Position numbers and translations under genes: made by a program | In this document: positions 1 through 64,000 of the stretch, piece after piece | Numbering within the stretch: the stretch's first letter is position 1 | How the letters are laid out: every line of letters starts with the position of its first letter | Source: an uncultured Clostridia bacterium | Lineage (GTDB): Bacteria > Bacillota > Clostridia > TANB77 > CAG-508 | Assembly: GCA_947628815.1 (NCBI GenBank) | Contig: CANRBJ010000002.1 | Location: 3,584 to 67,583, forward strand | Direction: 5' to 3' | DNA: 64,000 nt | Notes under the pieces: generated by a model | Seen by the model: the letters and a program-made list of their open reading frames with translations, nothing else | Databases searched by the model: none | What the model was told of the DNA's origin: nothing

Positions 1-237
1 CACTGTATCAAGTTTACTTCCTCTTGCGGATCTCTCTGCGTCAAAAGCCATCACCCGACCTTCATTTTCGTCTATCATATCTAAAATATCTGGAATGATG
101 TCTCCGTATTTTTGAAACACAGGATTCTTGAATGAGAGACCATTACGCTCGAGCAAATATGATGTTTCTACAAGTACAGGGCACGACCTGTCACAGATTG
201 TTTCCATGCAATGTGCTGTAAAGATACAATTATTCAT
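1..237 (-). CDS. Hypothetical Cys-rich protein, N-terminal fragment (gene runs off the left window edge)
   Basis: Minus-strand frame is open from the window edge to ATG at 237-235 (MNNCIFTAHCMETICDRSCPVLVETSYLLERNG...). GAGGAGG RBS (245-251) lies 7 nt upstream. Missing from the ORF track only because it is truncated. Confidence 0.45.
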   Translation of the reverse strand, partial: MNNCIFTAHCMETICDRSCPVLVETSYLLERNGLSFKNPVFQKYGDIIPDILDMIDENEGRVMAFDAERSARGSKLDTV

Positions 238-1420
238 TTGCTAACCTCCTCAGCACAGGATTTCTAGATCGCTTATAATTTACCCTGGACCTAACACATG
301 CGCGAGCAATTCCCACAATATCTGTGTATCCTAAATTTAAGTAATTCTCTATCGGTGCAAACAATGTCAAGTAAGGATCGAGTGTCCCATATAGTTTATA
401 ACGATGTTCTATCCCCTTTACATCTCGCTCTAAGAGGTAACGTCTTACTACATACTCTTTGACAAAATCTTTAGTATACGGAATCACCTTTGATTCAGGT
501 AATGTGTACCATATATCTGACACTTTTTTAAGCTCTCCATTGATTTCAACTGTACTATAAAAACTCTTTAACGTCCCGTCTACCTCTTTCATCAACTTAA
601 ATAAATGAGGATATTTGACAAGGTTGTCAATCAACTGCTCTTCTGTATATCCTTCTATAGGAAGTATCAAACCAAGAACAGAGTTTAACTTGATTCCAGG
701 TACTTGATCGTACATACAAGCAGCTCGGGTTCGGATAAGTACGTTAGGATACAAACCCCGAAGTTCAGCATCCCCAATTATCGACTCCTCTGTAGTCGCC
801 GAAATTTCATTCTGCTTTGTTGGTATCTTAGGAAGACTCGGATATATAGTGTAGAGTATACCATCAATGTAGCCTGAAGCCCAAGGTTTGCTAGTATCAA
901 ATTGTGGAACTGTTGGTGACTGTATGTATAAATCAGATTTTGATGTAGGTGTAATGATTGGTCCTGTATTTGAAGAAACAATCACTTGCCGAATAGGTTG
1001 ATTTTTTGGATCTGGTGGTTGCTTTGATTTAATCACTAATGGCGATTGTTTTTCTGCTACAGATTCATTTGATTTGAATTCAACCGAAACCAGCTGAGAC
1101 CAATCAACTGACCTCTTCTGGATAAACTTGCTGCCTATAGCGGATTGAATAATCTTGTCATCTATATCGCCATACTTAGATGGCAATGACATTGGGTCTT
1201 CAAAATCATCATTCAAATAACTATTTCCTTCGACAAACAGATAAGTGATATAGTTAAATACATGCATCACTGTACTCTTATAATCTTGTGTATTTCTGAA
1301 ACTCTTCATCACTTGGTCAATCAGCTTCCTGTGAGCTAATTCAAGCTCCGAGCCGTGAGGCATCTTCTGATATGCTGATCGCATTACTTCTGTAAGGTTC
1401 AGAAAACTATGCGTAATCAT
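230..1420 (-). CDS. Hypothetical early protein
   Basis: ORF track gives 230..1462. The internal ATG at 1420 has an AAGGAGGTG RBS and abuts the stop (1422) of the upstream gene. No family motif recognised. Confidence 0.6.
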   Translation of the reverse strand: MITHSFLNLTEVMRSAYQKMPHGSELELAHRKLIDQVMKSFRNTQDYKSTVMHVFNYITYLFVEGNSYLNDDFEDPMSLPSKYGDIDDKIIQSAIGSKFIQKRSVDWSQLVSVEFKSNESVAEKQSPLVIKSKQPPDPKNQPIRQVIVSSNTGPIITPTSKSDLYIQSPTVPQFDTSKPWASGYIDGILYTIYPSLPKIPTKQNEISATTEESIIGDAELRGLYPNVLIRTRAACMYDQVPGIKLNSVLGLILPIEGYTEEQLIDNLVKYPHLFKLMKEVDGTLKSFYSTVEINGELKKVSDIWYTLPESKVIPYTKDFVKEYVVRRYLLERDVKGIEHRYKLYGTLDPYLTLFAPIENYLNLGYTDIVGIARACVRSRVNYKRSRNPVLRRLANE

Positions 1421-1421
1421 T

Positions 1422-2339
1422 TTAGATAACACCTCCTTGCAATCTCCATCCCAGATGATCAAACACTTCCGGATGTGTCAAGTAATCCTGATAATAGTCA
1501 AGCGACGATGGATTCAAGTTATCACACATATCATAAACTGATCCATCATTGAGATAAAATTCGTCATCTTCTCTGCAGATTTCGCTCAAACCGAAGCTAA
1601 CAAGCATATCCCAAATAACTGCAGCTTCAAGGGTCGCCTGACTACTCAGCGGACTTCTATTGAACTGATAGATATTAAAAGGGATAGCATATCTATCTCT
1701 TGCCTTAGGGTCACTGCTGATTGAATTTAACCATGTCTGGAATTCTTGCATGAAGACAACCTGTGAACCGTCGTGAAGAGACGCACCATACATCATAACA
1801 ATATCACGAATCCATATAGGGAATCGCTTCATATTGTATTTGAATTTACTATTTGATGCTAATCTCAAAAATCGTGTGTCAAACCATCGCCAAAGTAATC
1901 GTGCACATTCATCTACACAAGCATACCCTGAATCTATCGTTGACAATTTACTAAGACATAGCCTATAATCCCTGAGAATCTGACTGCGGTTTCTATTAGA
2001 ACTTTTTGACTTAGCTTGAGAATTTTCTTCCTGCACCGTGTTGACACCTGCAAACGCTTTAAGTTGATCCAACTGAGTCTGCATTATAGTAAGAACAGAA
2101 TTCAGATCTCCAGAACCCCCTCCGAATTCAGCTCCGTCGTCAACAAGCACCTCATCTTGAAGTATTTCGGCTATGATACTAATAACTTGCCCGCATGTTG
2201 ATGCAACATCCCTTAGTCGATCTTTAGATTTTTCGTATAGATTTGGTCTTGTGTCAGCGAGGTCCTTTACATACTTCAAAAGTTTTTCTGTGTTTCTCTG
2301 TGCACTATAAATATCCAATCGCACTGACACCTCCTTCAT
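1422..2339 (-). CDS. Hypothetical early protein
   Basis: ORF track gives 1422..2360 with a TTG start. ATG at 2339 has a GAGGA RBS and follows the stop of a 15-codon uORF by 1 nt. No family motif recognised. Confidence 0.6.
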   Translation of the reverse strand: MKEVSVRLDIYSAQRNTEKLLKYVKDLADTRPNLYEKSKDRLRDVASTCGQVISIIAEILQDEVLVDDGAEFGGGSGDLNSVLTIMQTQLDQLKAFAGVNTVQEENSQAKSKSSNRNRSQILRDYRLCLSKLSTIDSGYACVDECARLLWRWFDTRFLRLASNSKFKYNMKRFPIWIRDIVMMYGASLHDGSQVVFMQEFQTWLNSISSDPKARDRYAIPFNIYQFNRSPLSSQATLEAAVIWDMLVSFGLSEICREDDEFYLNDGSVYDMCDNLNPSSLDYYQDYLTHPEVFDHLGWRLQGGVI

Positions 2340-2340
2340 T

Positions 2341-2388
2341 TTAACTGTCCTCACATACAATGACGAATGCGGCGTTGATACGTATCAT
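2341..2388 (-). CDS. Candidate 15-codon leader peptide (MIRINAAFVIVCEDS), translationally coupled to the 1422..2339 gene
   Basis: ATG at 2388-2386 is preceded by GAGGAGAAAGG. The TAA stop (2343-2341) is 1 nt before the main ATG. The start codon lies inside one arm of the 26-bp leader helix. Confidence 0.3.
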   Translation of the reverse strand: MIRINAAFVIVCEDS

Positions 2389-2515
2389 CCTTTCTCCTCA
2401 GCCACCTACTTCTCAACATCTCTCTAGAAAAGATCGGTACGGTGTAAAAGTGGAACTGTGTGCTACGATGATGCGGTCACCGCTCACCAGATGATACATA
2501 CCAACGCCGCATTCG
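2364..2515 (-). promoter_or_regulatory. Structured 5' leader: 26-bp helix enclosing ~100 nt
   Basis: Arms 2364-2389 and 2490-2515 pair over 26 positions. The only two non-Watson-Crick positions are A-C and C-A on the plus strand but G-U and U-G on the minus strand, the transcribed strand downstream of promoter 2532-2560. Confidence 0.6.
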
Positions 2516-2531
2516 CTGATGTGTATAATCT

Positions 2532-2560
2532 ATTATAAGCCCTGAACCAAAATTTGTCAA
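2532..2560 (-). promoter_or_regulatory. Sigma-A consensus promoter (TTGACA-17 nt-TATAAT) driving the leftward early operon
   Basis: On the minus strand, TTGACA (2560-2555), an exactly 17-nt spacer, then TATAAT (2537-2532). Confidence 0.7.
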
Positions 2561-2574
2561 TACCTTTTCATCAA

Positions 2575-2589
2575 TTTCTATAACGATTT
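2575..2589 (-). promoter_or_regulatory. Phage promoter-motif copy (AATCGTTA-TAGAAA)
   Basis: Member of the recurrent ATTCGTTA+TAnnAT family. Lies upstream of, and in tandem with, the sigma-A consensus promoter. Confidence 0.45.
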
Positions 2590-2649
2590 TTGCTATACGC
2601 AATTTCTTCATTTTTCAAATAATTTGTGAAGGTGATAGTATGAGCTGCT

Positions 2650-2722
2650 TATTCATTTTATTCTTTTTTATTTTATTTTATTTTATTTTATTTTTTATAA
2701 TTCATATTTATATTTATATTTA
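2650..2722. repeat. AT-rich microsatellite block: (TTTTA)5 at 2666-2690 and (ATATTT)3 at 2704-2721
   Basis: Tandem repeats read directly from the sequence, immediately adjacent to the iteron array. Resembles a DNA-unwinding element. Confidence 0.9.
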
Positions 2723-2727
2723 TGTGT

Positions 2728-2905
2728 CAATCTCTTCATTTTTGGCCAAATTGACTAGGCAATCTCTTCATTTTTATCCAAATTGATAAAAGGTATCTTT
2801 TTATCAATCTCTTCATTTTTGGTAAGATTGAAACAATCTCTTCATTTTTGGCCAAATTGACCTACTATTTAAGATTGTCAATCTCTTCATTTTTGGCCAA
2901 ATTGA
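2728..2905 (+). repeat. Five direct 27-bp iterons, CAATCTCTTCATTTTTGGCCAAATTGA
   Basis: Copies at 2728-2754, 2760-2786 (2 mismatches), 2805-2831 (4 mismatches), 2834-2860 and 2879-2905. A degenerate sixth copy is at 2600-2626. Gaps between copies are 5, 18, 2 and 18 nt. Confidence 0.9.
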
Positions 2906-2961
2906 TATGAATAATTGTTCAAAAACTAACCAAATTGGGTTACTAAATTTCTCAAAACTTA

Positions 2962-2990
2962 TTGACTTCTTAGCAAAAATATCATATAAT
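2962..2990 (+). promoter_or_regulatory. Sigma-A consensus promoter (TTGACT-17 nt-TATAAT) driving the rightward sigma-like gene
   Basis: TTGACT at 2962-2967, 17-nt spacer, TATAAT at 2985-2990. Confidence 0.75.
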
Positions 2991-3106
2991 TATATTGCAG
3001 GTATCTTTATCCATCAGCACCTCACTCTATTTATCAATTATCTTGATTTTAGCAAAATTGATTGAATTTGTTTCAGAAATAAACAAATTTATAAGAGCTC
3101 CATGAA

Positions 3107-3120
3107 AATCGTTATAATAT
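3107..3120 (+). promoter_or_regulatory. Phage promoter-motif copy (AATCGTTATAATAT), the only plus-strand copy
   Basis: Same motif as the ~17 minus-strand copies. Here it is in plus orientation, 66 nt upstream of the only plus-strand gene. Confidence 0.5.
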
Positions 3121-3185
3121 AATGAATGGGTACAATGACCAGGAATGTTGTATCAGAGGATGAGATTTATAAGGGGAATACATAA

Positions 3186-3956
3186 ATGGATCAGTCGGAC
3201 TACAGCTCAAAAAGCGAATACGTAAAGCAAAAAACTATTGAGCTATACGATTCGCTATCGCAAAATTTAGAGGAAAGGATGAGTCGCTTAGATGTACGAG
3301 ATAAGGTGATAGATCTCAACTATTCCTTTTTCGGCTACATAGCATCACACACATTCATCAATAATTCATCAATTACTTATGAGGATAAATTTCAATCAGC
3401 ACTCCTACACTTCTGTGAATGTTGGTGGAAGTGGAGGTGGGGAGGTGATGAAAATCATAAAGGATATAGAAAAGATCTGTCGTTTGCAGTTTTCTTCAAA
3501 CCACGGGTTGGAGAAATGATAGAACGCGAATTGAATGAAGTTAAATATTCAACACGACGATCTTTATGTATAGAGGTTGGGAGGCAGCTAGGTAAACATT
3601 GGGGAAAAGTTACATATGATGATTTATCAGATCCTCGCTTGAAACTTACTGCAGATAAGATGATGGCTCTCAAAGCTATCTTTGGAACACTTTATACAGC
3701 AGATCTCGAAGAACATGCGTTGTATATACCTGCTGAACCTACCATTTCAGAATCCTTTCTCGATAAGATGAATGATAAATATAACGACCTTGAAAGTTTA
3801 CTTATAGATGAAATGGTGAGAACTGAAGAAAAGATTACAGAGGCAAAGTTAATGCATATGTCAGAGATGTATGGTATAGATATAAATTTACTTCGAGATG
3901 CATCATCTAACGCGGAACGAAAACTTTATGTGAATTTGAAAAAGCAGTTAACATAA
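3186..3956 (+). CDS. Sigma-70-family-like transcription factor (phage sigma factor candidate)
   Basis: Region-2-like stretch (VIDLNYSFFGYIASHT...YEDKFQSALLHFCECWWKW...LSFAVFFKPRVGEMIEREL). C-terminal region-4-like HTH (LMHMSEMYGIDINLLRDASSNAERKL). GGGGAA RBS. Confidence 0.5.
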   Translation: MDQSDYSSKSEYVKQKTIELYDSLSQNLEERMSRLDVRDKVIDLNYSFFGYIASHTFINNSSITYEDKFQSALLHFCECWWKWRWGGDENHKGYRKDLSFAVFFKPRVGEMIERELNEVKYSTRRSLCIEVGRQLGKHWGKVTYDDLSDPRLKLTADKMMALKAIFGTLYTADLEEHALYIPAEPTISESFLDKMNDKYNDLESLLIDEMVRTEEKITEAKLMHMSEMYGIDINLLRDASSNAERKLYVNLKKQLT

Positions 3957-3984
3957 ACAAGGTGTTTGAATAATATAAAAGAAT

Positions 3985-4032
3985 AAAAAATAGAACCTAA
4001 CAGGTGATGAATCTGCTGGGTTCTATTTTTTT
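3985..4032. terminator. Bidirectional rho-independent terminator between convergent genes
   Basis: Stem TAGAACC (3991-3997) pairs with GGTTCTA (4019-4025), with an inner CAG/CTG. Flanked by an A6 run upstream and a T7 run downstream. Confidence 0.8.
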
Positions 4033-4054
4033 GTTTCAAAGATTTTAGTGTATA

Positions 4055-5032
4055 TTATGCTGCGAGATCATCTGCAACATTGAGGAAAGTTATAACTTTG
4101 CTTGTTTCTGTTGAAGACTTTACACCAGGAAGAATTCCCATTCGGTAGCTGATGTCGTATGCTTTATCCGCGGATTTATGATAATGCTGCGTAAAGTCTG
4201 TTAGTGCATTGAAGATTTGCCACTGAGTACCTCTGTAATTAGCAAGGTTGTCAGCATCCATGCATTGAGTAAGAAATGTGTCACGAATAACGAAGTTGTT
4301 TTCATTCGCCTTTGTAGAAAGCAGCTGGCCGTCTGCAATCTGATACGGGAAAAGAATATCAAGCAGCTTTTCTATGTAACTTTTGTCTACCTTCTTCATG
4401 ACCATATTTTCTGCTCGTTTCTTAAGAGACGTGATAGCTGAATCGACACTATTAATAAGATTTAACGCAAGCTGAGAATTGATTGTGATGTCAGCTGTGA
4501 TAGGAACACGAAGTTTATAAAGACTTGTGCTGAGTGCTTCGCTCAATGTATTCTGACAAACTACACGAACTGGCGTATTGAGAACTGTAACCTTTCCGTC
4601 TGCTTTCAAATGGTCATTTACAATAACAAAATAGTGGTCCAAATCGTCGTCGAGCAATCTGTACTGTTCACGAATTTTAAAACAGCCGAAGACAGTTTCG
4701 CCTCTACCGAGACTTGCTGCAGTTTCAACATCGAGCTGATTGCCGATCATATGTTCAACTGCATTGAATGTATCAGTATTCTGTACCAAGATAGGTTTTG
4801 TCTTGTGAATGACACCGAGAATCTCTTGATTATCTTCACGATAAATTGCATTCCATCCAGGGACATTACCGTGAATGTCTGTCTTCATATTTTCGTAGTT
4901 AGTCGTCCATCCAAGCTCTGCACCTGCGATAATTTCTGCTGCGGTCTTAGGCGGGTCAAGCGTCATATCTCTTCCTAATCCATGCCATGGAGTCTCTCCT
5001 ACATAGAGCATTGAGTTGATGTTTGCTGGCAT
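4055..5032 (-). CDS. DUF932-family phage/plasmid protein
   Basis: N-terminus MLYVGETPWHGLGRDM...TAAEIIAGAELGWT is typical of DUF932 (phage/plasmid-like protein family). AAGGAGGAAT RBS. Confidence 0.65.
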   Translation of the reverse strand: MPANINSMLYVGETPWHGLGRDMTLDPPKTAAEIIAGAELGWTTNYENMKTDIHGNVPGWNAIYREDNQEILGVIHKTKPILVQNTDTFNAVEHMIGNQLDVETAASLGRGETVFGCFKIREQYRLLDDDLDHYFVIVNDHLKADGKVTVLNTPVRVVCQNTLSEALSTSLYKLRVPITADITINSQLALNLINSVDSAITSLKKRAENMVMKKVDKSYIEKLLDILFPYQIADGQLLSTKANENNFVIRDTFLTQCMDADNLANYRGTQWQIFNALTDFTQHYHKSADKAYDISYRMGILPGVKSSTETSKVITFLNVADDLAA

Positions 5033-5116
5033 CTTTAAATTCCTCCTTGAGATTTTTGTTTACATTAACGATTCGAATAGCTTTGTATCACAACACCTGA
5101 ATCGTACTTGTATATT

Positions 5117-5131
5117 ATACTATAACGATTC
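5117..5131 (-). promoter_or_regulatory. Phage promoter-motif copy (AATCGTTA-TAGTAT)
   Basis: Motif family member, 85 nt upstream of the DUF932 start. A weaker variant (GAATCGTTAA) is at 5064-5073. Confidence 0.5.
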
Positions 5132-5154
5132 GGTGAGGTTTTACAGAACAAATC

Positions 5155-5253
5155 AAAAAATGTAACACCACGAGATTTAAGTTTAACAAGCAAAATCTGG
5201 TAGGTACATAAAAATTTACCACCAGGTATGTAAACTAATGATCTCGTGGTGTT
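5155..5253 (-). terminator. Long compound hairpin followed by a T6 run (terminator or structured RNA)
   Basis: A 13-bp outer stem (5164-5176 with 5241-5253) encloses a 9-bp inner stem (5197-5206 with 5217-5225, one bulge). On the minus strand it is followed by ACA-TTTTTT (5155-5160). Confidence 0.5.
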
Positions 5254-5276
5254 CTCTATTAGCAAGCTAAAAGATA

Positions 5277-5765
5277 TCAGATGATGTCATCTAATAAGTC
5301 AAGATCTTTCATACCCTGAACAATAGAGACAAATGAATAGTCCTCTTCGAGCATATCAAGTGCAATCTGATTGATGCTAACAGGGAGGCTTATTTCATAT
5401 GGTGAAAGATATCTCTTAATGATTTCGTCAGTAGCAGGTTGGATGTAAGATTGTAATTCTTCCTCTGAGTATTCATAAAAAGCATCTTCAGGATAAACAT
5501 CAGAGTCTACGCCAACTTGAATATCTTCACCATCTGTAACACAGAGATAAAGAGTATTTGCATTAGAATCAAGATAGCTACCATATAGCTTATCGATGTC
5601 AAAAGTTTGAAATCCATACACCTGTACAAGGTAACGGAAGACATCATTGTCTTCATATGTATCATAGAAATTCACCAGTTCTTCCTCTGTTATCTTGTAG
5701 AATACTGTGCCTTTCTGTGTTGCTCCTCTAATTGGATTCGCAGAACTATTGATAGTAAGTTTCAT
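5277..5765 (-). CDS. Hypothetical acidic protein
   Basis: ORF track gives 5277..5822. The internal ATG at 5765 (MKLTINSS) has a GAGGT RBS and overlaps the stop of the upstream gene (ATGA-type junction). Confidence 0.6.
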   Translation of the reverse strand: MKLTINSSANPIRGATQKGTVFYKITEEELVNFYDTYEDNDVFRYLVQVYGFQTFDIDKLYGSYLDSNANTLYLCVTDGEDIQVGVDSDVYPEDAFYEYSEEELQSYIQPATDEIIKRYLSPYEISLPVSINQIALDMLEEDYSFVSIVQGMKDLDLLDDII

Positions 5766-5766
5766 A

Positions 5767-6117
5767 TCACACCTCTTTGCTTTCTTCAGGTTCGTCCCTC
5801 TTCGGCACGTAGTTGACACCATTCCTGAGTTTTGTTTTCTTGTCGCCAGTCAATTTAGCATACTTGTAGTTATTCCTGATGTATTGCCAGAAGTAATGAC
5901 CTTTACTGCTGGCAGTATGCCAACGTCTATATACAATAACTGGGACATCGTAGTAAACATATATGTCGTCAGGTCCGCCGTTCTTACCCTTGAATTGAAC
6001 ATAAACATCACCTGTTTTGTCTTTTGCTCCTCGAACGTTGATATTATACGCCCAGATATTAGAGGACTTGACTCTAATCATACTTTTTGTTATATCTTTA
6101 GAGCTGATAGAGGCCAT
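5767..6117 (-). CDS. KTSC-domain protein
   Basis: YVQFKGKNGGPDDIYVYYDVPVIVYRRWHTASSKGHYFWQYIRNNYKY matches the KTSC domain pattern. The ATG at 6117 (MASISS) is preferred over the track start at 6192. Confidence 0.6.
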   Translation of the reverse strand: MASISSKDITKSMIRVKSSNIWAYNINVRGAKDKTGDVYVQFKGKNGGPDDIYVYYDVPVIVYRRWHTASSKGHYFWQYIRNNYKYAKLTGDKKTKLRNGVNYVPKRDEPEESKEV

Positions 6118-6232
6118 TATTGACTCTCTTTCAGATGCTGTGCAAAATGCGATATCAACTATCTGCACACGAGGAGTACGCCGTATCCTCATTCAAATAG
6201 ACCTCCTTAGCTGATTTCAACTGTATAAAAGG

Positions 6233-6676
6233 TTACATTGTCTGGCACTTATGTGCTTCAGAGGTTGCGATTTGGTCACACCGTTCATTCATTAGATCTC
6301 CTGAATGCCCTTTGACCCAGTGGAAAATAACTTTGTGATTTTCCATGAGCCGAATTAGTTCAACCCAGAGGTCTTGATTTTTGACTGGTTTATTATCAGA
6401 CGTATGCCATCCAGATCTCTGCCAGCCTTTTATCCATCCTTTGTTGACTGCATTTACAATATATGCAGAATCTGAATAGATATGTACTTCACACGATACT
6501 TTTAGTGCTTTGATGCCTTCAATTACAGCAGATAATTCCATTCGGTTGTTAGTTGTATCTGATAGGCCGCCGCATATAACTTTCTCTTGATCTTTATATT
6601 GTAAGATTGCAGCGTATCCACCAGGTCCTGGATTGCCGATACACGCACCATCTGTATAAATAGTTACTTGTTTCAT
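6233..6676 (-). CDS. rnhA: Ribonuclease HI
   Basis: IYTDGACIGNPGPGGYAAIL...TNNRMELSAVIEGIKAL...IYSDSAYIVN...WVKGHSGDLMNERCDQIA carries the canonical RNase H DEDD motifs. Confidence 0.9.
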   Translation of the reverse strand: MKQVTIYTDGACIGNPGPGGYAAILQYKDQEKVICGGLSDTTNNRMELSAVIEGIKALKVSCEVHIYSDSAYIVNAVNKGWIKGWQRSGWHTSDNKPVKNQDLWVELIRLMENHKVIFHWVKGHSGDLMNERCDQIATSEAHKCQTM

Positions 6677-6687
6677 ATTTTTACCTC

Positions 6688-6727
6688 CAAATAAAGATAG
6701 CGTACACCGCCAGTGATGTACGCTATC
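6688..6727 (-). terminator. Hairpin plus T-rich tract after folE, overlapping the rnhA promoter motif
   Basis: 11-bp stem GATAGCGTACA (6696-6706) with TGTACGCTATC (6717-6727). On the minus strand it is followed by TTTATTT. Confidence 0.5.
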
Positions 6728-6738
6728 TATAACGAATC
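6724..6738 (-). promoter_or_regulatory. Phage promoter-motif copy (ATTCGTTA-TAGATA)
   Basis: Motif family member, 48 nt upstream of the rnhA start. Confidence 0.5.
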
Positions 6739-6746
6739 CGTGAATA

Positions 6747-7370
6747 TTAGTTGCGAATGAGACTATAGAATTCTTTTCTCAAATCGCTGTCGTTTTTGAA
6801 TGAGCCTCTAAGAGTAGCTGTACGAGTTACAGTACCAGGTTTCTTGATACCTCTCATTGTCATACACGCGTGTTCGCCTTCAATGACGACGATGATGTCT
6901 TCTGTGTCTAGTATCCGCTCAAGGACATCTGCGATATCTGAGCCGATTCTCTCCTGAAGCTGTAATCTCTTTGAAACCATATCAGCTACACGGGCAATCT
7001 TGCTCAATCCGATGACCTTACCGTTTGGAATGTAGCCTACGTGGACTCGCATCGAATACATGGTCGCCAGATGATGCTCGCACGTACTGAAGATAGGAAT
7101 GTTGGTTACCGTTACCAGGTCGTCGCTTACATCTTCATCAAAGCAGACGTCGAACATATCTGCGAGTTCTTTGTTGGTGTAGTTCATGCCTTCGAAGATC
7201 TCATCGTACATACGTCTTACTCGATTAGGCGTCTTTACAAGTCCAGGACGATCTGGATCATCTCCGATAGCAAGAATCAAATTGTATATACATTTCTCCA
7301 TGATATCTTCTCTAGTATCTGAGATTTCAACTCTTTTTAATTTAGATCTGTTGTCTTCAAAACAGTTCAT
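6747..7370 (-). CDS. folE: GTP cyclohydrolase I
   Basis: [35 protein letters not shown]...[15 protein letters not shown]...[16 protein letters not shown] are FolE signature segments. Confidence 0.9.
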
Positions 7371-7374
7371 ACTA

Positions 7375-8049
7375 TTACACTCCTCTCATTTCAGGTGGCC
7401 AAATAAACTTGTGCATCTGAAGCTGCATTCGAACATTGTTAAGATTGTTCTTGAGCAAATACTCTACAATTTCTTTCGGCTCGATTTTTTCAAATACAGG
7501 GCTCACGAAATAGGTTGCATTTGTTTGATTGCTCTGGACAATAGTCCGCATCTGGTCAAGGTCCTCGGCAGAGCCTACTACGAATTTCAATACATCTTTT
7601 TCTCTTAGAAAACCTATATTACTGTCGATCATCCTGTTCGACATTCCGCTTGTTTTGCTCTTCCAATCCATTGTAATGATGACATTATCCATAACTGTAT
7701 GAGGTAATTTCCTGTAAAGATCAAGCAAACTGATCGCTCCGTTTGTTTCTATGTTTACAGTTTCTACAGAAGTTTCAGACAGTATTCGTGGTATAAGTTC
7801 ATACACAGATGGATCTAATAGCGGCTCCCCTCCGGTGAGTGTAACTCGTTTGGCCAAGCTGTAATTTTCTTTCAGTAAATTTATGATAAAATCTACTGTA
7901 AGGTCTGTGTAGTCCTTGCCTTCTACTGCATACATTGAATCACAGTATGAACAACGAAGATTACATCCAAATGTCCTTATGAATACTGTAGGATAACCTG
8001 CAGTTATGCCTTCTCCGTCAATGCTCTCGAATATTTCTGATACTTTCAT
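7375..8049 (-). CDS. queE: 7-carboxy-7-deazaguanine synthase (radical SAM)
   Basis: [33 protein letters not shown] is the QueE-type radical-SAM cluster motif. Located within the que operon. Confidence 0.9.
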
Positions 8050-8477
8050 CCTCTTGTACCTCCGAACATCACCTCTTTAAGACCGATTCGTTCTTCTAGC
8101 GAACCTACCTCTGCAGATGCAATGTTTCCGTCAGATTCCTGCACTTCTACTCGATAACAGTAGCAGTTGCGTTTTTTATCTACCGGAAGTAGTGCAATGA
8201 AATATGCAGCCATATTCTCTGCAGTAGGATTGAAGTCATCTCGTCGTAGTTCTCTCTGAAGTACTTCGTTGATGTACTGATGATCAAATCTGTCATGAAT
8301 GTATTTTTTGATTGCTTTGAAGTCAATGACCATTCCGTTTGCATCAAGACGGTCGGATCTAAAGTATACTTTGATATGCCAGTTGTGTCCGTGCAACCTC
8401 TGACAAGGGCTGTCATAGTTTAGACTCAGTTTATGAGAACCTGCTATCTCAAGAGATTTGCAAACTGTATACTGCAT
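8046..8477 (-). CDS. queD: 6-carboxy-5,6,7,8-tetrahydropterin synthase (PTPS family)
   Basis: CQRLHGHNWHIKVYF is the QueD/PTPS zinc motif. There is a 4-nt overlap with queE. Confidence 0.85.
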   Translation of the reverse strand: MQYTVCKSLEIAGSHKLSLNYDSPCQRLHGHNWHIKVYFRSDRLDANGMVIDFKAIKKYIHDRFDHQYINEVLQRELRRDDFNPTAENMAAYFIALLPVDKKRNCYCYRVEVQESDGNIASAEVGSLEERIGLKEVMFGGTRG

Positions 8478-8479
8478 AA

Positions 8480-9181
8480 TTATTCTCCTTTCGTCTGTGC
8501 TGGATCTTCAATTCCATTTGCTGCAAATGCAGCAGCTCGGTCGATGCAAGTTCCGCATGTTCCACAAGGTACATCTCCACCTTCATAGCATGACCAAGTT
8601 AATTCATAAGGAACACCTAACTTGATGCCAGTAGCTACTACAGTTGCCTTATTCATATTTACCAGCGGAGCTTCAACATGAACATTTTTATATGTACCGA
8701 TGTTGATTGCTGTGCTCATTGCATCTGTAAATGCTTGACTACAATCAGCATATGCGTTACCAGCTGCATCATCTGCATGTGCACCGATATAGAGGCTCAC
8801 ATCTTCTTTAGGAAACAGCGACATTGCGAGTGCTGCTGCAGATGATAACATGAGGCCATTTCGGAAAGGAACATATGTGCTGACCATGCCCTCTCCGTCC
8901 TCTGCAATCTGCTCTGCGTAAGACTTGTGTTTGATTTCTTCTGTAGACTGTTTGAGTAGTGAGCAGTTGCTGTATTGCATGATATTTGTCAGATCAAGCA
9001 CATAATGTGCAACTTTGTAATAGTCTGCAACTTTCTGAGCGCAAACAAGCTCCTTGTCGTGCTTCTGACCATATTTGAATGAAACGGTGACAACATTTTC
9101 CGCACCAAACCTATCTACAGCGATACCTACGCAGGTAGTGGAATCAACCCCACCACTGCTCATAACAATAGCTTTTTTCAT
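8480..9181 (-). CDS. queC: 7-cyano-7-deazaguanine (preQ0) synthase
   Basis: PP-loop VMSSGGVDSTTC. C-terminal Zn cluster CYEGGDVPCGTCGTCIDR. ATG at 9181 lies 9 nt after an AAGGAGG RBS. Confidence 0.9.
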   Translation of the reverse strand: MKKAIVMSSGGVDSTTCVGIAVDRFGAENVVTVSFKYGQKHDKELVCAQKVADYYKVAHYVLDLTNIMQYSNCSLLKQSTEEIKHKSYAEQIAEDGEGMVSTYVPFRNGLMLSSAAALAMSLFPKEDVSLYIGAHADDAAGNAYADCSQAFTDAMSTAINIGTYKNVHVEAPLVNMNKATVVATGIKLGVPYELTWSCYEGGDVPCGTCGTCIDRAAAFAANGIEDPAQTKGE

Positions 9182-9195
9182 TTCTAACATCCTCC

Positions 9196-9708
9196 TTACA
9201 TATCATATCTGACAGTCCTATTTGATGCATCTTTGAGCACATCAAGCTGTCTTGATTCTACAAACGATTTGAACTTAGGAAATTTCGGGTTAGCCCAGTT
9301 GGCCATCGGAAAGATAGAGATGCCGCCCCTTGGGCTGAAGATTCCTCGAACTTCAATATATTTTGGATCCATTAGGTTGATGAGATCTTTCATGATGATG
9401 TTAACGCAGTCCTCGTGGAAATCCCCATGGTTGCGGAAGCTGAATAAATACAGCTTTAGAGACTTGCTCTCAACCATTTTTTCATTAGGGATATAGCTGA
9501 TGATAATTTTTGCAAAATCTGGTTGGCCGGTCTTAGGACACAAGCTCGAATATTCATATGCATCAAACGACACTACATAGTCATTGTCCGGGTGCTTGTT
9601 CGTGAAAGTCTCAAGTACTTCCGGAGTATAGTCGTAGTTATACTTGGTGTTTTTGTTTCCAAGAAGCGTAACACCTTCAAGCTCTTTTTTGTTTCTACCT
9701 TCTGCCAT
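9196..9708 (-). CDS. queF: NADPH-dependent 7-cyano-7-deazaguanine reductase (preQ0 to preQ1)
   Basis: [49 protein letters not shown] is the QueF catalytic Cys and QueF motif. ATG at 9708 lies 7 nt after a GGAGGT RBS. Confidence 0.85.
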
Positions 9709-9713
9709 CTTTA

Positions 9714-10403
9714 TTACCTCCAAATGAAATTATGGTTGATCATTTCTCCATTGTCAACAATGATGTCTTCGCCAGTACAACTTTTGTTTATCACAGACAA
9801 GAAGTAAATCCATTCAGCTGCTTCTTCAGCGGACATCCATTTTTTCATAGGGGTTTGATCTATGATGGCCTGCCAGAGATGCTTGTCTTTCATTACTGGG
9901 AGATTGAGTGTTGTTTCTACTCCGCCGAAAGAGAGGCTGTTTACAGTAACTCGTTTTGATGCAAAATATTTCGCTGCCCATACTGTGTAAGCGAGGACTC
10001 CACCTTTGCTTGCGACATACTCAGGAAATTCTGCACCGTTGTGCGCTGATACCGAAGCCAGATTTACAATAGATTTCAGATTGCTGTCATCTTGTATCGC
10101 ATATTTTTCTGTGCAATATATTACACCTTTCAAATTTACATCTATATCAGTACCGATGATGTTATTATCTTTAGGAGTTTGCTGACCTGCGTTGTTGATA
10201 AGAATACTCACCCCCGAAATATCAGGAAGTGTTTCAGGACGCGATACATCTGCAATATGGTGGATGTATTCATCGTGAGCGATCCTGCTCCCCTCGATGT
10301 CAATTCCGTGTACTGTGTAACCTTCTCTGAGGAATTTCTTTGCAGTTTCATATCCGATGCCGTTGGATGATCCAGTCACAACGACAAGTCCTTTAGCATT
10401 CAT
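9714..10403 (-). CDS. Short-chain dehydrogenase/reductase (SDR) family oxidoreductase
   Basis: [12 protein letters not shown] (TGxxxGIG), NNAG, and S...YVASK catalytic motifs. Overlaps yhhQ by 4 nt, and its stop lies between the queF RBS and start. Confidence 0.8.
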
Positions 10404-11146
10404 TGTTTATCCCTCCACCTGAAGTATTGAGATCCAACATTATCACGTTCCCAGGCTTTGTTTGCTTTGTATCCAAGCGGGCTGAAGACAATTTCGCACA
10501 ATAGTTCTGCAGCACATCCTGTAATAGAACAAACGACACACTGTAGCATAGTCCAGCCGAAGAATACATGGCTAACAATAAGTGCAAAAATCATATTATC
10601 AATGAATTGTCCAATCATTGTTGACACATATGACCTGACAGCGAATGCCTTGAAGTTGTTTGTTTTCATCATCTTGCCGATGAATTCATTTAGGAGAGAG
10701 TTGACAATCGCAGATACTAAGAATGCAACAGAGCTGCCAAACAGCACATACCAAGTTCCTGCAAACGTATCATCAAGGGCCTGGTTGACAATGCTGTTTT
10801 CATAAGTATAATACTCCCCCCAGTTACCTGGAACCTTCATGACGAGGAATAGTATCGCACATACCAGCAAGTTGCATCCTAATGCGAAAATCGAGATTTT
10901 GATTGAGGCTTTGGCGCCAAACCGCTTTGTCAACATGTCCATACTCAAGAAGCTGAGCCAACTGACAAAGAAGCCGCAGTCCAAAGTTAACCACGAGATG
11001 GGGATTTCAATTTCTCTGTTAGCAAGCAGGTTCATCAAGATAACAGATACTGTAAACAATGCTACTACCGAAGAAGGCACGTTCCTCATGAGAACTTTGA
11101 AATCTTCAACCTCGCGGTGGATTAGTCCTGTTTTTTGTTTTGACAT
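10400..11146 (-). CDS. yhhQ: YhhQ/DUF165-family queuosine-precursor (preQ0/preQ1) transporter
   Basis: Multi-pass membrane protein. FVSWLSFLSMDMLTKRFGAKAS resembles E. coli YhhQ FSFPFIFLATDLTVRIFGAPLA. First gene of the que operon. Confidence 0.65.
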   Translation of the reverse strand: MSKQKTGLIHREVEDFKVLMRNVPSSVVALFTVSVILMNLLANREIEIPISWLTLDCGFFVSWLSFLSMDMLTKRFGAKASIKISIFALGCNLLVCAILFLVMKVPGNWGEYYTYENSIVNQALDDTFAGTWYVLFGSSVAFLVSAIVNSLLNEFIGKMMKTNNFKAFAVRSYVSTMIGQFIDNMIFALIVSHVFFGWTMLQCVVCSITGCAAELLCEIVFSPLGYKANKAWERDNVGSQYFRWRDKQ

Positions 11147-11149
11147 AAC

Positions 11150-11290
11150 TATGTACCTCCATTATTTTTGTTTTACGAGTGGATGTCAGGATCATTACAA
11201 AACACTCATTCATATGTAAACAGAGTGGATCAAACTCTGTGTTACAACTTATTTTCGCCTTATAATCTTCAATACTAAGTCAAGTAGATC
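11150..11290 (-). promoter_or_regulatory. Structured ~140-nt leader of the yhhQ-que operon (riboswitch-like; class unassigned)
   Basis: On the minus strand, hairpin ACAGAGT/ACTCTGT followed by TTT. A second hairpin, GAGTG/CACTC, is followed by an A-rich tail running into the GGAGG RBS. ATCCACTC occurs twice, which allows alternative pairing. Confidence 0.3.
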
Positions 11291-11568
11291 TGAATTATAT
11301 AAGGTTCGTGTTTATTCTTTCTTGATTTCTATCATTGTGTTATTGGTTCAATTAAACAATTCTTTTTGGATATATATAGATTTGACTCGTTTCATTTTAG
11401 CTGATGCTTATTCGGAATTTTCTTTGCTAGTCCAGATTGTATTTGTAAGTCAAATATTTCAGTAATTTCACATCATAAAAGTTTTGTAAGCGAACTTCGC
11501 AGTTGTCTTTCCTACATATTATTTAACGATTACACCATGTAAAATACTTTGCATCGTCGTGTCACCCC

Positions 11569-12834
11569 TCATGCGTCTACTGCTGTCATGAAAGCATTCA
11601 TTGCTTCGTCAACAACGCTGCTTGCTGGTTCATGCTTTTCAGATGCGTATGTTGCTTTGCAACGAGTAAGCCAAGTCTGCTTGCATCCTCTGTATTCATC
11701 GTGCTTCTTAATCGTGCCTTTGATGGAGGCGACAACTTTATCAGCATATATTCCGGAACTAGAGTCCCACATGAAAATGTGACCTTCCTCGTCCGTTATC
11801 TTATAACGAATTGTCACTCCGAACTGATTTTCCAAGTAAGTGATAACTTCTACCTGAGGATTCGCTATCTCAATTCTCTGACCTACTTCACCTACGAATT
11901 CAGATGCATCAGCAGCTTCTTTCTCTTTGCGAATCTTCTCCTCAATTGAAAGGTGCTTATTGTATGCTTTAATCATCGACACTGCAAAACCCATGTTCTT
12001 GTAATCAATGTAATCTGATTTGGCAATGACTTTCAAGTTGTGAATGTAGTCGCTATCATCATCGGAAGTTCTTACATATTCGAGAATAGCCGAAACCTTT
12101 TCCTTGACATCTTCCGAATCATGTCGGTCACCATACTTGCATCTAAAATTCTCTACGCGACGTCTTTCTTCTCTCGAAAGACGAGCGTCATTCTCATCAT
12201 ACAGATATGCGATATGAACTTCGTCCTTAGTAGAAACGCCTTTCCATTCAGATGTAGGAACATAGCCGATATCGTTGACGATCTGGACTGCATACTTGAG
12301 GACTTCCTCTACCTTGAACCAATGTTTGAAATGATAGCCCTGCGACGGAGCCTCGCCCTGGATGAGTTCGTCAAACAATGAAATGTAGAAAGCTGCTGCT
12401 TCTGCACTGAACCCATTGGTGAAATCATTCAAGCAGCTTGAGCCTACCTGTTTGAATTCTCCTGTCTCTTCATTGTGTACGATGTAAGTGTCCTTACGAT
12501 GTCTCTTGGAATGGCAATGTTCGCAATCAGGTCCGCAAGTCTTGTACCTTTCAGGTATCTCGATATCTTTGAGTGATCTGATGATGTTACCAGCTTCGGT
12601 GTGATCAATAGTAGCTGCGAAAGTCCAACCATTGACGATAGCAGTTCCCTCACACTCAACGATGACAAACCGTTCAACGTGTTCATTGGGCTCACCTTCC
12701 TCAAGTGTACGGAACTCCTCTCCGATAACTTGATAATGGAAATCGCACCCGTACTTTTGGCATTTCGTACGGATGCGATTTATCTTCTTCTCAAGTCTCT
12801 CAAGATTTGATTCATGAATAGCGAATGTTTTCAT
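11569..12834 (-). CDS. Hypothetical protein with a Cys/His cluster
   Basis: ORF track gives 11569..12873. ATG at 12834 (MKTFAIH) has an AGGAGGT RBS. Contains CGPDCEHCHSKRHRK...VGSSCLNDF. Family not recognised. Confidence 0.6.
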   Translation of the reverse strand: MKTFAIHESNLERLEKKINRIRTKCQKYGCDFHYQVIGEEFRTLEEGEPNEHVERFVIVECEGTAIVNGWTFAATIDHTEAGNIIRSLKDIEIPERYKTCGPDCEHCHSKRHRKDTYIVHNEETGEFKQVGSSCLNDFTNGFSAEAAAFYISLFDELIQGEAPSQGYHFKHWFKVEEVLKYAVQIVNDIGYVPTSEWKGVSTKDEVHIAYLYDENDARLSREERRRVENFRCKYGDRHDSEDVKEKVSAILEYVRTSDDDSDYIHNLKVIAKSDYIDYKNMGFAVSMIKAYNKHLSIEEKIRKEKEAADASEFVGEVGQRIEIANPQVEVITYLENQFGVTIRYKITDEEGHIFMWDSSSGIYADKVVASIKGTIKKHDEYRGCKQTWLTRCKATYASEKHEPASSVVDEAMNAFMTAVDA

Positions 12835-12930
12835 GATTGTACCTCCTACTTTTGTAGCTTTGATGTTTGGCACTATGTGTTTACAATTATATTATAGACG
12901 GATTTGGGCGAAAAGTCAACCTTTGCTTAT

Positions 12931-12945
12931 TTTCTGTAACGAATC
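12931..12945 (-). promoter_or_regulatory. Phage promoter-motif variant (ATTCGTTA-CAGAAA)
   Basis: Motif 8-mer is intact but the hexamer is weak. Lies 97 nt upstream of ATG 12834. Confidence 0.35.
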
Positions 12946-13672
12946 ATCTCTTCTCGTAGACGAGATTAGATGCTACGACTTTGCGATTGAAGCAAGTACT
13001 AGATAGGATCACATTATCTGATTCGAGTATATCATTAATGGTTGCGTTAAGAAAATATATTTTATAGCCCTTACTAGACTCTCGAGCAATAGTGTATTTT
13101 GTGCTTGAGTTTTCACTTATATCATTTGCAAGAATACCATAGTCGATAATGACGCTATTCCAATCGAAATCATCTTCACTGCTGATTCTGAATTCAACTA
13201 CATTATTGAAAACAGATACCTTCACAAAATTATTTTTAAGATATTTGTACCACTTATTATTAAGACGATTAAAATGAGCTTGCGTCTTATCATCGACACC
13301 TGCCTTGAAATCATTTGTATGCTTCATCAACATACCTCTGACAGTAGGTGCGTAACGCATTTCGGCATAACTATTGAAATTAGTGACATCTATAATAGAT
13401 GCTGTTGTTCCTGGGTCTGCATTCTGCTCATTCAGCAGATATTCTGAAAAACAGTAAGTTAGAACCACATATGCATCATCTTCTGTTATCTTCCCGATTC
13501 TCAAGAGAAATTCAGCGTCTGTAGGCACAAGATGATATATGCCTCTATCGAGAAATGTAGTAGAGGGTGCATGCACCATTGTTTCCAGAATATCACCGTC
13601 TCTGGCCAGTAAATAAGAACCTTGACTCAAGTTCGTATTCGTTCTAATGTATCGTCTAATGTATCGCTTCAT
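12944..13672 (-). CDS. Hypothetical protein
   Basis: ORF track gives 12944..13702. ATG at 13672 (MKRYIRR) lies 6 nt after a GGAGGT RBS. Confidence 0.6.
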   Translation of the reverse strand: MKRYIRRYIRTNTNLSQGSYLLARDGDILETMVHAPSTTFLDRGIYHLVPTDAEFLLRIGKITEDDAYVVLTYCFSEYLLNEQNADPGTTASIIDVTNFNSYAEMRYAPTVRGMLMKHTNDFKAGVDDKTQAHFNRLNNKWYKYLKNNFVKVSVFNNVVEFRISSEDDFDWNSVIIDYGILANDISENSSTKYTIARESSKGYKIYFLNATINDILESDNVILSSTCFNRKVVASNLVYEKR

Positions 13673-13744
13673 TATCATACCTCCAGCGGTGACTCTATAC
13701 AAAACAAATTTGTATATTTCATTACATGTGACGATTCATCGAAT

Positions 13745-13933
13745 TTACTTAACAAGATAAGTAGAATCGTCAATTTCAGTTGCTTTATCTTCGCGGCACA
13801 TGCCTTCAAGAGTTTCGAGCATATCAAACATGTCTATACCTAACTTATTTGCTTCATAGATGAGACCACCTGGCTCCTCTGCGAGGTATTTTCTTTTAGA
13901 AATTGTCTGACCGGATAAATTTTTGGAAATCAT
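13745..13933 (-). CDS. Hypothetical small protein
   Basis: 62-codon ORF on the gene strand. The nearest AAGGAGG is 20 nt upstream, which is long spacing. Confidence 0.4.
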   Translation of the reverse strand: MISKNLSGQTISKRKYLAEEPGGLIYEANKLGIDMFDMLETLEGMCREDKATEIDDSTYLVK

Positions 13934-14022
13934 TTGACTGTACGTTTTAGACGCCTCCTTACCGAAGTAGTAACTATCTACACATTCGAAGTGATTAATC
14001 CTTTCATTTCGTCCACCTCTAT

Positions 14023-14037
14023 TATCTATAACGAATC
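14023..14037 (-). promoter_or_regulatory. Phage promoter-motif copy (ATTCGTTA-TAGATA)
   Basis: Motif family member overlapping the stop of 14036..14437. Confidence 0.45.
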
Positions 14038-14437
14038 AGAACAAAAATTCCAAATCTTCATATGCTCTAGATACTCTCTTGCAGACTTTTTCAAAAATTA
14101 TCTCTTTTGCGAACTGAAGGTCTTGGAGTTTCTCAGGAGAAAATACATCAAACCCAAGTGTTCTTGCTTCTGGAGTGATTTCAATTACATCTACTCTTAT
14201 CTTATTCTGATAAGTAGTAACATTTATGTCTATATGCATCTCTTGCATCTTACTAGTTGCAATACCTAATCTTGGATGGATAGTTTGATAATATAAGATA
14301 AAATAGATATCATATGTATTAGGAGATGACTTAAATTTGTAAGCAGTTTCTAGATGATCATATAGATATTTCCCGATTCTTTTTACCTGTTGACTTGCAG
14401 GGATGTTAATAGGCTGAGATTTGCAAAAAATCTTCAT
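14036..14437 (-). CDS. Hypothetical protein
   Basis: 133-codon ORF with a GGAGTAATCG RBS region, directly downstream of the large fibre gene. Confidence 0.55.
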   Translation of the reverse strand: MKIFCKSQPINIPASQQVKRIGKYLYDHLETAYKFKSSPNTYDIYFILYYQTIHPRLGIATSKMQEMHIDINVTTYQNKIRVDVIEITPEARTLGFDVFSPEKLQDLQFAKEIIFEKVCKRVSRAYEDLEFLF

Positions 14438-14450
14438 GTACGATTACTCC

Positions 14451-17400
14451 TTACTTTTGATAGAATATTCCAGATACTGTAAAATTCATGTACTCTGAAT
14501 ATAAATTTTTACCTCTACCGGTTTCGTCAGAAGTATCTTTATCCCAAATATTTAGTTGATCATTGTATCCATCTGCATATGAACTAACGAAAGCAATGAT
14601 AGTGGAATCATCCCTGCCACCTGATTTAGAAGTAGCTAATCCACCCATTGCCATCCAAGAACCACCGCATGGTTCACCATTTCCTTGTTCGTTTTCTTTC
14701 AATATATTCCATATGCCAGATCCACTTTCTGTGGTGTTTCTAAATTGATATTTATCCTTATTCAAATAAGAATACTTACCTGTAAATTTGATTCCGAAAA
14801 TATGACTCAGCTGACCGTAGCTATATCTGTAATAAGGATTGATTTCATTTCCAGTATTTATTACATTCTTCGAATCAAGTTTATCTGAATGTCTAAAGGC
14901 AAATCCAGCCTTAGGATCGGACTTGCCTTCACTTCTAGCCTTTTTTATCGCATTTGAGGATGGCCAATAGAATCCCAGATTAGAATTTTGGCTGTCAAAT
15001 TTAGGTTTACCAAGACGGTAATCATTACCGCCATCTGTATATATACTGTCTATTATGAGTGATACTGAACTTGGATCACCATCTTCATCTTTATCCTCAC
15101 TTGGTAGTATTCGTAAGCCTAATTTTATTCCATCCTCAAACTCTTTAGTAGAATAATTAAAACTCTTGAATCCATTATATGCTTTGACAATGAATCCATC
15201 TTCTTGATCAGTATCCACTTGATTTATTCTGGTGTATCCTAATCCCGCTATATTGTAAGGCATGGTGTTAGTAATGGTAAATTTACCTTTATCTTTATTA
15301 TATGTTACTGAAATGCCGTTTCCGGCTGTAATATCAGATTGAAATAATTCGACAAATCTATTGACAAAGAAAGGTGAGTGTAATATATCAATTGATTTAT
15401 TCTCTACTAATGCCCTCAGTATATCATCCCAATGTATGCTACCGTCCCTCATATCAGTTATACTTCCATCAGTACCTAACATATTATAATATTCTCCAGA
15501 TGAAGATGCTATAGAAAGTGATTTAGTTTGGTGATATCCTGCAGTATTTATTACGCTTTGCGGACCTTTGTCTGATACATATCCATTAGGGATAGGAATA
15601 GCTACAGATTTTGGGGAGGTCTCTTTAATAGAAACAGTCATATTTATAGAATCTGATATAGATAAACCGTAATCTGAATACGATATGGATCCTTTCTTGG
15701 CAAAGTATTTGGTGAATACAAATCCTCCAGATTTCTGCCTTCCAGTTTCCAGATTATAGAATTTACCTTTCTCTAGTAGTTCTGACAAGGTGAGCTTTCT
15801 GTAAGCTTGATTAATCTTGGTATAGGTAGTCCTACTACCTTCATAGTCTTGAGTATATCCATTCAATTGTGCATCTGAGAATATGTCAGATAATTTTGTA
15901 TTTTTATATAACCACTGCCAGTCATGAGAATTGTCACCCATAGGCAGTGACCTCGTCGGATCTTGTAGAGCTGCTGGTTCTATACCTATTGAACTTAAGT
16001 ATTCTGATATACTGATGTGACCTGGAATATGCTCAGAATCCCACCAAGTACCTAAGTATTTAGCATTGTTTTGATTGAAGCTATCAGAGGATGGAGGAAT
16101 TAAAAATGGTAAGTTGCAATCAATACCTCCTAGTTTATCTATATAGTCTACTCGGTTACTTTCTTTAAATACTGGAATGATAACTATGTTAGAAATATAA
16201 GTAGCATTTGCATAAGTAGGTTGTATCAATTGTAATATGAAGTAAAATTTAGTTTTCCAATCATTTGGATGATTATTAACCACCATATTATACATAGATT
16301 TATTTATAGAAGAAGTAACAGTTGATGAAACTGTGTAGCTTAGATTTAAGAGTGCATCTAGTAGATTTTTATCCTCTATAGGATCTATTCCAAATTCCTC
16401 TCGGAATCTATCAGATAACGTACCTGAAATTCGTCGACTCATACTTACTCCTATACCTTGATAGCTTCCTGGATCTCCAGCATTGTGTTGGGTATGAAAG
16501 AATGGGGATATGGGTTCGCTACTAGATAAAGTACCATATATTGGAGATATGAAAGTATCTGCTACAGGAATATGAGACCAATCATTAGAATTAGATGAAG
16601 TATTATCTAATTGTTTGAGGACATAATCATCTTGATCTCTTGATAGAGCGTAGTTATTAGGTATTGATGATTGAAAAGATCTACTTTTGTTCAAGGTTTC
16701 TTCGTCTTTACCCTCTAGAAGCTTGATAGTACCTGGAGCCACAGTATCTATCGGATTGAGGTGGTTACTTTCTACAGAATTTGATTTCGTCCCGAATAAT
16801 GCAGGAGGAAATGCCGCATCTCGTTGATACACAGTTAATACAGAATCACCATTTACTTTATTGATATCTACTACTGTTAGGTTTATCCTTGAATCTGAAT
16901 GATTGGTTTCATAATAATCACCAGGATCAGTAGATTCCATATCAATTACTGGTACAGATTTTACCTCTTTAGCAACAGATTCTCTGGCGATTTTTCTGGA
17001 ATATTTATTATCAAGATAATAATTTATATATGAAGGTGGTACTGAAAATATTACTTTATTGGCCCAGGGATATACTGCCGGTCCTAAGAATGCTCCATCT
17101 TCAGGAGAATTGGTATAAGTATCAGTAGAACCATCTAATCCTGATACACCTTTCAAAGTAGTACGTAAGGTGAATCCGGTCAGAAGGAGATTAAATGAAT
17201 TATTAATTTTATCAGAGAAATATATTCTTAGTCTTGGTGTAGCTGATATTGATAGATCTGGTAAGAAATCTTTAGGAGGCTCACCGTGGGTAGTAGATTT
17301 CCATGTACCGGGCTGAATTATAATTGCATCTACTACTTTCATATATTCCTTAAGTTGATTCTGATAATTACTATTTAGTTCCGATGTCAATTGAGAGGTA

Positions 17401-17780
17401 GTAGGGTATTCAGTAGAATTAGAGGTATGCTTACCAGGTGTAGGATAATTGGCAGTATTATATAAGAGAGGACCATAATCAGTCACCTTCACTGCCCATC
17501 TACCATTTAGACTAACTTGACCTAGAAACAATGAACCTATGATAGTATTTGCTGCAGATAATTCAGTATCCTTAGGGAAGCTAATATCTACATAATGATG
17601 CCCTGAAGTATTATCTTTAGGTATATTTACTATCATAGAAGATCCCATAGCTACAGTAGAAGCTAACCATTCTCTCTCCGAAGCTGGAGTATGGTTTGGG
17701 TCTTCGCTCAGTGCTTGCCTTTTGTATATTTCGTAGGCAGAATATCCTACTACTCTACCTTCATTATATATTTTCTTCAT
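14451..17780 (-). CDS. Large tail fibre / receptor-binding structural protein (1109 aa)
   Basis: N-terminus GYSAYEIYKRQ...SEREWLAS resembles the SAYE...EWL motif common in Gram-positive phage fibre proteins. Supported by its size and its position in the fibre cluster. Confidence 0.5.
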   Translation of the reverse strand: MKKIYNEGRVVGYSAYEIYKRQALSEDPNHTPASEREWLASTVAMGSSMIVNIPKDNTSGHHYVDISFPKDTELSAANTIIGSLFLGQVSLNGRWAVKVTDYGPLLYNTANYPTPGKHTSNSTEYPTTSQLTSELNSNYQNQLKEYMKVVDAIIIQPGTWKSTTHGEPPKDFLPDLSISATPRLRIYFSDKINNSFNLLLTGFTLRTTLKGVSGLDGSTDTYTNSPEDGAFLGPAVYPWANKVIFSVPPSYINYYLDNKYSRKIARESVAKEVKSVPVIDMESTDPGDYYETNHSDSRINLTVVDINKVNGDSVLTVYQRDAAFPPALFGTKSNSVESNHLNPIDTVAPGTIKLLEGKDEETLNKSRSFQSSIPNNYALSRDQDDYVLKQLDNTSSNSNDWSHIPVADTFISPIYGTLSSSEPISPFFHTQHNAGDPGSYQGIGVSMSRRISGTLSDRFREEFGIDPIEDKNLLDALLNLSYTVSSTVTSSINKSMYNMVVNNHPNDWKTKFYFILQLIQPTYANATYISNIVIIPVFKESNRVDYIDKLGGIDCNLPFLIPPSSDSFNQNNAKYLGTWWDSEHIPGHISISEYLSSIGIEPAALQDPTRSLPMGDNSHDWQWLYKNTKLSDIFSDAQLNGYTQDYEGSRTTYTKINQAYRKLTLSELLEKGKFYNLETGRQKSGGFVFTKYFAKKGSISYSDYGLSISDSINMTVSIKETSPKSVAIPIPNGYVSDKGPQSVINTAGYHQTKSLSIASSSGEYYNMLGTDGSITDMRDGSIHWDDILRALVENKSIDILHSPFFVNRFVELFQSDITAGNGISVTYNKDKGKFTITNTMPYNIAGLGYTRINQVDTDQEDGFIVKAYNGFKSFNYSTKEFEDGIKLGLRILPSEDKDEDGDPSSVSLIIDSIYTDGGNDYRLGKPKFDSQNSNLGFYWPSSNAIKKARSEGKSDPKAGFAFRHSDKLDSKNVINTGNEINPYYRYSYGQLSHIFGIKFTGKYSYLNKDKYQFRNTTESGSGIWNILKENEQGNGEPCGGSWMAMGGLATSKSGGRDDSTIIAFVSSYADGYNDQLNIWDKDTSDETGRGKNLYSEYMNFTVSGIFYQK

Positions 17781-17794
17781 ATATTTCTCCCTTC

Positions 17795-18784
17795 TTAGAG
17801 AATCATATTATTATAACTTAAATCTATTTTATCTTGAGAATAGGTGATGACATGATCTAATGGTATATAATTTTCAGATATTTGAAATTTTTTAAAATTT
17901 GAAGTATTTGCTTTAATTATACTTTCGTTGTAATCAGTTACAGTACCAGGAACAAAAATACACTTATTAACTGATACTAAGCAATCGCACCCATCTGCTA
18001 TCTTAATCCCATATTTAGAATTATTCATATCAAAATTACATCCGTCTACATGTACCGTGGTATTAGATTGTTTATCTATCAATATAGGAGTATCGTGTAA
18101 ATATTGAAAATCACAATTTTCTATTCTAATTTCTCCACTAGAACCCGCATCTATACGAATTCCTCCATTGGTGCAAGTTCCAGATATGGTTAGGCCATAT
18201 ATTGTTAACTTAGATCCATCACCAATACTAAAACTAAATAAATGATCTAGAATTGAAATATCTGATATATTTATATCTGAAAAATCTAAATAGAGGAATT
18301 TATTATTCGGTACAACTATAGATATAGGTTGGATGTTATTAGTAATTTCGCCTGTAAATTTAAAATAGGCTGTCTTAGATGCCGAATTTAAAAATGGTGA
18401 TATTACTTGTAATATACGATTAGTAGAGTTGACCGATGTTGCGGAAGGATAGAATGAGATATTCCGATCATCTCTGATCCATTGATTATTTCTTCTTATG
18501 TAATTATAAGTATCGGCGGGAGCATCTTCAAACGATATATATGAATCACCGTCCCAAATGTGTAGACCTTTGTTGAATATGTATAATTTACCAATCTCTC
18601 CTACTTTAGGTAGATTATCTACCACCTGGATCATATCGGTTATGCAGTATCTGGCATCATTCATATCATAGTACCAACCTACACTATCTCTTATAGCAAT
18701 AATTTGACCATTAGTTATAGATAGCTTAGATAGATCGGATTTATTTGTAGTAGTGTATTTTACGTCCATATAAGATTTTTTCAC
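17795..18784 (-). CDS. Tail spike-like protein with right-handed parallel beta-helix repeats (possible depolymerase)
   Basis: Repeating segments ISGTCTNGGIRIDAGSSGEIRIENCDFQYL...TTVHVDGCNFDMNNSKYGIKIADGCDCLVSVNKCIF are typical of pectate-lyase-fold repeats. Confidence 0.55.
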   Translation of the reverse strand: MKKSYMDVKYTTTNKSDLSKLSITNGQIIAIRDSVGWYYDMNDARYCITDMIQVVDNLPKVGEIGKLYIFNKGLHIWDGDSYISFEDAPADTYNYIRRNNQWIRDDRNISFYPSATSVNSTNRILQVISPFLNSASKTAYFKFTGEITNNIQPISIVVPNNKFLYLDFSDINISDISILDHLFSFSIGDGSKLTIYGLTISGTCTNGGIRIDAGSSGEIRIENCDFQYLHDTPILIDKQSNTTVHVDGCNFDMNNSKYGIKIADGCDCLVSVNKCIFVPGTVTDYNESIIKANTSNFKKFQISENYIPLDHVITYSQDKIDLSYNNMIL

Positions 18785-18826
18785 TCCCTTATATTGGTTC
18801 TTATAATCATATAAAAGGTAGATGAT

Positions 18827-18862
18827 AAAAAAATAAGGCCCAGTATCTTATCAGATACTGGG
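18827..18862 (-). terminator. Rho-independent terminator
   Basis: 10-bp stem CCCAGTATCT (18839-18848) with AGATACTGGG (18853-18862). On the minus strand it is followed by CCTTA-TTTTTTT (18827-18833). Confidence 0.7.
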
Positions 18863-19016
18863 TCTTGATAGCATATTCAGATAACATATTTAGATAGCTT
18901 AGTGACATACTCTCCCGCCTCTATGCTACGCATAGAGGCGGGGCTTCTCGCTCAATACATCTAATGATGTAAGTATCAACGAGCTAACCCCGTGTGTCCC
19001 ACGGTTTATGTACAGG

Positions 19017-20111
19017 TTATGCTAATGCTAATCGCATACCCTCATTTCTGATATTTATGGCAGCATTTACATCTCGGTTGTGCCGTGTACCGCACTCAGC
19101 ACAAATCCAGTTCCTTATGGACAAGTCCTTTGTTTCGGGATTTTTACAGCCACAAACATTGCAAATTTGACTGCTTGGAAAAAATTTATCAACTTTTATA
19201 AGCTTTTTTCCCGCTTCATCAAGTTTGTATTGCAGAAATGTTGTGAACATACCCCAACCATTATCGCTTACGGATTTGCCGAAGTGTAACGCCCCCGACA
19301 TAGCTTTCATGTCAAGATTTTCAATGCATACACAATCATAGGCATTGGCTATCTGTCTTGATTGCTTATGCAAAAAATCCTTACGCTGATTTGAAACCTT
19401 TTCGTGAAGTTTTGCAACCTTGATGCGCTGCTTATTACGGTTATTTGAATCTTTCTGCATATGAGATAACTTTCGCTGTTCTTTTGCAAGTTTAGCTTCA
19501 GAAAGGCGGTAGTATCTCGGATAATTAGGCTCATTGCCATCACTGTCAACATACAATTCGTGCATAGAAAAATCCAAACCTAAAAAGGAATGTGGTTCTA
19601 TTTGTTGTACTTGGCTTTCATACTCAAACAGAATACTTGCGTAATATTTACCGCTTGGATTTTGACTTACGGTTACAGATTTGAGTATGTAATCATCAGG
19701 TACTTGCCTATGCTGCTTGCACTTAACAAGCCCAATTTTGGGAAGTTTGAGTTGCCCGTTTTTTAGTGAGATATTGCCGTTTACATAATTTGTCGTATAA
19801 CTTCTATGGTTGGACTTTTTAGACTTGAATTTCGGAAAACCGACTTTAGGGTTTCTGAAAAAATTACCGTAAGCAGTTTGTAAATTCATTTGTGCGTTCG
19901 CAAGAGCAAGACTGTCAACTTCCTTTAACCACTCATATCTCGATTTGTACTGTGCCGGAGTGTTATTCAGCTTTTGATTTGTATTTTCATAATGCTTGAT
20001 TTTATCGGCAAGCATTTGGTTGTAGATAAAACGAACACATCCGAAGGTCTTGGCAAGCATTGTGCGTTGTTCTGCATTTGGGTATATTCTGAATTTATAT
20101 GCTTTATTCAA
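19017..20111 (-). CDS. tnpB: TnpB (OrfB) RNA-guided endonuclease of IS200/IS605
   Basis: RuvC residues are intact (GLDFS, CIENLD, NRDVNAAINI). Zinc ribbon CNVCG...CAECG. N-terminus MNKAYKFRIYPNAEQ is typical of TnpB. Confidence 0.9.
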   Translation of the reverse strand: MNKAYKFRIYPNAEQRTMLAKTFGCVRFIYNQMLADKIKHYENTNQKLNNTPAQYKSRYEWLKEVDSLALANAQMNLQTAYGNFFRNPKVGFPKFKSKKSNHRSYTTNYVNGNISLKNGQLKLPKIGLVKCKQHRQVPDDYILKSVTVSQNPSGKYYASILFEYESQVQQIEPHSFLGLDFSMHELYVDSDGNEPNYPRYYRLSEAKLAKEQRKLSHMQKDSNNRNKQRIKVAKLHEKVSNQRKDFLHKQSRQIANAYDCVCIENLDMKAMSGALHFGKSVSDNGWGMFTTFLQYKLDEAGKKLIKVDKFFPSSQICNVCGCKNPETKDLSIRNWICAECGTRHNRDVNAAINIRNEGMRLALA

Positions 20112-20117
20112 TGCTTC

Positions 20118-20510
20118 TCACCTTGACTTTCTATATATTTTTTTTATTACATTTATTGGTGCGCCGCCTGTTGTAAGCAAGCAAAAACTTTGACTCCAAA
20201 AATGTTCTTCCCAAAGTTTTTGTCGAATTGCAGGAAATTCTTTTTTCAAAAGGCGACTGCTTGCACTTTTGTAAGCATTTATGAATTTGCTCAACTCGCT
20301 TTTGGGGTGTGCCTTGAAAAGAATGTGGATATGGTCTTTATCATAATTCCATTCTTGAAGTGTAATATTGTATTTTGGAGCAATGTACTCAAATATTTCT
20401 TTTGCACGATACGAGATATTATCATCGAATACCTTTCGACGATATTTTACGACGAGTACAAGATGATAATACATCAGAAACACTGAATGTGCATTATTAT
20501 CTAATTCCAT
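20118..20510 (-). CDS. tnpA: IS200/IS605 Y1 (HUH) transposase TnpA
   Basis: YHLVLVVKYRRKVF, the HUH motif DKDHIHILF, and a C-terminal tyrosine region (INVIKKIYRK). Confidence 0.85.
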   Translation of the reverse strand: MELDNNAHSVFLMYYHLVLVVKYRRKVFDDNISYRAKEIFEYIAPKYNITLQEWNYDKDHIHILFKAHPKSELSKFINAYKSASSRLLKKEFPAIRQKLWEEHFWSQSFCLLTTGGAPINVIKKIYRKSR

Positions 20511-20633
20511 TATTATTCAGTCCTTTTATATTATTCGACTGATTATAGAATATCGTGATTTTTTAGGCTTGTCAAGTATCAGGAGCAATTCATCCCACCA
20601 CCTAAGAGGTGGGGGACTTCTTGCTAAAATCGG

Positions 20634-21437
20634 TTAAATTTCACCCCACTTAGGGATTGAATCAATAGCAGATTGAGCGGTCTCTTTTGCATCTGTTATA
20701 TCTTTAGGTGAAACATCATATTTCACTATATTACCATTAGCATCTACTGCCAATGATTTATCTGAAGTATTAGAACCAGAAGATATAGTAATATTCGCAG
20801 ATACTTTATTATCATCTGTGATAGTTACTGTAACATTCTTGTCATCATTATCAGCCGTATAGACATCTACTAAATCGGATGCTGGTATGTATACCTTTTC
20901 TTCTTGACCATCAATAGTTAGCTCAATATTTTTAGTATCAGGGTTGTAGCTACCAGCTGTTACAAATTTATCTTTAGGAATATTAACTACTAGATCAGGT
21001 TTTCCTTCCATCGGGATAGTAAGAATTAATTGAGAAGAATCCCAAGTAGCATTTTTAGCATAACCGTTCAGATCCACTCCATCTGGAATCGTCACTGTAA
21101 CAGGTGATCCGCCTTCAACTGGGAGAGTAAGAGTCTTAGATTCTGCATCATAAGAAGGATTCTTAACAACTCCATCTAAATCTACGTCGGGGGGTAAAAC
21201 TACTTCTATGTTTGATTGATTTTCTCTTTCAAATGTAATAGTCCGCTCTCCAGAATTATATGATACCCCTTTTATGAATCCGTCTATATCAGGAACCTCT
21301 ACATCTGATGCCATTAAAATGTCACCTTTATATATTCTTTTGGTATCTGTTACAAAATATAGAGTATTGGGGTCTTTATCAGACAATTCATAAGCAGATT
21401 GATCACCATACTTAAATAATACAACATCATTTATCAT
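20634..21437 (-). CDS. Tail fibre protein (paralogue family with a shared N-terminal module)
   Basis: N-terminus FKYGDQSAYELSDKDPNTLYFVTDTKRIYKGD is shared with 49310..50587 and 48493..49281. The body is repetitive and beta-rich. Confidence 0.55.
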   Translation of the reverse strand: MINDVVLFKYGDQSAYELSDKDPNTLYFVTDTKRIYKGDILMASDVEVPDIDGFIKGVSYNSGERTITFERENQSNIEVVLPPDVDLDGVVKNPSYDAESKTLTLPVEGGSPVTVTIPDGVDLNGYAKNATWDSSQLILTIPMEGKPDLVVNIPKDKFVTAGSYNPDTKNIELTIDGQEEKVYIPASDLVDVYTADNDDKNVTVTITDDNKVSANITISSGSNTSDKSLAVDANGNIVKYDVSPKDITDAKETAQSAIDSIPKWGEI

Positions 21438-21525
21438 TTAATATCAAAATCCCTTCTATATAATATTATCTTTCATATAATTTACTATAATTTGATTGAA
21501 TGCGTCATATTGGATAAATGACTTC

Positions 21526-22101
21526 TTATCCATCTGATTCATCTAATTCGCACCAACGCCTAGAAATATCTACATTTTCTACTATATCCTTTATTTCTTC
21601 TAGATCAGATTTACCTGCATATCTCTCATCTGCTTTGGAAAATAATACATCCTCTATCTCACCCAAATCTAATACTTTCCATACCTCATGCACTTGATCC
21701 CATTCAAAATAACCGACTTTGCCGTCACCAGTATCATTGACCCTTACAATCTTACCGTGGGGAAGTAACTTGGTATTTAATCTATTTCTTTGCGCTTTTG
21801 TGTCTACAGTTATAAACGACCTATCTATTTCTTCATTAGGCCTAGGAGGCGGAGGTCCGGGCTTAGGGTGCGGGCAAGGAATAGGTTTAAGATTATCACA
21901 TGATAGAGGCCTTAAGTAATATATGTCTTCATCGCACAAAGGAAATTTAACATTATCTGGTATGTGAGATAGATACCAGCCAATCTGTTCATTATAATGA
22001 TACATGTACCAACCATAGTGTAGTACATACTTCTCATCAGGTCGTCTTACATCCATTACAACTATATTATTTTTAAATTCAAATGGAGTATTACAATTCA
22101 T
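21526..22101 (-). CDS. Hypothetical protein with a proline-rich linker
   Basis: 191-codon ORF containing PCPHPKPGPPPPRP. Lies in the fibre cluster. Confidence 0.5.
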   Translation of the reverse strand: MNCNTPFEFKNNIVVMDVRRPDEKYVLHYGWYMYHYNEQIGWYLSHIPDNVKFPLCDEDIYYLRPLSCDNLKPIPCPHPKPGPPPPRPNEEIDRSFITVDTKAQRNRLNTKLLPHGKIVRVNDTGDGKVGYFEWDQVHEVWKVLDLGEIEDVLFSKADERYAGKSDLEEIKDIVENVDISRRWCELDESDG

Positions 22102-22115
22102 ACTTATCTCTCCAC

Positions 22116-22379
22116 CTATCTTTCAATCAAATACATATCATCTAAATCCGTTCTCTGTAGAGGTTTCAAATTAGTTGGGTCATCAGTCTGAATTAGATGC
22201 CACCCACATACTTCTCTATTACCTCCCCAGGAGTACCAACCATGGCATACAGTCCATAAGGTGGTCTGAAATCTGCCTAATTTGACTTTGCATCCAGGGG
22301 TGATATACGTATTTAGTTCAGGAATATCTAAACGAATTTCATTGAACAAAAATAACCACCTCACTAGAAATTGATTCAC
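22116..22379 (-). CDS. Hypothetical Trp-rich small protein
   Basis: 87-codon ORF on the gene strand. No motif recognised. Confidence 0.45.
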   Translation of the reverse strand: MNQFLVRWLFLFNEIRLDIPELNTYITPGCKVKLGRFQTTLWTVCHGWYSWGGNREVCGWHLIQTDDPTNLKPLQRTDLDDMYLIER

Positions 22380-22436
22380 ATTTCTATAAAAGGTTGTGGT
22401 GGGTGGTTATATTAGATATTTAATTACACGTATATA

Positions 22437-23408
22437 TTAATCAGATACAGGAGATCTTAAATAATTCGGAATCACTGATTTGTAAAGTTCATAAGCTTCA
22501 TCTGCTACTTTTTTCATATCTGGATGAGGTGCTCCGGTAGTACCTTTACTCCTCAAATCAAAGAAATGCTCCCACTGTCGTAAGTTAGCAGTCATAATCA
22601 CTTCAGTCTTCAAAGCATTTGGCAGAACTGCTCTGGCCTGCTGAGGTGTCATATGATAAACGTTTATAAGTTTCATATACGCTTTCTCTGCAGTATTTAA
22701 GCTATCCATGAAAGTATATATCGCTTCAGGTTCCCAAGATGCTAGATTACTGGGATTGATAAATACGATCTCTCCTCCGAATTTATCATCACTATAATTA
22801 CAGTATCTGGTAGATTCTTGTGCAAAACTGCAGCGATGCCTCACTAACTCATGAGATACGCCTCTATCACATATGAAATGGAAGGTTAAGAATTTGTGAT
22901 CCAGATAAATATTCGAAGGATTCATAAACTCTTTCTCTACATCATCTACTATCTGTACATATGTCTTAAAGATTTGAGCATCCTCATCTTCCACCCAGCA
23001 ATCTCCTATTCGGTTCGGATAATAATGTTCAATGAAACAATTCCATAAAACATTTTGGACTAATCTACCCGATATATCTTCCCTAATCAGGTGAGATAAA
23101 CTAACTGTGACATACGCGCCAGTCATACCGCTTGTTGGCTCAGTATATTCATCAAATTCTACATATCTATTAGACAAAGCAAATTGTTTTACGTCATCTA
23201 ACCAATTACACAGGTTGATCTTGAAAGTGACGTTGAAATGCTCTAACATAGCAAAATGCTTACGTTTAATAAGGCCCTTTACAAACTTATATGCACTGTC
23301 TTCGGTTATCTTGTCTTCTGATTTGTAACAAGTTCTCCCAACGACCTCAATATGCTTAAATGGATCTTTTTGTGGAATGATGGAAGCTGCTGAATTAGTC
23401 AATTTCAT
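22437..23408 (-). CDS. thyX: Flavin-dependent thymidylate synthase
   Basis: ThyX motif VSHELVRHRCSFAQESTRY (RHRxxSxxxxSxR). ATG at 23408 (MKLTNS) has an AAGGAG RBS; the track start at 23453 is a TTG. Confidence 0.85.
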   Translation of the reverse strand: MKLTNSAASIIPQKDPFKHIEVVGRTCYKSEDKITEDSAYKFVKGLIKRKHFAMLEHFNVTFKINLCNWLDDVKQFALSNRYVEFDEYTEPTSGMTGAYVTVSLSHLIREDISGRLVQNVLWNCFIEHYYPNRIGDCWVEDEDAQIFKTYVQIVDDVEKEFMNPSNIYLDHKFLTFHFICDRGVSHELVRHRCSFAQESTRYCNYSDDKFGGEIVFINPSNLASWEPEAIYTFMDSLNTAEKAYMKLINVYHMTPQQARAVLPNALKTEVIMTANLRQWEHFFDLRSKGTTGAPHPDMKKVADEAYELYKSVIPNYLRSPVSD

Positions 23409-23710
23409 AAAATTTCTCCTTCTTGTTTTAGTTTCTTTCCGCACATAAGGCAATTATTGATTTTCACAGTCAATCCATTACTACCACTACTGTGTAAATC
23501 ATATCCTTACGCAATTAAATTATTAGGGTATTGAATCGCAATACCTTTGTCATTTGTATCTCCTATTACAAGAGAGTTCCCCATTTCACAAAACGGGCAG
23601 GGATTTTGTCTCTCATTGGCCACCACTTCTTTATTATGTAATATTTATAATATAGGGAGATAAACATATAGCTATGATATTCTATCCCTCTATACTTACT
23701 AGATAGTGAT

Positions 23711-23785
23711 TTAAGTAACAAAGAACTTAACTAAGTTGATGTACGATTCTATGTATTCAACATTACTACGTTGTACGCCAAGTAT
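23711..23785 (-). pseudogene. Start-less C-terminal fragment paralogous to ORF 24040..24240
   Basis: Minus-frame ILGVQRSNVEYIESYINLVKFFVT* aligns with LGVQRDIAEYAESYISLGKFFAV* of the neighbouring gene. About 75% nt identity over ~45 nt (23738-23784 vs 24067-24113). An in-frame stop lies directly upstream. Confidence 0.4.
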
Positions 23786-23800
23786 TTAAATTATTCATCT

Positions 23801-23950
23801 TTATCTCTTCAGATTATTTTTTTGAAATTCAGTTGACATATTTTGAATTTCAAGCCACTTATCTTTAGACGTCTTTTTATTAATAAATTCTTTTGATTTT
23901 TCTTTTGAAATGGTTAATGTTGTATGTATTGGTTTAGCCATAACAGACAT
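23801..23950 (-). CDS. Hypothetical small protein
   Basis: ORF track gives 23801..24001. ATG at 23950 (MSVMAKPIH) lies 8 nt after an AAGGAGG RBS. Confidence 0.45.
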   Translation of the reverse strand: MSVMAKPIHTTLTISKEKSKEFINKKTSKDKWLEIQNMSTEFQKNNLKR

Positions 23951-24039
23951 TTGTAAAACCTCCTTAGAATTACCCAAGTTCTCCCTTTGTAGCTTGTCCA
24001 TATTATACCACCTTATTCAAAATATAGTTTGAATTTTGT

Positions 24040-24240
24040 TTAAACAGCAAAAAATTTGCCCAGACTAATATATGATTCTGCGTATTCGGCAATATCACGT
24101 TGTACGCCTAAAGAATCCTGAGAATGTAACCTGTTGTAATCATCTGATGTTGGATTATCTATTGTTACTACCCTGCTAATGGGTTCAAAATCTTCAAATA
24201 AAGCTTTTAGTACCTTGTCCTCTCTTATAACATAGTCCAT
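24040..24240 (-). CDS. Hypothetical small protein
   Basis: 66-codon ORF with a GGAGTGTGG RBS region. Has a decayed paralogue at 23711-23785. Confidence 0.5.
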   Translation of the reverse strand: MDYVIREDKVLKALFEDFEPISRVVTIDNPTSDDYNRLHSQDSLGVQRDIAEYAESYISLGKFFAV

Positions 24241-24488
24241 AAGACCACACTCCTATATACTTTTTGAACCTTTTTGCATCTCAATCACCTTTTTATTACT
24301 GGAGCTGATAAAATAGCTTTCAAAGGGTATCCCTCAGACGGGTCTTTCTTTAATGCCTTTGTTTTGCACAAAGAATAAACTCCCGTTACTGGTGCTGTAA
24401 AAGATTTTCTAAACATAGAAATTACTTTCTTCATATAAAACACTTAAACTGCCTTCTTTCGTGATTATATTTCATCGCCAAATGCATC

Positions 24489-25007
24489 TCAGCCAGATCT
24501 TTCACATCTAGCAAACAATTCTATTCTTGGTAGATCTCCCATAAGTTTAACAATTTGCTTTCTAACTAAATCCGGTTTTGTTGAATGATCATATACTGGA
24601 GTATCAACAACAGAACATATCCCCATGTCTTTACGCTGTAATCTTTTTCCTCGTGCGCCTATAAGGCAGAGTTCAGAATTACTCCTGGTGTAGTTACCGA
24701 TGCCCATGAACCAGGACATCGATTTCTTGTTATGCTTGACCCAATTGAAGCCTATTGTTTTATACTCAAATCCCCAAGCTTTGATAGTATCTAATCCCTC
24801 TTGAAGTAACGGAAATTTTACCCAAATAAACAAGATACAATCGTCCGCTGCGATTCTACTTATAGGAAGTTCTTGGATATCTTGTAGTTTCATTGTCTTA
24901 TAGTGTCTTTCTGCTCCTCCTGGAACACCTCGATCATTGTACCTCCAAGGCGGATCAGCATATATTATGTTGTACTTCCTATCTGTAGTGAATATATCTA
25001 CTTTCAT
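24489..25007 (-). CDS. MT-A70-family N6-adenine DNA methyltransferase
   Basis: YNIIYADPPWRY (DPPW catalytic motif) near the N-terminus. Size is typical of phage MT-A70 enzymes. Confidence 0.8.
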   Translation of the reverse strand: MKVDIFTTDRKYNIIYADPPWRYNDRGVPGGAERHYKTMKLQDIQELPISRIAADDCILFIWVKFPLLQEGLDTIKAWGFEYKTIGFNWVKHNKKSMSWFMGIGNYTRSNSELCLIGARGKRLQRKDMGICSVVDTPVYDHSTKPDLVRKQIVKLMGDLPRIELFARCERSG

Positions 25008-25021
25008 TAATAGCCCTCCAT

Positions 25022-25288
25022 TTAAAGGTAGTTCTTTCTAAATTCTTCTTCAGTTATCTTAGCGATTCCCCATTTATCGGCTTTCTGATTCTTAGAAGAA
25101 TTCGAAGAAGGGTCATCGGTAATCAAGAATCTAGTATCTTTAGAAATATCACCTGCTATATATCCATAAGCTTTGAGTTCCTTTTCAAAATCAGCCCTTT
25201 TTACCGATAATTTTCCAGTTATAGCAACTTTTATTTTATTTTCAACTACCTTATCTTCTAGGGGATTTTTTTCTTGATACACGGTCAA
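25022..25288 (-). CDS. ligA: NAD-dependent DNA ligase, C-terminal BRCT segment, in a different frame from the ligase body
   Basis: KVAITGKLSVKRADFEKELKAYGYIAGDISKDTRFLITDDPSSNSSKNQKADKWGIAKITEEEF matches the LigA BRCT pattern. It only has a TTG start and overlaps the ligase body ORF across an A7 run (25266-25272). Confidence 0.7.
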   Translation of the reverse strand: MTVYQEKNPLEDKVVENKIKVAITGKLSVKRADFEKELKAYGYIAGDISKDTRFLITDDPSSNSSKNQKADKWGIAKITEEEFRKNYL

Positions 25289-26933
25289 ATATTAGATTCA
25301 ATCTATTGAACTTGCGAAGATTATCCAATATTGACTTAGCATTAGCTTCTCCTATAACACTAGACAATTTAGAACTTATCATATAGATATAACGATCATC
25401 GCGGTCGCTGGCATTCGACAATGCTAACACCTCATCTATTATATCAGGATACTTTGATAGCCTATCGCAGGTTTTGTCACCTAATCTCGGGATGTTAAGA
25501 GCTTTAAGCGCATCTGACATAGGTATATCTTTTCGGTTGTAGAGCATATCTAACATATCGTAGATAAGTTTTTTATGACCAGATGCGTGGTCTTGAATAT
25601 ACTCCATAGAATTATTAAGCATCAAGGTCTCTATGTTTAAATCTTTAGAGAACATCATATCTAAGAATTTAAATTTAATCTTATCGCCTAAGCCATCAAT
25701 CGGGGCAATATTTTCAATCCATACAGAAAGATCTTGACGGGCTGCGTTACCACAGAATTCATTGTTGCATTTAAGGTGCACACCATCCCATACTAATTCT
25801 TGGTGACATACTGGACATATCTTAGGTAATATTGATTTACTAGATTTTATAACTTTATTGATATTTGGTATGATTTCACCGTGTTTCTCTACCTCCACAA
25901 TTGAATCAACACCTATCTCATTATCCTTAATAAACTTTGCATTATATCCGGTACAATATTGAACTATAGTTCCAGATAATTCTACTGGAGCTATACGCAC
26001 TCTCGGCATAAGATAATTTGTTTTGGTCATGTTCCATTCAACTTCAAGTACTGGAGACTCCGCTACCTCTGAAGAAAACTTAAATGCTTGAGCATCATAT
26101 TTAACTTCGTAGGTATCTGAATCATATTGAAGCTTCATATTCTTAATAACTAGACCATCAATAGGATAGTCATGCTCTTTATTTAAATCCTCTGCCAATT
26201 CTGGAAAATCTGATATATTTTGTCTATCTATATCATAAATCATCTTAGAGGGTACTACTTTTTTAAAATTTTTCTCAAGCCAATGGTTCATGTACGTAAT
26301 ATAGTAGATAGGTAAAGAACCTCTTACATGACCCATTATTGTATATACTACAATACTTAAGAAATAAATATCTTCTGAAACGTCTTTAGAATTGATAATC
26401 CCAGCAGCAGAATTTCTTGAATTTTTTGCTTCTGGATGACGTTTCTTATATTCCTTCCAAGATTCACCGTCCATAAGAATTTCACCACGAACTGCCCCTG
26501 TGAATAATTTATCATCTATTTCCTCTGGAAGAATATATCTGATCTTATCGGTGATATCTATACCTACCTCTCCATTACCTCGGGTGAGGGCTCTGGCCAA
26601 TCTTCCATATTCATAATATAATACTACTGAAAGGCCATCTAATTTAAGAGATACTTGTACATCTTTTCTTTTAAGGGATTTTTGAATCTCCTCCCAAGAG
26701 TATGCCTTGTCAAGAGAACCGGCTAATCCGTATTTATGGGGAATCTTTTCACCTGGAGTAGAGTCTTTATTGACATCATATCCCCACCCGGTTTGTTTAA
26801 GTATCGGAGAATCAGGATCTTCTTTTCTTAATTCCTTCGTCATGCGGTCAAATTCTTCATCTGTATAAGAAGAGGTACCATCTGTATAATATTTTTGCGA
26901 GGCTTCTTTGATTTGGTTTTCTAATTTTGTCAT
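25251..26933 (-). CDS. ligA: NAD-dependent DNA ligase (adenylation, OB, Zn-finger and HhH domains)
   Basis: Adenylation lysine motif SLKLDGLSV. Zn finger CPVCHQ...CNNEFC. N-terminus YYTDGTSSYTDEEFD. Ends 13 codons after the A7 run, without a BRCT domain. Confidence 0.9.
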   Translation of the reverse strand: MTKLENQIKEASQKYYTDGTSSYTDEEFDRMTKELRKEDPDSPILKQTGWGYDVNKDSTPGEKIPHKYGLAGSLDKAYSWEEIQKSLKRKDVQVSLKLDGLSVVLYYEYGRLARALTRGNGEVGIDITDKIRYILPEEIDDKLFTGAVRGEILMDGESWKEYKKRHPEAKNSRNSAAGIINSKDVSEDIYFLSIVVYTIMGHVRGSLPIYYITYMNHWLEKNFKKVVPSKMIYDIDRQNISDFPELAEDLNKEHDYPIDGLVIKNMKLQYDSDTYEVKYDAQAFKFSSEVAESPVLEVEWNMTKTNYLMPRVRIAPVELSGTIVQYCTGYNAKFIKDNEIGVDSIVEVEKHGEIIPNINKVIKSSKSILPKICPVCHQELVWDGVHLKCNNEFCGNAARQDLSVWIENIAPIDGLGDKIKFKFLDMMFSKDLNIETLMLNNSMEYIQDHASGHKKLIYDMLDMLYNRKDIPMSDALKALNIPRLGDKTCDRLSKYPDIIDEVLALSNASDRDDRYIYMISSKLSSVIGEANAKSILDNLRKFNRLNLIFDRVSRKKSPRR

Positions 26934-26978
26934 TATCTACATTCCTTTGAATTATTTTATTGTAAATTGTTTTCTTGT

Positions 26979-26993
26979 AGTATATAACGAATC
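26979..26993 (-). promoter_or_regulatory. Phage promoter-motif copy (ATTCGTTA-TATACT)
   Basis: Motif family member, 46 nt upstream of the ligA start. Confidence 0.5.
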
Positions 26994-27002
26994 ACAACAT
27001 CC

Positions 27003-27069
27003 AAAAAAATATGACTGACAGCCGGTGCACACTTTCGATATCTTTCAATAACGACGTAGCTGTCAATCA
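27003..27069 (-). terminator. Hairpin plus T7 run closing the RNA-gene cluster
   Basis: 11-bp stem (27012-27022 with 27059-27069). Its single odd pair is U-G on the minus strand but C-A on the plus strand. Followed on the minus strand by TA-TTTTTTT (27003-27009). The loop is long (36 nt). Confidence 0.45.
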
Positions 27070-27072
27070 TAA

Positions 27073-27148
27073 TGGTTGGGTCGGTAGGATTCGAACCTAC
27101 GTATGACGGAGTCAAAGTCCGTTGCCTTCACCTCTTGGCAACAACCCA
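27073..27148 (-). tRNA. tRNA-Gln (anticodon UUG), CCA encoded
   Basis: Cloverleaf TGGGTTG-TT-GCCAAGAGGTGAAGGC-A-ACGGA-CTTTGAC-TCCGT-CATAC-GTAGG-TTCGAAT-CCTAC-CGACCCA-A-CCA. Architecture is close to bacterial tRNA-Gln. Confidence 0.85.
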
Positions 27149-27149
27149 A

Positions 27150-28085
27150 TATAGTATAAATGGAATAATATATTACTGAGAACCATTTCCGTTAGGAGGA
27201 TATGGTTCACTTAGAAATCAGATAACCAATCTGCAAAGATACTTCATTCTCAAAGCATCTTTCGTCTTCTCAGCACCTAACTGACTATTCGCTGACCTAT
27301 CCCTACCCTACGCCTAGACATTAAATAAAGGGGTCTGCGTAGCCTTCTTCCTCATCCTGGTTAATTTCTCCTTGAGATAGGATTTATGATAATATGCTTG
27401 AACCTTTGTATAGTTGCATATTATCCGTCTGACTAATTTGGCCTGGAGATTAGCCAGACTATCTTACTTTTTGGTACCAGATAGGTGTCACTAAGTCTCT
27501 TACTTCTTACCATGGTTTCCCTATCTAGGTAAAAGATGTATCATAGCGTATTCATCTTTTACCAGTAACATAAGTTTTTAATGCATATCGATCACGCTAT
27601 CAATCCTCTGCATAGACTTTTGGAATAGGGTTCCTTCCAACAGGAGGAGCCCTTTAAAGTCCTACCCCTCTATGAGTAGTCAACCCATCAAGCTTATAGG
27701 GGTGATTGCTTGGAGTGTCTCTTTGTAGCAAGATACATTCGAAGAACTGGTTGCTTAACCGCCAACCGCGGGGGATAATTTTTGACTATAGGTACATCCC
27801 ATCACTTGTCTTACCTATGACAGACACTGCGCACGAAAGCGTCCCGTCCTACCTTTATCAATCTTTATAGAATTCGATATACGGGTTAGATTGATAGGCA
27901 TAGGACCTCCTTTGTAGAAGCTCGTATATCTAATACTTACGAATTTATCATACATATGCTTGATAGGTCATAATAAAGATATTTTAGAAAACTCTGTTAT
28001 TGATGTTCTAAAATCCTTTCTTGCAGAGCGTGGACTGCAGTTATCAGATGAGAAGACATACGAAGATAAATTCTTTATAGTAAAT
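27150..28085. ncRNA. ORF-free, helix-rich ~0.93 kb segment between two tRNA genes: candidate large structured RNA (strand unresolved)
   Basis: No ORF of 60 aa or more on either strand, and visibly more GC-rich than the flanks. At least 9 helices, for example 27388-27397/27416-27425 (10 bp perfect), 27427-27437/27449-27459, 27475-27485/27520-27531 and 27846-27863/27889-27906 (16 of 18 pairs). Confidence 0.45.
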
Positions 28086-28166
28086 TGCACCGTCGAGGAC
28101 TCGAACCTCGGACTAAAGACTGACTTGATGTAGTCTATTTGCTCTAACCAACTGAGCTAACGGTAC
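28086..28166 (-). tRNA. tRNA-like gene with canonical acceptor, D and T arms but an aberrant anticodon arm (10-nt loop)
   Basis: GTACCGT-TA-GCTC-AGTTGGTTA-GAGC...CGAGG-TTCGAGT-CCTCG-ACGGTGC-A. The 30 nt in between fold only as AGACT/AGTCT around ACATCAAGTC. AGTC is repeated three times. No CCA is encoded. Confidence 0.5.
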
Positions 28167-28188
28167 ATATAAATATCTTTTATTCTTC

Positions 28189-28203
28189 ATTATATAACGA
28201 ATC
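28189..28203 (-). promoter_or_regulatory. Phage promoter-motif copy (ATTCGTTA-TATAAT) upstream of the tRNA-like gene
   Basis: The hexamer ends 22 nt upstream of the tRNA-like 5' end (28166). Confidence 0.5.
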
Positions 28204-28284
28204 TAAAATTAAGTTATTATATAATGAAAGAATACCTAGATGGGCCTATCCGAGGTGCCCTCTATAGAATAAATCTTATTTTAT

Positions 28285-28313
28285 ATTATATAACGAATTG
28301 AATCAAATGTCAA
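28285..28313 (-). promoter_or_regulatory. Perfect sigma-A promoter TTGACA-17 nt-TATAAT that also contains the ATTCGTTA motif in its spacer
   Basis: On the minus strand, TTGACA (28313-28308), a 17-nt spacer ending in ATTCGTTA, then TATAAT (28290-28285). Confidence 0.7.
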
Positions 28314-28514
28314 TACCGAAATATAAATAAATTAAAATTAAATTCTATTTACTTAGGGTCTAGGTGTCTCCTATCATATCTCTTCACGGAAGATAGTACC
28401 GCCATCTGTTATCGCTATAGTGGCATCGTCTTTGTATCGAAAAGAGTCCGTCTAGTTTTGATCCTATTTATAAGGGTTAGGTGGAAACTAAAATAAAATC
28501 TGTATATCCCTTAG

Positions 28515-28583
28515 TAGAAATTATCAGGATTGAACTGATATCTTTCCTTGTAACAGGAATGCTTTTCTTTAAGCTAAATTTCC
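28515..28583 (-). tRNA. Short tRNA-like gene (69 nt) with a 6-nt anticodon loop and a D-loop lacking GG
   Basis: GGAAATT-TA-GCTT-AAAGAA-AAGC-A-TTCCT-GTTACA-AGGAA-AGAT-ATCAG-TTCAATC-CTGAT-AATTTCT-A. The T arm and acceptor are good, but the anticodon loop is 6 nt (or 8 nt with a 4-bp stem). Confidence 0.4.
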
Positions 28584-28630
28584 AGGTATCTCCGTCTTTC
28601 CGGAGTGTCATTGCGGTAGATCATATGTCT

Positions 28631-28891
28631 TTATGATAAATTGACCGGTGGATACACCGCTATGTTTATTGTGTCTGCTTCTGATATATTTTCTGGAACA
28701 GTGCCAAAAATTCTATCAAAATCTCTATTAAGATATTCTTTGGGAATTTGATGTGCCATCCCTCTCCAAAGCAGATAATGGTAACTTCCTTCCTCGTCCT
28801 GTCTATCTTCCCAAATAGCCACTATCTCATTGTGACTAATTATAGCATCTATTAATTTATCAACGGTACGAGGCTTTAATTTTTCTGTCAT
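28631..28891 (-). CDS. Hypothetical protein embedded in the RNA island
   Basis: 86-codon ORF with a TTGGAGGT RBS 8 nt upstream. Confidence 0.6.
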   Translation of the reverse strand: MTEKLKPRTVDKLIDAIISHNEIVAIWEDRQDEEGSYHYLLWRGMAHQIPKEYLNRDFDRIFGTVPENISEADTINIAVYPPVNLS

Positions 28892-28924
28892 TTTAAGATA
28901 CCTCCAATTTCAGGTTACTCTATA

Positions 28925-28940
28925 CTACATAACGAACTCG
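28925..28940 (-). promoter_or_regulatory. Phage promoter-motif variant (AGTTCGTTA-TGTAGT)
   Basis: Variant motif 34 nt upstream of the 28891 start. Confidence 0.3.
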
Positions 28941-29003
28941 AAGAATAGTAAGTCCGGACGAATCATATTTTTCTGTAGAATTTATCGTCATTTTCTACTT
29001 AAA

Positions 29004-29448
29004 TGGTGGACCTGAGGGGAGTCGAACCCCTGTCCAAAACGACTATAACTAAGAAACCTTTTTACGCAATAGACGATATTTTGTCACAAGAGTTCGTCAT
29101 TCTCTTGATCCTTATTTCTCTTCGTGTGTGACATATTCCGAAGTGACCTATTATAAGATCAATTGGGGCGCAAAGGTTGCACCACTCCACCACTCATTTT
29201 CTAAGAGCTAATGAGAAACCTTGTTGCTATCTCTATCTTTGAACCTCATATGTTTACCGAGAAGCAGGTACATAGTTTTGGTACCCTTAATTGCTGTTAG
29301 GCTGCTACCTTTCTTGCTGAAAGAGCTGCAATAGCAGCGGGGTGAATTGTAACAACTTTGTCAGTTATTTTAAAATTGCTCCGTAAAGTGGTAGCATACT
29401 TGCGAGTTTCAAAAGCTTAATTCGCCCTGTCGAAACCGATACAGGCCC
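29004..29448 (-). ncRNA. ssrA: tmRNA (transfer-messenger RNA), 445 nt
   Basis: 5' end GGGCCTGTATCGGTTTCGACAGGG and 3' end GGACAGGGGTTCGACTCCCCTCAGGTCCACCA. The acceptor stem has the G3-U70 alanine identity pair. The internal tag frame ends ...RKVAA-TAA (stop at 29299-29297). Confidence 0.85.
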
Positions 29449-29598
29449 ATTTAAAACGACTATTTTATTAGCCGTCCTCTTCTGGTAGCATACAAAGCAT
29501 AATTACAACCTCCTTATTAATTAAATCTACATTATTTTATTCGGAAATGACTAATAGATTCATCTAAGGAACTATTAGACTTCTAATGTATCAATCCT

Positions 29599-29994
29599 TT
29601 ACAAAGTTTCTAATATGCTGTAATTCTGATCTTGGCAATAATGCTCCATAGCTAATTTAAGGCAATCTGATTGAAGATACAATTTATCATCTATTTTATC
29701 CCATTCTGGATATGAATGATTTATGTATTCTAGATACGAATGATGTCTGTATAAAGTATATCTAGAAAATTGATTACGCTCAATAGCATAACGAGCTAAT
29801 ATTCCAGAATTTCCTTTAGTAGTAATAGAATGAGCTATTTCTCGTGCGTGGGAAATATCAGAACCTATCGGAATCATTCTTTGAACTATAAATATTCGCT
29901 TATCTTGATATTTATTGATGGATAACATAGCTGATAATATCATCAAATTAGATTTATCTCCTTGATTCATCACTACAACTCTATAAGGTGACAT
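29599..29994 (-). CDS. Hypothetical protein
   Basis: 131-codon ORF downstream of two tandem promoter-motif copies. Confidence 0.6.
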   Translation of the reverse strand: MSPYRVVVMNQGDKSNLMILSAMLSINKYQDKRIFIVQRMIPIGSDISHAREIAHSITTKGNSGILARYAIERNQFSRYTLYRHHSYLEYINHSYPEWDKIDDKLYLQSDCLKLAMEHYCQDQNYSILETL

Positions 29995-30028
29995 ATCAGA
30001 TCCTGCTTTCTAATTAATTTATCTCTGT

Positions 30029-30043
30029 ATTATATAACGAATT
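30029..30043 (-). promoter_or_regulatory. Phage promoter-motif copy (ATTCGTTA-TATAAT)
   Basis: 35 nt upstream of the 29994 start. Confidence 0.5.
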
Positions 30044-30098
30044 TAAAATATGAGTAAGGAATAAAATATAAGCCCTTGAGCATCTAACATGCGGTTGT

Positions 30099-30113
30099 AT
30101 TCTATAACGATTT
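30099..30113 (-). promoter_or_regulatory. Phage promoter-motif copy (AATCGTTA-TAGAAT)
   Basis: In tandem with 30029-30043. Overlaps the stop of the S1-domain gene. Confidence 0.45.
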
Positions 30114-30531
30114 ATTTACGCCTATTGGAATTTATATTCTTCTTACTCTGCATCTTATCGTGATAAGCCCTATTAGCATCTTCTATCATCTCATCTAATG
30201 ACTTATTATGTCTAATTTTGGGTGTGTATGCAGTAGGTATATGGGACACCATCCTACCTGCATCTTTATCAGTGTTCATCTCCTTCTTAGATCTGATATT
30301 TAAATGAATCAATGATAATTCTGCACCCCGTATCTCGCTTTCTACTGCCTTGGCTGTGAGAACCTCCCCCATTGATACAAAATCAGATACATCTGATACA
30401 AATTTAGAAGATATCTTTGAAAGGTGAATAAATTCAGTATTATCTGATTCTTCAGATAATATGCGTACGACGATACCCTTAGAAAGCATTCTTACTACTT
30501 TTACTTCATATTCTTTACCAACTACTAACAT
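30112..30531 (-). CDS. S1 RNA-binding-domain protein
   Basis: VGKEYEVKVVRMLSKGIVVRIL...EFIHLSKISSKFVSDVSDFVSMGEVLTAKAV fits the S1/OB fold pattern. The C-terminal tail is basic. Confidence 0.65.
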   Translation of the reverse strand: MLVVGKEYEVKVVRMLSKGIVVRILSEESDNTEFIHLSKISSKFVSDVSDFVSMGEVLTAKAVESEIRGAELSLIHLNIRSKKEMNTDKDAGRMVSHIPTAYTPKIRHNKSLDEMIEDANRAYHDKMQSKKNINSNRRK

Positions 30532-30563
30532 ATATTGTATCTCTACCTCTTTCTTAAATTATG

Positions 30564-32393
30564 TTATATAGATAGAAGGTTATTAGATAAATAATGAATA
30601 GATTTCTTAGAAGCTTCAGATGAATCGCATGGATTTACTCCTGCAAATATGAATTGCATGTTATCTTGAGTACTTAGAGCTTCCATAAGAATATTCATCC
30701 TATCATTATCTAGGTGATCAAACATATCATCGACCATAATTAGCTTAAGAGAGGACTTGCATCTTTCTACTAAGCATATCATAAGAGATAGGGCGTATAC
30801 ACATTTTTCTCCGCTGGATAGGAGATCATATGGGATATATCTGCCCTCTTTTTCTACCCCAAAACTGAAGCTGTTAGCCTTATTGCTCAAATTGAATCTT
30901 GCCATAACATCATCAGAAGCAAACAACTTCTTAAGGTATATACTAATATCTTCCTGCAGATTCATGAAGGGATATTCCATAAGCTTTGTTTGAAGATTAT
31001 TTGCGTCAGTTTTCTTCACCCAACTGTTAATTAAAGCAATAGATTGCTCAAGCTTATATTTCTCAACTGTAAGCTGATCAATAAGTTTATTGTACCTTTC
31101 GTTTGCTTCCATCTTAATAATTACATCCGTCAGAGATTTAATCTCCTCTGAGATCTTCTCTATATCCTGAATATCATCAGGTACGTCCTTTGTTCTTTCT
31201 AGAATTTCTAGCAACTTGCCCTTTCTGGCGTATCTATTTGCTATATCTTGAGCGTGATCACTAAAATTCATAAAATCTTTCTTGGCCTCAATGAGATCAG
31301 CATTCTTATTACTTATATTAGAATCGAGTTCGCTTAGCTCTTTTTTGAGACCTGTTACCTTTTCTTTATACTTATCTATAATATCTGAAATTCTATCACA
31401 AGGCGTTTTTAATATTGGACAAGTTGAATTATTTATCATTCTTGATATTGATAATATTTCTGAAGAAATATTATCTTTTCTTCCCATCATATCCTTCAAC
31501 TCATCAGTAAGTTTAGAAATAGTAGCATCTGAGGCTCTTGCACATTCGAGATATTTAATATATTCCACGTCATTATCTGCCGAATCAAATGGAGCTGATA
31601 TAGTAGCGAGTTCATCTTTGGCCTTGTTGCGCTCTTTAATCTTTAAGTTATTCTCACTTGCCTTAGATTGTATATTTTGCAGAGAAGATAATTTTTCCCT
31701 TAATTCTTCCAAAGTGTATTCTGATAGATCTGATATATCATCATGATACACCAAAGATTGAATCGTGGATTGATGTCTTGATAATTCAGTCTTTTTAAAA
31801 GATAATAGTTGTTTCATGTAAGTATTCCCAGCAGCAACTTCTTCCGCTCCGCCTACTACTCCAGATTGTTTAATACCTGCCAAGATAGTTGGTATTAAAT
31901 CCTTATCCCTGATTTCATCATCTGATACAAGAATATCATTCCAATCAATAGACTGATCAGATTTTGGAAGGAATTTAATAAACCAAGCTTTAAGTTGATT
32001 TGCTGTCATTCCTACGAAATCATTAAAATTAAATACTGGAAGCTCCATTTCCTCTAGGATTGATCTGATGTCATAGTCTTCTGGAACAATCTCCATAGAA
32101 GCTTTTATGCTTCCAGGCTTACCGGACCATTTACGTCTAACTGTAACAGCCCTACCATCATCGTCCAGCCTTATTTCTACAATCATAGGGCTACCGCTTG
32201 AGTGACTGAAAATAGATTCATTTGTTTTATTAGTACCGGGAATATAACCAAGTAGGGCTAGTTGAATGGCCTGAAGAATAGTAGATTTTCCAGCTCCATT
32301 AGGTCCTACAAAATAAGTCATGCCGGAATTCAAATGAATGATTTCTTCTGTCGTCTTGTGCATATTCTTGATATAGATTGATTGAATTTTCAT
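30564..32393 (-). CDS. SbcC/Rad50-like SMC-family ATPase
   Basis: Walker A FVGPNGAGKSTILQAI, a long central coiled-coil, signature LSSGEKCV, and Walker B LIMVDDMFDHLD. Confidence 0.7.
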   Translation of the reverse strand: MKIQSIYIKNMHKTTEEIIHLNSGMTYFVGPNGAGKSTILQAIQLALLGYIPGTNKTNESIFSHSSGSPMIVEIRLDDDGRAVTVRRKWSGKPGSIKASMEIVPEDYDIRSILEEMELPVFNFNDFVGMTANQLKAWFIKFLPKSDQSIDWNDILVSDDEIRDKDLIPTILAGIKQSGVVGGAEEVAAGNTYMKQLLSFKKTELSRHQSTIQSLVYHDDISDLSEYTLEELREKLSSLQNIQSKASENNLKIKERNKAKDELATISAPFDSADNDVEYIKYLECARASDATISKLTDELKDMMGRKDNISSEILSISRMINNSTCPILKTPCDRISDIIDKYKEKVTGLKKELSELDSNISNKNADLIEAKKDFMNFSDHAQDIANRYARKGKLLEILERTKDVPDDIQDIEKISEEIKSLTDVIIKMEANERYNKLIDQLTVEKYKLEQSIALINSWVKKTDANNLQTKLMEYPFMNLQEDISIYLKKLFASDDVMARFNLSNKANSFSFGVEKEGRYIPYDLLSSGEKCVYALSLMICLVERCKSSLKLIMVDDMFDHLDNDRMNILMEALSTQDNMQFIFAGVNPCDSSEASKKSIHYLSNNLLSI

Positions 32394-32429
32394 AGTTTAT
32401 ACTCTCTTTCATGATAGATATTTATTTGA

Positions 32430-32444
32430 TATATTAAACGAATT
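32430..32444 (-). promoter_or_regulatory. Phage promoter-motif variant (ATTCGTTT-AATATA)
   Basis: Variant motif 37 nt upstream of the 32393 start. Confidence 0.3.
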
Positions 32445-32497
32445 TAAGTATTCGGGTAACATATTTATAATACATATATTATTACTTCATTTTCTGC

Positions 32498-32929
32498 TCA
32501 TTTTAATCTGACCCATCTTCTTCTGTTATTATCACCAAATTTATACATCCATATCCCTCGTACAAGATTATCTGTACGTACTTTAACCACATCATATTGA
32601 TCTGTAGAATCGTATAGTTCTTCATAGAATCTATTCCATATAAGATGAGTAACCAGACGAATTCTATCATGATTTTTTCTATGATGGATGTCTGGAAATA
32701 CAGTTATAGCCGGAATATCAAATATCTGATTTTCATAATCATTATTGTAACTTAGGGCATCTATTAAAAGATATGCCTCCTTTTCATCTTTGGTTATTTG
32801 ACCTATTACATCCAAAGGAGATACTCCAATGCATACTACATATTCTATCTTGGAGCAATCTTTTCTACCTGAAATATATTTAGAATAGGCACATAGAAAT
32901 TGTTTAGTCAACCTAGAAGCTTTATTCAT
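32498..32929 (-). CDS. Hypothetical protein
   Basis: 143-codon ORF between the helicase and the SMC-like ATPase. Confidence 0.55.
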   Translation of the reverse strand: MNKASRLTKQFLCAYSKYISGRKDCSKIEYVVCIGVSPLDVIGQITKDEKEAYLLIDALSYNNDYENQIFDIPAITVFPDIHHRKNHDRIRLVTHLIWNRFYEELYDSTDQYDVVKVRTDNLVRGIWMYKFGDNNRRRWVRLK

Positions 32930-32932
32930 ATG

Positions 32933-34597
32933 TTAATCCTCCTTTTCATAGCATCTGAATACTTTTAGATGTTTCTTAGCTCTGGTGATTCCTACATAAA
33001 ATAAATTAAAATTTTCTTCATTACTAAGTCGGAATTTCCGGCTACCTACTCCTAAAAGATACACATTATCAAATTCCAATCCCTTAGAAGAGTGTATAGT
33101 CCCCACATATACCTCAGATTTCTTCTGATTATTTATCATAGAAATAAGGTATTCGCAGCAGTCTTTTACAGTACAACACTCAGAATCATCTAAGGGTTCT
33201 TCTAATTTGACCCCTAATGTATTTAATATATCTACCATTCTTGAAAGCTTCGAAGATTTATCCCTTCTTAGAAATATCTTTCTTACTTCAGATACAGCAA
33301 TCAACCTTTTGGATATCTCATAGGTAGAACCATAGTAGTGAATAAATACTTCCTTTGGAGTTCTTTCTTCTGATTCTATGGCGACATTTCTTATGTACTC
33401 TGAAAACCTATTAGAGTCTAGGAAAGTGGATAACCAATTTATCATATAAGAATCATCTGTAACAGATCTGAGTATATTGATACAATCAGAGTTATCATGA
33501 TTGGTAGAACAACAAATACCTTTAGATCTCAGATAGTTTACAGATAATTCTACTTCGCTATTAGTTCTTGCTAATACTGCATAATTACCATCTCTGGTAC
33601 CAGACTGAATATCTTTCACTACTGCTGATATTTCGTCTAAATTTATAATTTTGTCGAAATCATATTCATGACTCATGTATTCTTCTACATCACCACTGTC
33701 TAATATGTTATCTTTATCGGAATTAATAGCAATTCTATAACTTGGATCAGCATATTTACTATTTACATTAGCATATTCACAGATAGATCGTGTAGAACGA
33801 TAATTCTGATACAATTTGACTGTACTCCATTCTTTATCTTCTGCTAATGACATAATTATAGAACTATCTGCGCCTCTAAAAGAATAGATGCTCTGGAGAG
33901 CGTCGCCAACTACGAATAATTTAGAATCTTTAAAGGAACTTATGAACTCATACTGACGAGGGTCAGTATCTTGAAATTCATCCACAAAGATATATTTATA
34001 TTGATCTTTATATTGCAACACAGTTGGGTCATCTGAATTGAATAGCTCGCATACCTTATAACATAACTGATCAAATGTAATGAGATTTGCTGCATGATAA
34101 AGTCGGTAAAGGCACTTACTATATATCTTAATGGCTTGCTCATCTTTCATGTCTAATACTTTTGATCCACCATTTAACTTCTTATCTGATATCTTTATAC
34201 CACATTGCATTTTTGCTTGCATACTTAGCTTTCTACTTTCTTCATTAGAGGCTATCTTAGGTATCTTAAAGTACCCCAACTTCTTTCTCACTTCTAAGTC
34301 TTTAGATATTAGAGAGTAGCAGAAACTGTGGAATGTACGAAATTCAGGATATTTAGGTCCTGTATTTTGCCTCATGTATCTTTCCTTCATTTCAAAAGCC
34401 GCCGCATTAGTAAATGTAAGTACTAATATACTAGATGGGTCAATTCCAGAATTGACTATTCTTGTCAGCCTAGATACCATACAGAACGTCTTACCAGTAC
34501 CTGCACCAGCCAAACACAATATCTTATTCGCTTCTAAGTCTACCGCTTTTTGCTGTTGATCATTCAGACCTAATCTATTAACTACAGCATTTGTCAT
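32933..34597 (-). CDS. UvrD/PcrA/Rep-family (SF1) DNA helicase
   Basis: Motif I LAGAGTGKTF, motif II IFVDEFQDT, motif III VGDALQSIYSFRGA, motif VI TIHSSKGLEFDNVYLLG. Confidence 0.85.
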   Translation of the reverse strand: MTNAVVNRLGLNDQQQKAVDLEANKILCLAGAGTGKTFCMVSRLTRIVNSGIDPSSILVLTFTNAAAFEMKERYMRQNTGPKYPEFRTFHSFCYSLISKDLEVRKKLGYFKIPKIASNEESRKLSMQAKMQCGIKISDKKLNGGSKVLDMKDEQAIKIYSKCLYRLYHAANLITFDQLCYKVCELFNSDDPTVLQYKDQYKYIFVDEFQDTDPRQYEFISSFKDSKLFVVGDALQSIYSFRGADSSIIMSLAEDKEWSTVKLYQNYRSTRSICEYANVNSKYADPSYRIAINSDKDNILDSGDVEEYMSHEYDFDKIINLDEISAVVKDIQSGTRDGNYAVLARTNSEVELSVNYLRSKGICCSTNHDNSDCINILRSVTDDSYMINWLSTFLDSNRFSEYIRNVAIESEERTPKEVFIHYYGSTYEISKRLIAVSEVRKIFLRRDKSSKLSRMVDILNTLGVKLEEPLDDSECCTVKDCCEYLISMINNQKKSEVYVGTIHSSKGLEFDNVYLLGVGSRKFRLSNEENFNLFYVGITRAKKHLKVFRCYEKED

Positions 34598-34654
34598 GCG
34601 GACATCTCCATTTCTATTATATGTATCAAATAACTCACTTGAATAAACAATTAA

Positions 34655-34921
34655 TTAGGTATTCATATGAAATAATTTAAAAAATATTTCTCTAGATAAA
34701 AATAATATCATGGTTATCCAATCGGGAAGGACAATCTTATGTCGACCAATTAAGGTGAATAATGAATTTCCTAATATACCTAATACAGTAAGAAATATTG
34801 AAAATATCATACCCACCATACAATGATACAAATCTCTATCATTTAGACTGCATACACCTACGATGCCTAAAATAATTGCTATTTTACTTAAGGAAGTCCC
34901 AACTTTACTAACGATCTTCAT
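34655..34921 (-). CDS. Small membrane protein (3 predicted TM segments)
   Basis: Hydrophobic stretches IAIILGIVGVCSL, MVGMIFSIFLTVLGILG and ITMILFL. Confidence 0.5.
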   Translation of the reverse strand: MKIVSKVGTSLSKIAIILGIVGVCSLNDRDLYHCMVGMIFSIFLTVLGILGNSLFTLIGRHKIVLPDWITMILFLSREIFFKLFHMNT

Positions 34922-34971
34922 ATGAATGCTCCTACATATAAAATAAGATATGTAGATATTTCTATCTACAT

Positions 34972-34986
34972 ATCCTATAACGATTC
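34972..34986 (-). promoter_or_regulatory. Phage promoter-motif copy (AATCGTTA-TAGGAT)
   Basis: 51 nt upstream of the 34921 start. Confidence 0.45.
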
Positions 34987-35004
34987 AAGTATTCTTAATA
35001 TAAT

Positions 35005-35316
35005 TTATAAAAGATCTTCTCTTCCTTCTTCTTTTGCTAATTTTCTAAAGGCCTTAAGTAATCGAAGATCATTCCAATTAAACTCCGCTGCTAAATCGGC
35101 TAATATACTTTCATCTCCATTAGAATCTTTAATGTCTTTATAAAGATCATAATACAAAGTATATCCTATTTGCGTATCAAGATTATCATAGGCATATGCT
35201 GCCAAATTTGCTTGATTTTCTGTTACGTTGTAAACTTCCATCACCCTTTTCGTATTACGATAAGGATTACCTGTTATAGGACTTTTAGTTTCAATTTTTC
35301 GTTTCATAATAAACAC
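35005..35316 (-). CDS. Hypothetical protein
   Basis: 103-codon ORF on the gene strand. Confidence 0.55.
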   Translation of the reverse strand: MFIMKRKIETKSPITGNPYRNTKRVMEVYNVTENQANLAAYAYDNLDTQIGYTLYYDLYKDIKDSNGDESILADLAAEFNWNDLRLLKAFRKLAKEEGREDLL

Positions 35317-35370
35317 CTCATATTATTTTTTGATCATACTATCAACCAAAGTTAGAATTCTGATCTACAT

Positions 35371-35385
35371 GTCTTATAACGATTT
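35371..35385 (-). promoter_or_regulatory. Phage promoter-motif copy (AATCGTTA-TAAGAC)
   Basis: 55 nt upstream of the 35316 start. Confidence 0.4.
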
Positions 35386-35400
35386 AATTATTTTAAGAAA

Positions 35401-35928
35401 TTAACTAATTTCTCTGAATCGGAAATTGTCTACGGTAGAATCTTTATAGTCATATTCAACTTCTGCATTATCTACATATCTTTCTTCGCCATAGTCGTAA
35501 GAACCGTCGTGTTCCTCAAAATACTCACGATAACATTCAACACCAGATATATGATAGGTGAGGGTTACATCTCCTGAAATTTTATATCTTCCACGACTTG
35601 CAGGCATATAAGGTTCAATTAACTCATCTATATGTTCCACTACTCCTGTAATATCTTCTAGATATATGTTGTCTTTTTCTCCATACCAATCACCTATCTT
35701 TGAATCAGGAGAAGCTGCCCAGGAATAAGTTTCGTCTTCGTATTCCCACGATCCATCTTTATCTATATCTACTACAACACCTTCAAAATGAAATGTTATA
35801 CATTCATCGTAGTTATCCTCTGTGTCGGGCTCATCAGGTCCTAATGGACCTATATCATAGGGATTTAGAGGCAGCTGTTCTAGAATATCAGTTTCTAAGC
35901 TACCATCTGCACGAATGTAACGTTTCAT
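35401..35928 (-). CDS. Hypothetical acidic protein
   Basis: 175-codon ORF, rich in D, E and Y. Confidence 0.55.
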   Translation of the reverse strand: MKRYIRADGSLETDILEQLPLNPYDIGPLGPDEPDTEDNYDECITFHFEGVVVDIDKDGSWEYEDETYSWAASPDSKIGDWYGEKDNIYLEDITGVVEHIDELIEPYMPASRGRYKISGDVTLTYHISGVECYREYFEEHDGSYDYGEERYVDNAEVEYDYKDSTVDNFRFREIS

Positions 35929-35982
35929 ATATCTGTGCTCCTTTACGTATTATTGCTTTAGAAGGTGCCTTTCGCAGATTTT

Positions 35983-36378
35983 TTAGTCGACTTCTTCTCT
36001 CATCCACTTGTGCGAACCCTTGAATCTGCATATCTTCTGAGATTCCTCATCAGAAAATCTACTTGCCTGACTTTTAGTACACCAGCGAACTCCGCCTCCA
36101 CGTTTCCAATAGAGTCGACTCCCGTCTTGGTTAGGTTCAACATCTGAAGCATAGCAAACATATTCAGCATCAAGAGATTCTATTTCTAACTCATTTGCAT
36201 ATTCGGTCTGAAGACCTTTTATGTATTTTAAAGCATCTTCCTCGGTTTCAAAACCAGAAGCAAATAAGTTTCCATCATTATCTTCTATGACGTACGAAAA
36301 TCCGTCAAAATAATATTGGTAACCGGTTCCTGGCACATGTGCAATATTTAAGCCGCTATCTTCTATTAATCGCTTCAT
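35983..36378 (-). CDS. Hypothetical protein
   Basis: 131-codon ORF with an AGAGGGATCATATG RBS context. Confidence 0.55.
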   Translation of the reverse strand: MKRLIEDSGLNIAHVPGTGYQYYFDGFSYVIEDNDGNLFASGFETEEDALKYIKGLQTEYANELEIESLDAEYVCYASDVEPNQDGSRLYWKRGGGVRWCTKSQASRFSDEESQKICRFKGSHKWMREEVD

Positions 36379-36638
36379 ATCATATGATCCCTCTTTAATC
36401 AGTTATCAATGATTTGATCCTACTTATATATATTTCGCATACCTCATATATTATATCAAATCAATTCACTATTGTATTTTATATACATGTAAGATAATCA
36501 CTGTTGTTAAAGTCACCATACTGTTCATAGTCAACTTATACAGGTTTTGTAATGGTGGTATAGGTTTTTTGCTACAAATATTGCAATCCACATACCTGGA
36601 TTTTAGTCCATTATTTATAAACAGTCACTTCTGCATCA

Positions 36639-37235
36639 TCAATGCTTGCGATAGTATATATTCCTACTAGCAGTTTTGATGTCAACAAATGCTTCAGAAA
36701 TACCTGGATCGACTATATCGAAGTATGCTTTCTCATCATACTTAGTGATGGCCTCATTGCAAACTTGACAGAGTTCAAACATGTAATCATATGAAAGCTC
36801 TGCTCTAAGTTCCACATGAATTCTTCCGCCACCTGTACTCTTTACATCACAGAAGAGCATATCGGAGATGTCATTGAGGTCATATCCGTAATCTTCTGTC
36901 TGTAAGAGCTCGGATGCGGTGCTGTATATATCATCATGGATTTGCTTGATGAGTTCACTTACTTGCCATCTTGGAATCTGGAACCTGCCAAGATCTGCGC
37001 ATTCAATAAATTGAATATCTGTGCTGGCATCTGTCATATACACGAACTTGATGCTACCATCAAACTGCGGTTCTGAAATAAGCTCAGCTCCGCATTCGTC
37101 ACATATAAAAGTGTCGTGATAATCAACATCTGTATTCCTCATAACATCGTGATCTATGCAATAAAGGGTTTTATTAGTACATGATGGGCAGATGAAAGCT
37201 TTATTTCCTGTACTACTTATTATTACTCTTTTCAT
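36639..37235 (-). CDS. Hypothetical protein with CxxC pairs (zinc ribbon-like N-terminus)
   Basis: ORF track gives 36639..37301. ATG at 37235 (MKRVIISS) has an AGGAGTGGTG RBS. Contains CPSC...CDEC. Confidence 0.55.
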   Translation of the reverse strand: MKRVIISSTGNKAFICPSCTNKTLYCIDHDVMRNTDVDYHDTFICDECGAELISEPQFDGSIKFVYMTDASTDIQFIECADLGRFQIPRWQVSELIKQIHDDIYSTASELLQTEDYGYDLNDISDMLFCDVKSTGGGRIHVELRAELSYDYMFELCQVCNEAITKYDEKAYFDIVDPGISEAFVDIKTASRNIYYRKH

Positions 37236-37287
37236 ATATACACCACTCCTATTTGTATTCACAAATCTTACACAGTTTATATTACTT

Positions 37288-37671
37288 CTAAGTATGATCA
37301 ATCCGGGGTTCTACACCTTTGTTGTACCAGATCAGTTTAACAGCAATTCTATCAATAATATCATCAAGGTACTCGTAGCACTCTTCATAATTATCTGGAT
37401 CGTATTCAGGTAAGTTAATGATACCGATTTTCTTACCAGCTTTATATACCGTGGCTCCGCAAGGAGAATCTTTCTCTGCCCATGCGTATTCAGCTAAATC
37501 ATATGGATGAATTTCTGAAACTTGACACTGAAAATAGTCTGGATCATCTTCAAACTTTGTGTAAACAGAGAATCTACGCCTCCCGTGTTCATGCACAAAA
37601 GGACCATTATAATTCTTCGTACTAGCCTTCAAATCGATCCTACTTCTTATTATCTTTTTCACCAATTTCAC
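37288..37671 (-). CDS. Hypothetical protein
   Basis: 127-codon ORF on the gene strand. Confidence 0.55.
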   Translation of the reverse strand: MKLVKKIIRSRIDLKASTKNYNGPFVHEHGRRRFSVYTKFEDDPDYFQCQVSEIHPYDLAEYAWAEKDSPCGATVYKAGKKIGIINLPEYDPDNYEECYEYLDDIIDRIAVKLIWYNKGVEPRIDHT

Positions 37672-37912
37672 CCTTTTCTAATTCTTTCCTTAATCTGTTA
37701 TATTCATTGCTATTACATGATTCTTTTATTTCTTTTGCTTTACTATAACAAGTATAACTGCAACAATGCACTACTCTTCCAGCAAATACTAGTTTATATA
37801 TAGAACCAGGAATTTTAATAAATTTCTTTCCACAAATACAACATTCTTTGAAATGAAATGGAGTATAGATTTTTTCTGCCATAATAGTATCCTCATTAAT
37901 TATAATTCTCAT
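37640..37912 (-). CDS. Hypothetical Cys-rich small protein
   Basis: CCICGKKF...VHCCSYTCYSK. An alternative ATG at 37882 has a GAGGA RBS. Confidence 0.5.
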   Translation of the reverse strand: MRIIINEDTIMAEKIYTPFHFKECCICGKKFIKIPGSIYKLVFAGRVVHCCSYTCYSKAKEIKESCNSNEYNRLRKELEKGEIGEKDNKK

Positions 37913-38220
37913 CAGAAAGATAATTCGATAATCTGATAATTTTTCAAATCATCTGGATTCACAAGCACTTCGCCTTCGCAAATTTTCTTAAATAATACAA
38001 CATTATGTAACGTACCTTCTATGTTATGTGCAAAGAATTTTACAGCCCAAGTATATAGATCATCGTGGACATATTGTATTTCTTGAATTTCTACATAAGC
38101 GTCTTCTACACCTATCTTTTCTGTGACTTCATCCTTCAATATATCCTCGATATTTTTCAGGATATATGTAAGACTCTTCTCAATTGCTACTGAAGGTGAT
38201 TGTATGCTTGATGATTTCAT
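37912..38220 (-). CDS. Hypothetical protein
   Basis: 102-codon ORF. Confidence 0.55.
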   Translation of the reverse strand: MKSSSIQSPSVAIEKSLTYILKNIEDILKDEVTEKIGVEDAYVEIQEIQYVHDDLYTWAVKFFAHNIEGTLHNVVLFKKICEGEVLVNPDDLKNYQIIELSF

Positions 38221-38223
38221 ATA

Positions 38224-38577
38224 TTATCTATCCCTTTTATTAATAACCCAATTTAAGTATTGGTCGGTTTCCTTTTCGCAGAGTGGGCAGATTCCTGATA
38301 TCTTTGTGATTTTCTGGTCGGAATCAGTCACTGCGGAAATAAATATTCCTTTGCATCTGTCGCATTCTGCTATGTAATGACCTTCTATATTGTTATCAAT
38401 TTCTATGTCAACATCGTCTTCTTGAATTTCATCCACTTGATCTTGCATGTCTTCTATACTGTCTTGCATATCATATAGGGCGTCTTCCAAGCTATTATCG
38501 CCTTCATATGCGGAATCTTCACTATGTTCATAGTCATTGTCTGCTGCATATATCTTACGATTGTGATTTATTTTCAT
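38224..38577 (-). CDS. Hypothetical acidic protein with a C-terminal CxxC...CxxC zinc ribbon
   Basis: ORF track gives 38224..38598. ATG at 38577 lies 8 nt after a GGAGGT RBS. Contains CDRC...CPLC. Confidence 0.55.
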   Translation of the reverse strand: MKINHNRKIYAADNDYEHSEDSAYEGDNSLEDALYDMQDSIEDMQDQVDEIQEDDVDIEIDNNIEGHYIAECDRCKGIFISAVTDSDQKITKISGICPLCEKETDQYLNWVINKRDR

Positions 38578-38629
38578 GTTATCTAACCTCCATATCAAGT
38601 TACTTCACACATTATTAAAGGTTGTTTAG

Positions 38630-38644
38630 ATTGTATAACGAATC
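38630..38644 (-). promoter_or_regulatory. Phage promoter-motif copy (ATTCGTTA-TACAAT)
   Basis: 53 nt upstream of ATG 38577. Preceded by hairpin 38657-38673 (AATCTCG/CGAGATT). Confidence 0.5.
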
Positions 38645-38688
38645 ATAAACATAGATAATCTCGTGACGAGATTTAGATTTGAGGATGA

Positions 38689-39459
38689 TTACAAGTCTGA
38701 TTGATTTATGTATTCTATATCTTCTAATGTAATTAATTTATTAGAAACAATATGTTTGATCCTATCGCAACCTACTTGATACCAATGTGCATCTTTTTCA
38801 ATACATATGAATTTACGATGTGTACGTAAGCAAGCTTCTGCTGTAGTGCATGTACCTGCAAAATTGTCTAATACAGTATCAGAATCATTAGAATGTATAT
38901 TTATCAAATCCATAAATAGTTGTAAAGGTTTTTGTGTGGGGTGACCCAGTCTTTCTTTACCATGTAAAATAGGATAGTTGTATACTCCGATGTTATATTC
39001 TGATTTAAATGTAGGATTACTACCCTTCACCATTGTACAGAAATACTCGCGGGTATTAGAAAGATAATTTAATTTAGAATTTAAAGGTACTGGATTAGTT
39101 TTCTGCCATATACATATTCTATGTTGCTTAAATTTACTAGAGGCCTTTTTAATATCATTCATCTTCCAGATATCATAGAAGAATATTATTGTTCCTCGAG
39201 GTCTAAGTATTCTATAGTATTGTTTAAATAATTCATCTAAATTATTTAATTCAATATCCCAATCACCAAAATATAAAGTAGGTGGTGTAGTGTAATATTT
39301 ACTATTTGTGTCTCTCCAGCTACCTCCTGTAAAATCACTGTCAGATCTAGATATAGCATATGGAGGATCTGTCAATATGAGATCTATACTCTTATCTGGC
39401 AACTTTTGTAATGTTGATTCCCCGTCACCGAATATAAATTTAGATTTATCTAATTTCAT
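38689..39459 (-). CDS. DNA methyltransferase (beta-class N6-adenine or N4-cytosine)
   Basis: Motif IV LILTDPPYAI near the N-terminus and motif I LDNFAGTCTTAEAC near the C-terminus. Confidence 0.8.
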   Translation of the reverse strand: MKLDKSKFIFGDGESTLQKLPDKSIDLILTDPPYAISRSDSDFTGGSWRDTNSKYYTTPPTLYFGDWDIELNNLDELFKQYYRILRPRGTIIFFYDIWKMNDIKKASSKFKQHRICIWQKTNPVPLNSKLNYLSNTREYFCTMVKGSNPTFKSEYNIGVYNYPILHGKERLGHPTQKPLQLFMDLINIHSNDSDTVLDNFAGTCTTAEACLRTHRKFICIEKDAHWYQVGCDRIKHIVSNKLITLEDIEYINQSDL

Positions 39460-39498
39460 TTGTTCTCACTTTTCGAACCTGGTATATTGTAGATAATA

Positions 39499-40398
39499 TT
39501 AATAATTTGTAATTGCTAATTGATCAGCAAATTGAATCAGATGTACAAGCGGATAGATTCTATTCGCTTGCTGAAGCTCGTTCACTTCAGAATCAACAGT
39601 ATTCCATCTGCCCATGTGGTATCTGATAGCACAACATTCTTCCATCGAAAGATTGAAAAATTTCATCGCAAGATACATCGAAGATACCCCATGTCCGAGA
39701 CAGATTGCCCTGTCCTCTACATACTTATAAGATTTAATCTGTGTCCACTGACCGTTTTCGTCTTTGACATTTCTCATGTAGCTGTCGTAAAGTCCGATTT
39801 TGCACCAATCATGAACAAGCGCTGCAAGCACTACTGACGAAATGTTCTTTACAGTAGATTTGAATGGTTCTGCATGCATTAAGTCAATGGCTTTATTGAG
39901 TACTCGAAGTGTGTGATAGAAAAGCCCACCTTCATAACTGTCATGATACTTTGTTGATGCAGGGCAGGTGTAGAAATCTGTAGAAGCGATCCAGTCAAGA
40001 ATCTTTTTCGCCTTTGGTACGAATTCATCAGGATTGGCTCTCTTCTCCTTCGCTCTGATAAGTGCGATGCCTAAGATGCACATCTCATAGAATTCTACTG
40101 CACCTTGGTGTTGTTCGTCCCACTTGCTGCCTACGAAGTATTCAGGCCTCTCCTTATACATCAGAAAATCTCTTGCGATATCATTAAATAAGTCAATGAC
40201 CTCAGGATCAAGATCAAACCGCTTCGCAGATTCTTCTGTTGGTTCAATAGGACAACCATCTCCTACTGTTTCATGAATAGTGCATAAAACTTCTCCAGTT
40301 TTGATGTTAGTGACATCGAATAGCTCAGGTGTTTTTCGTGTGAACCAATATGTGAATTCATCGAATCTAGAAAACGGCTTTGTCATTGTCTCTGACAT
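39499..40398 (-). CDS. HD-domain phosphohydrolase (YhaM-like HD module)
   Basis: KYHDSYEGGLFYHTLRV...LAALVHDWCKIG...GHGVSS fits an HD-superfamily metal-binding pattern. Confidence 0.6.
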   Translation of the reverse strand: MSETMTKPFSRFDEFTYWFTRKTPELFDVTNIKTGEVLCTIHETVGDGCPIEPTEESAKRFDLDPEVIDLFNDIARDFLMYKERPEYFVGSKWDEQHQGAVEFYEMCILGIALIRAKEKRANPDEFVPKAKKILDWIASTDFYTCPASTKYHDSYEGGLFYHTLRVLNKAIDLMHAEPFKSTVKNISSVVLAALVHDWCKIGLYDSYMRNVKDENGQWTQIKSYKYVEDRAICLGHGVSSMYLAMKFFNLSMEECCAIRYHMGRWNTVDSEVNELQQANRIYPLVHLIQFADQLAITNY

Positions 40399-40440
40399 TT
40401 GTATTTCCTCCTTGTTGATAATTTATCTGTTTACTTATAT

Positions 40441-40455
40441 ATTATATAACGAATC
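40441..40455 (-). promoter_or_regulatory. Phage promoter-motif copy (ATTCGTTA-TATAAT)
   Basis: 43 nt upstream of the 40398 start. Overlaps the NADAR gene stop. Confidence 0.5.
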
Positions 40456-40912
40456 AATGTTCATTATTGTTTCTCAAGTAATCTCTTACCTTCATCAAAG
40501 TATATCCGAGGCGATTCTTGCCACAGTTTTTACGGAGATCAACTCCCCAGAATGTATCTCCCAAGGTGTTTCCTTCAACAAGCATCGCATCTCCAGTTTC
40601 TAGAAGTTTTTTACCAAGCTCTGGATTACGCTGAAATTTATCCAATACGACGTTAAACATCACTCCTTCTTTCACATATTCCCAATCCGCACGCATACGT
40701 ATTCGGCGGCCAAGCTTCTTTGCTTCTACTCCGGAAAGATTACGAAACATATTACGATCATTCTCATCGTCACATTTTGCTGCCTGAAAAGCAGCTTCGG
40801 AACTAGGATATATGACGCCAAAGAGCATTACAGGCGTTTCGTACATATTACTAAGAAAAGAATATTCTCCTCTAAATTGCATGATTTTCTCATCCATAAT
40901 ACTGTCCTCCAA
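40454..40912 (-). CDS. NADAR (DUF1768/YbiA-like) family protein
   Basis: FRGEYSFLSNMYETPV...YPSSEAAFQAAKC...GDTFWGVD are conserved NADAR segments. Confidence 0.65.
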   Translation of the reverse strand: MEDSIMDEKIMQFRGEYSFLSNMYETPVMLFGVIYPSSEAAFQAAKCDDENDRNMFRNLSGVEAKKLGRRIRMRADWEYVKEGVMFNVVLDKFQRNPELGKKLLETGDAMLVEGNTLGDTFWGVDLRKNCGKNRLGYTLMKVRDYLRNNNEH

Positions 40913-40919
40913 TATTTAA

Positions 40920-41219
40920 TCAAATGTCTCCATCATATTCCTTACATGATAAAATATAATTTACTACGAATCTAATTGCTTTATACAAACTATCATCTAC
41001 ATCAGAATTATCTATACAGTAATCACTCATGTAGATATAATTAATCAAAGTAGATTCGAGTGTGTCTATATATTCTATAACGAACCAATGATGTTTGAGG
41101 TATAATATTTTCCATTTATGGTATCTATCATCTAAGAAATATCCAGATATTGATCCGTCTTGAAACTCTGCATAACATTTATCTTTTAACCAATTTATTT
41201 CTTTCTGAAATGTATGCAT
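40920..41219 (-). CDS. Hypothetical protein
   Basis: 99-codon ORF. Confidence 0.55.
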   Translation of the reverse strand: MHTFQKEINWLKDKCYAEFQDGSISGYFLDDRYHKWKILYLKHHWFVIEYIDTLESTLINYIYMSDYCIDNSDVDDSLYKAIRFVVNYILSCKEYDGDI

Positions 41220-41253
41220 CTATTAACACCCTTTACAATATACATATTATTAT

Positions 41254-41268
41254 ATCGTATAACGAAAA
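41254..41268 (-). promoter_or_regulatory. Phage promoter-motif copy (TTTCGTTA-TACGAT)
   Basis: 35 nt upstream of the 41219 start. Fused to the T-run of the preceding terminator. Confidence 0.45.
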
Positions 41269-41306
41269 AACAGATAGCCCTACTTGCGGCTTAGTAGGAC
41301 TATCTG
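41265..41306 (-). terminator. Rho-independent terminator
   Basis: 14-bp stem (41271-41284 with 41293-41306). Its single odd pair is U-G on the minus strand but C-A on the plus strand. Followed by TTTTTT on the minus strand. Confidence 0.7.
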
Positions 41307-41386
41307 TTTCAGAAAGGAGGAATTTTATGAACGCAATCTGTTATCTCAGCTCAGCAAATCTAAGATAACCAAAACATTGAAAAATA

Positions 41387-41866
41387 CTAAATCCATTCTA
41401 CCGGCTCCAATTCACCAGTATAATCTAAAAATGTTTTTCGATTATTGGGTATAGTTTCAATCTCTTTATATTTTATTCCCCATTCACCTATCTTATTAAT
41501 ATTGATTGATTTTTTACCTGTATCCTCTAGACTTTTGATCTCATTTATATCAATTATAAAAGCTCTCTGATGAGAAGCGAATAATATTATTACTATACCA
41601 TAGCACCCATCTACCTTAGACTTATTTATAAGTCCATTGTGCTGATTTTCCGTGATCATATTAAAATCGAATCTATCTGACCAAGTAGCTTTACTTTCTA
41701 TATAATACATATAAGGTTGCTTGAAACACGTGAAATCACATATGTTTTTACTTCCATAGAAACCACTCATTTGATCATATACTCTATCTAAAGAGTAACC
41801 GTCTTCGGGTCGGTCAAGCCACTTCCAAATCTTTGCTTCAGCTTCCTTTCCAAGACCGTCATTCAT
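41387..41866 (-). CDS. recU: RecU-like Holliday-junction resolvase (PD-(D/E)xK fold)
   Basis: GKEAEAKI...ICDFTCFKQPYMYYIESKATWSDRFDFNMITENQHNGL...GIVIILF...GKKSI parallels the B. subtilis RecU pattern DF..E.K...F....Q. Confidence 0.6.
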   Translation of the reverse strand: MNDGLGKEAEAKIWKWLDRPEDGYSLDRVYDQMSGFYGSKNICDFTCFKQPYMYYIESKATWSDRFDFNMITENQHNGLINKSKVDGCYGIVIILFASHQRAFIIDINEIKSLEDTGKKSININKIGEWGIKYKEIETIPNNRKTFLDYTGELEPVEWI

Positions 41867-41877
41867 TCTATCACCTC

Positions 41878-42621
41878 TTAGTAGTCTTCTTCGTCAAACC
41901 CTTTGTAGCTGTTAAACCATTCATATGCTTCTGCTTCAGAATCTCCTTCCCAGTCAGCATATGCTTCATCAGGTTCATACAAGTCCTTATCCCCAAACAT
42001 GCAGATAAATTTGTCACCTTCGTCATTTATATACATTGTGTAATCTGTACAGAAACCGTCTGAATCAATAACTTGTTTAGACGCAAGCTCAATCCAGCCC
42101 GACTCTTCAATTTCCTTAGACGAAGTAACTGTATCCTCCGGAGACTGCTCTTTCATATCATAGCTGCGAAGCTCGTCTGTTGTCAAGAAGCGATCAAGCT
42201 TCACATATGAACCATTTGGAGTATCCTTAATGTCAAGCACATTTGCATGTTTCGGAATGCTTCCAGGTTGGACACCATGTGTTGTGAAAAACCAATATCC
42301 TTCATCGTCAATCAGACCGTCATCACGATATGCAGCTGTGATTTTATCGCACTCGTCGATGTTGGACATAGTAGATGTATGACGAATGTTACTTTCTAGA
42401 ACTTCATACTCTCCGTCAGAATACTGAGTTACTTCTATTGTTACTTCACGACCACTCTTCCAGGTCCTACCGTCCTGATAGGCAATAATATGATCATCGG
42501 GAGAGCGTCTGTAAGCACTATCAACGAAGTATCCGTAATCTTCAAGAGTATCAATGAGTTCTTTCCATGTTTTTGCTGTGATCCTGAATCGAGAACTTGA
42601 TGACGATTTGATTATTCTCAT
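41878..42621 (-). CDS. Hypothetical acidic protein
   Basis: 247-codon ORF with a 4-nt overlap with the upstream gene. Confidence 0.55.
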   Translation of the reverse strand: MRIIKSSSSSRFRITAKTWKELIDTLEDYGYFVDSAYRRSPDDHIIAYQDGRTWKSGREVTIEVTQYSDGEYEVLESNIRHTSTMSNIDECDKITAAYRDDGLIDDEGYWFFTTHGVQPGSIPKHANVLDIKDTPNGSYVKLDRFLTTDELRSYDMKEQSPEDTVTSSKEIEESGWIELASKQVIDSDGFCTDYTMYINDEGDKFICMFGDKDLYEPDEAYADWEGDSEAEAYEWFNSYKGFDEEDY

Positions 42622-43889
42622 ACGCTTGATCCTCCTATTCGAATGTTATCAAGATCATACAGAACCGTGTTGACGATGTAAGCAGCGTCGTCTTCAAGAT
42701 TTGCAAATATCATATCTAGATCCTCGAAAGGAATCTCCTCTTCAATAATTACATCGCCGTATGTTATGGTCATGTAAAGGTTTTCATCATCCTGATCCCA
42801 TTTGATTCCGTCGACCTCATTCACAAGCTTAGATTCAACTTCTCCGATAAGTGAATGAATATAACGATCTGTGTCCAGATCATCGGAAGCAGAAATTGTA
42901 TCGTGTACCATGTAGTCGTAATCTTTACCGCAGTTGCAAGTAGACTCTTTGATATTCGTCTTATGATCCATCTCATATAATTCTATCAGATGCTTCTCAA
43001 TTATTTCTATATCATCGCCATCAGAATAATCCCATTCAACCTTTACATCCCCATTATCATAGATATCCAAAATGGTACCTATTCTGTATGGATTAGCATA
43101 CTTTTCGCGTACTCTATCACCTACATTAAAATACTTTATATTCTTATTATTTGATTTGAAACTTTTCATGAGTGAATGAAAATAACGATCAGTGTCCAGA
43201 TCATCGGAAGCAGAAATTTCTTCGTTGGTTGCGGATTCTCCTACGATCATAAACGCTTCCCCGGTTCGGTCTCCATCATCATCAACTACGTAATATATGT
43301 CATCTTCGTTTTCAAATTGTACGCCTCGGTCTAATAAATAATCCCCAAATCCATAAACACCATCTGTAACAATATAATCCGTTTCAGCTAAAAAACCGTT
43401 ATCCGGTTCAGATTCGTTGTAATCATAGGTCCATTTATAAAGGATTTTTATATTCGTATCTGTACCTTTTGTTGACGATGTTATTTCGTGACCCTCTCCT
43501 GATTGTCGAGCCATCCTATCTAATTCTAATTCAATGGCCATCACCATGTCTTCTGCATCGGAATGGAGATCGCCATCTGGTATTATATCTGCTAGAGGTT
43601 GGAGATATGTATAAATATCCAAAGAATCTAATCCTTCATATATTGCTATTTTTAGACAGTTCCGATCCACTGTAGATGTAGCATCATAACCTTCGTCACT
43701 CAGTATATCTACCACTTCTGTTCCAAGCGATTCTGCATAGTCTTTTATATTAACAGAGTCTGTCATATCTGCATCAAGATTATCGATAGACGATGTTATT
43801 TCGTAAGTGTCCTCACTTAACTCATAAATCCTATCCTTAACTTCGTTAAGGAATTGATCAGGGGTTCCCTTTGAATAATTTTTAGTCAT
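42618..43889 (-). CDS. Hypothetical highly acidic protein with an internal duplication
   Basis: 423 codons. ISASDDLDTDRY(F/I)HSL occurs twice, encoded by a 48-nt repeat (42850-42897 and 43171-43218; 46/48 identical). Confidence 0.55.
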   Translation of the reverse strand: MTKNYSKGTPDQFLNEVKDRIYELSEDTYEITSSIDNLDADMTDSVNIKDYAESLGTEVVDILSDEGYDATSTVDRNCLKIAIYEGLDSLDIYTYLQPLADIIPDGDLHSDAEDMVMAIELELDRMARQSGEGHEITSSTKGTDTNIKILYKWTYDYNESEPDNGFLAETDYIVTDGVYGFGDYLLDRGVQFENEDDIYYVVDDDGDRTGEAFMIVGESATNEEISASDDLDTDRYFHSLMKSFKSNNKNIKYFNVGDRVREKYANPYRIGTILDIYDNGDVKVEWDYSDGDDIEIIEKHLIELYEMDHKTNIKESTCNCGKDYDYMVHDTISASDDLDTDRYIHSLIGEVESKLVNEVDGIKWDQDDENLYMTITYGDVIIEEEIPFEDLDMIFANLEDDAAYIVNTVLYDLDNIRIGGSSV

Positions 43890-43906
43890 TAATGTGTTCC
43901 TCCTTA

Positions 43907-44128
43907 TTAAGCAAGCTTATCTGCTATATCAGAAATTGCATCTTGTAAACTAGTTTGAATACTTTCTGCAATTATCAGCCCATCATCACGTTCTTGTATT
44001 CCAGTTCTGTCAAGCTTTTCTAGACCAGATAAAAAATAGTCGAAATCTTCTTTCAAATCATCAATAGCGTCTAACAACTTACTGTTATCTGAATCTTTAG
44101 CAGCTGTGACAGATATTAGCTTCTTCAT
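43907..44128 (-). CDS. Hypothetical small acidic protein
   Basis: 73-codon ORF with a GGAGGTGAATCC RBS context. Confidence 0.5.
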   Translation of the reverse strand: MKKLISVTAAKDSDNSKLLDAIDDLKEDFDYFLSGLEKLDRTGIQERDDGLIIAESIQTSLQDAISDIADKLA

Positions 44129-44143
44129 ATGGATTCACCTCCA

Positions 44144-44947
44144 CTAGTTAATATCAATAATCTGAATCGGCAGTACAGGCTTGATACTTGTTTTACGGAC
44201 ACGCTGTGTTCTGAAATCACCGTTATTGAAATCTTCAATAGCAGCTACTTTCGATGATTCCGTATCAGAACCAGACCAACATCCTACCATATCTACATGG
44301 TACTGAGACGGAGATTCTTTGTTGATTCTGATGAATACATCATATTTGAACGGACAAGACTCTCCCCAGTTTTTAACTTTGATTGCCTTATTCTTTCCGA
44401 TGATCTCCTCAATTTCAGCCTCAGCTATCTCTTGTTCAAAATCAGGACGTTGTGGTTTAGTATCATTGAAATCATAGTAATCTTCGTACTTTGGAAGCTC
44501 TACATTGATTAACTTATACCAATCAACGTCATTTAGAAATTCAAGAGCTGCAACGGTTTGCCGAAGTGATTTCATTTGATCTGGAGTAGTAGCCTTTAAT
44601 CCTGACCAGCTGGAAGACTCTTTAATCACCTGACCGTCTTCGATGCAAGCTTTATAGTCCCAAGAGAGGGCAGATGTATCTTCGAACTTAGTATCTTCAT
44701 TACAGCGGATGTTAACAACCATTCCGTTGCCACTATAACTCCTATCTACGTCAACATCAAACTGAAGGGCAGAATATGCGATAAGACGAGATTCAAGAAA
44801 CTCCTTAACAGGTCCAGTAACTTTCTCTTCAGCCTCCCTCATCGCCTGGTTCGACCTCTGTTGTCTATCATTATAATCGGCAAGCTGCTGTTCATATTCA
44901 GCCTTACGCTTCAAAATATCTTCCTTTTTATTTGCTATAATTCTCAT
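44144..44947 (-). CDS. Hypothetical protein
   Basis: 267-codon ORF with an N-terminal coiled-coil-like segment. Confidence 0.55.
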   Translation of the reverse strand: MRIIANKKEDILKRKAEYEQQLADYNDRQQRSNQAMREAEEKVTGPVKEFLESRLIAYSALQFDVDVDRSYSGNGMVVNIRCNEDTKFEDTSALSWDYKACIEDGQVIKESSSWSGLKATTPDQMKSLRQTVAALEFLNDVDWYKLINVELPKYEDYYDFNDTKPQRPDFEQEIAEAEIEEIIGKNKAIKVKNWGESCPFKYDVFIRINKESPSQYHVDMVGCWSGSDTESSKVAAIEDFNNGDFRTQRVRKTSIKPVLPIQIIDIN

Positions 44948-45069
44948 GCATTATCAATCTCCTATGAAATTTTTAGTAGTCTTTGTCTATCCAAGATTCT
45001 GAGGACGAAGTGTCTACTTCCTACCATCAGTCTTGTTACAGATTTGCGTGGTTACTTTCAGAATCGAAA

Positions 45070-45393
45070 TCACCAATCTTCATCTATCCAAGGTTCTATG
45101 GCCTCTTCTGCTAAACATTCTGGATAATTATCTTCAACTATAGCATCATATAAGTCTTCATCTGCATCGCTGAGTCTTCGCTTTGTAGCTCCCCATAAAC
45201 GGTATTGATCCCAGGCTCCAGCGGGATTTTCTTCACGAGCTAATTCAGCCCAAGCTTTAGCGGCTGCTGGATAATCACTTTCGTCGATACCGTACTCTGG
45301 TCCATAAAGGGCTTCGATCCTGCGCAAAAGTTTCTTATATTGAGGGGTTTTCTCTATTGAAATATCTTGAGCTGCGTAGATTAATTTTTTCAT
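45070..45393 (-). CDS. Hypothetical protein
   Basis: ORF track gives 45070..45408. ATG at 45393 (MKKLIY) has an AAAGGTG RBS. Confidence 0.55.
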   Translation of the reverse strand: MKKLIYAAQDISIEKTPQYKKLLRRIEALYGPEYGIDESDYPAAAKAWAELAREENPAGAWDQYRLWGATKRRLSDADEDLYDAIVEDNYPECLAEEAIEPWIDEDW

Positions 45394-45407
45394 GCTATCA
45401 CCTTTCA

Positions 45408-47249
45408 TTAACTTAATTTAGGTTGCTTGTAACTATCCCCTAAAAGCATATCAAATAGATCCGGATTACTTCTCATATCTAAAGGCCTATTGTCTACGAT
45501 ATAGTTGGATATTTGCTCTTTAGTATAGAGAATATTATGTACTCTATCATCTACCGTATTTCTGCTTAAGATAGCATATATATTAACGGAAGAGGTGGTA
45601 CCAATTCTATATATTCTATCCTCACCTTGTACCCTATCATTTGGGTTCCAAGGTTCATCATAAAATATTAAATTAGTAGCAGCTGTTAAAGTATGGGTGG
45701 TACCTAACGCTGCTATGGTACCTAATATCACTGTGTAAGCTGGATTTTCTTGAAATACTTTCTTATGCTTCTGCCTTACTTCTTCTTTCATAGTACCAGT
45801 AAAGCAACATGTATTATATTTTTGAGATACAAACTTATATAAGGTTCTAAGAGGTTCTACCCAGTTTGAAAGTACTACTGCCTTCTCTCCTCTTTCGTGT
45901 ATCTCCTCTAATAAAGATAATAAGTCAACCAGCTTAGCATTATATTTGAGATAATTCTTATCTACCTTAAGATTGGGGTCAACTAATTCTGGAGACCCGT
46001 TTACTTGACGAAGTCGTAAGAATGCGGCCATCGGATTATTACTGGATAAAATAGAATTTCTTGCCGATTTCATATCATCTTCTAATTTCTTGTATAGAGC
46101 TTCTTGATAAGGAGTATTATCTACATATCGTGTATATTGTATCTTAGGTGGCAGGTCTAGTACATCAGACTTCAACCTCCTAAGCATATTACCCTGAAGC
46201 ATATCTTTGAGATGCGGTATGTTCTTGTATCCTATTATTTCATGGTCACCGTATCCTCCATATATACAAAATTGCTGACACCACTTGTAATAATTGGTGA
46301 AACTATGACCATCTATTAATTTAAGGGGTAAATACACGTCCGTAGGTCTTTTTGTAATTGGAGTACCAGTCATAGGCAACCATTCTACTCTAGAACCTGT
46401 CTTTTTCTTTATATCAATGAGCTGTTTACCTTGTATAGACGAAGGCGAGGTGTTCTTGTGTACCTCATCTATAGCTATCATTTGTAATTTTCCAGAATTC
46501 ACCCAATTTATAATTTCTTCTGACAAATAATATTGACGCCCTGATTTCGACCGTAATGCCTCGATATTAACAATTAAAAAGTATGGCAAATCTTCTCCAC
46601 TTTTATCACCATACATCTTTCCAGTCTTCAGATCCTCTAACTTTTCTTTTCCACCTTTACAGACTATTGTCTCATTATCTCTTTTCAATCTGCTTCCTAA
46701 TATATAAGGCCTCTCTTTACCTCTAGTATGAGATAATATATCTTCAACCCAATTATACTTAGAATTATTTATACATACGATTACAAGACAGTGTTGATAA
46801 TTATATCGATTTCGACAGTATAAAGCATAATTCATTACTTCGCACGTCTTAGCTAATCCTTGATCATCTGCCACTATGAATCCGCTGACATGACCTTGAT
46901 TGCGTCTATTTATGGCATAACGCATGAAATCTAATTGATGATTAAATGGCTTTGCACCCTCTTTCACGTAGAAAGGTACTCCGCTGATATCTATATTAGG
47001 AATATCTTTAGTAGAATCTATAGAAGAATTTATATTAATATTTTCATCAGTTTGAATAACAACTTGATTTTCATAAGGAGTATTTTGAAATTCTTTTACC
47101 AACCAACCCAGCATATTATTGGGTATCGTCCATAATTTCTTAGCAGGTATCCACTTACGCCCCGGAACATTCTTAATGATAGAAATAACATTCGGATCAT
47201 ATTTAGAATAAATATTATACACATCACCATCTTTTATTACATTTATCAT
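45408..47249 (-). CDS. SNF2-family (SF2) DNA helicase / translocase
   Basis: ADDQGLAKT, DEVH box (IAIDEVHKN), LPMTGTPI, and C-terminal helicase motifs (LIFYDEPWNPNDRVQGEDRIYRIGT). Confidence 0.85.
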   Translation of the reverse strand: MINVIKDGDVYNIYSKYDPNVISIIKNVPGRKWIPAKKLWTIPNNMLGWLVKEFQNTPYENQVVIQTDENININSSIDSTKDIPNIDISGVPFYVKEGAKPFNHQLDFMRYAINRRNQGHVSGFIVADDQGLAKTCEVMNYALYCRNRYNYQHCLVIVCINNSKYNWVEDILSHTRGKERPYILGSRLKRDNETIVCKGGKEKLEDLKTGKMYGDKSGEDLPYFLIVNIEALRSKSGRQYYLSEEIINWVNSGKLQMIAIDEVHKNTSPSSIQGKQLIDIKKKTGSRVEWLPMTGTPITKRPTDVYLPLKLIDGHSFTNYYKWCQQFCIYGGYGDHEIIGYKNIPHLKDMLQGNMLRRLKSDVLDLPPKIQYTRYVDNTPYQEALYKKLEDDMKSARNSILSSNNPMAAFLRLRQVNGSPELVDPNLKVDKNYLKYNAKLVDLLSLLEEIHERGEKAVVLSNWVEPLRTLYKFVSQKYNTCCFTGTMKEEVRQKHKKVFQENPAYTVILGTIAALGTTHTLTAATNLIFYDEPWNPNDRVQGEDRIYRIGTTSSVNIYAILSRNTVDDRVHNILYTKEQISNYIVDNRPLDMRSNPDLFDMLLGDSYKQPKLS

Positions 47250-47608
47250 AATTTAACCCTTTCAAAGGTGTAACCACTTCTTGGTCTACCGGTTTTTATA
47301 CTATCGCTCACCTGAGCTGGGTCTATCCCCAACTCTCTAGCAGCTTCAGCCTGACTATTGTATATATTACCAGTATCTACACACCTTATCTGCTTACTGT
47401 GTATTATTTTTATCTTAGCATCATTGATAGATGAATTTGAATAATCCTCGAATTCATCTAATATAGATTTCTTAGATTTCTTCTTTCCATCAATAAGAAA
47501 ATAGTGTCCTGATTTAGACATTGAGTCTAAACTATTGAATGGAATACATTCTGGATACTCAGTGGCCATAACTGGATCACCTTTTCGATTGTATACTTCA
47601 AATTTCAT
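47246..47608 (-). CDS. Small DNA-binding protein candidate (C-terminal HTH-like module)
   Basis: IRCVDTGNIYNSQAEAARELGIDPAQVSDSIKTGRPRSGYTF resembles nuclease-associated HTH modules. Overlaps the SNF2 gene by 4 nt. Confidence 0.4.
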   Translation of the reverse strand: MKFEVYNRKGDPVMATEYPECIPFNSLDSMSKSGHYFLIDGKKKSKKSILDEFEDYSNSSINDAKIKIIHSKQIRCVDTGNIYNSQAEAARELGIDPAQVSDSIKTGRPRSGYTFERVKL

Positions 47609-47638
47609 AGATGCCTCCAGCTATTAATATAACTTTAT

Positions 47639-47653
47639 ATAATATAACGAATC
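47639..47653 (-). promoter_or_regulatory. Phage promoter-motif copy (ATTCGTTA-TATTAT)
   Basis: 31 nt upstream of the 47608 start. Confidence 0.5.
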
Positions 47654-47687
47654 AATAAAAGGGTACCATTTATAAAACGATACCCTT
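47654..47687 (-). terminator. Hairpin plus T-rich tract immediately upstream of a promoter motif
   Basis: 7-bp stem AAGGGTA (47659-47665) with TACCCTT (47681-47687). On the minus strand it is followed by TTATTG. Confidence 0.5.
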
Positions 47688-47693
47688 AATGAT

Positions 47694-48353
47694 TTAATTA
47701 TCTGCGACACTTAGAAGCACGGATATTTGATCTCCAAGGGATTGAATATCGTATATATCGTCTTCTGTAAAATCAATATCTTTCTTCATGGATACATATC
47801 CAATAGATTTACCCTTTTCCGTCTTAAGCATAACACACAGAGATTTTTTTGAACCTTCTTCCCTCATCATATCACACATCGCCCCGCCAACGGGAGTAGA
47901 TTTATCATCTATATCAAATACTAGATAATCTTTATCTTTAAATGCGTTGAAGAATTGAGTAAATAAGGAAGTAGATATATGATCCAGCTTCTGCCCTACC
48001 GCAGAAAGCCCTAGTTGATAAACCTCATATGTACACGTCATATATTTAAACGGTAAATATGCAACAGATATGTTGGAATTAGAAAATTCCATTACTTGTA
48101 TTCTAGTACCACCGTGGTTTGCTAAGAAATCATCTAAAAGCCTTTGTATCTTATTACCGATATCAGTCCTCATATCTAATAATTTATCATGAGCTTCTCT
48201 ACCGTGTTTGGTATTGCTATTCCCTAATCTACCGGATAGATATTTGAAGAATATATTAAGTAATCTTATAACTACATATATAAATACAGAAGTTATAATA
48301 AGAGTTATCCCATATTCAGAAATCCATTTGATAATAGTTTGTAAATCTGACAT
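47694..48353 (-). CDS. Membrane-anchored hypothetical protein
   Basis: N-terminal TM segment (GITLIITSVFIYVVIRLL) followed by a ~180-aa soluble domain. Confidence 0.55.
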   Translation of the reverse strand: MSDLQTIIKWISEYGITLIITSVFIYVVIRLLNIFFKYLSGRLGNSNTKHGREAHDKLLDMRTDIGNKIQRLLDDFLANHGGTRIQVMEFSNSNISVAYLPFKYMTCTYEVYQLGLSAVGQKLDHISTSLFTQFFNAFKDKDYLVFDIDDKSTPVGGAMCDMMREEGSKKSLCVMLKTEKGKSIGYVSMKKDIDFTEDDIYDIQSLGDQISVLLSVADN

Positions 48354-48492
48354 CTATTGTCACCTCCCTTACATATATATTTAAGGTAAGCGTCAGATAA
48401 TTCTATTATTCATGTTCTACATAACAATATGTTACTTAAAATATAAACTTCTTATCAAAAGTATGATAAGATTAATAAATCAGAAACTTATA

Positions 48493-49281
48493 TTATCCAA
48501 AGATAGTACCTGCTGCTATAGCTGCCATTTGTGCATTAGCATATACTTCTATACTGCTTATAAGAATTGTGGCAGGAGAAGTAGTAGGCTTATGATATAT
48601 ATTTATGTGATCTATTTTTCGATCATACATAATAGCATATATGGTTATATTACTTAATCCATTTAAGGTCCAATAGTCCCCATCAGAAGCCGACCCACTA
48701 TAACTTGAATTAGCATAATCACTACTATCTGAATTCGTATAAAAGTAAGTTCTTGTTCCTTCATAAAGAGTTGCAAGCCTAATCTCTGTAGAGATCTTTG
48801 ATTGATTTGAAATAGTTATTCTAACTGCCAGAGGATTTCCATTAATACAAGTCGTCATATCACCAGTTATTCCAACTTGCCCATTACTGTTATTAAGAAG
48901 GAGTAGGCCATTTTTAGATGCTGATAATGACATAGGTGGTACAGTATCGGATGATTTCACCCATCCCTCAGTAGTAGTAGGCTTGCTGTTCTTAACCAAT
49001 TGAATTGGTATAGCATTATTATCAACTATAGTATTAAACATTCCAGAGTAATAATATAAGTTTCTAGTGGCTTGAACATAGTAGAACTTTCCTTCTATTG
49101 GTGACATCCTCTGCAAATCTTGCTCAATTGCTACTACTTCTATATCAGACATTTTTATCTTGTCTGTGGAAGTACCTAAGAATAATTCTTTTGAATCAGT
49201 AGAAAAGTACAATTTGCCATCTACATTAGCAGAACTTTTTATTGCAGATTTATTACCTTTAGCAAATTTTACATCAGACAT
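48493..49281 (-). CDS. Tail fibre-family protein
   Basis: N-terminus VKFAKGNKSAIKSSANVDGKLYFSTDSKELFLGTS is a divergent copy of the shared fibre N-module. Confidence 0.5.
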   Translation of the reverse strand: MSDVKFAKGNKSAIKSSANVDGKLYFSTDSKELFLGTSTDKIKMSDIEVVAIEQDLQRMSPIEGKFYYVQATRNLYYYSGMFNTIVDNNAIPIQLVKNSKPTTTEGWVKSSDTVPPMSLSASKNGLLLLNNSNGQVGITGDMTTCINGNPLAVRITISNQSKISTEIRLATLYEGTRTYFYTNSDSSDYANSSYSGSASDGDYWTLNGLSNITIYAIMYDRKIDHINIYHKPTTSPATILISSIEVYANAQMAAIAAGTIFG

Positions 49282-49309
49282 ATGATTTTCCTCCAGTTAT
49301 CAATATAAA

Positions 49310-50587
49310 TTATATATCTTCCCATACAATTGCGGTTGACATTTTATTTTCAACATATGATTTAACTTGAGCTTCGGTTACAAGATTTGTACTATTGCCA
49401 GATGGGCCAGATGTGGAAACTGCATATTTTGCAGCTGTTCCCGCATCGGAAATCTTAGACATGGTTAAGGGGGGAATTCTATCGGCATTAAAAGTTCCTG
49501 TAGAAATTTTACTCGCATCTAAGGCCGGGACATTACCAGCTGCTATAGTAGCAGCAGCTTTTATAGCACCAGATTCTCCAGTAACTAATACTTGTCCAGC
49601 ACTACTTCCACATTTACCGTCGTTTGTTATTGTTCCATGTGAATGAGAAGCTGGAGCATAGTTTAAAGCCGCTACTTTACTATCTGCGTAACTTTTAGCA
49701 GATTGTAAATCAGCAGCAGCTTGTGTCTTTGATTGATATACATTAGTAGCTTCAGTTTTGGTAAGAAAACTTCCTTCATCACCTAATTCAACCCAATTAG
49801 CTGCTATATTTTCTGCAACCTTTAAAACATATTCTTTATTTCCATAGAGTACCACATCACCTATAACCCAAGACGTATGTCTGGCAACAGTAGCGCCTGT
49901 ACTGCCTTTTGGATCAGTCGTTGATACACCGGCAAAATGCATAGCACCGGTGAGTCCGCTAATTTGACTTTTTAGAGTATCAATAGCTGCTTTATTTGTA
50001 CTGGCCTGTGAGCTCGCTGCGCTTGCAGTACCACTAACTGTATCTAATTCAGATTTAGTAGCAAATGTAGTTCCACTTTTTACTGTTAACGCGTGACCTG
50101 CCGCTGTAATTTCAGTAACAGCATTACCATTTCCACTCTTTACAATAGAGACACTAGTTTCTGCTGGAGCAGCTGGTAAACTCATTTCGGTATTAGAAGC
50201 AGCTGTTACAAATCCTTGATTATCTATAGTTAATTTTGGAATGTAAAATTTGCTGCTAAAAGTAAGTGAAGTTGTTGTATTATTACCAAACACTCCACCT
50301 TGTATCGTAGCAGGTAAAATTGCAATTTTATCCCAGGAATCTCCATCTTTTGAAAAATAAAGTTCTCTTCTAGAACCAGACTCTACTACGAAAAGTGAAT
50401 TTGGGGGAAAGAGACTCTCTGGAGTTGAGACACCGTGCTGAATAGGGCGAGTATACTCTTTGTCACCAACAAATAGCCTCTGAGAATCTGAGCAGAAATA
50501 AATAGTATTTGGATCTTTTGATACAACATTACCATAACTGGTCTGAGTACCGTGTTTAAATTTTATTAAAGTACCTGTATTTGGCAT
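49310..50587 (-). CDS. Tail fibre protein
   Basis: N-terminus IKFKHGTQTSYGNVVSKDPNTIYFCSDSQRLFVGDKEY (shared module). The shaft is Ala/Ser/Thr/Gly-rich. Confidence 0.6.
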   Translation of the reverse strand: MPNTGTLIKFKHGTQTSYGNVVSKDPNTIYFCSDSQRLFVGDKEYTRPIQHGVSTPESLFPPNSLFVVESGSRRELYFSKDGDSWDKIAILPATIQGGVFGNNTTTSLTFSSKFYIPKLTIDNQGFVTAASNTEMSLPAAPAETSVSIVKSGNGNAVTEITAAGHALTVKSGTTFATKSELDTVSGTASAASSQASTNKAAIDTLKSQISGLTGAMHFAGVSTTDPKGSTGATVARHTSWVIGDVVLYGNKEYVLKVAENIAANWVELGDEGSFLTKTEATNVYQSKTQAAADLQSAKSYADSKVAALNYAPASHSHGTITNDGKCGSSAGQVLVTGESGAIKAAATIAAGNVPALDASKISTGTFNADRIPPLTMSKISDAGTAAKYAVSTSGPSGNSTNLVTEAQVKSYVENKMSTAIVWEDI

Positions 50588-50613
50588 TATATCACTCCTA
50601 TATAGTTATTATT

Positions 50614-51684
50614 TTATAAAATTTCCCATGAAATCAAATCTTCAATAGTTTTACCAGATCTCTCTATTCCATCTGATGTTGAAACTATAATTTCTCCTTC
50701 ACTTCCATTTGCTAATTTATCTAATTTTTTATCTAATGCACTTTTTAATTCTCCTTCTTCTGAAAGTGCTTGAATAATTGCTCGAGTAACCGCTTCATCA
50801 ACTACATCACTTGAAGATTTAGCAATCAGCGTACCATCTTTGTTAATCACCATGATAGCACCATCGGTTTGACCGCTATTTGTAACCACAAGAGATGCTG
50901 ATACTTCATTGCCGTTGATAGTAACTTCTATATTTCTACCCTCATTACTAGCTGTATACTTATCCATCAAGAATCCTACAGGTAGAACAAGTGGATTGCT
51001 TTCATCACTATACTTAAATACAATTACATTCTCTTGCGACGGTTCTCCAGATTCTGGATACTTACTATAATAACTAACACTGCTAATATATTTGTTGTCT
51101 AATAATTTATCAAAATTTACTTCAACAGAATCTTTTCCATATACTTTTAATGTAAGTTTGTTAGATGCATACTCCGGAGAATGGACAACCCCCGCTAAAT
51201 TTGCGGGAGAATTATTCTTTCCTATACTTAACGTCCCTGTCTCATGATCAAAACTTGGTGAAATGTCTAGATTATCAATTGCATCTTCAATCTTTTGATC
51301 TATAACCTGTGCAGTCAATATCTCTGAGAGATCTATTTTTACTACATCATTATTATTCATGGTCAATTCGAGGGTGTGGCCGTCTTCATCTAACTTTGCA
51401 TTGCTCAGAAATTTTTCCTTATCAAGATCGACTATTATCTCATCACCATCTTCATAAGAATCTCCTGTGCTTGATTTCTTTTTAGTTTGAAAATGTAAAC
51501 CGATTTTATCTTTATTTTGAATATTGGCTTCTCCTACCGATACATTAGTAATGATAGAATCTCCAATAGATTTTAAGTTATTCTCAATGATATCTTGAAT
51601 TCCGTCTTCTATTCTTTGTAGCTCTTTTGTAAGATTAGGATTCAATGTAGTAAGAGCCCAATCGTCTTTCTTAACAAAGGCCAT
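50614..51684 (-). CDS. Tail fibre-associated structural protein
   Basis: 356-codon ORF in the fibre locus with a repetitive beta-rich composition. Confidence 0.4.
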   Translation of the reverse strand: MAFVKKDDWALTTLNPNLTKELQRIEDGIQDIIENNLKSIGDSIITNVSVGEANIQNKDKIGLHFQTKKKSSTGDSYEDGDEIIVDLDKEKFLSNAKLDEDGHTLELTMNNNDVVKIDLSEILTAQVIDQKIEDAIDNLDISPSFDHETGTLSIGKNNSPANLAGVVHSPEYASNKLTLKVYGKDSVEVNFDKLLDNKYISSVSYYSKYPESGEPSQENVIVFKYSDESNPLVLPVGFLMDKYTASNEGRNIEVTINGNEVSASLVVTNSGQTDGAIMVINKDGTLIAKSSSDVVDEAVTRAIIQALSEEGELKSALDKKLDKLANGSEGEIIVSTSDGIERSGKTIEDLISWEIL

Positions 51685-51710
51685 TTACCACAACTCCTTT
51701 TAATTATTAT

Positions 51711-51740
51711 AGGCCTATATTTAAAATTAAATATAGGCCC
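51711..51740. terminator. Perfect 13-bp palindromic hairpin (orientation ambiguous)
   Basis: GGCCTATATTTAA (51712-51724) pairs with TTAAATATAGGCC (51727-51739). The T5 run lies on the plus-strand side only. Confidence 0.35.
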
Positions 51741-51874
51741 ATTTTTGATCTTATATTATGATGATATTTAAGCCCAATCGTCTTCAACTTTAAGTACTTT
51801 TTTCATTACTATCATCTCCTTCAAATGGAAGTTATGTATATGAAAATCGTACATTCAAATCAAATAGCTATTAA

Positions 51875-52984
51875 CTAAATTGCTGTCAAATTACTTGCCT
51901 TGACTGCTGCTGTAACAGTTTTACCTACACCGATTACAACACGATCACCGCTAACTTCTATAACATCATATTTGTCATAGTAAGTTGTAAATGCCTTACC
52001 GTCATATGTTACAGCTTTCTTGACTTTAACTTTTCCACCAACAACGATTTTCTTTGCAGTTGACTTTGTCGGTGTCTTCGATTCAGTAGTTGCTGTAACA
52101 TATTTGCTATCAATCCAACCGGTTACTTGACCAGCTTTGCCTACGTTTGCAGTTGAATTTGTTATACGGTAACGACTTCCTACCTTTTCCGTACTCCAAA
52201 GATAATAAGTACCTGTCAGCGTATTAGCCTTTGTCTTTGCGGTTGAGCTTGTATATAACGGCACACCTTTAAGCGATAATTTCATACCGGATTTGATGGT
52301 AGAATTTGAAGGCTTACTTGAAGTTGATGGTTTGCTTGAAGTTGATGGCTTGCTTGGAGTTGATGGCTTTTTAGTCTTACTGTTTCCACTTGAATTCGAA
52401 TATACTGACTTATTTAAGATGACGTTAGTATCTACGTTTCCACTTATACCACTGATCTTTCCACTCGAGCTATTTTGCCAAATATCACAACCAAGCTGAT
52501 TTACAGAATAGTATTGTGCAAGCCAGATACTATATAACTTCTTTAAAGCATTATAATCAAGATAATTATTGAACCAATTAAGGTTAGCATATACTCCAGG
52601 ACGGTAACCACCTGCTTTAATAGTTTCGCAGAACGCTTTTGCCATAGAAGTTAAGATTGATTTACCGAAATGAGTCTGCGAACTATCCTCCATATCAAAA
52701 TAGATAGGAAGATCAAATGATTTGCCCTTTATACAAGCAAGACAAGCATTCGCTTCTTTCTTAGCATCTTCAACGCTATCTGCGTAACTGTACCAGTAAG
52801 CACCTATCTTCAATCCAGCTGCTTTAGCATTTTTATAATGGGTTTCAAACTGACTATCCTTTTGGCTGGTTTCTCTACCAAAACCTGCACGAATTATAAC
52901 TGCCTCAATTCCGGCAGATTTTACTTTAGCATAATTAACTCCAGGTTGCCAACAAGATACATCAATACAGGTTACTTTTGCCAT
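51875..52984 (-). CDS. Endolysin: GH25 muramidase with a Ser/Thr/Pro/Lys linker and C-terminal SH3b-like wall-binding repeats
   Basis: CIDVSCWQPGVNYAKVKSAGIEAVIIRAGFG...GAYWYSYA (GH25). Linker KKPSTPSKPSTSSKPSTSSKPS. Two SH3-like segments. Confidence 0.85.
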   Translation of the reverse strand: MAKVTCIDVSCWQPGVNYAKVKSAGIEAVIIRAGFGRETSQKDSQFETHYKNAKAAGLKIGAYWYSYADSVEDAKKEANACLACIKGKSFDLPIYFDMEDSSQTHFGKSILTSMAKAFCETIKAGGYRPGVYANLNWFNNYLDYNALKKLYSIWLAQYYSVNQLGCDIWQNSSSGKISGISGNVDTNVILNKSVYSNSSGNSKTKKPSTPSKPSTSSKPSTSSKPSNSTIKSGMKLSLKGVPLYTSSTAKTKANTLTGTYYLWSTEKVGSRYRITNSTANVGKAGQVTGWIDSKYVTATTESKTPTKSTAKKIVVGGKVKVKKAVTYDGKAFTTYYDKYDVIEVSGDRVVIGVGKTVTAAVKASNLTAI

Positions 52985-53157
52985 TACATCAACCCCATTT
53001 CTTCATAATATTTTTTCTCTGCCTCTATTTCAGAATACGGAATACTATCAACATCTGCATCGGTTACACCCATAACAGATTTAATAGTTTCCTTAGATTC
53101 TCCGTATGCAAGGGCCTTTATAATTTGTCTCTTCACATCGTCTTTAATTGTTACCAC
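52984..53157 (-). CDS. Hypothetical small protein in the lysis cassette
   Basis: ORF track gives 52984..53223. GTG at 53157 lies 6 nt after a GGGAGGG RBS. Shares a stop/start junction with the endolysin. Confidence 0.4.
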   Translation of the reverse strand: MVTIKDDVKRQIIKALAYGESKETIKSVMGVTDADVDSIPYSEIEAEKKYYEEMGLM

Positions 53158-53560
53158 TATTATCCCTCCCTGTAGTTTCAGGTAATCCATCAATACTAGT
53201 AAGATAAGAAAGCAATCCAGCAAGAATGCTAGCGGATAGTACTGCTATCCAATCTACCTCTTGAATAATTACACTTACTCCGATTGTAGATGCTGCAGTT
53301 TGTGCTGCAGTTTTAAGAGCCCTTATGGAGGCAGATGCAGCCCAAGTCTTAGCAGAATTTCCAGTATCCAATTCTGGAAGATTTGTAAATATACTCGTAA
53401 GAATAGATACAATACCTGCTAAGGCTGCTACAGATGCTACTCTGACCCAATCTACCTCTGACATAACTGTAGCTACTCCCATTGTAGCGATAGCAGCTTG
53501 TGCCATGGTTTTGACGGCTCTAATTCCAGCAGCTTTTAACCATTTTTTCATAGATCTCAC
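53144..53560 (-). CDS. Holin candidate built from a tandemly duplicated two-TM module
   Basis: IRAVKTMAQAAIATMGVATVMSEVDWVRVASVAALAGIVSILTSIFTNLPE is repeated as IRALKTAAQTAASTIGVSVIIQEVDWIAVLSASILAGLLSYLTSIDGLPE. Lies adjacent to the endolysin. Confidence 0.6.
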   Translation of the reverse strand: MRSMKKWLKAAGIRAVKTMAQAAIATMGVATVMSEVDWVRVASVAALAGIVSILTSIFTNLPELDTGNSAKTWAASASIRALKTAAQTAASTIGVSVIIQEVDWIAVLSASILAGLLSYLTSIDGLPETTGRDNSGNN

Positions 53561-53570
53561 CTCTATAATA

Positions 53571-54005
53571 TTATACCAGATGATACCAAATCATTCTAGT
53601 TAGCACTCTTATTCGAGCCCTCCTAGAATCGTCTTGGACATCCTTGTAAATATATATAAGGTGATTACATTTTTTACTTTCATATATAGAATCTTTTACG
53701 GATCTACATACTTCTTTATCATCTACGTAAGATAGTATCTCCTCCAAATAGGCCCGTGTAAATGACTTCCTTTGTTTCTTTTTATCTTGTAAGATTTTTA
53801 TTACTTCCGGCTCTTTTCCCGTAAGTACCCAATCTATGGCCTCTGAATGTAACAATAAGTTGCCGGTTTGATTTGCCTTCTTACGAGCTTCAACTGCAAC
53901 CCACATTACTCCTTCATATACAGTGCTGAATTGTTTCTCTTTGCATAACTCGTTAAATTCTTCTATGTGCATCATTGACATTGAGTATGAACCCTCTTCC
54001 AGCAC
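53571..54005 (-). CDS. Hypothetical protein
   Basis: 144-codon ORF. The start is uncertain (candidate ATGs at 53981 and 53975). Confidence 0.5.
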   Translation of the reverse strand: MLEEGSYSMSMMHIEEFNELCKEKQFSTVYEGVMWVAVEARKKANQTGNLLLHSEAIDWVLTGKEPEVIKILQDKKKQRKSFTRAYLEEILSYVDDKEVCRSVKDSIYESKKCNHLIYIYKDVQDDSRRARIRVLTRMIWYHLV

Positions 54006-54433
54006 TTAGGACCTATACCTCTATTTATAGATTGAGGAGTAGTTAAAGTTTTACCACATATGCTACAGATTCCTTCGTGATACACCTTCATAGATGTATT
54101 TGTATCTAATGAATTTATTATTTTCATTAAATATACTAATCCTTGAAATATTGGATTATGTATGGAGAATCTGCTGTTCCTCGTTAATCTAACCGAAGTT
54201 TCGCTGCCTTTATACATGGCTGTATATTGCCAGGTGTTATCCAGACATAGATGATATATGAAAAGAGTATCTCTAGAAAATTTTTCCGGTTGTCTAGGTC
54301 TACTGAATTTATAGGTATGATAAACTCCGGTAGGGGATAATAAGGTAACTATGCCCTTCCCACCGGAGATATAATTTTTAATAGCTTTGCTCCCTATAAG
54401 CTCGGCAGAATTTTCATGATGAATATCACACAC
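53972..54433 (-). CDS. Hypothetical protein with a C-terminal GIGPKC zinc-ribbon-like motif (DUF6011-like)
   Basis: CSICGKTLTTPQSINRGIGPKCWKRV at the C-terminus. GTG start lies 11 nt after AGGGGG. Confidence 0.5.
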   Translation of the reverse strand: MCDIHHENSAELIGSKAIKNYISGGKGIVTLLSPTGVYHTYKFSRPRQPEKFSRDTLFIYHLCLDNTWQYTAMYKGSETSVRLTRNSRFSIHNPIFQGLVYLMKIINSLDTNTSMKVYHEGICSICGKTLTTPQSINRGIGPKCWKRVHTQCQ

Positions 54434-54466
54434 AGCATTATACCCCCTAAGTATAGTTTTCCATGT

Positions 54467-54481
54467 ATAATATAACGAATC
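54467..54481 (-). promoter_or_regulatory. Phage promoter-motif copy (ATTCGTTA-TATTAT), the rightmost copy
   Basis: 34 nt upstream of the 54433 start. Overlaps the stop of 54480..55505. Confidence 0.5.
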
Positions 54482-55505
54482 AACAGGGGTAGATTTTCGG
54501 TTTTGATAAATGTTTATCTATAGTATAATCTGCATATCTATGTGAACGTCTTATCATTTCGTCTAATATTCTTTGTTTATCATGAGAGAAATTACAGTAA
54601 TATAATTCTAAAGCATCTAGATAACATCTTAATTTGGTTTGAATAATTTTATATCCATCTTCCGAAGATGATACTTCGGTATTACAACCTCCACCCTGTC
54701 TTAGTAAATTCAATGGATGAGGTACTCGTCCAACTTCTTCATAACACCACTCAGCTAAAGTATTTATATCACCATTTATTGTCCATTCAATATCATTCAA
54801 TAACTGAGTAAGGTTGTCTACAAATTCCCCTTCAATGTTCCACTTCAAGGCAACTACATCAGTCCATAACTCAATAGCATATTTCAATATATCTGTGTAA
54901 CAAGATTCGGTAGAGAACTCTTCTATCGGCTGTATATCAAAGGAGTCACCGTCATCTTCTATAGAAAAGGAAACAGGTTCATCTTGTATCTGCTCCACAA
55001 AGGTATCATCCGATACAATAGCGTTTAAATCTGCTAATACGTCAGAGGCTGAATAGTTAGCACTTATAGCAGTCAGATTTATATTATCGCACTTCGAGGA
55101 GCTTATTCGCTGAAGAGTCACGGACATCTTTCTGCTTGATTTTACGTCAACTACTTCTCCAAGCAATTCTTTCATCGCTTCATCTCGTAACTTAGTTATA
55201 TCTTTAAGTTTAACTCTATTATACTTCTTATTACCCTTATTAGTCTTTATCTCTAGATTGACTAAAGTGTTGTCATCTATATCCAATTCCGATATATCTT
55301 CATCTATGGGTTTCCATATAACTTGTACTGTATTACCAGCAGCAGTTTTAAATTTTCTAGATAAACTGCCATTTGGCAGCTCTTCTAACTCTTCTACATC
55401 TGCCCCCCAGTTTTTAAGCATATCAAATCCAGAATCTAGTATTTTAGCGAATTTATCTACTATACCTTTTAAATCGCCTATTACTCCAGCTTTAACTTCT
55501 TTCAT
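54480..55505 (-). CDS. Hypothetical protein (last gene of the head block)
   Basis: 341-codon ORF with a TGAGGTAAG RBS context. Confidence 0.55.
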   Translation of the reverse strand: MKEVKAGVIGDLKGIVDKFAKILDSGFDMLKNWGADVEELEELPNGSLSRKFKTAAGNTVQVIWKPIDEDISELDIDDNTLVNLEIKTNKGNKKYNRVKLKDITKLRDEAMKELLGEVVDVKSSRKMSVTLQRISSSKCDNINLTAISANYSASDVLADLNAIVSDDTFVEQIQDEPVSFSIEDDGDSFDIQPIEEFSTESCYTDILKYAIELWTDVVALKWNIEGEFVDNLTQLLNDIEWTINGDINTLAEWCYEEVGRVPHPLNLLRQGGGCNTEVSSSEDGYKIIQTKLRCYLDALELYYCNFSHDKQRILDEMIRRSHRYADYTIDKHLSKPKIYPC

Positions 55506-55530
55506 AGAAACTTACCTCAAATCTTACAAT

Positions 55531-55571
55531 GTTAAATCAAAGCCCCTCAAGGTGTATCAACCAGAGGGGCT
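55531..55571 (-). terminator. Rho-independent terminator
   Basis: 8-bp GC-rich stem AGCCCCTC (55541-55548) with GAGGGGCT (55564-55571). On the minus strand it is followed by TTGATTT. Confidence 0.7.
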
Positions 55572-55595
55572 CATAAATTTTGCTGAATGTATAAA

Positions 55596-55964
55596 TTATC
55601 TACCTCGTCTTGCAGCGGATGAAGGAATCTTACGAATGGTTCTACCACTCTTAATAGACTGACTCGCAGAGGATCTACGTCTACGAGTTGAAGCAGCTAC
55701 AAACCGTTTACCACGGAATGCTTTACGAGAAGCTTCAAGTACTTCTTCGTCGCCATCTGCTTCTACTGTGTATTCATCTTCACCTACCGCAAATACCACG
55801 GCATCTTCCTCTGCAGTCACCTCTACAGGTTCACCTGTTACTTCTGCAACAAGCTCTGCAACATCTTCCGCTTCAAAAAGAAGATCAGAAGCTTCCGGAG
55901 CTACCTGAGCGCCAGCTGTATCAATGTCATCGTTTGCTAAAATACGTTTTCTTTGAATATACAT
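55596..55964 (-). CDS. Hypothetical head-associated protein (acidic core, Arg-rich C-terminus)
   Basis: GAGGAG RBS 8 nt upstream. The antisense ORF 55688..56005 has no RBS. Confidence 0.5.
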   Translation of the reverse strand: MYIQRKRILANDDIDTAGAQVAPEASDLLFEAEDVAELVAEVTGEPVEVTAEEDAVVFAVGEDEYTVEADGDEEVLEASRKAFRGKRFVAASTRRRRSSASQSIKSGRTIRKIPSSAARRGR

Positions 55965-56010
55965 TTAAATTCTCCTCACATAATTATTATTGTAATCGAT
56001 TATAATAAAA

Positions 56011-56721
56011 TCAGTTAAGAATAACTAATTTACTCTTCTTAGCTTCCAGTTCTTCACGTATCTTATCCAGTTCTGCGTTAGCTTCATTAAGTAACACATC
56101 ACCATCTAATGATACGTTGGAGCCCTCTATAGTATATTTGGACCTAATTCTACCTAATGCTTTCTTGGTGTAGGCCTCACTTAACCTTATTAGATAATTC
56201 TGCCAAGTATTACTTTTAATCTCATCAACATCTTGATAATCTGGTACATACCTGATAGTTACAAAGGCAGGTCGAGGATCTCTATGGGCACAATATATTA
56301 CATCGTTATCTAAATCATACTTCCACTGGAAATCTGTAGATAAAGTATTTCGTACCTGAGCCATAGCCATCTCAGTCATTATAGGATCAATATTTATAGA
56401 GGAAGTTTGACCTATAGCACTATAGGTGTTAACTGAAGCAGCAACCTGGAAGACATTACCACTTTCTATAGAACCCATGGTTAAACCTATTCTAGGGATT
56501 GATGCATATACATATAATACATTAACTGTATGTATATCATTTGCTGCCAGGTCAATTCGGGTGGAGAATGGAACGGTCTTATCTACTGGACTCTTAATGT
56601 ACCTTTTTAATTCCTTAAAGGCGATTAGAACAGCTTTCTCAATATCTAAACCTTCCACATTCTCATTAGTCGGAAGGCCTAGCATAAAACTTACTTGCTC
56701 TACTATTTCAGACATTTTCAT
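56011..56721 (-). CDS. Hypothetical structural protein
   Basis: 236-codon ORF in the head block. Family not recognised. Confidence 0.45.
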   Translation of the reverse strand: MKMSEIVEQVSFMLGLPTNENVEGLDIEKAVLIAFKELKRYIKSPVDKTVPFSTRIDLAANDIHTVNVLYVYASIPRIGLTMGSIESGNVFQVAASVNTYSAIGQTSSINIDPIMTEMAMAQVRNTLSTDFQWKYDLDNDVIYCAHRDPRPAFVTIRYVPDYQDVDEIKSNTWQNYLIRLSEAYTKKALGRIRSKYTIEGSNVSLDGDVLLNEANAELDKIREELEAKKSKLVILN

Positions 56722-56765
56722 TTTATCTAGACCCTCCTATCTAACAAATAATTAATAATGTTAGT

Positions 56766-57290
56766 TTATATAGCTATCTGACGAAGAATCTCCTCAGTAT
56801 CACTCTTTATAGAATTAGCAACTGTTGATACTTGACCAACTGCTTCGCTTATCTCTGCTATTCCTGCAACAGGTGTAGTATCTACAGTAACTTCGAAGCC
56901 TTGGCCTATCATACCTTTACTAATCTGCTCCCAATAGATCGATTCTTTGTAATCATCGCCGATTTCAAATGAAATACCTTCATTTTCTTCCCCGGCTTTC
57001 TCAGCAGCTACAGCGGTTTCTATGGCCTGCTCAAATTTAGCAAGTCTGATTGGTGCAGTAGCAATAGGAACGATACCTCTGAGAAAATCCTCTAACGTAC
57101 CATATGTACCAACATTAGTAGCATATACTGACTTACCATAGAGTTCTTTCTCTCCATCTTTGTCCATAACACCATACTTGTAAGCCGGTGTATCAATATA
57201 TGAACTGTTAGGCTCAAATACTGAACAAACAGGTGAACCATTTCTTACACTATCAAAAGTAGTGCCAATATACTTAATAGTAACTTTCAT
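56766..57290 (-). CDS. Hypothetical structural protein downstream of the capsid gene
   Basis: 174-codon ORF with a GGAGGTAATC RBS context. Confidence 0.45.
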   Translation of the reverse strand: MKVTIKYIGTTFDSVRNGSPVCSVFEPNSSYIDTPAYKYGVMDKDGEKELYGKSVYATNVGTYGTLEDFLRGIVPIATAPIRLAKFEQAIETAVAAEKAGEENEGISFEIGDDYKESIYWEQISKGMIGQGFEVTVDTTPVAGIAEISEAVGQVSTVANSIKSDTEEILRQIAI

Positions 57291-57313
57291 CTTTGATTAC
57301 CTCCTATGGTCAA

Positions 57314-58765
57314 TTAATATACGCCAAGAATTCTACCAGAAACAACTGTTTCGGGATTTACAACCTTCATAGCATACATCGTAGCATAACCCTGCTGTAC
57401 AGATGCATTAGCAAGTCCAATTGCGTCTGTATTGGTAAGAGGCATGTACTCACCAAAGAGGGCAGAATTTCGACGGATATCATTTGATTTACAACTCATT
57501 ACCCATTTGTCCGGGTCTTGAGTAGGTACGCAATATACATCAAACTGATCTAATGTACCAAGCTTGTAAGGACCTACAGTCTCTTGAGCAGCCTCTGCCT
57601 GGAATCCATCAATCATGGAGATATAACTTGCTACATTAGTACCTACAGAAAGCTTATTAGGTCTTGTAAGCATTGTCTTCTGATATACACTAGCAGCAGC
57701 TTGATTGAGCTTAAGCTTAAACATATTCAAGTAATCCGAAGGAACTACAGAACCACCGAGTACTGCACTAGCATCCCAGTTAAATTGAGGAGCAGGTGCT
57801 GCAGCTCTTTCAAGTGCTTGGAAACCATTTGTATTGATCTCAGCAGTTAGTTCAGAGAAAGCAGCTTCTTTGGCAATATCACCTATATTAGAACCATATT
57901 CTTGCTGAGCAGCAAATGCAGAATAGATTGACCAGTAACAAGCGATCTGATGGGCTTCTGCTACAAGATTGAATTCATCAAGCTGCAGATAACCTTTACC
58001 CATATTAGCACCGTAGTTACCACCTTCATCTGGGCCTACAGTTTCATTATCATATTGATAAGTAGCAGTTACTTTATCTCCAGGTTGAAATTCACTGAGT
58101 ATGCTCTCGTCATCAAATACGATAGTACCATTAGAATAATTGATATAACCTACTTGCTTGTCTTTTGCATCTTTAAGATAACCAGAACCGTCATCCATAT
58201 AAGGTGTAGTATCTGCGCTCTTACTTACTCTAACTGTAACAGAACCTGGAAGTATGGGAGTATAAGCACAAGCTAAAGAAACAGTACCATCACCCTCTGT
58301 GAGGATTTCATTCTTAATAACTCTACCAGTGAAGTTAGGATCAACACCCTGACGGTTTACAAATGGAGAAGAAAGTACCCGACCTGCAGGCGTCTCGCCC
58401 TTTTTATTTTCAGCAATGAACTTGAAATAAGGAACAAGTTGCTGACGACTCTTCATTGCCACAGAACCAAATACATCCAGGATAAGCAACTTCTGTACGA
58501 AAAGAGGAAGTAACTCAAGAAAATCTGGTCTAGCTATAATATTTGATGTATTTGTAGCACCCATTATAGATTGTTTACGTGAAGTACTCTGAAGTTGTTG
58601 AGCAAATCTTCTCTGTTCAGGAGTAAGTCCGACGAAGCTAGCAGTAATGCCCTTATTAGCTGCACGATTGTATGCACTTGCAGTGACTGAACGATGACCA
58701 TTTATAGGCCTTCTGGTCGAAGCACTAACAGGCATCTTACGTGCATTTGTAGTCTTCCTAATCAT
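57314..58765 (-). CDS. Major capsid protein candidate
   Basis: 483 aa, immediately downstream of a protease/scaffold-like gene, with an AGAGGTG RBS. The assignment rests on gene order and size only. Confidence 0.5.
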   Translation of the reverse strand: MIRKTTNARKMPVSASTRRPINGHRSVTASAYNRAANKGITASFVGLTPEQRRFAQQLQSTSRKQSIMGATNTSNIIARPDFLELLPLFVQKLLILDVFGSVAMKSRQQLVPYFKFIAENKKGETPAGRVLSSPFVNRQGVDPNFTGRVIKNEILTEGDGTVSLACAYTPILPGSVTVRVSKSADTTPYMDDGSGYLKDAKDKQVGYINYSNGTIVFDDESILSEFQPGDKVTATYQYDNETVGPDEGGNYGANMGKGYLQLDEFNLVAEAHQIACYWSIYSAFAAQQEYGSNIGDIAKEAAFSELTAEINTNGFQALERAAAPAPQFNWDASAVLGGSVVPSDYLNMFKLKLNQAAASVYQKTMLTRPNKLSVGTNVASYISMIDGFQAEAAQETVGPYKLGTLDQFDVYCVPTQDPDKWVMSCKSNDIRRNSALFGEYMPLTNTDAIGLANASVQQGYATMYAMKVVNPETVVSGRILGVY

Positions 58766-58794
58766 AGTATTTTACACCTCTATTTATTATTATA

Positions 58795-60195
58795 TTACAA
58801 TGTGACCATATCATCTTCCTCATAGTCATCTATATCTAGTGGAACGGGTTGAGGTTCTACAAATACGGAAGATATATTGGCCGTTGATGTGCCACCTATC
58901 AATTTCTGTAGTTCTTCTACAGAAGTCGTAGCATTCACATCTAAGTGATCAAGATTCACGCCGATAATATGCGAATACATAGAGGCGTAAGCCTCTTGGT
59001 AACTTGCAATCATCTTATAAGCAGCCTCTATCTCTTTTTGAAGGTCTCTATTCTGTGCATCCAAGTTAGATGTCCTCTTCTTTGTATTAGAAGCAGCAGT
59101 GACAGTTTCATTGAGCTTAATACGAAGATGGGAAATAGTAGCATCCTTCTCCTGAAGTTGAGAACTACTGGCTGAAATCTTCTGTTTATATTTAAGGTTA
59201 GAATTTTCAAGAGATTTAATCTTATTTTCTAGAACCTTATTAGCTTTGACAATTCTTTGATATTTCCTATCTAATACTTCCATATTAGATTGAATATCAG
59301 ATAGTTGAGAGGAGGTTATTCTTTCTATACTGGAAATCTTTCTTCTAGATCTAACCTTTTCTCCAGATAACTTTTTTCTTAGACGAGTGTTTTCGCTTTT
59401 TAAAGAGGAGGAACATTCTACTTCTCGTAAGTATAGATTAGTCATAGCATTGATGCGCTCATTATCCAGATCTTTCACACCATCTGAATACATATCATCG
59501 TCTTTACATTCTTCCTCACATACTTCTCTTTTATGCGCTTCGAGGGCTTTATATTCATCCGATTGCTCAGCAAACTGCGATTGAATAATGTCCAATGATT
59601 CAGACATGGTAATGCTATCCAAGTTCTCGTTAACAGCGGCGCATACTGCTTTATATTTAGCTCGCTGATTCAAATCAGTAGAAGCTGCAACTTCAGAAAA
59701 GGTTGGAATAGATTCAGGAAAAGCTGGAAATGTGACTAAGTCAAATCCCCTGAATACAAAAGTATCGGGGTCTACTGAATTATCTACTATATCTCCTGCG
59801 CCTCTTACTGAAATGCCGAAGGTAACTCCTGCATCTTGAAAAGCTTTTACTATTCTACCTACTGGGGTATCTATCAAGTCGAACTTACCTTGAACCTTAC
59901 CGTCTGAATCGATATTACCTTCTCTCATAACTATACAAGCATGCTCGAAATCCATACAGTTAGGATCTTCTGGATGACCTAAGAAACCTATGTACCAGCC
60001 TAAGTCAATACCTTGTTTGAATTCATCTGAATTAAATACGTTTTCCCAAACAGGTCTAGTAATATCTAGACCATTTAGATTTGTAATGTTAGCATCAGCA
60101 CATTCTCCTGTATAAGTACCTAATACAGAAAACTTAGGTATCGAAGATTCTGCTTTAACTGTCTTTTTATTTGCCAACGTAATTTCACCTCTCAT
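58795..60195 (-). CDS. Prohead protease / scaffolding fusion candidate
   Basis: Globular N-terminal half (GFLGHPED...GISVRGAGD), a long heptad-rich coiled-coil C-terminal half, and an acidic tail. Confidence 0.4.
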   Translation of the reverse strand: MRGEITLANKKTVKAESSIPKFSVLGTYTGECADANITNLNGLDITRPVWENVFNSDEFKQGIDLGWYIGFLGHPEDPNCMDFEHACIVMREGNIDSDGKVQGKFDLIDTPVGRIVKAFQDAGVTFGISVRGAGDIVDNSVDPDTFVFRGFDLVTFPAFPESIPTFSEVAASTDLNQRAKYKAVCAAVNENLDSITMSESLDIIQSQFAEQSDEYKALEAHKREVCEEECKDDDMYSDGVKDLDNERINAMTNLYLREVECSSSLKSENTRLRKKLSGEKVRSRRKISSIERITSSQLSDIQSNMEVLDRKYQRIVKANKVLENKIKSLENSNLKYKQKISASSSQLQEKDATISHLRIKLNETVTAASNTKKRTSNLDAQNRDLQKEIEAAYKMIASYQEAYASMYSHIIGVNLDHLDVNATTSVEELQKLIGGTSTANISSVFVEPQPVPLDIDDYEEDDMVTL

Positions 60196-60533
60196 TTCAA
60201 AAGTTTACTAGTTAACCTAACTAAGCCACCAACCATCAATGTCTTGGCAATCTGCTTAAGTACACCAGATTCTACAGATTCTGATAAATCTATTTCTCCT
60301 AAAGATTCTAATTCTTGATAAGCAGATGAATTAGCATCTTCTATATCTTCTATTACATCAGGTTCTACTTTAATATCAGTGGCCTCATAGTCTCCTATGA
60401 TGTAAGTTGATCCTCCTATAGATAATTGGATATTATTAGAAGTCTCTACTATCTGAATATCTAAATCTTTTAACTCATCTATCTGAGTTAAAAGCCCTAA
60501 AAGAGCAGCTGGCGTAAATACTAATTCTTGCAT
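60192..60533 (-). CDS. Hypothetical acidic structural-module protein
   Basis: 113-codon ORF with a 4-nt overlap with the downstream gene. Confidence 0.45.
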   Translation of the reverse strand: MQELVFTPAALLGLLTQIDELKDLDIQIVETSNNIQLSIGGSTYIIGDYEATDIKVEPDVIEDIEDANSSAYQELESLGEIDLSESVESGVLKQIAKTLMVGGLVRLTSKLLK

Positions 60534-60548
60534 ATGTTACATCTCTCC

Positions 60549-61583
60549 TTATCCATAAAATTCATACCATTTAAGTTTGCCTGAATTCTCCTCTATTTTA
60601 TCTAGGCCGGTGAGCTGCTTCAAACTTCCTAGTTGAATCTTCCATATAACCTGTACCACTTGGTTGATCCCTACTCTAAGTATTTGCCTATCTAATTTTT
60701 CTCTGTTATCAGCCTCTCGCATGTCCCAATTATCCGAATCCGGTGGAGCTATTCTATAACCTGCAAGAAGTCCGTTGTATCCTGTATATGAATAATTTCC
60801 AGACTCTTTAGGATTATCTTTGTTCAACACGCTCCAATCTTTTTGAGCCCAGAGACCGGCTTCGGTTATGTAGATGTAATCTTTACCTGGTTCTCTAAAT
60901 TGCGCTAAAGCACCAGTGGATATCATCGCACTAAATACTACATCTATAGTTTCTGGTAATTCTGCTTCTATTTCTGGTACTACATCTCGAAATGATATAG
61001 AAGACCTCGGAAAACTAGAAGAAATCAATTCGCAATTTATAGTACTTGCAGATTCTCTATCTGCATAACGCTTGCCTAAACCCATATACGGTCTGTTATT
61101 ATTTGCATTAATGTCATATCCATCTGCTCCGTATCCAGGGCATTGAGTAATGTAATCATTGTATCTCAAAACATCTATATGCGTAGATGATATTTTATCG
61201 GAAGGTTTAACGCCGACATAATTTCCATTTCCATCTACTATCTTTAAGAACTTCTTATCAGATTCAGATAAATCTGCATATATATGCTTGGTGTAATCAA
61301 TCACCCCTATTCCGGCAGGTAAACCGTCTCTAGTTTCATTTTGGTTTATAAGACCCATAGTACCTAAAGATATATATTTAGGTACAAATTGACCTAATAA
61401 AGCGCTACCTTGATTAAGGACACCTTGACCTGTTAAATAATAACCTATACCTGTAAGTAATCCATTAGTGGCACTATTATGACCTACATGCGTCTGAATT
61501 ACTTTATGAGTATCGGCATCTAATACCCGAAATGCTACATTATGACGAATTCCAAGGTCTTTAGCAGCTTTAACTGCATTCAA
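60549..61583 (-). CDS. Hypothetical structural protein
   Basis: 344-codon ORF with a TAGGAGGTG RBS. Family not recognised. Confidence 0.45.
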   Translation of the reverse strand: MNAVKAAKDLGIRHNVAFRVLDADTHKVIQTHVGHNSATNGLLTGIGYYLTGQGVLNQGSALLGQFVPKYISLGTMGLINQNETRDGLPAGIGVIDYTKHIYADLSESDKKFLKIVDGNGNYVGVKPSDKISSTHIDVLRYNDYITQCPGYGADGYDINANNNRPYMGLGKRYADRESASTINCELISSSFPRSSISFRDVVPEIEAELPETIDVVFSAMISTGALAQFREPGKDYIYITEAGLWAQKDWSVLNKDNPKESGNYSYTGYNGLLAGYRIAPPDSDNWDMREADNREKLDRQILRVGINQVVQVIWKIQLGSLKQLTGLDKIEENSGKLKWYEFYG

Positions 61584-61626
61584 AAACTCTGCACCTCCTA
61601 ATGAATAATTCTATCTGATTATTATA

Positions 61627-61989
61627 TCAAGGGATCTCATTATCATTTAAAGTACCGTCTGGATTCACCTCTTCCTCGCAATGATATGAAATATCGGTAC
61701 TTCTATATGAATTTTTCTTAACTATCTGTATAGTATATGATTTAGATATCATATCATCACCTAGAGTAGGTTTATCTTCTACCCTCCTATGAAGATCAGG
61801 ATTAGTATAGCCAGTTAATTCCTTATTCATATCTTCATCATTTGCGGGTTGGGCTACACCAGGTAATTTATCTGGATTTGGGTTATCTTGATCTAACACC
61901 AATATTCCACTTCCGGCAACTCTTGGAATATCAAGGGGGTCATCCAAACCATTGTAGGTTTCAATATGCTTGTTATCCATATAATCCAC
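61627..61989 (-). CDS. Hypothetical protein
   Basis: 120-codon ORF with an AGAGGTGG RBS. Confidence 0.45.
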   Translation of the reverse strand: MDYMDNKHIETYNGLDDPLDIPRVAGSGILVLDQDNPNPDKLPGVAQPANDEDMNKELTGYTNPDLHRRVEDKPTLGDDMISKSYTIQIVKKNSYRSTDISYHCEEEVNPDGTLNDNEIP

Positions 61990-62015
61990 CTCTATTTATT
62001 ATATAAAAGGTATTA

Positions 62016-63278
62016 TTAGTCCGTTGATTCATCTTCTAAATATTTACCTTGAACATCAGACCATATAGCATCTCCTATCTTACCCATTATTGGATTGACT
62101 GCTGGTATAGGTTTAACTGGAGTACTACCGTCCTCTACTGTATATATATCAGGTTCAACTCCAGATTTTCCTACTTCCTCAGACGTTATACCTTCTTCTC
62201 TTGTTCTATCATATCTTAGATTATAAGGCATTACATTAGGTTCTTCTTCTGGAATTATATAGTTATCATTGAAAGTAGTTACATTGTTCGGATCTACTGG
62301 AAACTCTGCATTAGATTGAGGATTGTACCCCAATCCAAATATAGTAGGTAGGAGGGATCTAACTATATGCTCATTGTTACATAATTGAAGAGAATATAGA
62401 GCTCTATATCCTCTATTTATATATCCAGAAGTTTTATCCTCATATTTAGAATTTCTATAGTATACTTCTCTTCTAGTATGATTGAATAAAGAAGTATAAT
62501 TATATGGGTTGCCTTGATATCCAGATTCAGAATCATGAGTATCTTGTCTATGTAAAGCCCTATCCATCAAAAGACTATAATCCTCATTCGATAGATTCTG
62601 CATGCGAGCATAGTCTTCTCGATTATAATGACCTACATGGGTTGGACCTATAGATACTCCTAAATCATTAGTATTCGTCAATCTAGCATCTATGTATATC
62701 TTAGTTCTTGAATCATATCTGACCCCAGCATACTGAAACAAATACATTCCTAAAGGTCTCACATATTCTATACAAGCATCTTTTGGCACTTCTTCTGAAA
62801 AATACACTACATCAATGTAACCTTTTGATGTGTAAGGAGTAACATATACAGAATTTACAGGAATAGACGTATCTTCCAGTCTATCTTCCAATATATTATC
62901 ATGATAGGTTTTACTTTCTTCAATGTTGCTATTAGTAGAATATGCTTTCGCCAGTTCTATGAGATTAAATTGAGCCAAATTAACTTCTGCAGCTAATGTA
63001 ACGCCGTCTTTACTGCCTTTATTTCTTATCATAGACATAAAATATACGAGAACTAACCTATTGAATGCAATTGATAATCTATCATCATACTTGAATCCCA
63101 TAGTATCTGCTAACATCCAAAGTAAATCAGAGGGGCATCTGAGCGGGTCATACAGATCAAAGAAATCCTCAGTATTAGATTTAGTGGTTTGTAAACAATA
63201 ACCAAACCACTTTAGAAAGAATCTAAAATCTGCGCTTGATTTGTATTCTTCTGGTAATGATACATCAGAAAATTTCAT
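62016..63278 (-). CDS. Baseplate protein candidate (P2 gpI / DUF2313-like N-terminus)
   Basis: DFFDLYDPLRCPSDLLWMLADTMGFKYDDR resembles the 'dP..CP..LL..LA' motif of gpI-type baseplate proteins. Follows a J-like gene. Confidence 0.4.
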   Translation of the reverse strand: MKFSDVSLPEEYKSSADFRFFLKWFGYCLQTTKSNTEDFFDLYDPLRCPSDLLWMLADTMGFKYDDRLSIAFNRLVLVYFMSMIRNKGSKDGVTLAAEVNLAQFNLIELAKAYSTNSNIEESKTYHDNILEDRLEDTSIPVNSVYVTPYTSKGYIDVVYFSEEVPKDACIEYVRPLGMYLFQYAGVRYDSRTKIYIDARLTNTNDLGVSIGPTHVGHYNREDYARMQNLSNEDYSLLMDRALHRQDTHDSESGYQGNPYNYTSLFNHTRREVYYRNSKYEDKTSGYINRGYRALYSLQLCNNEHIVRSLLPTIFGLGYNPQSNAEFPVDPNNVTTFNDNYIIPEEEPNVMPYNLRYDRTREEGITSEEVGKSGVEPDIYTVEDGSTPVKPIPAVNPIMGKIGDAIWSDVQGKYLEDESTD

Positions 63279-63407
63279 AATTCAATCCTCTTGGAAAAAT
63301 ATATTTCATAATATTATAAAAGGTATATCAATTAAAGATAAAACCGCCTAAGTACTACAAATACTCAGACGGTAATATCTGGTGAGGCAAATTGTTCGAT
63401 AAAGAAA

Positions 63408-64000
63408 TCAACGGAGTATATATTCTGGGGCTATTACTATATCAGATCTGTTGTTCCTATCTTTATATTGACAGAAAGATATAGGGTTGAAGTAATCTGG
63501 ATCGCAGTTACGCCAATTTATCACAGGATTGTTCAACGTACCAGCATCAAAGTAATCTACATTACTGTCTGCACCTCTTACTACATTGACTACTTCCATA
63601 ACTGTAGGCTTTTCTCCAATATGCCTATTAGCTGGGGCAAAATACATGGCTAATGCTTCTTTCACCTTAGCTACTAGATTATCTGCCTCGTCTTGAGATA
63701 ATGGCTTCTTAGGATAAATTTGACCGACTACATACCAAGGAAATACTCTCAAATAGCCAAATTCTAACTCTACAGACATGGCTTGAAGGGGCCTATAATC
63801 TCTCTTTACATTCTCTATAAATTGAGCAGGTGGTTTATATCTCATGAATTTGACATCATTTTTTATTTGAGCATTAGCAGTAGCAGGAATTCCAAAAGAA
63901 GAATTTTGAAAGTCATTATGAATTGCAAAGCACATAGCAGTATAGGTCTTGAAGTTAGCTGAGTATAGATAATTTGATGGGTCGGTTGGATCGTATCCAA
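63408..64000 (-). CDS. Baseplate J-like protein candidate, C-terminal part (gene runs off the right window edge)
   Basis: The minus frame of ORF 63408..63935 stays open with no stop up to position 64000. The assignment is based on position upstream of the gpI-like gene and is weak. Confidence 0.35.
   Translation of the reverse strand, partial: GYDPTDPSNYLYSANFKTYTAMCFAIHNDFQNSSFGIPATANAQIKNDVKFMRYKPPAQFIENVKRDYRPLQAMSVELEFGYLRVFPWYVVGQIYPKKPLSQDEADNLVAKVKEALAMYFAPANRHIGEKPTVMEVVNVVRGADSNVDYFDAGTLNNPVINWRNCDPDYFNPISFCQYKDRNNRSDIVIAPEYILR

Follow-up and report, generated by a model that had tools for sequence, protein, structure and literature searches.

A transporter-dehydrogenase gene pair in the preQ1 operon of a rabbit-gut phage, probably salvaging a preQ1 precursor

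[quoted passage not shown] The window is the whole 64,000-nucleotide stretch of contig CANRBJ010000002.1 (positions 3,584 to 67,583); the source sample was a rabbit gut metagenome.

Translation and Pfam/NCBIfam profile matches revealed seven intact minus-strand genes in the order Vut_1/YhhQ-like transporter, SDR, QueF, QueC, QueD, QueE and FolE, bounded by a conserved structured leader at the start (11210-11144) and a strong terminator at the end (6728-6695). The whole region is a single transcription unit of a rabbit-gut phage, with the following features:

11144..11210, minus strand: structured 5' leader of 67 nt, candidate preQ1-I-like translational riboswitch (alignment A6, covariance model R1)
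10400..11146, minus strand: Vut_1/YhhQ-like membrane transporter of 248 aa (COG1738, QPTR family), opening the operon (PF02592, E 4.4e-24)
9714..10403, minus strand: classical SDR, 229 aa (PF13561/PF00106)
9196..9708, minus strand: QueF, unimodular NADPH-dependent preQ0 reductase (preQ0 to preQ1), 170 aa (TIGR03139, 163.3 bits against a cut-off of 86.9)
8480..9190, minus strand: QueC, 7-cyano-7-deazaguanine (preQ0) synthase (PF06508, E 1.5e-56; TIGR00364, 171.6 bits against a cut-off of 150.3)
8046..8477, minus strand: QueD, 6-carboxytetrahydropterin synthase of the PTPS family (PF01242, E 2e-27; TIGR03367, 82.5 bits, just below the cut-off of 89.25)
7375..8049, minus strand: QueE, radical-SAM 7-carboxy-7-deazaguanine synthase, Clostridial type (TIGR03963, 243 bits, below the cut-off of 260, full-length alignment)
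6747..7370, minus strand: FolE, GTP cyclohydrolase I (PF01227, E 6.6e-66; NF006826, 238.9 bits against a cut-off of 162)
6695..6728, minus strand: intrinsic-terminator-like hairpin closing the operon, 14-bp stem with 6 G-C pairs, then TTATTTGG

An earlier note, made from the sequence alone, had described this cluster as a seven-gene minus-strand operon for phage 7-deazaguanine (preQ1) supply, and both statements held, since the coordinates agreed and all seven genes gave strong matches to their families. In the de novo route FolE, QueD, QueE and QueC make preQ0 from GTP, and QueF reduces preQ0 to preQ1. The hallmarks of these enzymes were present: CPKTGQPD (catalytic Cys context) and ESKSLKLY (QueF motif) in QueF, CQRLHGH (the CxxxHGH QueD motif) in QueD, the CNLRCSYC cluster in QueE, CEHH in FolE and, read off the translation, the Cys cluster CYEGGDVPCGTCGTC in QueC. 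The junctions, in operon order, were -4, +5, +5, +2, -4 and +4 nt; the 4-nt overlaps that the note had reported thus occur at Vut_1/SDR (ATGA) and QueD/QueE only, the other genes being separated by gaps of 2-5 nt. The queF gene starts with the ATG at 9708, with GGAGG 8 nt upstream, and the SDR stop codon (TAA, 9716-9714) lies between the two, as had been noted. A TTG start at 9723 given by a mechanical ORF list was set aside, the public 170 aa gene call having the ATG start. The terminator hairpin lies 19 nt past the folE stop, within the 70-nt gap ahead of an RNase H gene.

The proposal that the SDR is a partner of QueF was not supported by the distribution of its family. A Vut_1 gene was found at the same locus and on the same strand as the SDR in 56 of 64 loci, a figure that counts loci, many of them near-duplicates, and not independent events. 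Vut_1 was usually directly upstream of the SDR gene, often with a 4-nt overlap. Pair-bearing loci came from gut Firmicutes and three unrelated phage contexts; in bacteria (Eubacteriales, Erysipelotrichaceae, Clostridiaceae, Bacilli and Mollicutes MAGs) eight of nine SDR loci had Vut_1. Many SDR-family loci contained no que genes at all within flanks of 6-10 kb, and four relatives of the window phage (L017, L019, L021, L026) kept the pair without the que cassette in the available stretch. Group B phages had the pair with DpdA3 and a DpdN-like formyltransferase and no que genes within 10 kb, and Group C phages showed the order PolA-Vut1-(DpdA)-SDR. The recurrence of the pair without que genes in bacteria and in these two other phage groups indicates that the conserved partner of the SDR is the Vut_1 transporter and not QueF. 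On the other hand, among the 28 Vut_1-carrying loci of the DpdA1 set (phage genes next to DpdA), 20 had no SDR, which makes the SDR an optional addition. No description of the transporter-SDR pair was found in a literature search; it is a widespread two-gene unit that probably salvages a preQ1 precursor.

The YhhQ proteins characterized so far take up preQ0/preQ1 (in some pathogens queuine) and work without a partner enzyme. The window transporter scored 43.3 bits against TIGR00697 ('queuosine precursor transporter'), below the cut-off of 50.95, and in a rough neighbor-joining tree the SDR-linked Vut_1 proteins formed a branch apart from the phage Vut_1 proteins that have no SDR. The suggestion that a phage-borne transporter hints at salvage was supported. 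The SDR family is tight (55-84% identity, alignment A1), and the window protein has Ser119, Tyr129 and Lys133, with Asp35 at the end of strand beta2. Since Asp at this position marks NAD(H) preference in SDR classification, the protein is predicted to be an NAD-type classical SDR, which would suit an oxidative role. Its AlphaFold model (pLDDT 88) had generic SDRs of at most 28% identity as best PDB neighbors. Within the literature searched, the SDR does lie outside any described 7-deazaguanine pathway, as the note had supposed.

The leader contains a P1 stem, GAGUG (11207-11203) pairing with CACUC (11181-11177), with UUUUGUAAUGAUCCUGACAUC as the loop, and its 3' part runs as an A-rich tail to the Shine-Dalgarno sequence GGAGG (11160-11156) and the Vut_1 ATG (11146). 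In alignment A6 (12 sequences) all five P1 pairs were 100% paired, four of them with compensatory changes. Covariance model R1 gave 79.8 bits for the window copy, and its matches elsewhere (E <= 0.01) all lay immediately ahead of a Vut_1 or QueF gene, among them queF of phage Dp-1 (L094:75-133, 42 bits). Bacterial Vut1-SDR operons had related leaders, with one compensatory change in P1. Eight relatives carried a second copy between SDR and QueF, indicating that the pair and the QueF-FolE cassette are two units under the same control element. Rfam model RF00522 failed to match the copy in the window at any E value up to 10, and gave sub-threshold matches to simpler copies ahead of Vut_1 (L030, 30.1 bits; L006, 23.5 bits). 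The leader may form a preQ1-I-like pseudoknot with preQ1 as its ligand.

The note had also reported no DpdA/TGT. This was correct inside the window, where neither Pfam (32 largest ORFs) nor six-frame HMM searches with DpdA1 and DpdA3 profiles detected one, but not for the genome, because the window ends about 18 kb short of dpdA. An overlapping contig (L263, ENA ERZ27249363 NODE_163, 100% identical to window positions 1-1838) places a Dp-1-type DpdA on the same contig, outside the left edge (window position 1). This 319-aa protein (L263:19530-20489) scored 312 bits with the DpdA1 profile and was 38% identical to Dp-1 DpdA (E 1e-55). Its gene follows that of the small clamp-loader subunit, a placement common to about 15 related phage contigs, three of which also have the Vut1-SDR-QueF...FolE operon (L023/L189, L034/L188, L025/L187). 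The presence of DpdA on the same contig makes this most likely a Dp-1-like system putting preQ1 into DNA, and thus a system of a known kind.

We favor, with a probability of roughly 0.55, a reading in which the operon would fill the preQ1 pool of the infected cell by two routes under leader control and so feed DpdA. [quoted passage not shown] In the second, the Vut_1-family transporter would import a 7-deazaguanine precursor, which we infer to be the compound that the dedicated NAD-type SDR, translationally coupled to the transporter, converts to a usable form. Queuine to preQ1 is a candidate for this reaction: NAD+-dependent oxidation of the allylic 4-hydroxyl on the cyclopentenediol of queuine would give a beta-amino ketone, which would then eliminate preQ1, and the SDR would match the queuine lyase QueL in function without being a radical-SAM enzyme. 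When product is abundant, the leader pseudoknot would bury the Shine-Dalgarno sequence and shut the operon off. DpdA would swap guanine in the phage DNA for preQ1 (dPreQ1), as shown for phage Dp-1, and the DNA of this phage, if so modified, would be shielded from restriction.

The SDR might instead act after preQ1, or on DNA-bound dPreQ1, giving a new 7-deazaguanine derivative in phage DNA, a possibility raised in the earlier note that we now regard as unlikely. Addition of a methyl (DpdM) or formyl (DpdN) group to dPreQ1 is known from phages (PMC10516641), and the SDR is frequent in DpdA1 and DpdA3 phages, with DpdA within 10 kb in 26 of 54 viral SDR loci and dpdA between Vut_1 and SDR in three (L055, L059, L061). 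However, bacterial chromosomes carry the pair alone behind a preQ1-I-like leader, with no DpdA within 8 kb, which argues for a role in preQ1 supply and not in phage-DNA decoration. Leaders of this type normally repress genes for preQ1 supply and not those for its consumption. Moreover, the constant neighbor of the SDR is the transporter and not DpdA or QueF, and preQ1 itself offers an alcohol/ketone oxidoreductase no obvious substrate.

That the SDR is a functional analogue of QueF, reducing imported preQ0 to preQ1 for phages and bacteria that have no queF, seems improbable. Groups B and C would fit, having Vut_1 and SDR together with DpdA, mostly with no queF in the available stretch, and a formyltransferase or GNAT acetyltransferase, either of which would require the preQ1 amine. 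Against this, QueF and SDR coexist in one operon in about 13 relatives as well as in the window phage, Asp35 indicates NAD whereas QueF uses NADPH and the four-electron reduction of a nitrile is, as far as we know, confined to T-fold QueF and without precedent among SDRs.

Bacterial TGT takes preQ1 as its substrate, and in bacteria the transporter-SDR pair presumably serves tRNA; the operon could likewise help the host TGT to make more queuosine-tRNA during infection, leaving the DNA unmodified. We give this a low probability, because the genome has a dpdA gene whose product shares 38% identity with the DpdA of Dp-1, a phage with dPreQ1 in its DNA, and a dGTP-diphosphohydrolase-like gene adjoins dpdA (L263). 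In addition, every phage shown to have 7-deazaguanines encodes a DpdA (PMC10516641), and the three phage tRNAs that lie within the window (Gln, Val and one unassigned) include no GUN tRNA of the kind that accepts queuosine. Use in host tRNA and use in DNA are not mutually exclusive.

SDRs are common and versatile, and a few SDR loci had no nearby Vut_1 (L007, L028, L032, L033, L035, L060, L064), so that the gene could be an unrelated passenger (a moron or auxiliary metabolic gene) riding with the transporter; this is very improbable, given that adjacency, 4-nt overlap and common leader persist as SDR identity drops to about 40%, across phyla-level hosts and three phage lineages, and that the linked transporters form their own branch. 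Tetrahydrobiopterin synthesis uses FolE, a PTPS-family protein and an SDR, all three enzyme types of which are in the operon, yet the sepiapterin-reductase/FolM-like tetrahydropterin branch proposed from this is scarcely credible: neither FolE nor PTPS is present in the available stretch of about 40 of the 64 SDR loci, against 56 with Vut_1, QueD has its CxxxHGH motif, Asp35 replaces the basic residues of the NADPH-dependent SPR, PTR1 and FolM, and no pterin reductase was among the best 60 sequence matches or the best 50 PDB fold matches of the SDR.

The two-route supply system can be compared with several known ones. The leader shares with preQ1-I (RF00522, type I) a 5-6 bp P1, UU following the 5' strand, C (often UC) right before the 3' strand, an A-rich tail into the Shine-Dalgarno sequence and the same downstream gene set (que genes, COG1738), but its loop is longer by 8-9 nt (UUUUGUAA...CCUGAcAuC) and has no type I platform 'CUA'. 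The comparison with immuto (PMC10516641) concerns the Group B relatives of the SDR and not the window phage: like immuto, they have DpdA3 (48% identity), then a formyltransferase, then PolA, whereas FolE-QueF genes were not seen in 20 kb and Vut_1 and SDR are in the module instead. The YhhQ/QPTR (COG1738) transporters of preQ0/preQ1 that are controlled by preQ1 riboswitches (Zallot et al. 2017, PMC5372724) belong to the same Pfam family as the window Vut_1 and are likewise associated with que genes and a preQ1-type leader; the window transporter differs in scoring below the NCBIfam equivalog cut-off, in belonging to the separate SDR-linked branch and in sharing its operon with a dedicated SDR that is absent from the literature searched. 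Queuine salvage by QueK (hydrolase) and QueL (radical-SAM queuine lyase yielding preQ1), described by Yuan et al. 2019 and summarized in PMC12632869, would have the same outcome, an imported queuosine-derived compound being converted to preQ1, the function proposed here by hypothesis. In both cases a Q-precursor transporter is linked to the genes; the enzymes are not homologous, the window enzyme being an NAD-type SDR and QueL a radical-SAM protein.

The nearest characterized parallel is phage Dp-1, whose DNA contains dPreQ1 (Hutinet et al. 2019, PMC6884629) and whose module reads QueF-QueC-QueD-QueE-FolE-QueT-DpdA. The QueF-to-FolE order is identical in the window operon, the DpdAs belong to the same subfamily, both systems have a precursor importer and the leader motif is common to the region upstream of Dp-1 queF and the window operon. 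The Dp-1 importer is QueT, last of the que genes, whereas that of the window phage is Vut_1/COG1738, placed first and with an attached SDR. The window phage, a large T4-like myovirus (Gp23-type capsid) on a contig of at least 127 kb, also differs in having dpdA outside the operon, about 27 kb downstream, after the clamp loader in the replication module.

The interval 6747-11146 was found to be filled by seven minus-strand ORFs, each of which clearly matched its own Pfam or NCBIfam family. The family matches, catalytic motifs and coordinates confirmed the seven-gene operon described in the earlier note, with the following features:

11146-10400, minus strand, Vut_1/YhhQ-like transporter (PF02592)
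10403-9714, minus strand, classical SDR (PF13561/PF00106)
9708-9196, minus strand, unimodular QueF (TIGR03139)
9190-8480, minus strand, QueC (TIGR00364)
8477-8046, minus strand, QueD (PF01242)
8049-7375, minus strand, QueE (TIGR03963)
7370-6747, minus strand, FolE (NF006826)
6728-6695, minus strand, terminator-like hairpin with a 14-bp stem, 3' of folE and before an RNase H gene

The junctions were, in order, -4, +5, +5, +2, -4 and +4 nt, so that the 4-nt overlaps claimed from the sequence hold for two junctions only. The start of queF is the ATG at 9708, not the TTG of the mechanical ORF list, and the SDR stop codon does lie between the queF ribosome-binding site and start, between GGAGG and this ATG. 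The preQ0 synthesis set (FolE, QueD, QueE and QueC) is complete and intact according to the Pfam/NCBIfam matches and catalytic motifs, and the Cys cluster of QueC was seen in the translated sequence.

The window consists of phage DNA, with almost all genes on one strand; among them are those for a Gp23-type capsid protein, a prohead protease, a GH25 lysin, a DNA ligase, helicases and ThyX. The sample was a rabbit gut metagenome and the phage is known from metagenome contigs only, the longest one carrying its proteins being 127 kb; none of 50,697 phage records was matched by the operon in a megablast search. The public version of ORF 230-1462 has 396 aa and is not the longest-start form. The RNA genes of the window are:

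29004-29448, minus strand, full-length tmRNA (RF00023, 82 bits)
27073-27148, minus strand, tRNA-Gln(UUG)
28085-28167, minus strand, tRNA-Val(UAC)
28514-28583, minus strand, tRNA-like gene with an odd anticodon loop

An IS605-type TnpB (OrfB_IS605, Cas12f-like TNB domain; 19017-20111, minus strand) and a Y1 transposase ORF just upstream of it (20118-20510) are inserted among tail/structural genes. The window also encodes, on the minus strand, a ThyX-type thymidylate synthase (22437-23453), an N6/N4 DNA methyltransferase (38689-39459) and an HD-domain protein (39499-40398); the phage genome may carry DNA methylation besides 7-deazaguanine.

DpdA is the signature protein of phage 7-deazaguanine DNA modification (PMC10516641). 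None was found in the window, either by Pfam among the 32 largest ORFs or by six-frame HMM search with a DpdA1 profile and a DpdA3 profile built from Group B (one of three phage groups with the SDR), immuto and CP220; a match at 37291-37677 (13.9 bits over 45 residues) proved spurious when the alignment was inspected. The window's own contig was located through the PolA protein P0241: L263, which extends beyond the left edge, is this contig and is identical to window positions 1-1838. It carries a DpdA of 319 aa (L263:19530-20489), approximately 17.7-18.7 kb beyond the left edge of the window, which scored 312 bits on the DpdA1 profile and shares 38% identity (E 1e-55) with the DpdA of Streptococcus phage Dp-1. 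The lack of a DpdA/TGT reported earlier thus holds inside the window and fails for the genome.

In relatives of the window phage, DpdA comes next after the gene for the small subunit of the clamp loader and lies about 9 kb beyond the DNA polymerase, and three of the relatives' contigs that carry DpdA also hold the full Vut1-SDR-QueF...FolE operon. An unannotated conserved protein beside the SDR in other phages showed 42% identity to Dp-1 DpdA and also matched the '7-deazaguanosine inserting enzyme' of Queuovirinae. Other candidates for the DpdA of the window phage were rejected. P0130 lies on another contig from another phage, with PolA split by a GIY-YIG gene and no intein, and two unannotated proteins near PolA on a further contig, L176 (305 and 256 aa), had no Pfam or PDB match; the 256-aa protein resembles a zinc-finger single-strand-binding protein with an acidic tail. 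A single-protein PolA query of IMG/VR returned no close relatives, whereas an aligned PolA query did retrieve them.

Several other genes were observed on L263. A dGTP_diPhyd_N (PF18909) protein, which may lower the dGTP pool, is encoded directly after DpdA (L263:20504-21013), and phages immuto_2-6A and Flasso have a gene annotated as nucleoside triphosphate pyrophosphohydrolase in the vicinity of their DpdA. Between primase and polymerase, L263 encodes a second PTPS/QueD paralogue, which is divergent (L263:7113-7532, 139 aa, PF01242 E 2e-12); in Cellulophaga phage phiST the QueD paralogue DpdL has been proposed to decarboxylate CDG (PMC10516641). The polymerase A gene (L263:10001-12316), some 8-10 kb beyond the left edge of the window, is divided between two ORFs, an N-terminal one of 521 aa and one of 771 aa that contains an intein-like insertion (CVNCVDAETEILTEDG...); in one related phage it is a GIY-YIG gene that interrupts the polymerase.

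The transporter has a full-length Vut_1 domain (PF02592, 86 bits, profile positions 1-150 of 152) and scored 43.3 bits on the NCBIfam equivalog TIGR00697, under the cut-off of 50.95. By sequence it is classed as a divergent member of YhhQ/QPTR (COG1738), and a queuosine-precursor substrate is supported by context (the que genes and the leader) and not by the score. To analyze its association with the SDR, 9 bacterial and 79 viral loci were fetched and their genes typed with the window's proteins. A Vut_1 gene was present on the same strand as the SDR in 56 of the 64 close-family loci (the window and 63 others; these are loci and not events, since many are near-duplicates, and absences refer to 6-10 kb flanks), usually immediately upstream and often with a 4-nt overlap.

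The pair was found in eight bacterial loci, from Eubacteriales, Erysipelotrichaceae, Clostridiaceae, Bacilli and Mollicutes, where its neighbours are unrelated genes (DNA-alkylation-repair protein, nucleotidyltransferase, AAA ATPase), with neither tgt nor queA among them. Four of the window-like myoviruses of Group A kept the pair without the que cassette in the stretch examined. In Group B (IMG/VR contigs L040-L049, about 42-45 kb) the pair lies in a replication module with a DpdN-like formyltransferase and a DpdA3 sharing 48% identity with that of Flavobacterium phage immuto_2-6A (example genes L043:12994-13827 and L040:16109-16738). No FolE, QueCDE or QueF was found within 10 kb (20-kb stretch examined), and this suggests formyl-dPreQ1 DNA made from a salvaged base. 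Group C has the order PolA-Vut1-(DpdA1)-SDR, after which come a GNAT acetyltransferase, DpdA and DnaN. This acetyltransferase gene stands directly upstream of DpdA1 in several Vut_1 phages with or without the SDR (L031:10730-11290, L110:5483-5956, L119:5526-6002 and other Group C loci); by likeness to DpdN (formyl) and DpdM (methyl), its product could acetylate the amine of preQ1, an acetylated derivative of which no description was found in the literature searched. In a quick neighbour-joining tree the SDR-linked Vut_1 proteins formed their own branch, apart from the SDR-less phage Vut_1 proteins beside DpdA. Since Vut_1 accompanies the SDR across bacteria and all three phage groups, the SDR is the transporter's partner, and its contact with queF follows from the position of the que cassette.

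The SDR family is tight (55-84% identity, more than 100 close members, without informative names), and the motifs TGxxxGxG, NNAG and Ser119/Y129/K133 were invariant across the alignment. The structural model (pLDDT 88) has a Rossmann fold with TM 0.8 to SDR structures. In the established classification of SDRs, an Asp that closes strand beta2 marks the NAD(H)-preferring enzymes, and Asp35, at that position, is invariant. The nearest PDB folds are generic, at no more than 28% identity: an uncharacterised Pseudomonas aeruginosa SDR (4avy), FabG and sugar/polyol dehydrogenases. In tblastn against phages, matches reached at most 33% identity and were for the most part bacterial SDRs present as contamination in draft 'phage' records.

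The 67 nt before the transporter ATG are conserved across Group A. In a 12-sequence alignment the 5-bp stem P1 was paired in 12 of 12 sequences, with compensatory changes in four of the five pairs. The loop reads UUUUGUAA...CCUGAcAuC, a CC is invariant, and an A-rich tail runs to the Shine-Dalgarno sequence; a candidate P2, pairing loop UCCU with AGGA of the Shine-Dalgarno sequence, was not strongly supported, being paired in only 65%. A covariance model of this leader, searched across approximately 2.2 Mb of loci, gave matches at E <= 0.01 only directly upstream of Vut_1 or queF; these include the queF leader of Dp-1 and, in eight relatives, an additional copy lying between SDR and queF. A related motif, with one compensatory change, precedes bacterial Vut1-SDR operons. 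In Dp-1 (HQ268735, L094:75-133) the motif AGCAG UUUUGUAAACCUGACAUC CUGCU ... AAAGGAGG lies between the annotated promoter and queF, where the record annotates only the promoter and a ribosome-binding site. A hairpin just upstream of the window's leader (ACAGAGU...ACUCUGU; 11222-11245, minus strand), in the 420-nt gap after the preceding gene, may end the upstream unit and give the operon its own promoter.

The layout of the leader is that of the preQ1-I riboswitch (PMC8752633, PMC11625349), but RF00522 does not score the window copy: window 11130-11270 gave no match even at E <= 10. Simpler, canonical-looking copies before Vut_1 stayed below the gathering score of 39 bits, at 30.1 bits in phage L030 and 23.5 bits in the Eubacteriales MAG L006. 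At gathering thresholds Rfam detected no riboswitch in the window or the bacterial loci, and sensitive scans of two loci (L008 and L012) found nothing.

In the most likely mechanism, the operon would supply preQ1 by two routes, de novo synthesis and salvage, the candidate leader would give feedback control, and the DpdA about 18 kb away would insert preQ1 into DNA. The probable role of the SDR is to turn the imported compound into preQ1 or an immediate precursor of it. We infer, as a chemically reasonable route, that the SDR would oxidise the allylic 4-hydroxyl of queuine, with beta-elimination of preQ1 to follow. This proposal fits the NAD-type cofactor site, the gut habitat, the repressive leader and a gap named by the field: many bacteria with QueK and a preQ1-type TGT have no QueL, and how they use queuine is an open question (PMC12632869). 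In its full form the reading is tentative, with a probability of roughly one in four. The pair would constitute a salvage pathway of two genes, so far unrecognised, in gut Firmicutes and their phages: it would import queuine or another product of queuosine breakdown, oxidise it with NAD+ and eliminate preQ1, as a non-orthologous replacement of QueL, under control of a long-loop preQ1-I variant that also precedes phage queF operons, including that of Dp-1.

Five other explanations are less likely. The SDR could make a new DNA derivative after preQ1; the pair also occurs in bacteria and in phages without the que cassette nearby. It could be an analogue of QueF, and a nitrile reductase is already encoded beside it, scoring 163 bits on TIGR03139 (cut-off 87), with the catalytic Cys in CPKTGQPD and the motif E(S/L)K(S/A)hK(L/Y)(Y/F/W) present as ESKSLKLY. 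The operon could serve tRNA only; none of the window's three tRNA genes is for a queuosine-accepting GUN tRNA. The earlier note had also raised a sepiapterin-reductase-like pterin branch built on FolE and the PTPS-family QueD. Asp35 is of the NAD type, sepiapterin reductase, PTR1 and FolM were absent from the best 60 sequence and best 50 fold matches of the SDR, and most SDR loci have neither FolE nor PTPS in the stretch examined. The earlier interpretation was supported in part: a preQ1 supply operon of a phage, with a transporter that points to salvage, was supported, and the pterin branch was not. An SDR that is a passenger gene sits poorly with its recurrent pairing with Vut_1.

The transporter-SDR pair and the leader variant appear new, being undescribed as far as we found. 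Genes for yhhQ under preQ1 riboswitches are already known (PMC5372724). The literature searched, which covered little of the subscription literature, held nothing relevant on an SDR tied to YhhQ or queuine or on preQ1 riboswitches of phages, Dp-1 included, and no mention of an SDR as second gene of a preQ1-riboswitch yhhQ operon. What appears new is that a queuosine-precursor transporter has a dedicated oxidoreductase as its conserved partner, in Erysipelotrichaceae and Mollicutes MAGs as well as in three phage lineages, and that a leader motif, missed by current Rfam models, marks the pair and phage queF operons alike. Conversion of imported queuine to preQ1 by the pair, if it occurs, would explain how QueK-released queuine is used with a preQ1-type TGT and without QueL. 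Phage DNA would then be modified from a scavenged host or dietary micronutrient and not from GTP, and the pair would be an annotation marker for 7-deazaguanine DNA in phages without que genes.

The queuine lyase QueL has a radical-SAM fold with CxxxCxxC, whereas the window protein is an SDR, so that a functional analogy, at most, is possible. In Dp-1 the gene order QueF-QueC-QueD-QueE-FolE is the same as in the window operon, with QueT and DpdA in addition, and its DNA contains dPreQ1 (PMC6884629). Together with the DpdA outside the window, this likeness lends good support to a Dp-1-like preQ1 system in the window phage; the DNA-modification part is accordingly of a known kind and not new.

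What the first reader, a model, noticed from the sequence alone, without database searches (positions are those of the whole stretch)
27150..28085. ~0.93 kb ORF-free, helix-dense segment between two tRNA genes: candidate large ornate phage RNA
**Seen in sequence.** No ORF of 60 aa or more exists on either strand in a genome that is otherwise packed with genes. The segment is noticeably more GC-rich than its flanks. It contains many local and long-range helices:
- 27180-27186 / 27202-27208
- 27388-27397 / 27416-27425 (10 bp, perfect)
- 27427-27437 / 27449-27459 (the one odd pair is G-U only on the minus strand)
- 27475-27485 / 27520-27531 (11 bp plus a bulge)
- 27532-27538 / 27553-27559
- 27714-27720 / 27822-27828
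- 27788-27794 / 27812-27818
- 27846-27863 / 27889-27906 (16 of 18 paired; its two wobbles are valid only on the plus strand)

The segment is flanked by tRNA-Gln and a tRNA-like gene. Promoters lie upstream on the minus strand (28189-28313) and a terminator lies downstream (27003-27069).

**Established knowledge.** The large ornate RNA families GOLLD and ROOL were described as frequently phage- or prophage-borne and adjacent to tRNA genes.

**Inference.** This may be a member of, or an analogue to, such giant structured RNAs. The strand is unresolved because the wobble evidence conflicts.
Basis: partly seen in the sequence, partly recalled or inferred. Interest (0 to 1): 0.75.

Follow-up and report, generated by a model that had tools for sequence, protein, structure and literature searches.

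The report
Orphan hairpin-rich non-coding stretch between phage tRNAs
A 0.94-kb gene-free, unusually hairpin-rich stretch sits between two tRNA genes of an uncultured large phage and is almost certainly transcribed with them, but it matches no known RNA family and has no relatives anywhere we could search, so a new large phage RNA remains a plausible but unproven reading.

Summary
Window 27149-28084 has no ORF of 60 aa or more. It lies between tRNA-Gln and an odd tRNA inside a minus-strand RNA-gene cluster of two strong phage promoters, tRNA, the 936 nt, tRNA-Gln and a terminator, with a phage tmRNA nearby.

It is helix-dense beyond chance. It has four perfect hairpins of 9 bp or more, against 0.13 in shuffles and 0.40 per 936 nt in the rest of the window. 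MFE z is -4.8. The minus-strand ensemble is better defined than all 16 shuffles and all 12 native control windows.

- No Rfam family matches at E<=10, so it is not GOLLD, ROOL, an intron or RNase P.
- No homologue turned up in INPHARED phages, 81 loci of related phages, IMG/VR, JGI metagenomes or GTDB genomes. Covariation therefore cannot be tested.
- The phage is itself an orphan: its nearest ligase is 51% identical.
- The energy signal is only about 2 SD from native genome background.
- A truly conserved RNA in related phages scores z of only -1, so thermodynamics is a weak guide.

Best reading (about 0.45): a lineage-specific structured RNA released from a tRNA operon. Main rival (about 0.3): a transcribed, non-functional spacer or relic in a plastic tRNA island.

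The parts
28285..28313 (-). Strong sigma-70-type promoter (TTGACA-17-TATAAT, 12/12) containing the phage-specific motif ATTCGTTATATA. It heads the tRNA / 936-nt / tRNA-Gln unit.
   Evidence: The motif occurs 10 times in the window, always on the minus strand; 0 of 100 shuffles reach 10.
28189..28217 (-). Second copy of the promoter motif (TTCGTTATATAAT), 22 nt upstream of the tRNA. It has no good -35 hexamer.
   Evidence: (repeat D2).
28085..28167 (-). Atypical 83-nt tRNA with a 12-13 nt anticodon loop; ARAGORN calls it Val(tac). Its 3' end abuts the ORF-free segment.
   Evidence: (Rfam tRNA, 45.8 bits).
27149..28084 (-). ORF-free, hairpin-rich segment of 936 nt; candidate structured RNA.
27264..28057 (-). 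Predicted core of about 794 nt, closed by the 9-bp long-range helix 28057-28049/27272-27264. It contains a second long-range helix, 27969-27954/27697-27682 (15 bp, 2 G-U, minus strand only), and the perfect hairpins.
   Evidence: (I2). This is a prediction only, with no covariation.
27380..27465 (-). Two abutting hairpins, 27459-27427 (11 bp) and 27425-27388 (10 bp plus 4 bp). This is the most significant local structure, z -5.68 with 0 of 200 shuffles as stable.
27073..27148 (-). tRNA-Gln(UUG). Its 5' end abuts the segment, so RNase P cleavage there would define the 3' end of the segment's RNA.
   Evidence: 64 bits. The processing step is an inference.
27003..27068 (-). Intrinsic-terminator-like hairpin (14-bp outer stem) followed directly by AUAUUUUUUU. 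It ends the unit before the ligase promoter at 26981-26992.

Best explanation
The 936 nt form the non-coding middle of a minus-strand phage RNA operon.

**Proposed sequence of events.**
1. Transcription starts at the strong promoters at 28313-28189.
2. It runs through the atypical tRNA, the 936-nt segment and tRNA-Gln.
3. It stops at the hairpin-U7 terminator at about 27003.
4. tRNA 3'-end processing at 28085 and RNase P cleavage at 27148 would then release an RNA of about 0.9 kb.
5. Its core (27264-28057) is predicted to close on itself through a long-range helix and to carry many stable hairpins.

**Reading.** I consider it most likely a lineage-specific structured non-coding RNA, or a few RNA modules, of this phage. 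In setting it is analogous to the large RNAs found in phage tRNA islands, but it does not belong to any described family.

**Shown.**
- The segment has no ORF of 60 aa or more and its stop-free stretches fit random sequence.
- The promoter, tRNA and terminator architecture lies on one strand.
- There is an excess of perfect hairpins.
- The minus-strand fold is well defined.

**Inferred.**
- The RNA is released by tRNA processing.
- It is stable.
- It has a function. That function is unknown; acting on the translation or RNA-processing machinery during infection is a guess based on its neighbours.
For: - **No coding signal.** No ORF reaches 60 aa, six-frame stop spacing is as for random sequence, and Pfam finds nothing on any of the six frames.
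- **RNA-gene cluster on one strand.** tmRNA at 29004-29448, tRNAs at 28514-28583, 28085-28167 and 27073-27148.
- **Transcription signals.** A perfect consensus promoter, a 10-fold repeated phage promoter motif all on the minus strand, and a terminator.
- **Hairpins.** Four perfect hairpins of 9 bp or more, against 0.13 in shuffles (0 of 300 reach 4) and 0.40 per 936 nt elsewhere in the window. The twin hairpin scores z -5.7.
- **Whole-segment fold.** MFE z is -4.83. The minus-strand ensemble has 214 pairs at p>=0.7, entropy 0.69 and diversity 144. That is better than all 16 shuffles and all 12 native windows, and better than the plus strand.
- **GC content.** It is 8-10 points above the other intergenic stretches.
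- **Precedent in related phages.** They carry a non-coding element in their tRNA islands that is conserved far above its flanks and shows compensatory changes (c1).
- **Precedent in known families.** ROOL and GOLLD are reported as phage-encoded and often near tRNA islands (PMC12286853).
Against: - **No homologue anywhere searched.**
  - INPHARED blastn.
  - nhmmer, blastn and tblastx against 81 loci, about 1.6 Mb, of ligase relatives.
  - Two exact-pattern scans each of IMG/VR, JGI metagenomes and GTDB genomes, which returned only chance k-mers.
- **No variation to test.** All contigs of the same phage are 100% identical across the region. There is therefore no conservation or covariation evidence at all.
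- **Weak energy signal.** Against native background the MFE z is only about 2 SD out, and one of 12 control windows reaches -4.4. 400-nt sub-windows score -1.4 to -2.5, against a background of -0.74, sd 1.43.
- **Strand-neutral hairpins.** Both strands fold almost equally well, and the strongest hairpins are perfect Watson-Crick. That fits DNA palindromes or young sequence equally well.
- **Thermodynamics is a poor proxy.** The conserved c1 RNA of relatives has z -0.96 and no long hairpins. Hairpin density is therefore not what marks a real ornate RNA here.
- **The locus is not preserved.** Relative L009 has only 183 nt between its tmRNA and tRNA-Gln.
Confidence: 0.45

Rival explanations
1. 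The segment is a transcribed but non-functional spacer or relic. It would be leftover or recently acquired DNA, such as decayed small genes, decayed tRNAs or recombination debris, in a recombination-prone tRNA island. The hairpins would be incidental or serve only as processing or stability elements for the flanking tRNAs.
For: - The segment is an orphan in every collection searched.
- The syntenic islands of relatives are very plastic. They hold 0-19 tRNAs and many ORF-free gaps of 450-1600 nt, several of them also orphans.
- The energy signal is about 2 SD from native background.
- GC content (38%) and purine skew resemble coding DNA rather than typical spacers.
- An assembly-graph branch at 27282-27290 in one sample shows another sequence joining here.
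Against: - No tRNA relic is detectable, even at E<=10 on the 936 nt alone.
- No protein relic is detectable by Pfam, by tblastx against relatives, or by a search with the branch ORF.
- The ten-fold excess of perfect hairpins and the best-defined ensemble among 28 comparators are not expected of decaying sequence.
- By inference, 0.9 kb of useless, highly transcribed RNA is costly in a compact phage genome.
Confidence: 0.3
2. The segment is a DNA-level element, such as a replication origin or a cluster of protein-binding palindromes, lying next to the replication and repair genes (ligase, UvrD-like helicase, SMC-like ATPase, ThyX).
For: - The strongest hairpins are perfect Watson-Crick inverted repeats that fold equally on both strands.
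- The neighbouring genes are replication and repair genes.
- Strong promoters adjoin the segment. From general knowledge, R-loop-primed origins such as T4 oriF and oriG use such promoters.
Against: - There are no iterons or direct repeats inside the segment.
- The segment is not AT-rich; it is GC-richer than the other spacers.
- Cumulative GC skew shows no inflection here.
- One long-range helix and one 11-bp hairpin need G-U pairs that are valid only on the minus-strand RNA.
Confidence: 0.08
3. The segment hides one or more very small protein genes. The best candidate is a 28-aa basic peptide, MPINLTRISNSIKIDKGRTGRFRAQCLS, at 27901-27815 (-), with GGAGG 4 nt upstream of its AUG.
For: - A perfect Shine-Dalgarno core (AAAGGAGG) precedes an in-frame AUG inside the 46-aa ORF 27815-27955 (-).
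- Islands of relatives hold many small ORFs.
Against: - One GGAGG in 936 nt is close to chance expectation by my own estimate.
- The spacing of 4 nt is short.
- The Shine-Dalgarno sequence and the ORF lie inside predicted hairpins.
- The public gene calls on the identical contigs call no gene between the 86-aa gene and the ligase.
- There is no homologue.
- The peptide would explain under 10% of the segment.
Confidence: 0.07
4. The segment is a divergent member of a described large RNA family: GOLLD, ROOL, a group I or II intron, RNase P, OLE or raiA.
For: Only the setting supports this: a phage, next to tRNAs, of about the size of GOLLD (PMC12286853).
Against: cmscan against all 4227 Rfam 15 families with permissive filters at E<=10 on the 936 nt alone gives no hit to any of these families. 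I also saw no intron boundary motifs or domain V-like hairpin by eye.
Confidence: 0.02

Closest known systems
[quoted passage not shown]
   Same: - It is a phage- or prophage-encoded non-coding RNA, with many members exceeding 800 nt.
- It is often found in or next to tRNA islands, sometimes with tRNAs embedded (PMC12286853).
- The segment here is 936 nt, lies directly between two tRNAs in a phage, and is on the same strand as them.
   Different: - There is no match to the Rfam GOLLD model, even at E<=10.
- No conserved 3' domain can be identified.
- No family of homologues exists, so there is no covariation-supported structure.
- The hairpins here are long and perfect rather than ornate and irregular.
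ROOL RNA (Rumen-Originating, Ornate, Large)
   Same: - It is encoded in phages and prophages, often near tRNA islands, with unknown function (PMC12286853).
- The present phage's nearest ligase relatives include proteins from Clostridium and Lachnospiraceae MAGs, a similar ecological setting to ROOL's by my own assessment.
   Different: - There is no match to the Rfam ROOL model.
- No multi-pseudoknot consensus can be tested.
- From my own knowledge ROOL is about 580 nt, shorter than this segment.
Stable small RNAs of the phage T4 tRNA cluster (species 1 and 2, rnaC/rnaD), from general knowledge
   Same: They are non-tRNA RNAs co-transcribed with phage tRNAs and released from the precursor by the host tRNA-processing enzymes. 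Their function is still unclear.
   Different: The T4 species are small, roughly 120-140 nt, whereas this segment is 936 nt. There is no sequence relation, and the comparison rests on recall, not on a test here.
Conserved non-coding element 'c1' in tRNA islands of related phages (e.g. L025:7829-8346, L016:3487-3884), found here
   Same: - It is ORF-free, tRNA-free and 390-530 nt long.
- It lies between two tRNAs upstream of the homologous ligase in phages of the same broad group.
- It has no Rfam match.
   Different: - c1 is conserved at about 90% where flanking coding DNA is 68-77% identical. It shows compensatory pairs and a clean domain insertion or deletion.
- The window's segment has no relatives.
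- It is not hit by the c1 profile HMM or covariance model.

Membership tests
GOLLD RNA (Rfam) | Significant match to the family covariance model, that is, the conserved 3' domain sequence and structure. | tested here: not met
   cmscan of all Rfam 15 families gave no GOLLD hit at gathering thresholds or at E<=10, on the window, on 26900-29600 or on 27149-28084 alone.
GOLLD RNA (Rfam) | Phage or prophage location next to or within tRNA arrays. | tested here: met
   The segment is flanked by tRNAs at 28085-28167 and 27073-27148, and a tmRNA lies at 29004-29448. This feature is contextual and is not sufficient for membership.
ROOL RNA (Rfam) | Significant match to the family covariance model. | tested here: not met
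   No ROOL hit at E<=10.
Group I / group II self-splicing introns | Match to the intron covariance models (catalytic core; domain V) and interruption of a host gene with flanking exons. | tested here: not met
   No Rfam intron hit at E<=10. Both flanking tRNAs are complete on their own. No reverse transcriptase or other domain was found in six-frame Pfam scans.
Decayed tRNA array (pseudo-tRNAs) | Residual cloverleaf or T-arm matches to the tRNA model. | tested here: not met
   No tRNA-clan hit inside 27149-28084 at E<=10 with lax filters. ARAGORN finds none.
Large structured ncRNA in general (Breaker/Weinberg criteria) | Homologues in several genomes, with nucleotide conservation and statistically supported covariation. 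| tested here: inconclusive
   No homologue was found in any accessible collection. Contigs of the same species are identical. Covariation therefore cannot be assessed.
Large structured ncRNA in general | Folding more stable and better defined than controls. | tested here: met
   - MFE z is -4.83 against shuffles, though only about 2 SD against native windows.
- The ensemble is better defined than all 28 comparators.
- Perfect hairpins are enriched ten-fold.
- This is weak evidence, because the conserved c1 RNA of relatives scores z -0.96.
Large structured ncRNA in general | A stable transcript of defined length. | not testable with these tools
   Only promoter, terminator and tRNA-processing context could be inferred.

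The most novel reading that the evidence does not exclude
The segment encodes the founding member of a new class of large (about 0.8-0.9 kb) phage RNA. It would be excised from a tRNA operon by the host tRNA-processing enzymes and fold into a closed multi-domain architecture. Like GOLLD and ROOL, it could act as an RNA-only assembly during infection, alongside the phage's own tmRNA and unusual tRNAs. Related phages would carry different, non-homologous large RNAs, such as c1, at the equivalent place. On that view, tRNA islands of this phage group would be a general nursery of large structured RNAs.
Probability: 0.25. Interest if true: 0.7.

Novelty: new member of a known kind. Interest (0 to 1): 0.42.

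Why it matters
Large structured RNAs of unknown function in phage tRNA islands (GOLLD, ROOL) were recently shown to build RNA-only nanocages, and very few such classes are known.

- **If this segment is a stable folded RNA.** It would add an unrelated class in the same genomic niche. Together with the conserved c1 element in related phages, it would suggest that tRNA islands of large Firmicutes-type phages repeatedly evolve big RNAs.
- **If it is not.** It is a useful caution. An ORF-free stretch, hairpin density and folding z-scores alone make an attractive but unverifiable candidate. In the same phage group, the truly conserved RNA is thermodynamically unremarkable.

Tried and rejected
- **Known RNA families.** Rfam searches at gathering thresholds and at E<=10, at three scales, found nothing in the segment.
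- **Reverse-transcriptase relic.** The plus-strand peptide at 27960-28084 ('...FLAERGLQLSDEKT...') looked like a reverse-transcriptase motif by eye. Pfam at E<=10 found nothing in any frame, so I dropped the idea.
- **Sequence homologues.**
  - INPHARED blastn in distant mode on the segment, and megablast on 16 kb around it, gave no match.
  - nhmmer, blastn-short and tblastx against 81 IMG/VR loci of ligase relatives gave nothing.
  - A shared k-mer census found only AT-rich chance words.
- **Exact-pattern scans.** I used 17-21-mers from the GC-rich core and from hairpin loops, two scans each on viral contigs, metagenome contigs and genome contigs. They returned only chance hits: L086-L088 and L092.
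- **Close relatives for covariation.** The ligase has no relative above 51% identity among 5.8 billion proteins. The contigs retrieved for the same phage are 100% identical over whatever part of the segment each covers.
- **Gene-relic lead.** Contig L003 replaces everything upstream of about 27290 with an ORF that reads into 27290-27218.
  - Its partner contig L090, from the same sample, ends at 27249, so this is an assembly-graph branch.
  - The ORF has only N-terminal Big_2 homologues, and none share the C-terminus.
  - I rejected it as evidence for a decayed gene.
- **Homology to conserved non-coding elements of relatives.** Profile HMMs of c1-c4 and a covariance model of the c1 core found no hit in the window.
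- **IS605 omega-RNA or internal paralogue.** nhmmer of the segment against the window finds only the segment itself.
- **Direct repeats or iterons.** There are none inside the segment. A 14-nt repeat (26956-26969 and 28074-28087) brackets the segment, tRNA-Gln, the terminator and the ligase promoter, but it is within chance.

Full report
**1. What is at the coordinates**

The window is part of an uncultured phage of about 127 kb. Identical contigs of up to 126-127 kb exist in ENA and Logan assemblies. Nearly every ORF of 100 aa or more that does not overlap a longer one lies on the minus strand.

Between the NAD-dependent DNA ligase (25251-26933, -) and a 131-aa gene (29599-29994, -) lies an RNA-gene cluster, all on the minus strand:
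- a tmRNA at 29004-29448 (Rfam, 82 bits);
- an 86-aa ORF at 28631-28891;
- a tRNA with a 6-nt anticodon loop at 28514-28583;
- a tRNA with a 12-13-nt anticodon loop at 28085-28167;
- the segment in question, 27149-28084;
- tRNA-Gln(UUG) at 27073-27148.

The segment has no ORF of 60 aa or more. The longest are 57, 54 and 46 aa. Stop-free runs in all six frames reach about 50 codons at most, which by my own estimate is what random 38% GC sequence gives. Pfam finds nothing in any frame at E<=10.

**2. Transcription context**

- A perfect TTGACA-17-TATAAT promoter lies at 28313-28285 (-).
- It contains a phage-specific motif, ATTCGTTATATA. The motif occurs ten times in the window, always on the minus strand; the copies I placed against the ORF map lie between genes, and 0 of 100 shuffles reach ten.
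- A second copy sits at 28191-28202, just upstream of the tRNA at 28167.
- A third, at 26981-26992, precedes the ligase.
- Downstream of tRNA-Gln, a 14-bp-stem hairpin followed directly by AUAUUUUUUU (27068-27003, -) looks like an intrinsic terminator.

The segment is therefore the middle of a promoter / tRNA / 936 nt / tRNA-Gln / terminator unit on the minus strand. That tRNA processing would release it as an RNA of about 0.9 kb is an inference.

**3. Is it more structured than chance?**

*Against dinucleotide shuffles.* MFE z is -4.83 on the minus strand and -4.55 on the plus strand.

*Against native sequence.* I calibrated with windows from the same genome.
- Twelve other 936-nt windows have mean z -1.17, sd 1.78, and one reaches -4.42.
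- 400-nt sub-windows of the target score -2.3, -1.4 and -2.5 on the minus strand. The background is -0.74, sd 1.43.
- The energy excess is therefore real but only about 2 SD.

*Two further measures are stronger.*
- The segment has four perfect hairpins of 9 bp or more: 27388-97/27416-25, 27528-38/27553-63, 27856-64/27888-96 and 27981-89/28006-14. Shuffles give 0.13 (0 of 300 reach four) and the rest of the window gives 0.40 per 936 nt.
- The minus-strand ensemble has 214 pairs with p>=0.7, mean positional entropy 0.69 and ensemble diversity 144. It is better defined than all 16 shuffles (134, sd 27; 1.15; 242) and all 12 native windows (124, sd 42; 1.21; 254). It is also better defined than the plus strand (171; 0.86; 179).

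*Predicted architecture.* This is a prediction only.
- A 9-bp helix, 28057-28049/27272-27264, closes a core of about 794 nt.
- A 15-bp helix, 27969-27954/27697-27682 with two G-U pairs, closes an inner domain.
- Several hairpins follow, including the abutting pair 27459-27427 and 27425-27388, which scores z -5.7.

*GC content.* The segment is 38.4% GC and the core 40%. The genome is 36.0% and the other spacers are 27-32%.

**4. Strand**

Minus is clearly the better bet:
- gene orientation, tRNAs, tmRNA, all promoter motifs and the terminator are on the minus strand;
- the minus ensemble is better defined;
- the 11-bp hairpin and the 15-bp long-range helix need minus-only G-U pairs.

One hairpin (27846-27906) has plus-only wobbles, and the central 400 nt folds better on the plus strand (z -3.85). 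The thermodynamic evidence alone is therefore not decisive.

**5. Identity tests**

*Known RNA families.* Rfam 15 (4227 families) gives no match in the segment. This held at gathering thresholds and at E<=10 on 2.7 kb and on the 936 nt alone. There was no GOLLD, ROOL, OLE, raiA, intron, RNase P, ribozyme or tRNA relic, only noise at 14-24 bits.

*Sequence homologues.* None turned up in any of the following:
- INPHARED;
- 81 IMG/VR loci, about 1.6 Mb, around ligase homologues, by nhmmer, blastn and tblastx;
- six exact-pattern scans of IMG/VR, JGI metagenomes and GTDB genomes.

*Why absence is weak evidence.* The phage itself is an orphan. Its ligase has no relative above 51% identity among 5.8 billion proteins. 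The contigs retrieved for the same phage are identical through whatever part of the segment each covers. Absence of homologues therefore says little, but it leaves conservation and covariation untestable.

**6. A lead that failed**

Contig L003 shares the window only up to about 27290 and then continues into a GC-rich Big_2-domain ORF that reads into 27290-27218. Three results weigh against a gene relic:
- A second contig from the same sample (L090) carries the normal sequence and stops at 27249. This is an assembly-graph branch, not proof of an alternative gene.
- The ORF has only N-terminal Big_2 homologues.
- The ORF is absent from the window.

I do not count it as evidence that the segment is a gene relic.

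**7. What the relatives show**

Phages with homologous ligases carry very plastic tRNA islands upstream of the ligase. They hold 0-19 tRNAs, sometimes a tmRNA, and many ORF-free gaps. Some of those gaps are conserved elements.

*Element c1.*
- It is 390-530 nt long and lies between tRNA-Asn and tRNA-Lys.
- It is about 90% identical between phages whose flanking coding DNA is 68-77% identical or unalignable.
- It has compensatory changes in one hairpin and a clean domain insertion or deletion.
- It has no Rfam hit.

*Element c2.* Part of it resembles RAGATH-36 below threshold.

*Relation to the window.* None of these elements is related to the window's segment, by profile HMMs or by a covariance model.

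*Two lessons.*
- tRNA islands of this phage group do host large conserved non-coding RNAs, which raises the prior for the window's segment.
- c1 has MFE z -0.96 and no long hairpins. Hairpin density and z-scores are therefore poor proxies for a real ornate RNA.

**8. Verdict**

The specific interpretation, a GOLLD or ROOL member, is not supported. The general one, an analogous large structured phage RNA, is plausible but unproven.

| Reading | Probability |
|---|---|
| Lineage-specific structured RNA released from the tRNA operon | about 0.45 |
| Transcribed non-functional spacer or relic | about 0.30 |
| DNA-level element | about 0.08 |
| Hidden micro-ORF, e.g. 27901-27815 with GGAGG upstream | about 0.07 |
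| Divergent known family | about 0.02 |

Transcript mapping and a profile search of complete public assemblies would decide between these.

Noticed in passing
window 29004-29448 (-): A phage-encoded one-piece tmRNA (Rfam RF00023, 82 bits, full length), which ARAGORN did not call. Relatives L009, L010 and L047 also carry tmRNAs in their tRNA islands.
   Followed up: partly
window 28085-28167 (-): An 83-nt tRNA (Rfam, 45.8 bits; ARAGORN calls it Val-tac) whose anticodon arm has a 12-13-nt loop with a duplicated AGUC. It could be a non-standard decoder, a tRNA with a mini-insert, or a decaying tRNA.
   Followed up: no
window 28514-28583 (-): A 70-nt tRNA (Rfam, 50 bits) that ARAGORN labels '???'. 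Its anticodon loop is 6 nt (GUUACA), or 8 nt if the closing pair opens, so it may be an unusual or frameshift-type decoder.
   Followed up: no
window, ten sites, e.g. 26981-26992, 28191-28202, 28287-28298, 30031-30042, 40443-40454 (all -): The phage-specific promoter motif ATTCGTTATATA(AT) occurs ten times, always on the minus strand; the copies I placed against the ORF map lie between genes. Chance expectation is 1.1.
   Followed up: partly
L025:7829-8346; also L020, L023, L024, L031, L045, L049, L016:3487-3884, L029:416-812: A conserved ORF-free element, 'c1', of 390-530 nt lies between tRNA-Asn and tRNA-Lys in related phages. It is about 90% identical where flanking genes are 68-77% identical. 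It has compensatory pairs and a clean 135-nt domain insertion or deletion, and no Rfam hit at E<=1. It is a good candidate for a new structured phage RNA.
   Followed up: partly
L025:6078-6211 (within element c2, L025:5924-6502; also L020, L023, L024, L031, L045, L049; weak in L005:2233-2408): A conserved non-coding element between tRNA-Leu and tRNA-Glu. Part of it matches RAGATH-36 (RF03104) at 42.8 bits, E 1.7e-6, which is below the gathering score of 70.
   Followed up: no
window ~27249-27290; L003:1-800; L090 end: In sample ERZ27249363 the assembly branches here. One contig ends at 27249 with the normal sequence. Another joins a foreign, partly GC-rich Big_2-domain ORF at about 27290. This is either a strain variant lacking most of the segment or an inter-genome repeat.
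   Followed up: partly
window 19017-20510 (-): An IS200/IS605-type pair inside the phage genome: a Y1 transposase (130 aa) and a TnpB/Cas12f-like OrfB (364 aa), by the Pfam annotation of the identical contig.
   Followed up: no
window ~6001-6400, ~36000-36935, ~54001-55935 (minus strand): Control windows with strongly negative folding z-scores: -5.4 and -3.8 to -3.9 at 400 nt, and -4.4 and -3.5 at 936 nt. They may hold other structured elements or strong terminators.
   Followed up: no
window 26956-26969 and 28074-28087: A 14-nt direct repeat (13 of 14 identical) brackets the module made of the 936-nt segment, tRNA-Gln, the terminator and the ligase promoter. It could mark an insertion or duplication boundary, or it could be chance.
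   Followed up: no
L010:810-1733 and L010:4062-4650: The related phage with a tmRNA also has orphan ORF-free, tRNA-free gaps of 924 nt (z -1.3) and 589 nt (25% GC, z -5.5, two hairpins of 9 bp or more) in its tRNA island. Neither resembles the window's segment.
   Followed up: partly

Follow-up and report, generated by a model that had tools for sequence, protein, structure and literature searches.

A phage-encoded one-piece tmRNA with a long predicted tag in a T4-like myovirus from the gut

Genomic context

The window, i.e. the whole 64-kb stretch of DNA that was analysed, is part of the ~126-kb genome of a T4-like myovirus from rabbit gut. It encodes, on one strand, a Gp23-type capsid protein, a prohead protease, gp13/gp25, a holin, lysins and replication genes, and the tmRNA gene described below sits amid these phage genes, not in a host flank. 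The lysis set comprises a GH25 muramidase, CHAP and M23 proteins and an r1t-type holin, suggesting a walled host and hence no Mollicute; taken with the use of Shine-Dalgarno sequences, these genes point to a walled member of the Bacillota as the probable host. No integrase was found in the ~80 kb of the genome that was examined.

Downstream of the tmRNA gene, on the same minus strand, a small tRNA array (27073-28583) was reported by ARAGORN. It consists of tRNA-Gln(UUG) (27073-27148; Rfam tRNA score of 64.1 bits), an 83-nt tRNA-like gene (28085-28167; 45.8 bits) and a tRNA-like gene with a 6-nt anticodon loop (28514-28583; 50 bits). In related phages the tmRNA lies within larger tRNA arrays. 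As regards TnpB, one named match among its relatives comes from a Christensenellaceae MAG (80% identity).

The tmRNA gene and its ends

The gene occupies positions 29004-29448 of the minus strand and encodes a complete one-piece tmRNA of 445 nt; RNA position p corresponds to window position 29449 - p. The Rfam covariance model RF00023 matches the window with a score of 82.1 bits (gathering score 47; E value 2.6e-30) over the full model (positions 1-374) and untruncated. The match has exactly the bounds given in the preliminary description, which had proposed a phage-encoded tmRNA from the sequence and named a covariance model as a check on its fold. The termini that it regarded as canonical, GGGCCTGTATCGGTTTCGACAGGG at the 5' end and GGACAGGGGTTCGACTCCCCTCAGGTCCACCA at the 3' end, are both present, as are the G3-U70 alanylation determinant, within an acceptor stem paired at 7 of 7 positions, and the encoded CCA.

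The other proposed check, ARAGORN, went the opposite way: run on the 64-kb window, it reported no tmRNA at 29004-29448. The program does call the homologous tmRNAs of three loci (L004, L005 and L045), and it gives no call for those of three others (L008, L026 and L034). Because the Rfam model and the homologues agree, the miss is regarded as a limit of sensitivity and not as counter-evidence, and the reading of the locus as a complete, one-piece, phage-encoded tmRNA (ssrA) is supported.

Structure of the RNA

The tRNA-like domain has the make-up of a standard tmRNA, with a 7-bp acceptor stem, a T arm of the GUUCGAnUC type, a discriminator A followed by CCA, and no anticodon arm. The 5' strand of the acceptor stem, GGGCCUG (RNA 1-7, 29442-29448, minus strand), which includes G3 of the alanine identity pair G3.U70, is paired at 7 of 7 positions with 29008-29014. 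The G.U at position 3 is invariant in eight distinct family sequences, and three of the seven pairs show compensatory changes. The 3' part of the domain (29004-29031, minus strand) is formed by the T arm, AGGGG UUCGACU CCCCU, with 5 of 5 stem pairs, of which three are compensatory in the family, and by the acceptor 3' strand CAGGUCC, the discriminator A and CCA. Over the whole tRNA-like domain, 10 of 20 pairs are compensatory while G3.U70 does not vary, and 99.4% of cells are paired, as against 39-58% in slid controls.

The 5' strand of helix 2a, CAGGGCGA (RNA 20-27, 29422-29429, minus strand), pairs at 8 of 8 positions with RNA 407-414, and in four of these eight pairs both sides have changed across the family. 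The 3' strand of helix 2 (RNA 377-414, 29035-29072, minus strand), CUAUUGCGUAAAAAGGUUUCUUAGUUAUAGUCGUUUUG, was placed by the Rfam alignment and by the covariation of helix 2a; it carries the motif CUAnnGnGUAAnAA, which is invariant across the family.

Pseudoknot 1 (PK1; RNA 48-72, 29377-29401, minus strand), with stems S1 AAGU/ACUU and S2 UGCU/AGCA, was located by a scripted search and is partly contained in the Rfam model. It ends 14 nt 5' of the resume codon. The same search found an H-type equivalent in 11 of 12 family members, the stems of which covary (e.g. UGACCC/GGGUCA and UGUUUU/GAAACA). Helix 5 (RNA 111-148, 29301-29338, minus strand), placed by the Rfam alignment, combines GCUGCUA/UAGCAGC and UUGC/GCAA; it contains the 3' half of the tag and has the stop codon at its 3' edge, and a hairpin of this type forms in every member of the family.

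Further downstream, RNAalifold on six members predicted helices of the PK2 type (RNA ~164-208, 29241-29285, minus strand), with ACC/GGU around CUAUGUACC/GGU..ACAUA. Of their 11 pairs, seven are kept by changes on both sides, and the region carries the conserved blocks CCAAAAC and UGAGGUUCA. The family alignment then reveals an invariant block, UGGUGGAG, at 29185-29192, which together with two flanking hairpins spans 29167-29215 (minus strand). The block is unchanged in all 12 aligned tmRNAs and defines the family body pattern used for pattern searches; the hairpins beside it, CUCAUU/AAUGAG and GGUGCAA/UUGCGCC, covary when the RNAalifold alignment is inspected by eye. The extra length of the molecule comes from the pseudoknot domain, part of which (RNA 283-376, 29073-29166, minus strand) is variable and expanded; there, a 151-nt insertion faces 55 consensus positions of the Rfam model. 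The distance from UGGUGGAG to helix 2 ranges from 85 to 112 nt within the family. The pseudoknot domain 3' of PK2 aligns poorly to Rfam, with low posterior probabilities, and for the 85-112-nt segment neither that model nor RNAalifold gives a clear fold.

The tag reading frame

The tag frame (29297-29362, minus strand), assigned from the model alignment and the homologues, starts at a GAC resume codon (29362-29360), runs through the 21 sense codons of DKVVTIHPAAIAALSARKVAA and ends at TAA (29299-29297), giving the predicted tag (A)DKVVTIHPAAIAALSARKVAA. The bases upstream of the resume codon are known to have a role at that codon. In the phage tmRNA the sequence 5' of GAC is AAAAUAACU, with U at -5 and A at -4, and 11 of 12 family members have the same U-A; the role of such bases is also treated in PMC2481249. 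The frame from GAC AAA GTT to GCA GCC TAA, with AAAAUAACU before it, is thus as first described. Its resume codon, then put forward as not proven, is now well supported, since the Rfam alignment places GAC on the consensus resume codon, ARAGORN reads DKVVSIHPAAIAALFARKAVA* in the same frame in the three homologues that it calls, and the U-A context and codon pattern agree.

The frame, open between the resume codon and a stop at helix 5 and Ala-rich at its end, is that of a standard tag. It is intact in all family members, while the other two frames across the region are not conserved. Diversity in the tag core at codon positions 1, 2 and 3 is 0.21, 0.00 and 0.55, a coding pattern dominated by the third position. 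About 10 distinct tags conserve a core [I/L]-[H/N]-P-A and the end -AA, and the wider core [I/L]-[H/N]-P-A-(A/F/L)-(I/L/V) is retained where the flanks of the tag diverge. The C-termini are K-V-A-A, A-V-A or A-A-A. In two family members the tag is short and of ordinary appearance (ANTFKPVGVAA and DTGIFANPAQAAA). The conservation could in part be explained by the RNA constraint of helix 5 instead of by the peptide, from which the single-stranded IHPA core is exempt; this conserved core is the interesting part of the find.

The preliminary description called the tag unusually long. With 21 codons it is indeed about twice the modal length of 10 aa (PMC11915505), and the local baseline is 9-13, rarely 16-18; it nevertheless falls within the known range, below the 27-aa tag of Mesoplasma florum (PMC9097571).

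Leader and neighbouring genes

A 10-codon ORF (MLCMLPEEDG, 29468-29500, minus strand) with the ribosome binding site AAGGAGGT 7 nt upstream of it had been noticed earlier in front of the tmRNA, and both are present. Its reading as a conserved leader peptide was rejected, the upstream regions of 11 related tmRNAs being unrelated, and as it is conserved in no relative it is probably not functional. The ORF includes an 11-nt copy of the PK1 segment of the tmRNA. A repeat search showed that two 11-nt segments of the tmRNA recur exactly in the leader (29453-29493, minus strand), in tmRNA order, namely GTATGCTACCA at 29483-29493 (identical to RNA 50-60) and ATAGTCGTTTT at 29453-29463 (identical to RNA 403-413). 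They are possibly the scar of a collapsed second copy of the tmRNA.

The S1-domain ORF at 30112-30531 was considered as a tmRNA-specific partner and discarded, as 21 of 45 loci have it behind the SbcC-like gene, and most of these are free of tmRNA. The 131-aa ORF at 29599-29994 had no family match, and its homologue in L004, L005 and L045 lies ~1.7 kb from the tmRNA and is not adjacent to it. A scan for promoters and terminators beside the tmRNA gave nothing over the shuffled expectation. The sequence was found in none of the RNA runs searched, the best of which, bovine metatranscriptomes, share 4% of its words.

The absence of a visible SmpB-like ORF from the window, noted earlier, was borne out by tblastn with three SmpB queries. 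With E<=10, and with the Pfam lists of the called genes, SmpB was absent from -6819 to 73278 in window coordinates, so that the suggested search of the genome for smpB covers ~80 of ~126 kb. As controls, the SmpB query was checked on PDB (1e-46), and a positive-control locus gave 1e-103. The contigs of the family were also absent among the best 80 of 338 SmpB-bearing viral contigs, a weak negative. Given that no SmpB lies in the ~80 kb examined, the host SmpB is presumably used.

Related tmRNAs and their distribution

Collection with nhmmer profiles yielded about 13 distinct related tmRNAs of 388-458 nt, which sit within arrays of tRNA genes on related phage-like contigs of rumen and gut origin. 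Their RF00023 scores range from 50.8 to 93.2 bits, every one above the gathering score, and the locus is present on nine independent contigs. The related phages share the site, in which an SbcC-like gene is followed by the tmRNA and tRNAs and then by a ligase gene, even though their SbcC-like proteins are just 35-42% identical. In the wider phage group the tmRNA is patchy, being present in three of 45 SbcC-anchored loci, and six sampled loci have tRNAs only.

A search of IMG/VR with a single SbcC-like protein as the query gave no match, the relatives being reached with an alignment query. Among GenBank phages (50,697 records, blastn and megablast) matches were confined to the final ~50 nt of the tRNA-like domain, and these short matches belong to two unannotated faecal phage contigs. 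The body pattern was found in 185,579 species genomes on one contig only, which is 213 kb long, phage-like and binned as Herbinix, so the tmRNA is not simply a host gene. Judged by these comparisons, it falls into a clade of oversized tmRNAs that is specific to phages and has been encountered in gut and rumen metagenomes only.

Proposed function

The gene probably encodes a functional tmRNA of this oversized phage clade, which large T4-like myoviruses of Bacillota in gut and rumen carry within their tRNA arrays. The RNA would be transcribed along with the neighbouring early and replication genes and the tRNAs, and trimmed to its encoded CCA end by host RNase P and 3' processing. The invariant G3.U70 suggests charging by the host alanyl-tRNA synthetase, after which the tmRNA, with host SmpB and EF-Tu, could enter ribosomes stalled on broken mRNAs. 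Translation would resume at GAC, where PK1 and the -5/-4 U-A would position it, and add Ala and DKVVTIHPAAIAALSARKVAA before stopping at UAA in helix 5; the frame follows from comparison, the activity is predicted. ClpXP-type proteases are the probable route of degradation for the tagged products, because the Ala-rich K-V-A-A end resembles ordinary Gram-positive ssrA degrons. The internal [V/I]-x-[I/L]-[H/N]-P-A-hydrophobic core is probably a second element, by which an adaptor or protease would recognise the tag.

The likely benefit for the phage is that ribosomes stay available in the late stage of infection, in which the breakdown of mRNA and the nucleases of host or defence systems would yield many non-stop messages and the supply of host tmRNA would fall. 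Such a benefit would parallel the role proposed for the phage tRNA array. As suggested in the preliminary description, the phage may in this way maintain or reprogram ribosome rescue during infection.

The alternative to a mere topping up of host tmRNA is that the conserved core sends tagged products to another or an additional partner (Lon as in Mollicutes, an SspB-like adaptor or a phage factor), by which the phage would reprogram their fate. We consider this conceivable, at rather low probability. The core is kept with a coding signature where the flanks diverge, the architecture is limited to phage-like contigs, the tags have roughly double the modal length (PMC11915505) and were also set against the local baseline, and the Lon-directed tag of M. 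florum is likewise long, with an internal x-P-T-F-M-L core (PMC9097571, PMC9382460). However, the likeness to Mollicutes spans just 4-5 residues, the tags end in K-V-A-A, A-V-A or A-A-A and not in the NYAFA read by M. florum Lon (PMC9382460), and a host lysed with GH25, CHAP, M23 and a holin is walled and so no Mollicute. Moreover, two members have short ordinary tags, and the host lineage itself may use such a tag. Somewhat more doubtful still is the specific proposal of a phage-clade tmRNA lineage with an internal tag signal beyond -AA, read by a dedicated partner, be it an adaptor of host or phage origin or a non-default protease, so that the phage redirects the products of stalled ribosomes. 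If redirection did occur, the outcome might for instance be a quicker or selective clearance, or evasion of a quality-control or defence pathway of the host; clade-specific factors would in that event bind at the UGGUGGAG block and in the expanded pseudoknot domain.

Three further readings are each improbable. The rejection of the window copy by ARAGORN, the scrambled 11-nt tmRNA copies in the leader, which suggest past rearrangement, and the patchy occurrence (3/45 anchored loci, with tRNAs only in six sampled ones) would suit a recently captured host ssrA, either a passenger or a decaying pseudogene with no part in infection. Such a gene would hardly keep its position, architecture and tag among phages at 35-42% protein identity, nor an intact tag frame with a coding pattern in all members; its body pattern is on no bacterial chromosome in 185,579 species genomes, and the compensatory changes in every helix of the tRNA-like domain largely refute this reading, which we hold to be very unlikely. 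Equally slight is the chance that the RNA is an inhibitor or decoy that titrates host SmpB or alanyl-tRNA synthetase and shuts down host trans-translation, as proposed for the DS6A molecule made of the tRNA-like domain only (TLD-only). A TLD-only phage tmRNA does inhibit tmRNA in E. coli (PMC4131195, PMC11915505), and, as no phage SmpB was found, the present RNA must compete for that of the host; but PK1, the resume context, the open tag frame, the helix 5 stop and a pseudoknot domain with PK2-type helices are all kept and would be superfluous for a pure decoy. Finally, elements often integrate into ssrA, and in IMG/VR prophages commonly end beside host smpB-ssrA (PMC11915505), so an attachment-site relic, the partial 3' fragment of ssrA carried by an integrative element, was considered. 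The full-length match (model 1-374) is no 3' fragment and refutes this reading, the gene lies midway in the replication and tRNA module of a T4-like genome of lytic type, and the ~80 kb examined hold no integrase, which leaves such a relic with a negligible probability. A functional phage tmRNA thus remains the preferred reading.

Significance and comparison with known systems

The tmRNAs of phages form a recognised class (PMC9004378, PMC4131195, PMC7162821), with a published frequency of about 2% of phage genomes, and the find is solid, not revolutionary. Surveys with ARAGORN only, the usual way of counting, miss members of the clade, and this figure is therefore likely an underestimate for gut phages. 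Phage tmRNAs have been catalogued, yet functionally they are essentially unstudied. The locus offers a clean comparative handle, as about 13 copies have diverged, the tag can be read securely and an internal motif is conserved, and makes it testable whether phages only top up ribosome rescue or alter the tagging signal. For annotation, the gene, its ends and its tag are fixed.

With standard one-piece tmRNAs the phage molecule shares the tRNA-like domain with G3.U70, T arm and CCA, the long helix 2, PK1 ~14 nt upstream of the resume codon, U-A at -5/-4, an Ala-Ala-ending tag frame, the helix 5 stop and a putative downstream pseudoknot domain. Its 445 nt compare with ~350 nt in a typical standard tmRNA; the SsrA of E. 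coli has 363 nt and the tag AANDENYALAA. The longest tmRNA in a comparative set of 2005 had 425 nt (PMC1168896). The resume codon is GAC (Asp) in place of GCA, and the phage gene adds a tag of 21 codons (against a modal 10), the IHPA core, the UGGUGGAG block and the expanded variable 3' pseudoknot region. Unlike the standard gene, it is phage-encoded and has no adjacent smpB.

The Bxz1-like mycobacteriophages, Bacillus phage G, huge phages and marine myophages such as Melnitz likewise carry a complete ssrA in a large tailed phage genome, usually beside tRNAs, and the proposed role of sustaining the hijacked translation machinery is the same (PMC4131195, PMC7162821, PMC9004378). The Melnitz tmRNA is two-piece and riboswitch-linked, whereas the one described here is one-piece, and some huge phages co-encode SmpB, in contrast to the ~80 kb examined here. 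Mollicutes tags, such as AANKNEENTNEVPTFMLNAGQANYAFA of M. florum, which is degraded by Lon, are also long, with an internal x-P-(A/T)-F-hydrophobic core, and occur in a low-GC, Bacillota-related setting. Unlike these Lon-directed tags, those of the phage family end in KVAA, AVA or AAA, not NYAFA, the predicted tag has 22 aa against 27, and the host appears to be walled; the likeness covers few residues. The DS6A TLD-only RNA resembles the present one in being phage-encoded and tRNA-like, and would also compete for host SmpB; it is without an mRNA-like domain, whereas the phage tmRNA of the window has a complete and conserved one.

Identification and structure of the tmRNA

On the minus strand of the window, positions 29004-29448 are matched over the whole length of the gene by RF00023, the tmRNA covariance model of Rfam (model positions 1-374; 82.1 bits, where the gathering score is 47 bits; E-value 2.6e-30). 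The coordinates are identical to those of the tmRNA proposed in the preliminary description, which named a covariance model and ARAGORN as suitable checks. ARAGORN did not call the window tmRNA; its calls here are limited to three tRNA-like genes (27073-27148, 28085-28167 and 28514-28583). The claimed termini, 5' GGGCCTGTATCGGTTTCGACAGGG and 3' GGACAGGGGTTCGACTCCCCTCAGGTCCACCA, are both present in the raw sequence, as are the internal frame GAC AAA GTT ... GCA GCC TAA (29362-29297) following AAAAUAACU and the mini-ORF MLCMLPEEDG (29500-29468) following AAGGAGGT. The original interpretation is correct in its essentials, and the finding is real.

Covariation was assessed in register-exact segments of the acceptor stem, helix 2a and T stem of eight distinct members of the family of related phage tmRNAs. 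In this tRNA-like domain 99.4% of cells are standard pairs, compared with 39-58% when the partners are slid by 1-3 columns, and pairing is kept through two-sided changes in 10 of 20 pairs. The G3.U70 pair, proposed earlier as the alanylation determinant, is invariant in all eight. An H-type PK1 with covarying stems, ending about 14 nt 5' of the resume codon, was found in 11 of 12 family members, and the same proportion have U-A at positions -5/-4 of this codon. In each member the 3' half of the tag forms a helix-5-type hairpin whose 3' edge carries the stop codon, and the PK2-type helices 3' of the tag contain compensatory changes in 7 of 11 pairs. Family alignments also contain an invariant block, UGGUGGAG, flanked by two covarying hairpins, while a variable stretch of 85-112 nt in the pseudoknot domain is the source of the extra tmRNA length.

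An atypical tRNA-like domain is found in a sub-clade of 403-nt tmRNAs (L056, 6714-7116; L059, 7826-8228; L061, 9953-10355; 50.8-60.7 bits). It has a 6-bp T stem with the loop GGCGGUU or GGCAGUU, without the usual UUCGA motif, and AAAUAGAUUCGAC as the D-loop analogue; the tag DTTVVTLHPALLAVLGQRAVA is retained, with a UGA stop.

The tag peptide

The tag encoded in the window is DKVVTIHPAAIAALSARKVAA. In three related loci (L004, L005 and L045) a local ARAGORN run independently calls the tmRNA in the same frame, with the near-identical tag DKVVSIHPAAIAALFARKAVA. The tags of other family members are DTTIIAIHPAFAASSLKAAA, ANDTVVMFHPALIRACCRAAA, DEDHIAIHPAFIAALASQKVAA, DEIITINPAFVKFVAAKVAA and D(N/T)TVVTLHPALLAVLGQRAVA, besides the short tags DTGIFANPAQAAA and ANTFKPVGVAA. 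All end in -AA or -VA and share an invariant proline; the core [I/L]-[H/N]-P-A is retained in the eight long tags, and the two short ones have N-P-A or K-P-V. Pairwise differences per site in this four-codon core amount to 0.21 at the first codon position, 0.00 at the second and 0.55 at the third, with variants such as ATT/ATC, CAC/CAT, CCC/CCT and GCT/GCA/GCG, and the two other reading frames of the tag region are not conserved. This pattern indicates that selection acts on the tag peptide and not on the RNA alone. It also supports the proposed resume codon GAC, which RF00023 aligns with the consensus resume codon and which lies in the frame chosen by ARAGORN in the homologues; the assignment therefore stands.

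The tag had been described as unusually long. It is long relative to the modal 10 aa in a database of 97,179 sequences (PMC11915505) and to the 9-13 codons, with a few cases of 16-18, in a baseline of smpB-adjacent tmRNAs from 80 unrelated loci, but it is not beyond the known range, since the M. florum tag has 27 aa (PMC9097571).

Flanking sequences and SmpB

The 10-codon ORF has no counterpart 5' of any related tmRNA. Two 11-nt segments of the tmRNA recur exactly in the leader, where their order is that of the tmRNA itself: GTATGCTACCA of PK1 (29483-29493, copy of 29389-29399), located inside this ORF, and ATAGTCGTTTT of the helix-2a 3' strand (29453-29463, copy of 29036-29046), 5 nt ahead of the gene. 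Two such repeats are unlikely to arise by chance. They may be a rearrangement scar, left when a second copy collapsed, or they could allow the leader of the precursor to pair with the tmRNA 5' strand. A promoter and terminator scan beside the gene gave no signal that stands out, and the tmRNA is likely made by co-transcription with its neighbours and tRNA-type processing.

Two of the tRNA-like genes, both on the minus strand, adjoin the tmRNA and are odd. The gene at 28514-28583 (Rfam 50 bits) has a 6-nt anticodon loop, GUUACA, and was reported by ARAGORN as 'Stop|Val, anticodon ta'; in that at 28085-28167 (83 nt, 45.8 bits), called Val(UAC), the extra arm is long and the anticodon stem mismatched. 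Both genes may be degenerate, or could act as unusual decoders or suppressors.

In agreement with the earlier statement that the window lacks an SmpB-like ORF, no SmpB was found between window positions -6819 and 73278, about 80 kb of the ~126-kb genome, by tblastn with three queries, or in the Pfam lists of called flank genes. One of the queries was validated against PDB SmpB chains (E ~1e-46), and the positive-control locus was recovered at 1e-103. A small ORF with an S1 RNA-binding domain (30112-30531, minus strand; 22.3 bits in Pfam, cutoff 22) was considered as a dedicated tmRNA partner and rejected: of 45 loci in related phages, 21 conserve it directly 3' of the SbcC-like gene, and most of these are tmRNA-free.

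Phage genome and host

Nearly all ORFs of the window are on the minus strand, and the G+C content is about 35%. PHROG and Pfam searches identified a major head protein of the Gp23 family (57314-58765), a prohead protease (58795-60195), a UvrD-type helicase (32933-34597), an SbcC-like ATPase (30564-32393), an NAD-dependent ligase (25251-26933) and ThyX (22437-23453). The phage also carries an inserted IS200/IS605 element (19017-20510, minus strand) with genes for a TnpA Y1 transposase (20118-20510) and TnpB (19017-20111). Genes for gp13, gp25, a GH25 muramidase, CHAP and M23 domains and an r1t-type holin lie immediately outside the window. In the L004 locus the UvrD-type helicase (6911-9397) has 828 aa rather than 535-554 aa and matches an intein-splicing domain; an intein is probably present.

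A 7-deazaguanine (queuosine-precursor) gene set was identified by Pfam at 6747-11146 on the minus strand: GTP cyclohydrolase I, a radical-SAM QueE-like protein, PTPS/QueD, QueC, QueF, a short-chain dehydrogenase and a Vut_1/YhhQ-type transporter. A second PTPS gene lies nearby, immediately outside the window start. The set suggests that bases in the phage DNA are modified or that the phage manipulates queuosine in tRNA.

Nine independent contigs, with lengths reaching 126-127 kb, carry the tmRNA locus, and the DNA runs containing it are rabbit gut metagenomes. A Shine-Dalgarno motif precedes 50 of 64 ORFs, compared with about 11% of random positions; the nearest cultured capsids (~25% identity) are those of Streptococcus, Listeria and Bacillus myoviruses, and the lysin matches Bacillota phages only. 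Very many proteins from gut metagenomes share 80-90% identity with TnpB; the sole named match among them, from a Christensenellaceae MAG, is a weak clue to host lineage. The Shine-Dalgarno usage and the capsid, lysin and TnpB matches point to a walled Bacillota host.

Distribution of the tmRNA family

Among 50,697 GenBank phage records there is no likeness to the tmRNA except its last ~50 nt, and none to the 20 kb around it. Many contigs of 50-250 kb encode a homologue of the SbcC-like protein (35-43% identity), and in six loci (L004, L005, L045, L008, L034 and L026) a tmRNA of 423-458 nt occupies the equivalent position, 3' of the SbcC-like gene, amid tRNAs and 5' of the ligase gene. The pattern UGGUGGAG, 84-114 nt, CUAnnGnGUAAnAA, 19 nt, UUUnGGAC matches 5 viral and 10 metagenome loci and, in 185,579 species genomes, one phage-like contig of 213 kb binned as Herbinix. 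In total the family comprises about 13 distinct sequences of 388-458 nt; all those tested exceed the Rfam gathering score (50.8-93.2 bits) and lie within a tRNA array. The family architecture is confined to phage-like contigs.

A tmRNA was found within 10 kb in 3 of 45 SbcC-anchored viral loci, and six sampled tmRNA-negative loci contain tRNAs and no tmRNA by the general model. Since the wider phage group usually carries the tRNA array alone, the tmRNA is an accessory part of this array in one sub-lineage.

The tmRNA-bearing phage-like contig L060 (JAQUYQ010000001.1, ~213 kb) was deposited in a MAG as 'Herbinix sp.', and the 213,361-bp phage-like contig encoding the SbcC-like homologue P0063 in one named 'Bacteroidaceae bacterium'. 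The names are discordant, and bin labels are therefore unreliable host evidence for these phages. An unrelated viral tmRNA in L001 (IMGVR_UViG_3300043429_001023, 3094-3489, 396 nt, 54% G+C, 112 bits) has its last 32 nt, and nothing else, identical to those of the window tmRNA; its tag is (A)DESLLQNVA, with GAC likewise as the resume codon.

Proposed function

At the level of sequence, a complete and selectively maintained tmRNA gene, with the alanine identity pair and a positioned, conserved tag frame, is demonstrated in this phage. Its origin as a passenger or pseudogene is contradicted by the covariation and the coding signature. A decoy of the DS6A type conflicts with the full mRNA-like domain, and an att-site fragment with the full-length model match.

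By analogy with established tmRNA biology, the phage tmRNA would be charged by host AlaRS and would use host SmpB and EF-Tu; translation would resume at GAC, adding a 22-residue tag, followed by termination and ribosome release. The product could then be degraded by ClpXP-type proteases via its Ala-rich C-terminus, and the conserved internal core is a possible second recognition element. Retargeting of the tag is a less likely possibility, and would be compatible with this function. The likely benefit to the phage is that ribosomes stay available during infection, when non-stop messages multiply through mRNA decay and nucleases; a similar benefit has been proposed for phage tmRNAs (PMC9004378, PMC7162821). 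A concrete and testable hypothesis is provided by the conserved core of the tag and by an architecture restricted to phages.

Comparison with known tmRNAs

Phage tmRNAs are an established class, known in eight Bxz1-like mycobacteriophages and Bacillus phage G (PMC4131195), in huge phages together with SmpB (PMC7162821), and, by ARAGORN, in 402 of 18,146 phage genomes (PMC9004378). That ARAGORN overlooks some genes of the present type suggests that they are under-counted. The window tmRNA belongs to a clade seen in metagenomes only, and its distinguishing features are the large size, the UGGUGGAG block and a long tag that is conserved. At 445 nt it is longer than any in the 2005 comparative set, where the longest has 425 nt and about 350 nt is typical (PMC1168896). 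The tag core resembles the x-P-T-F-M-L of M. florum over a few residues only, whereas the C-terminal signal differs from that of Mollicutes tags and the phage host appears to be walled. The likeness to Mollicutes tags is a lead rather than a sign of membership of that group.
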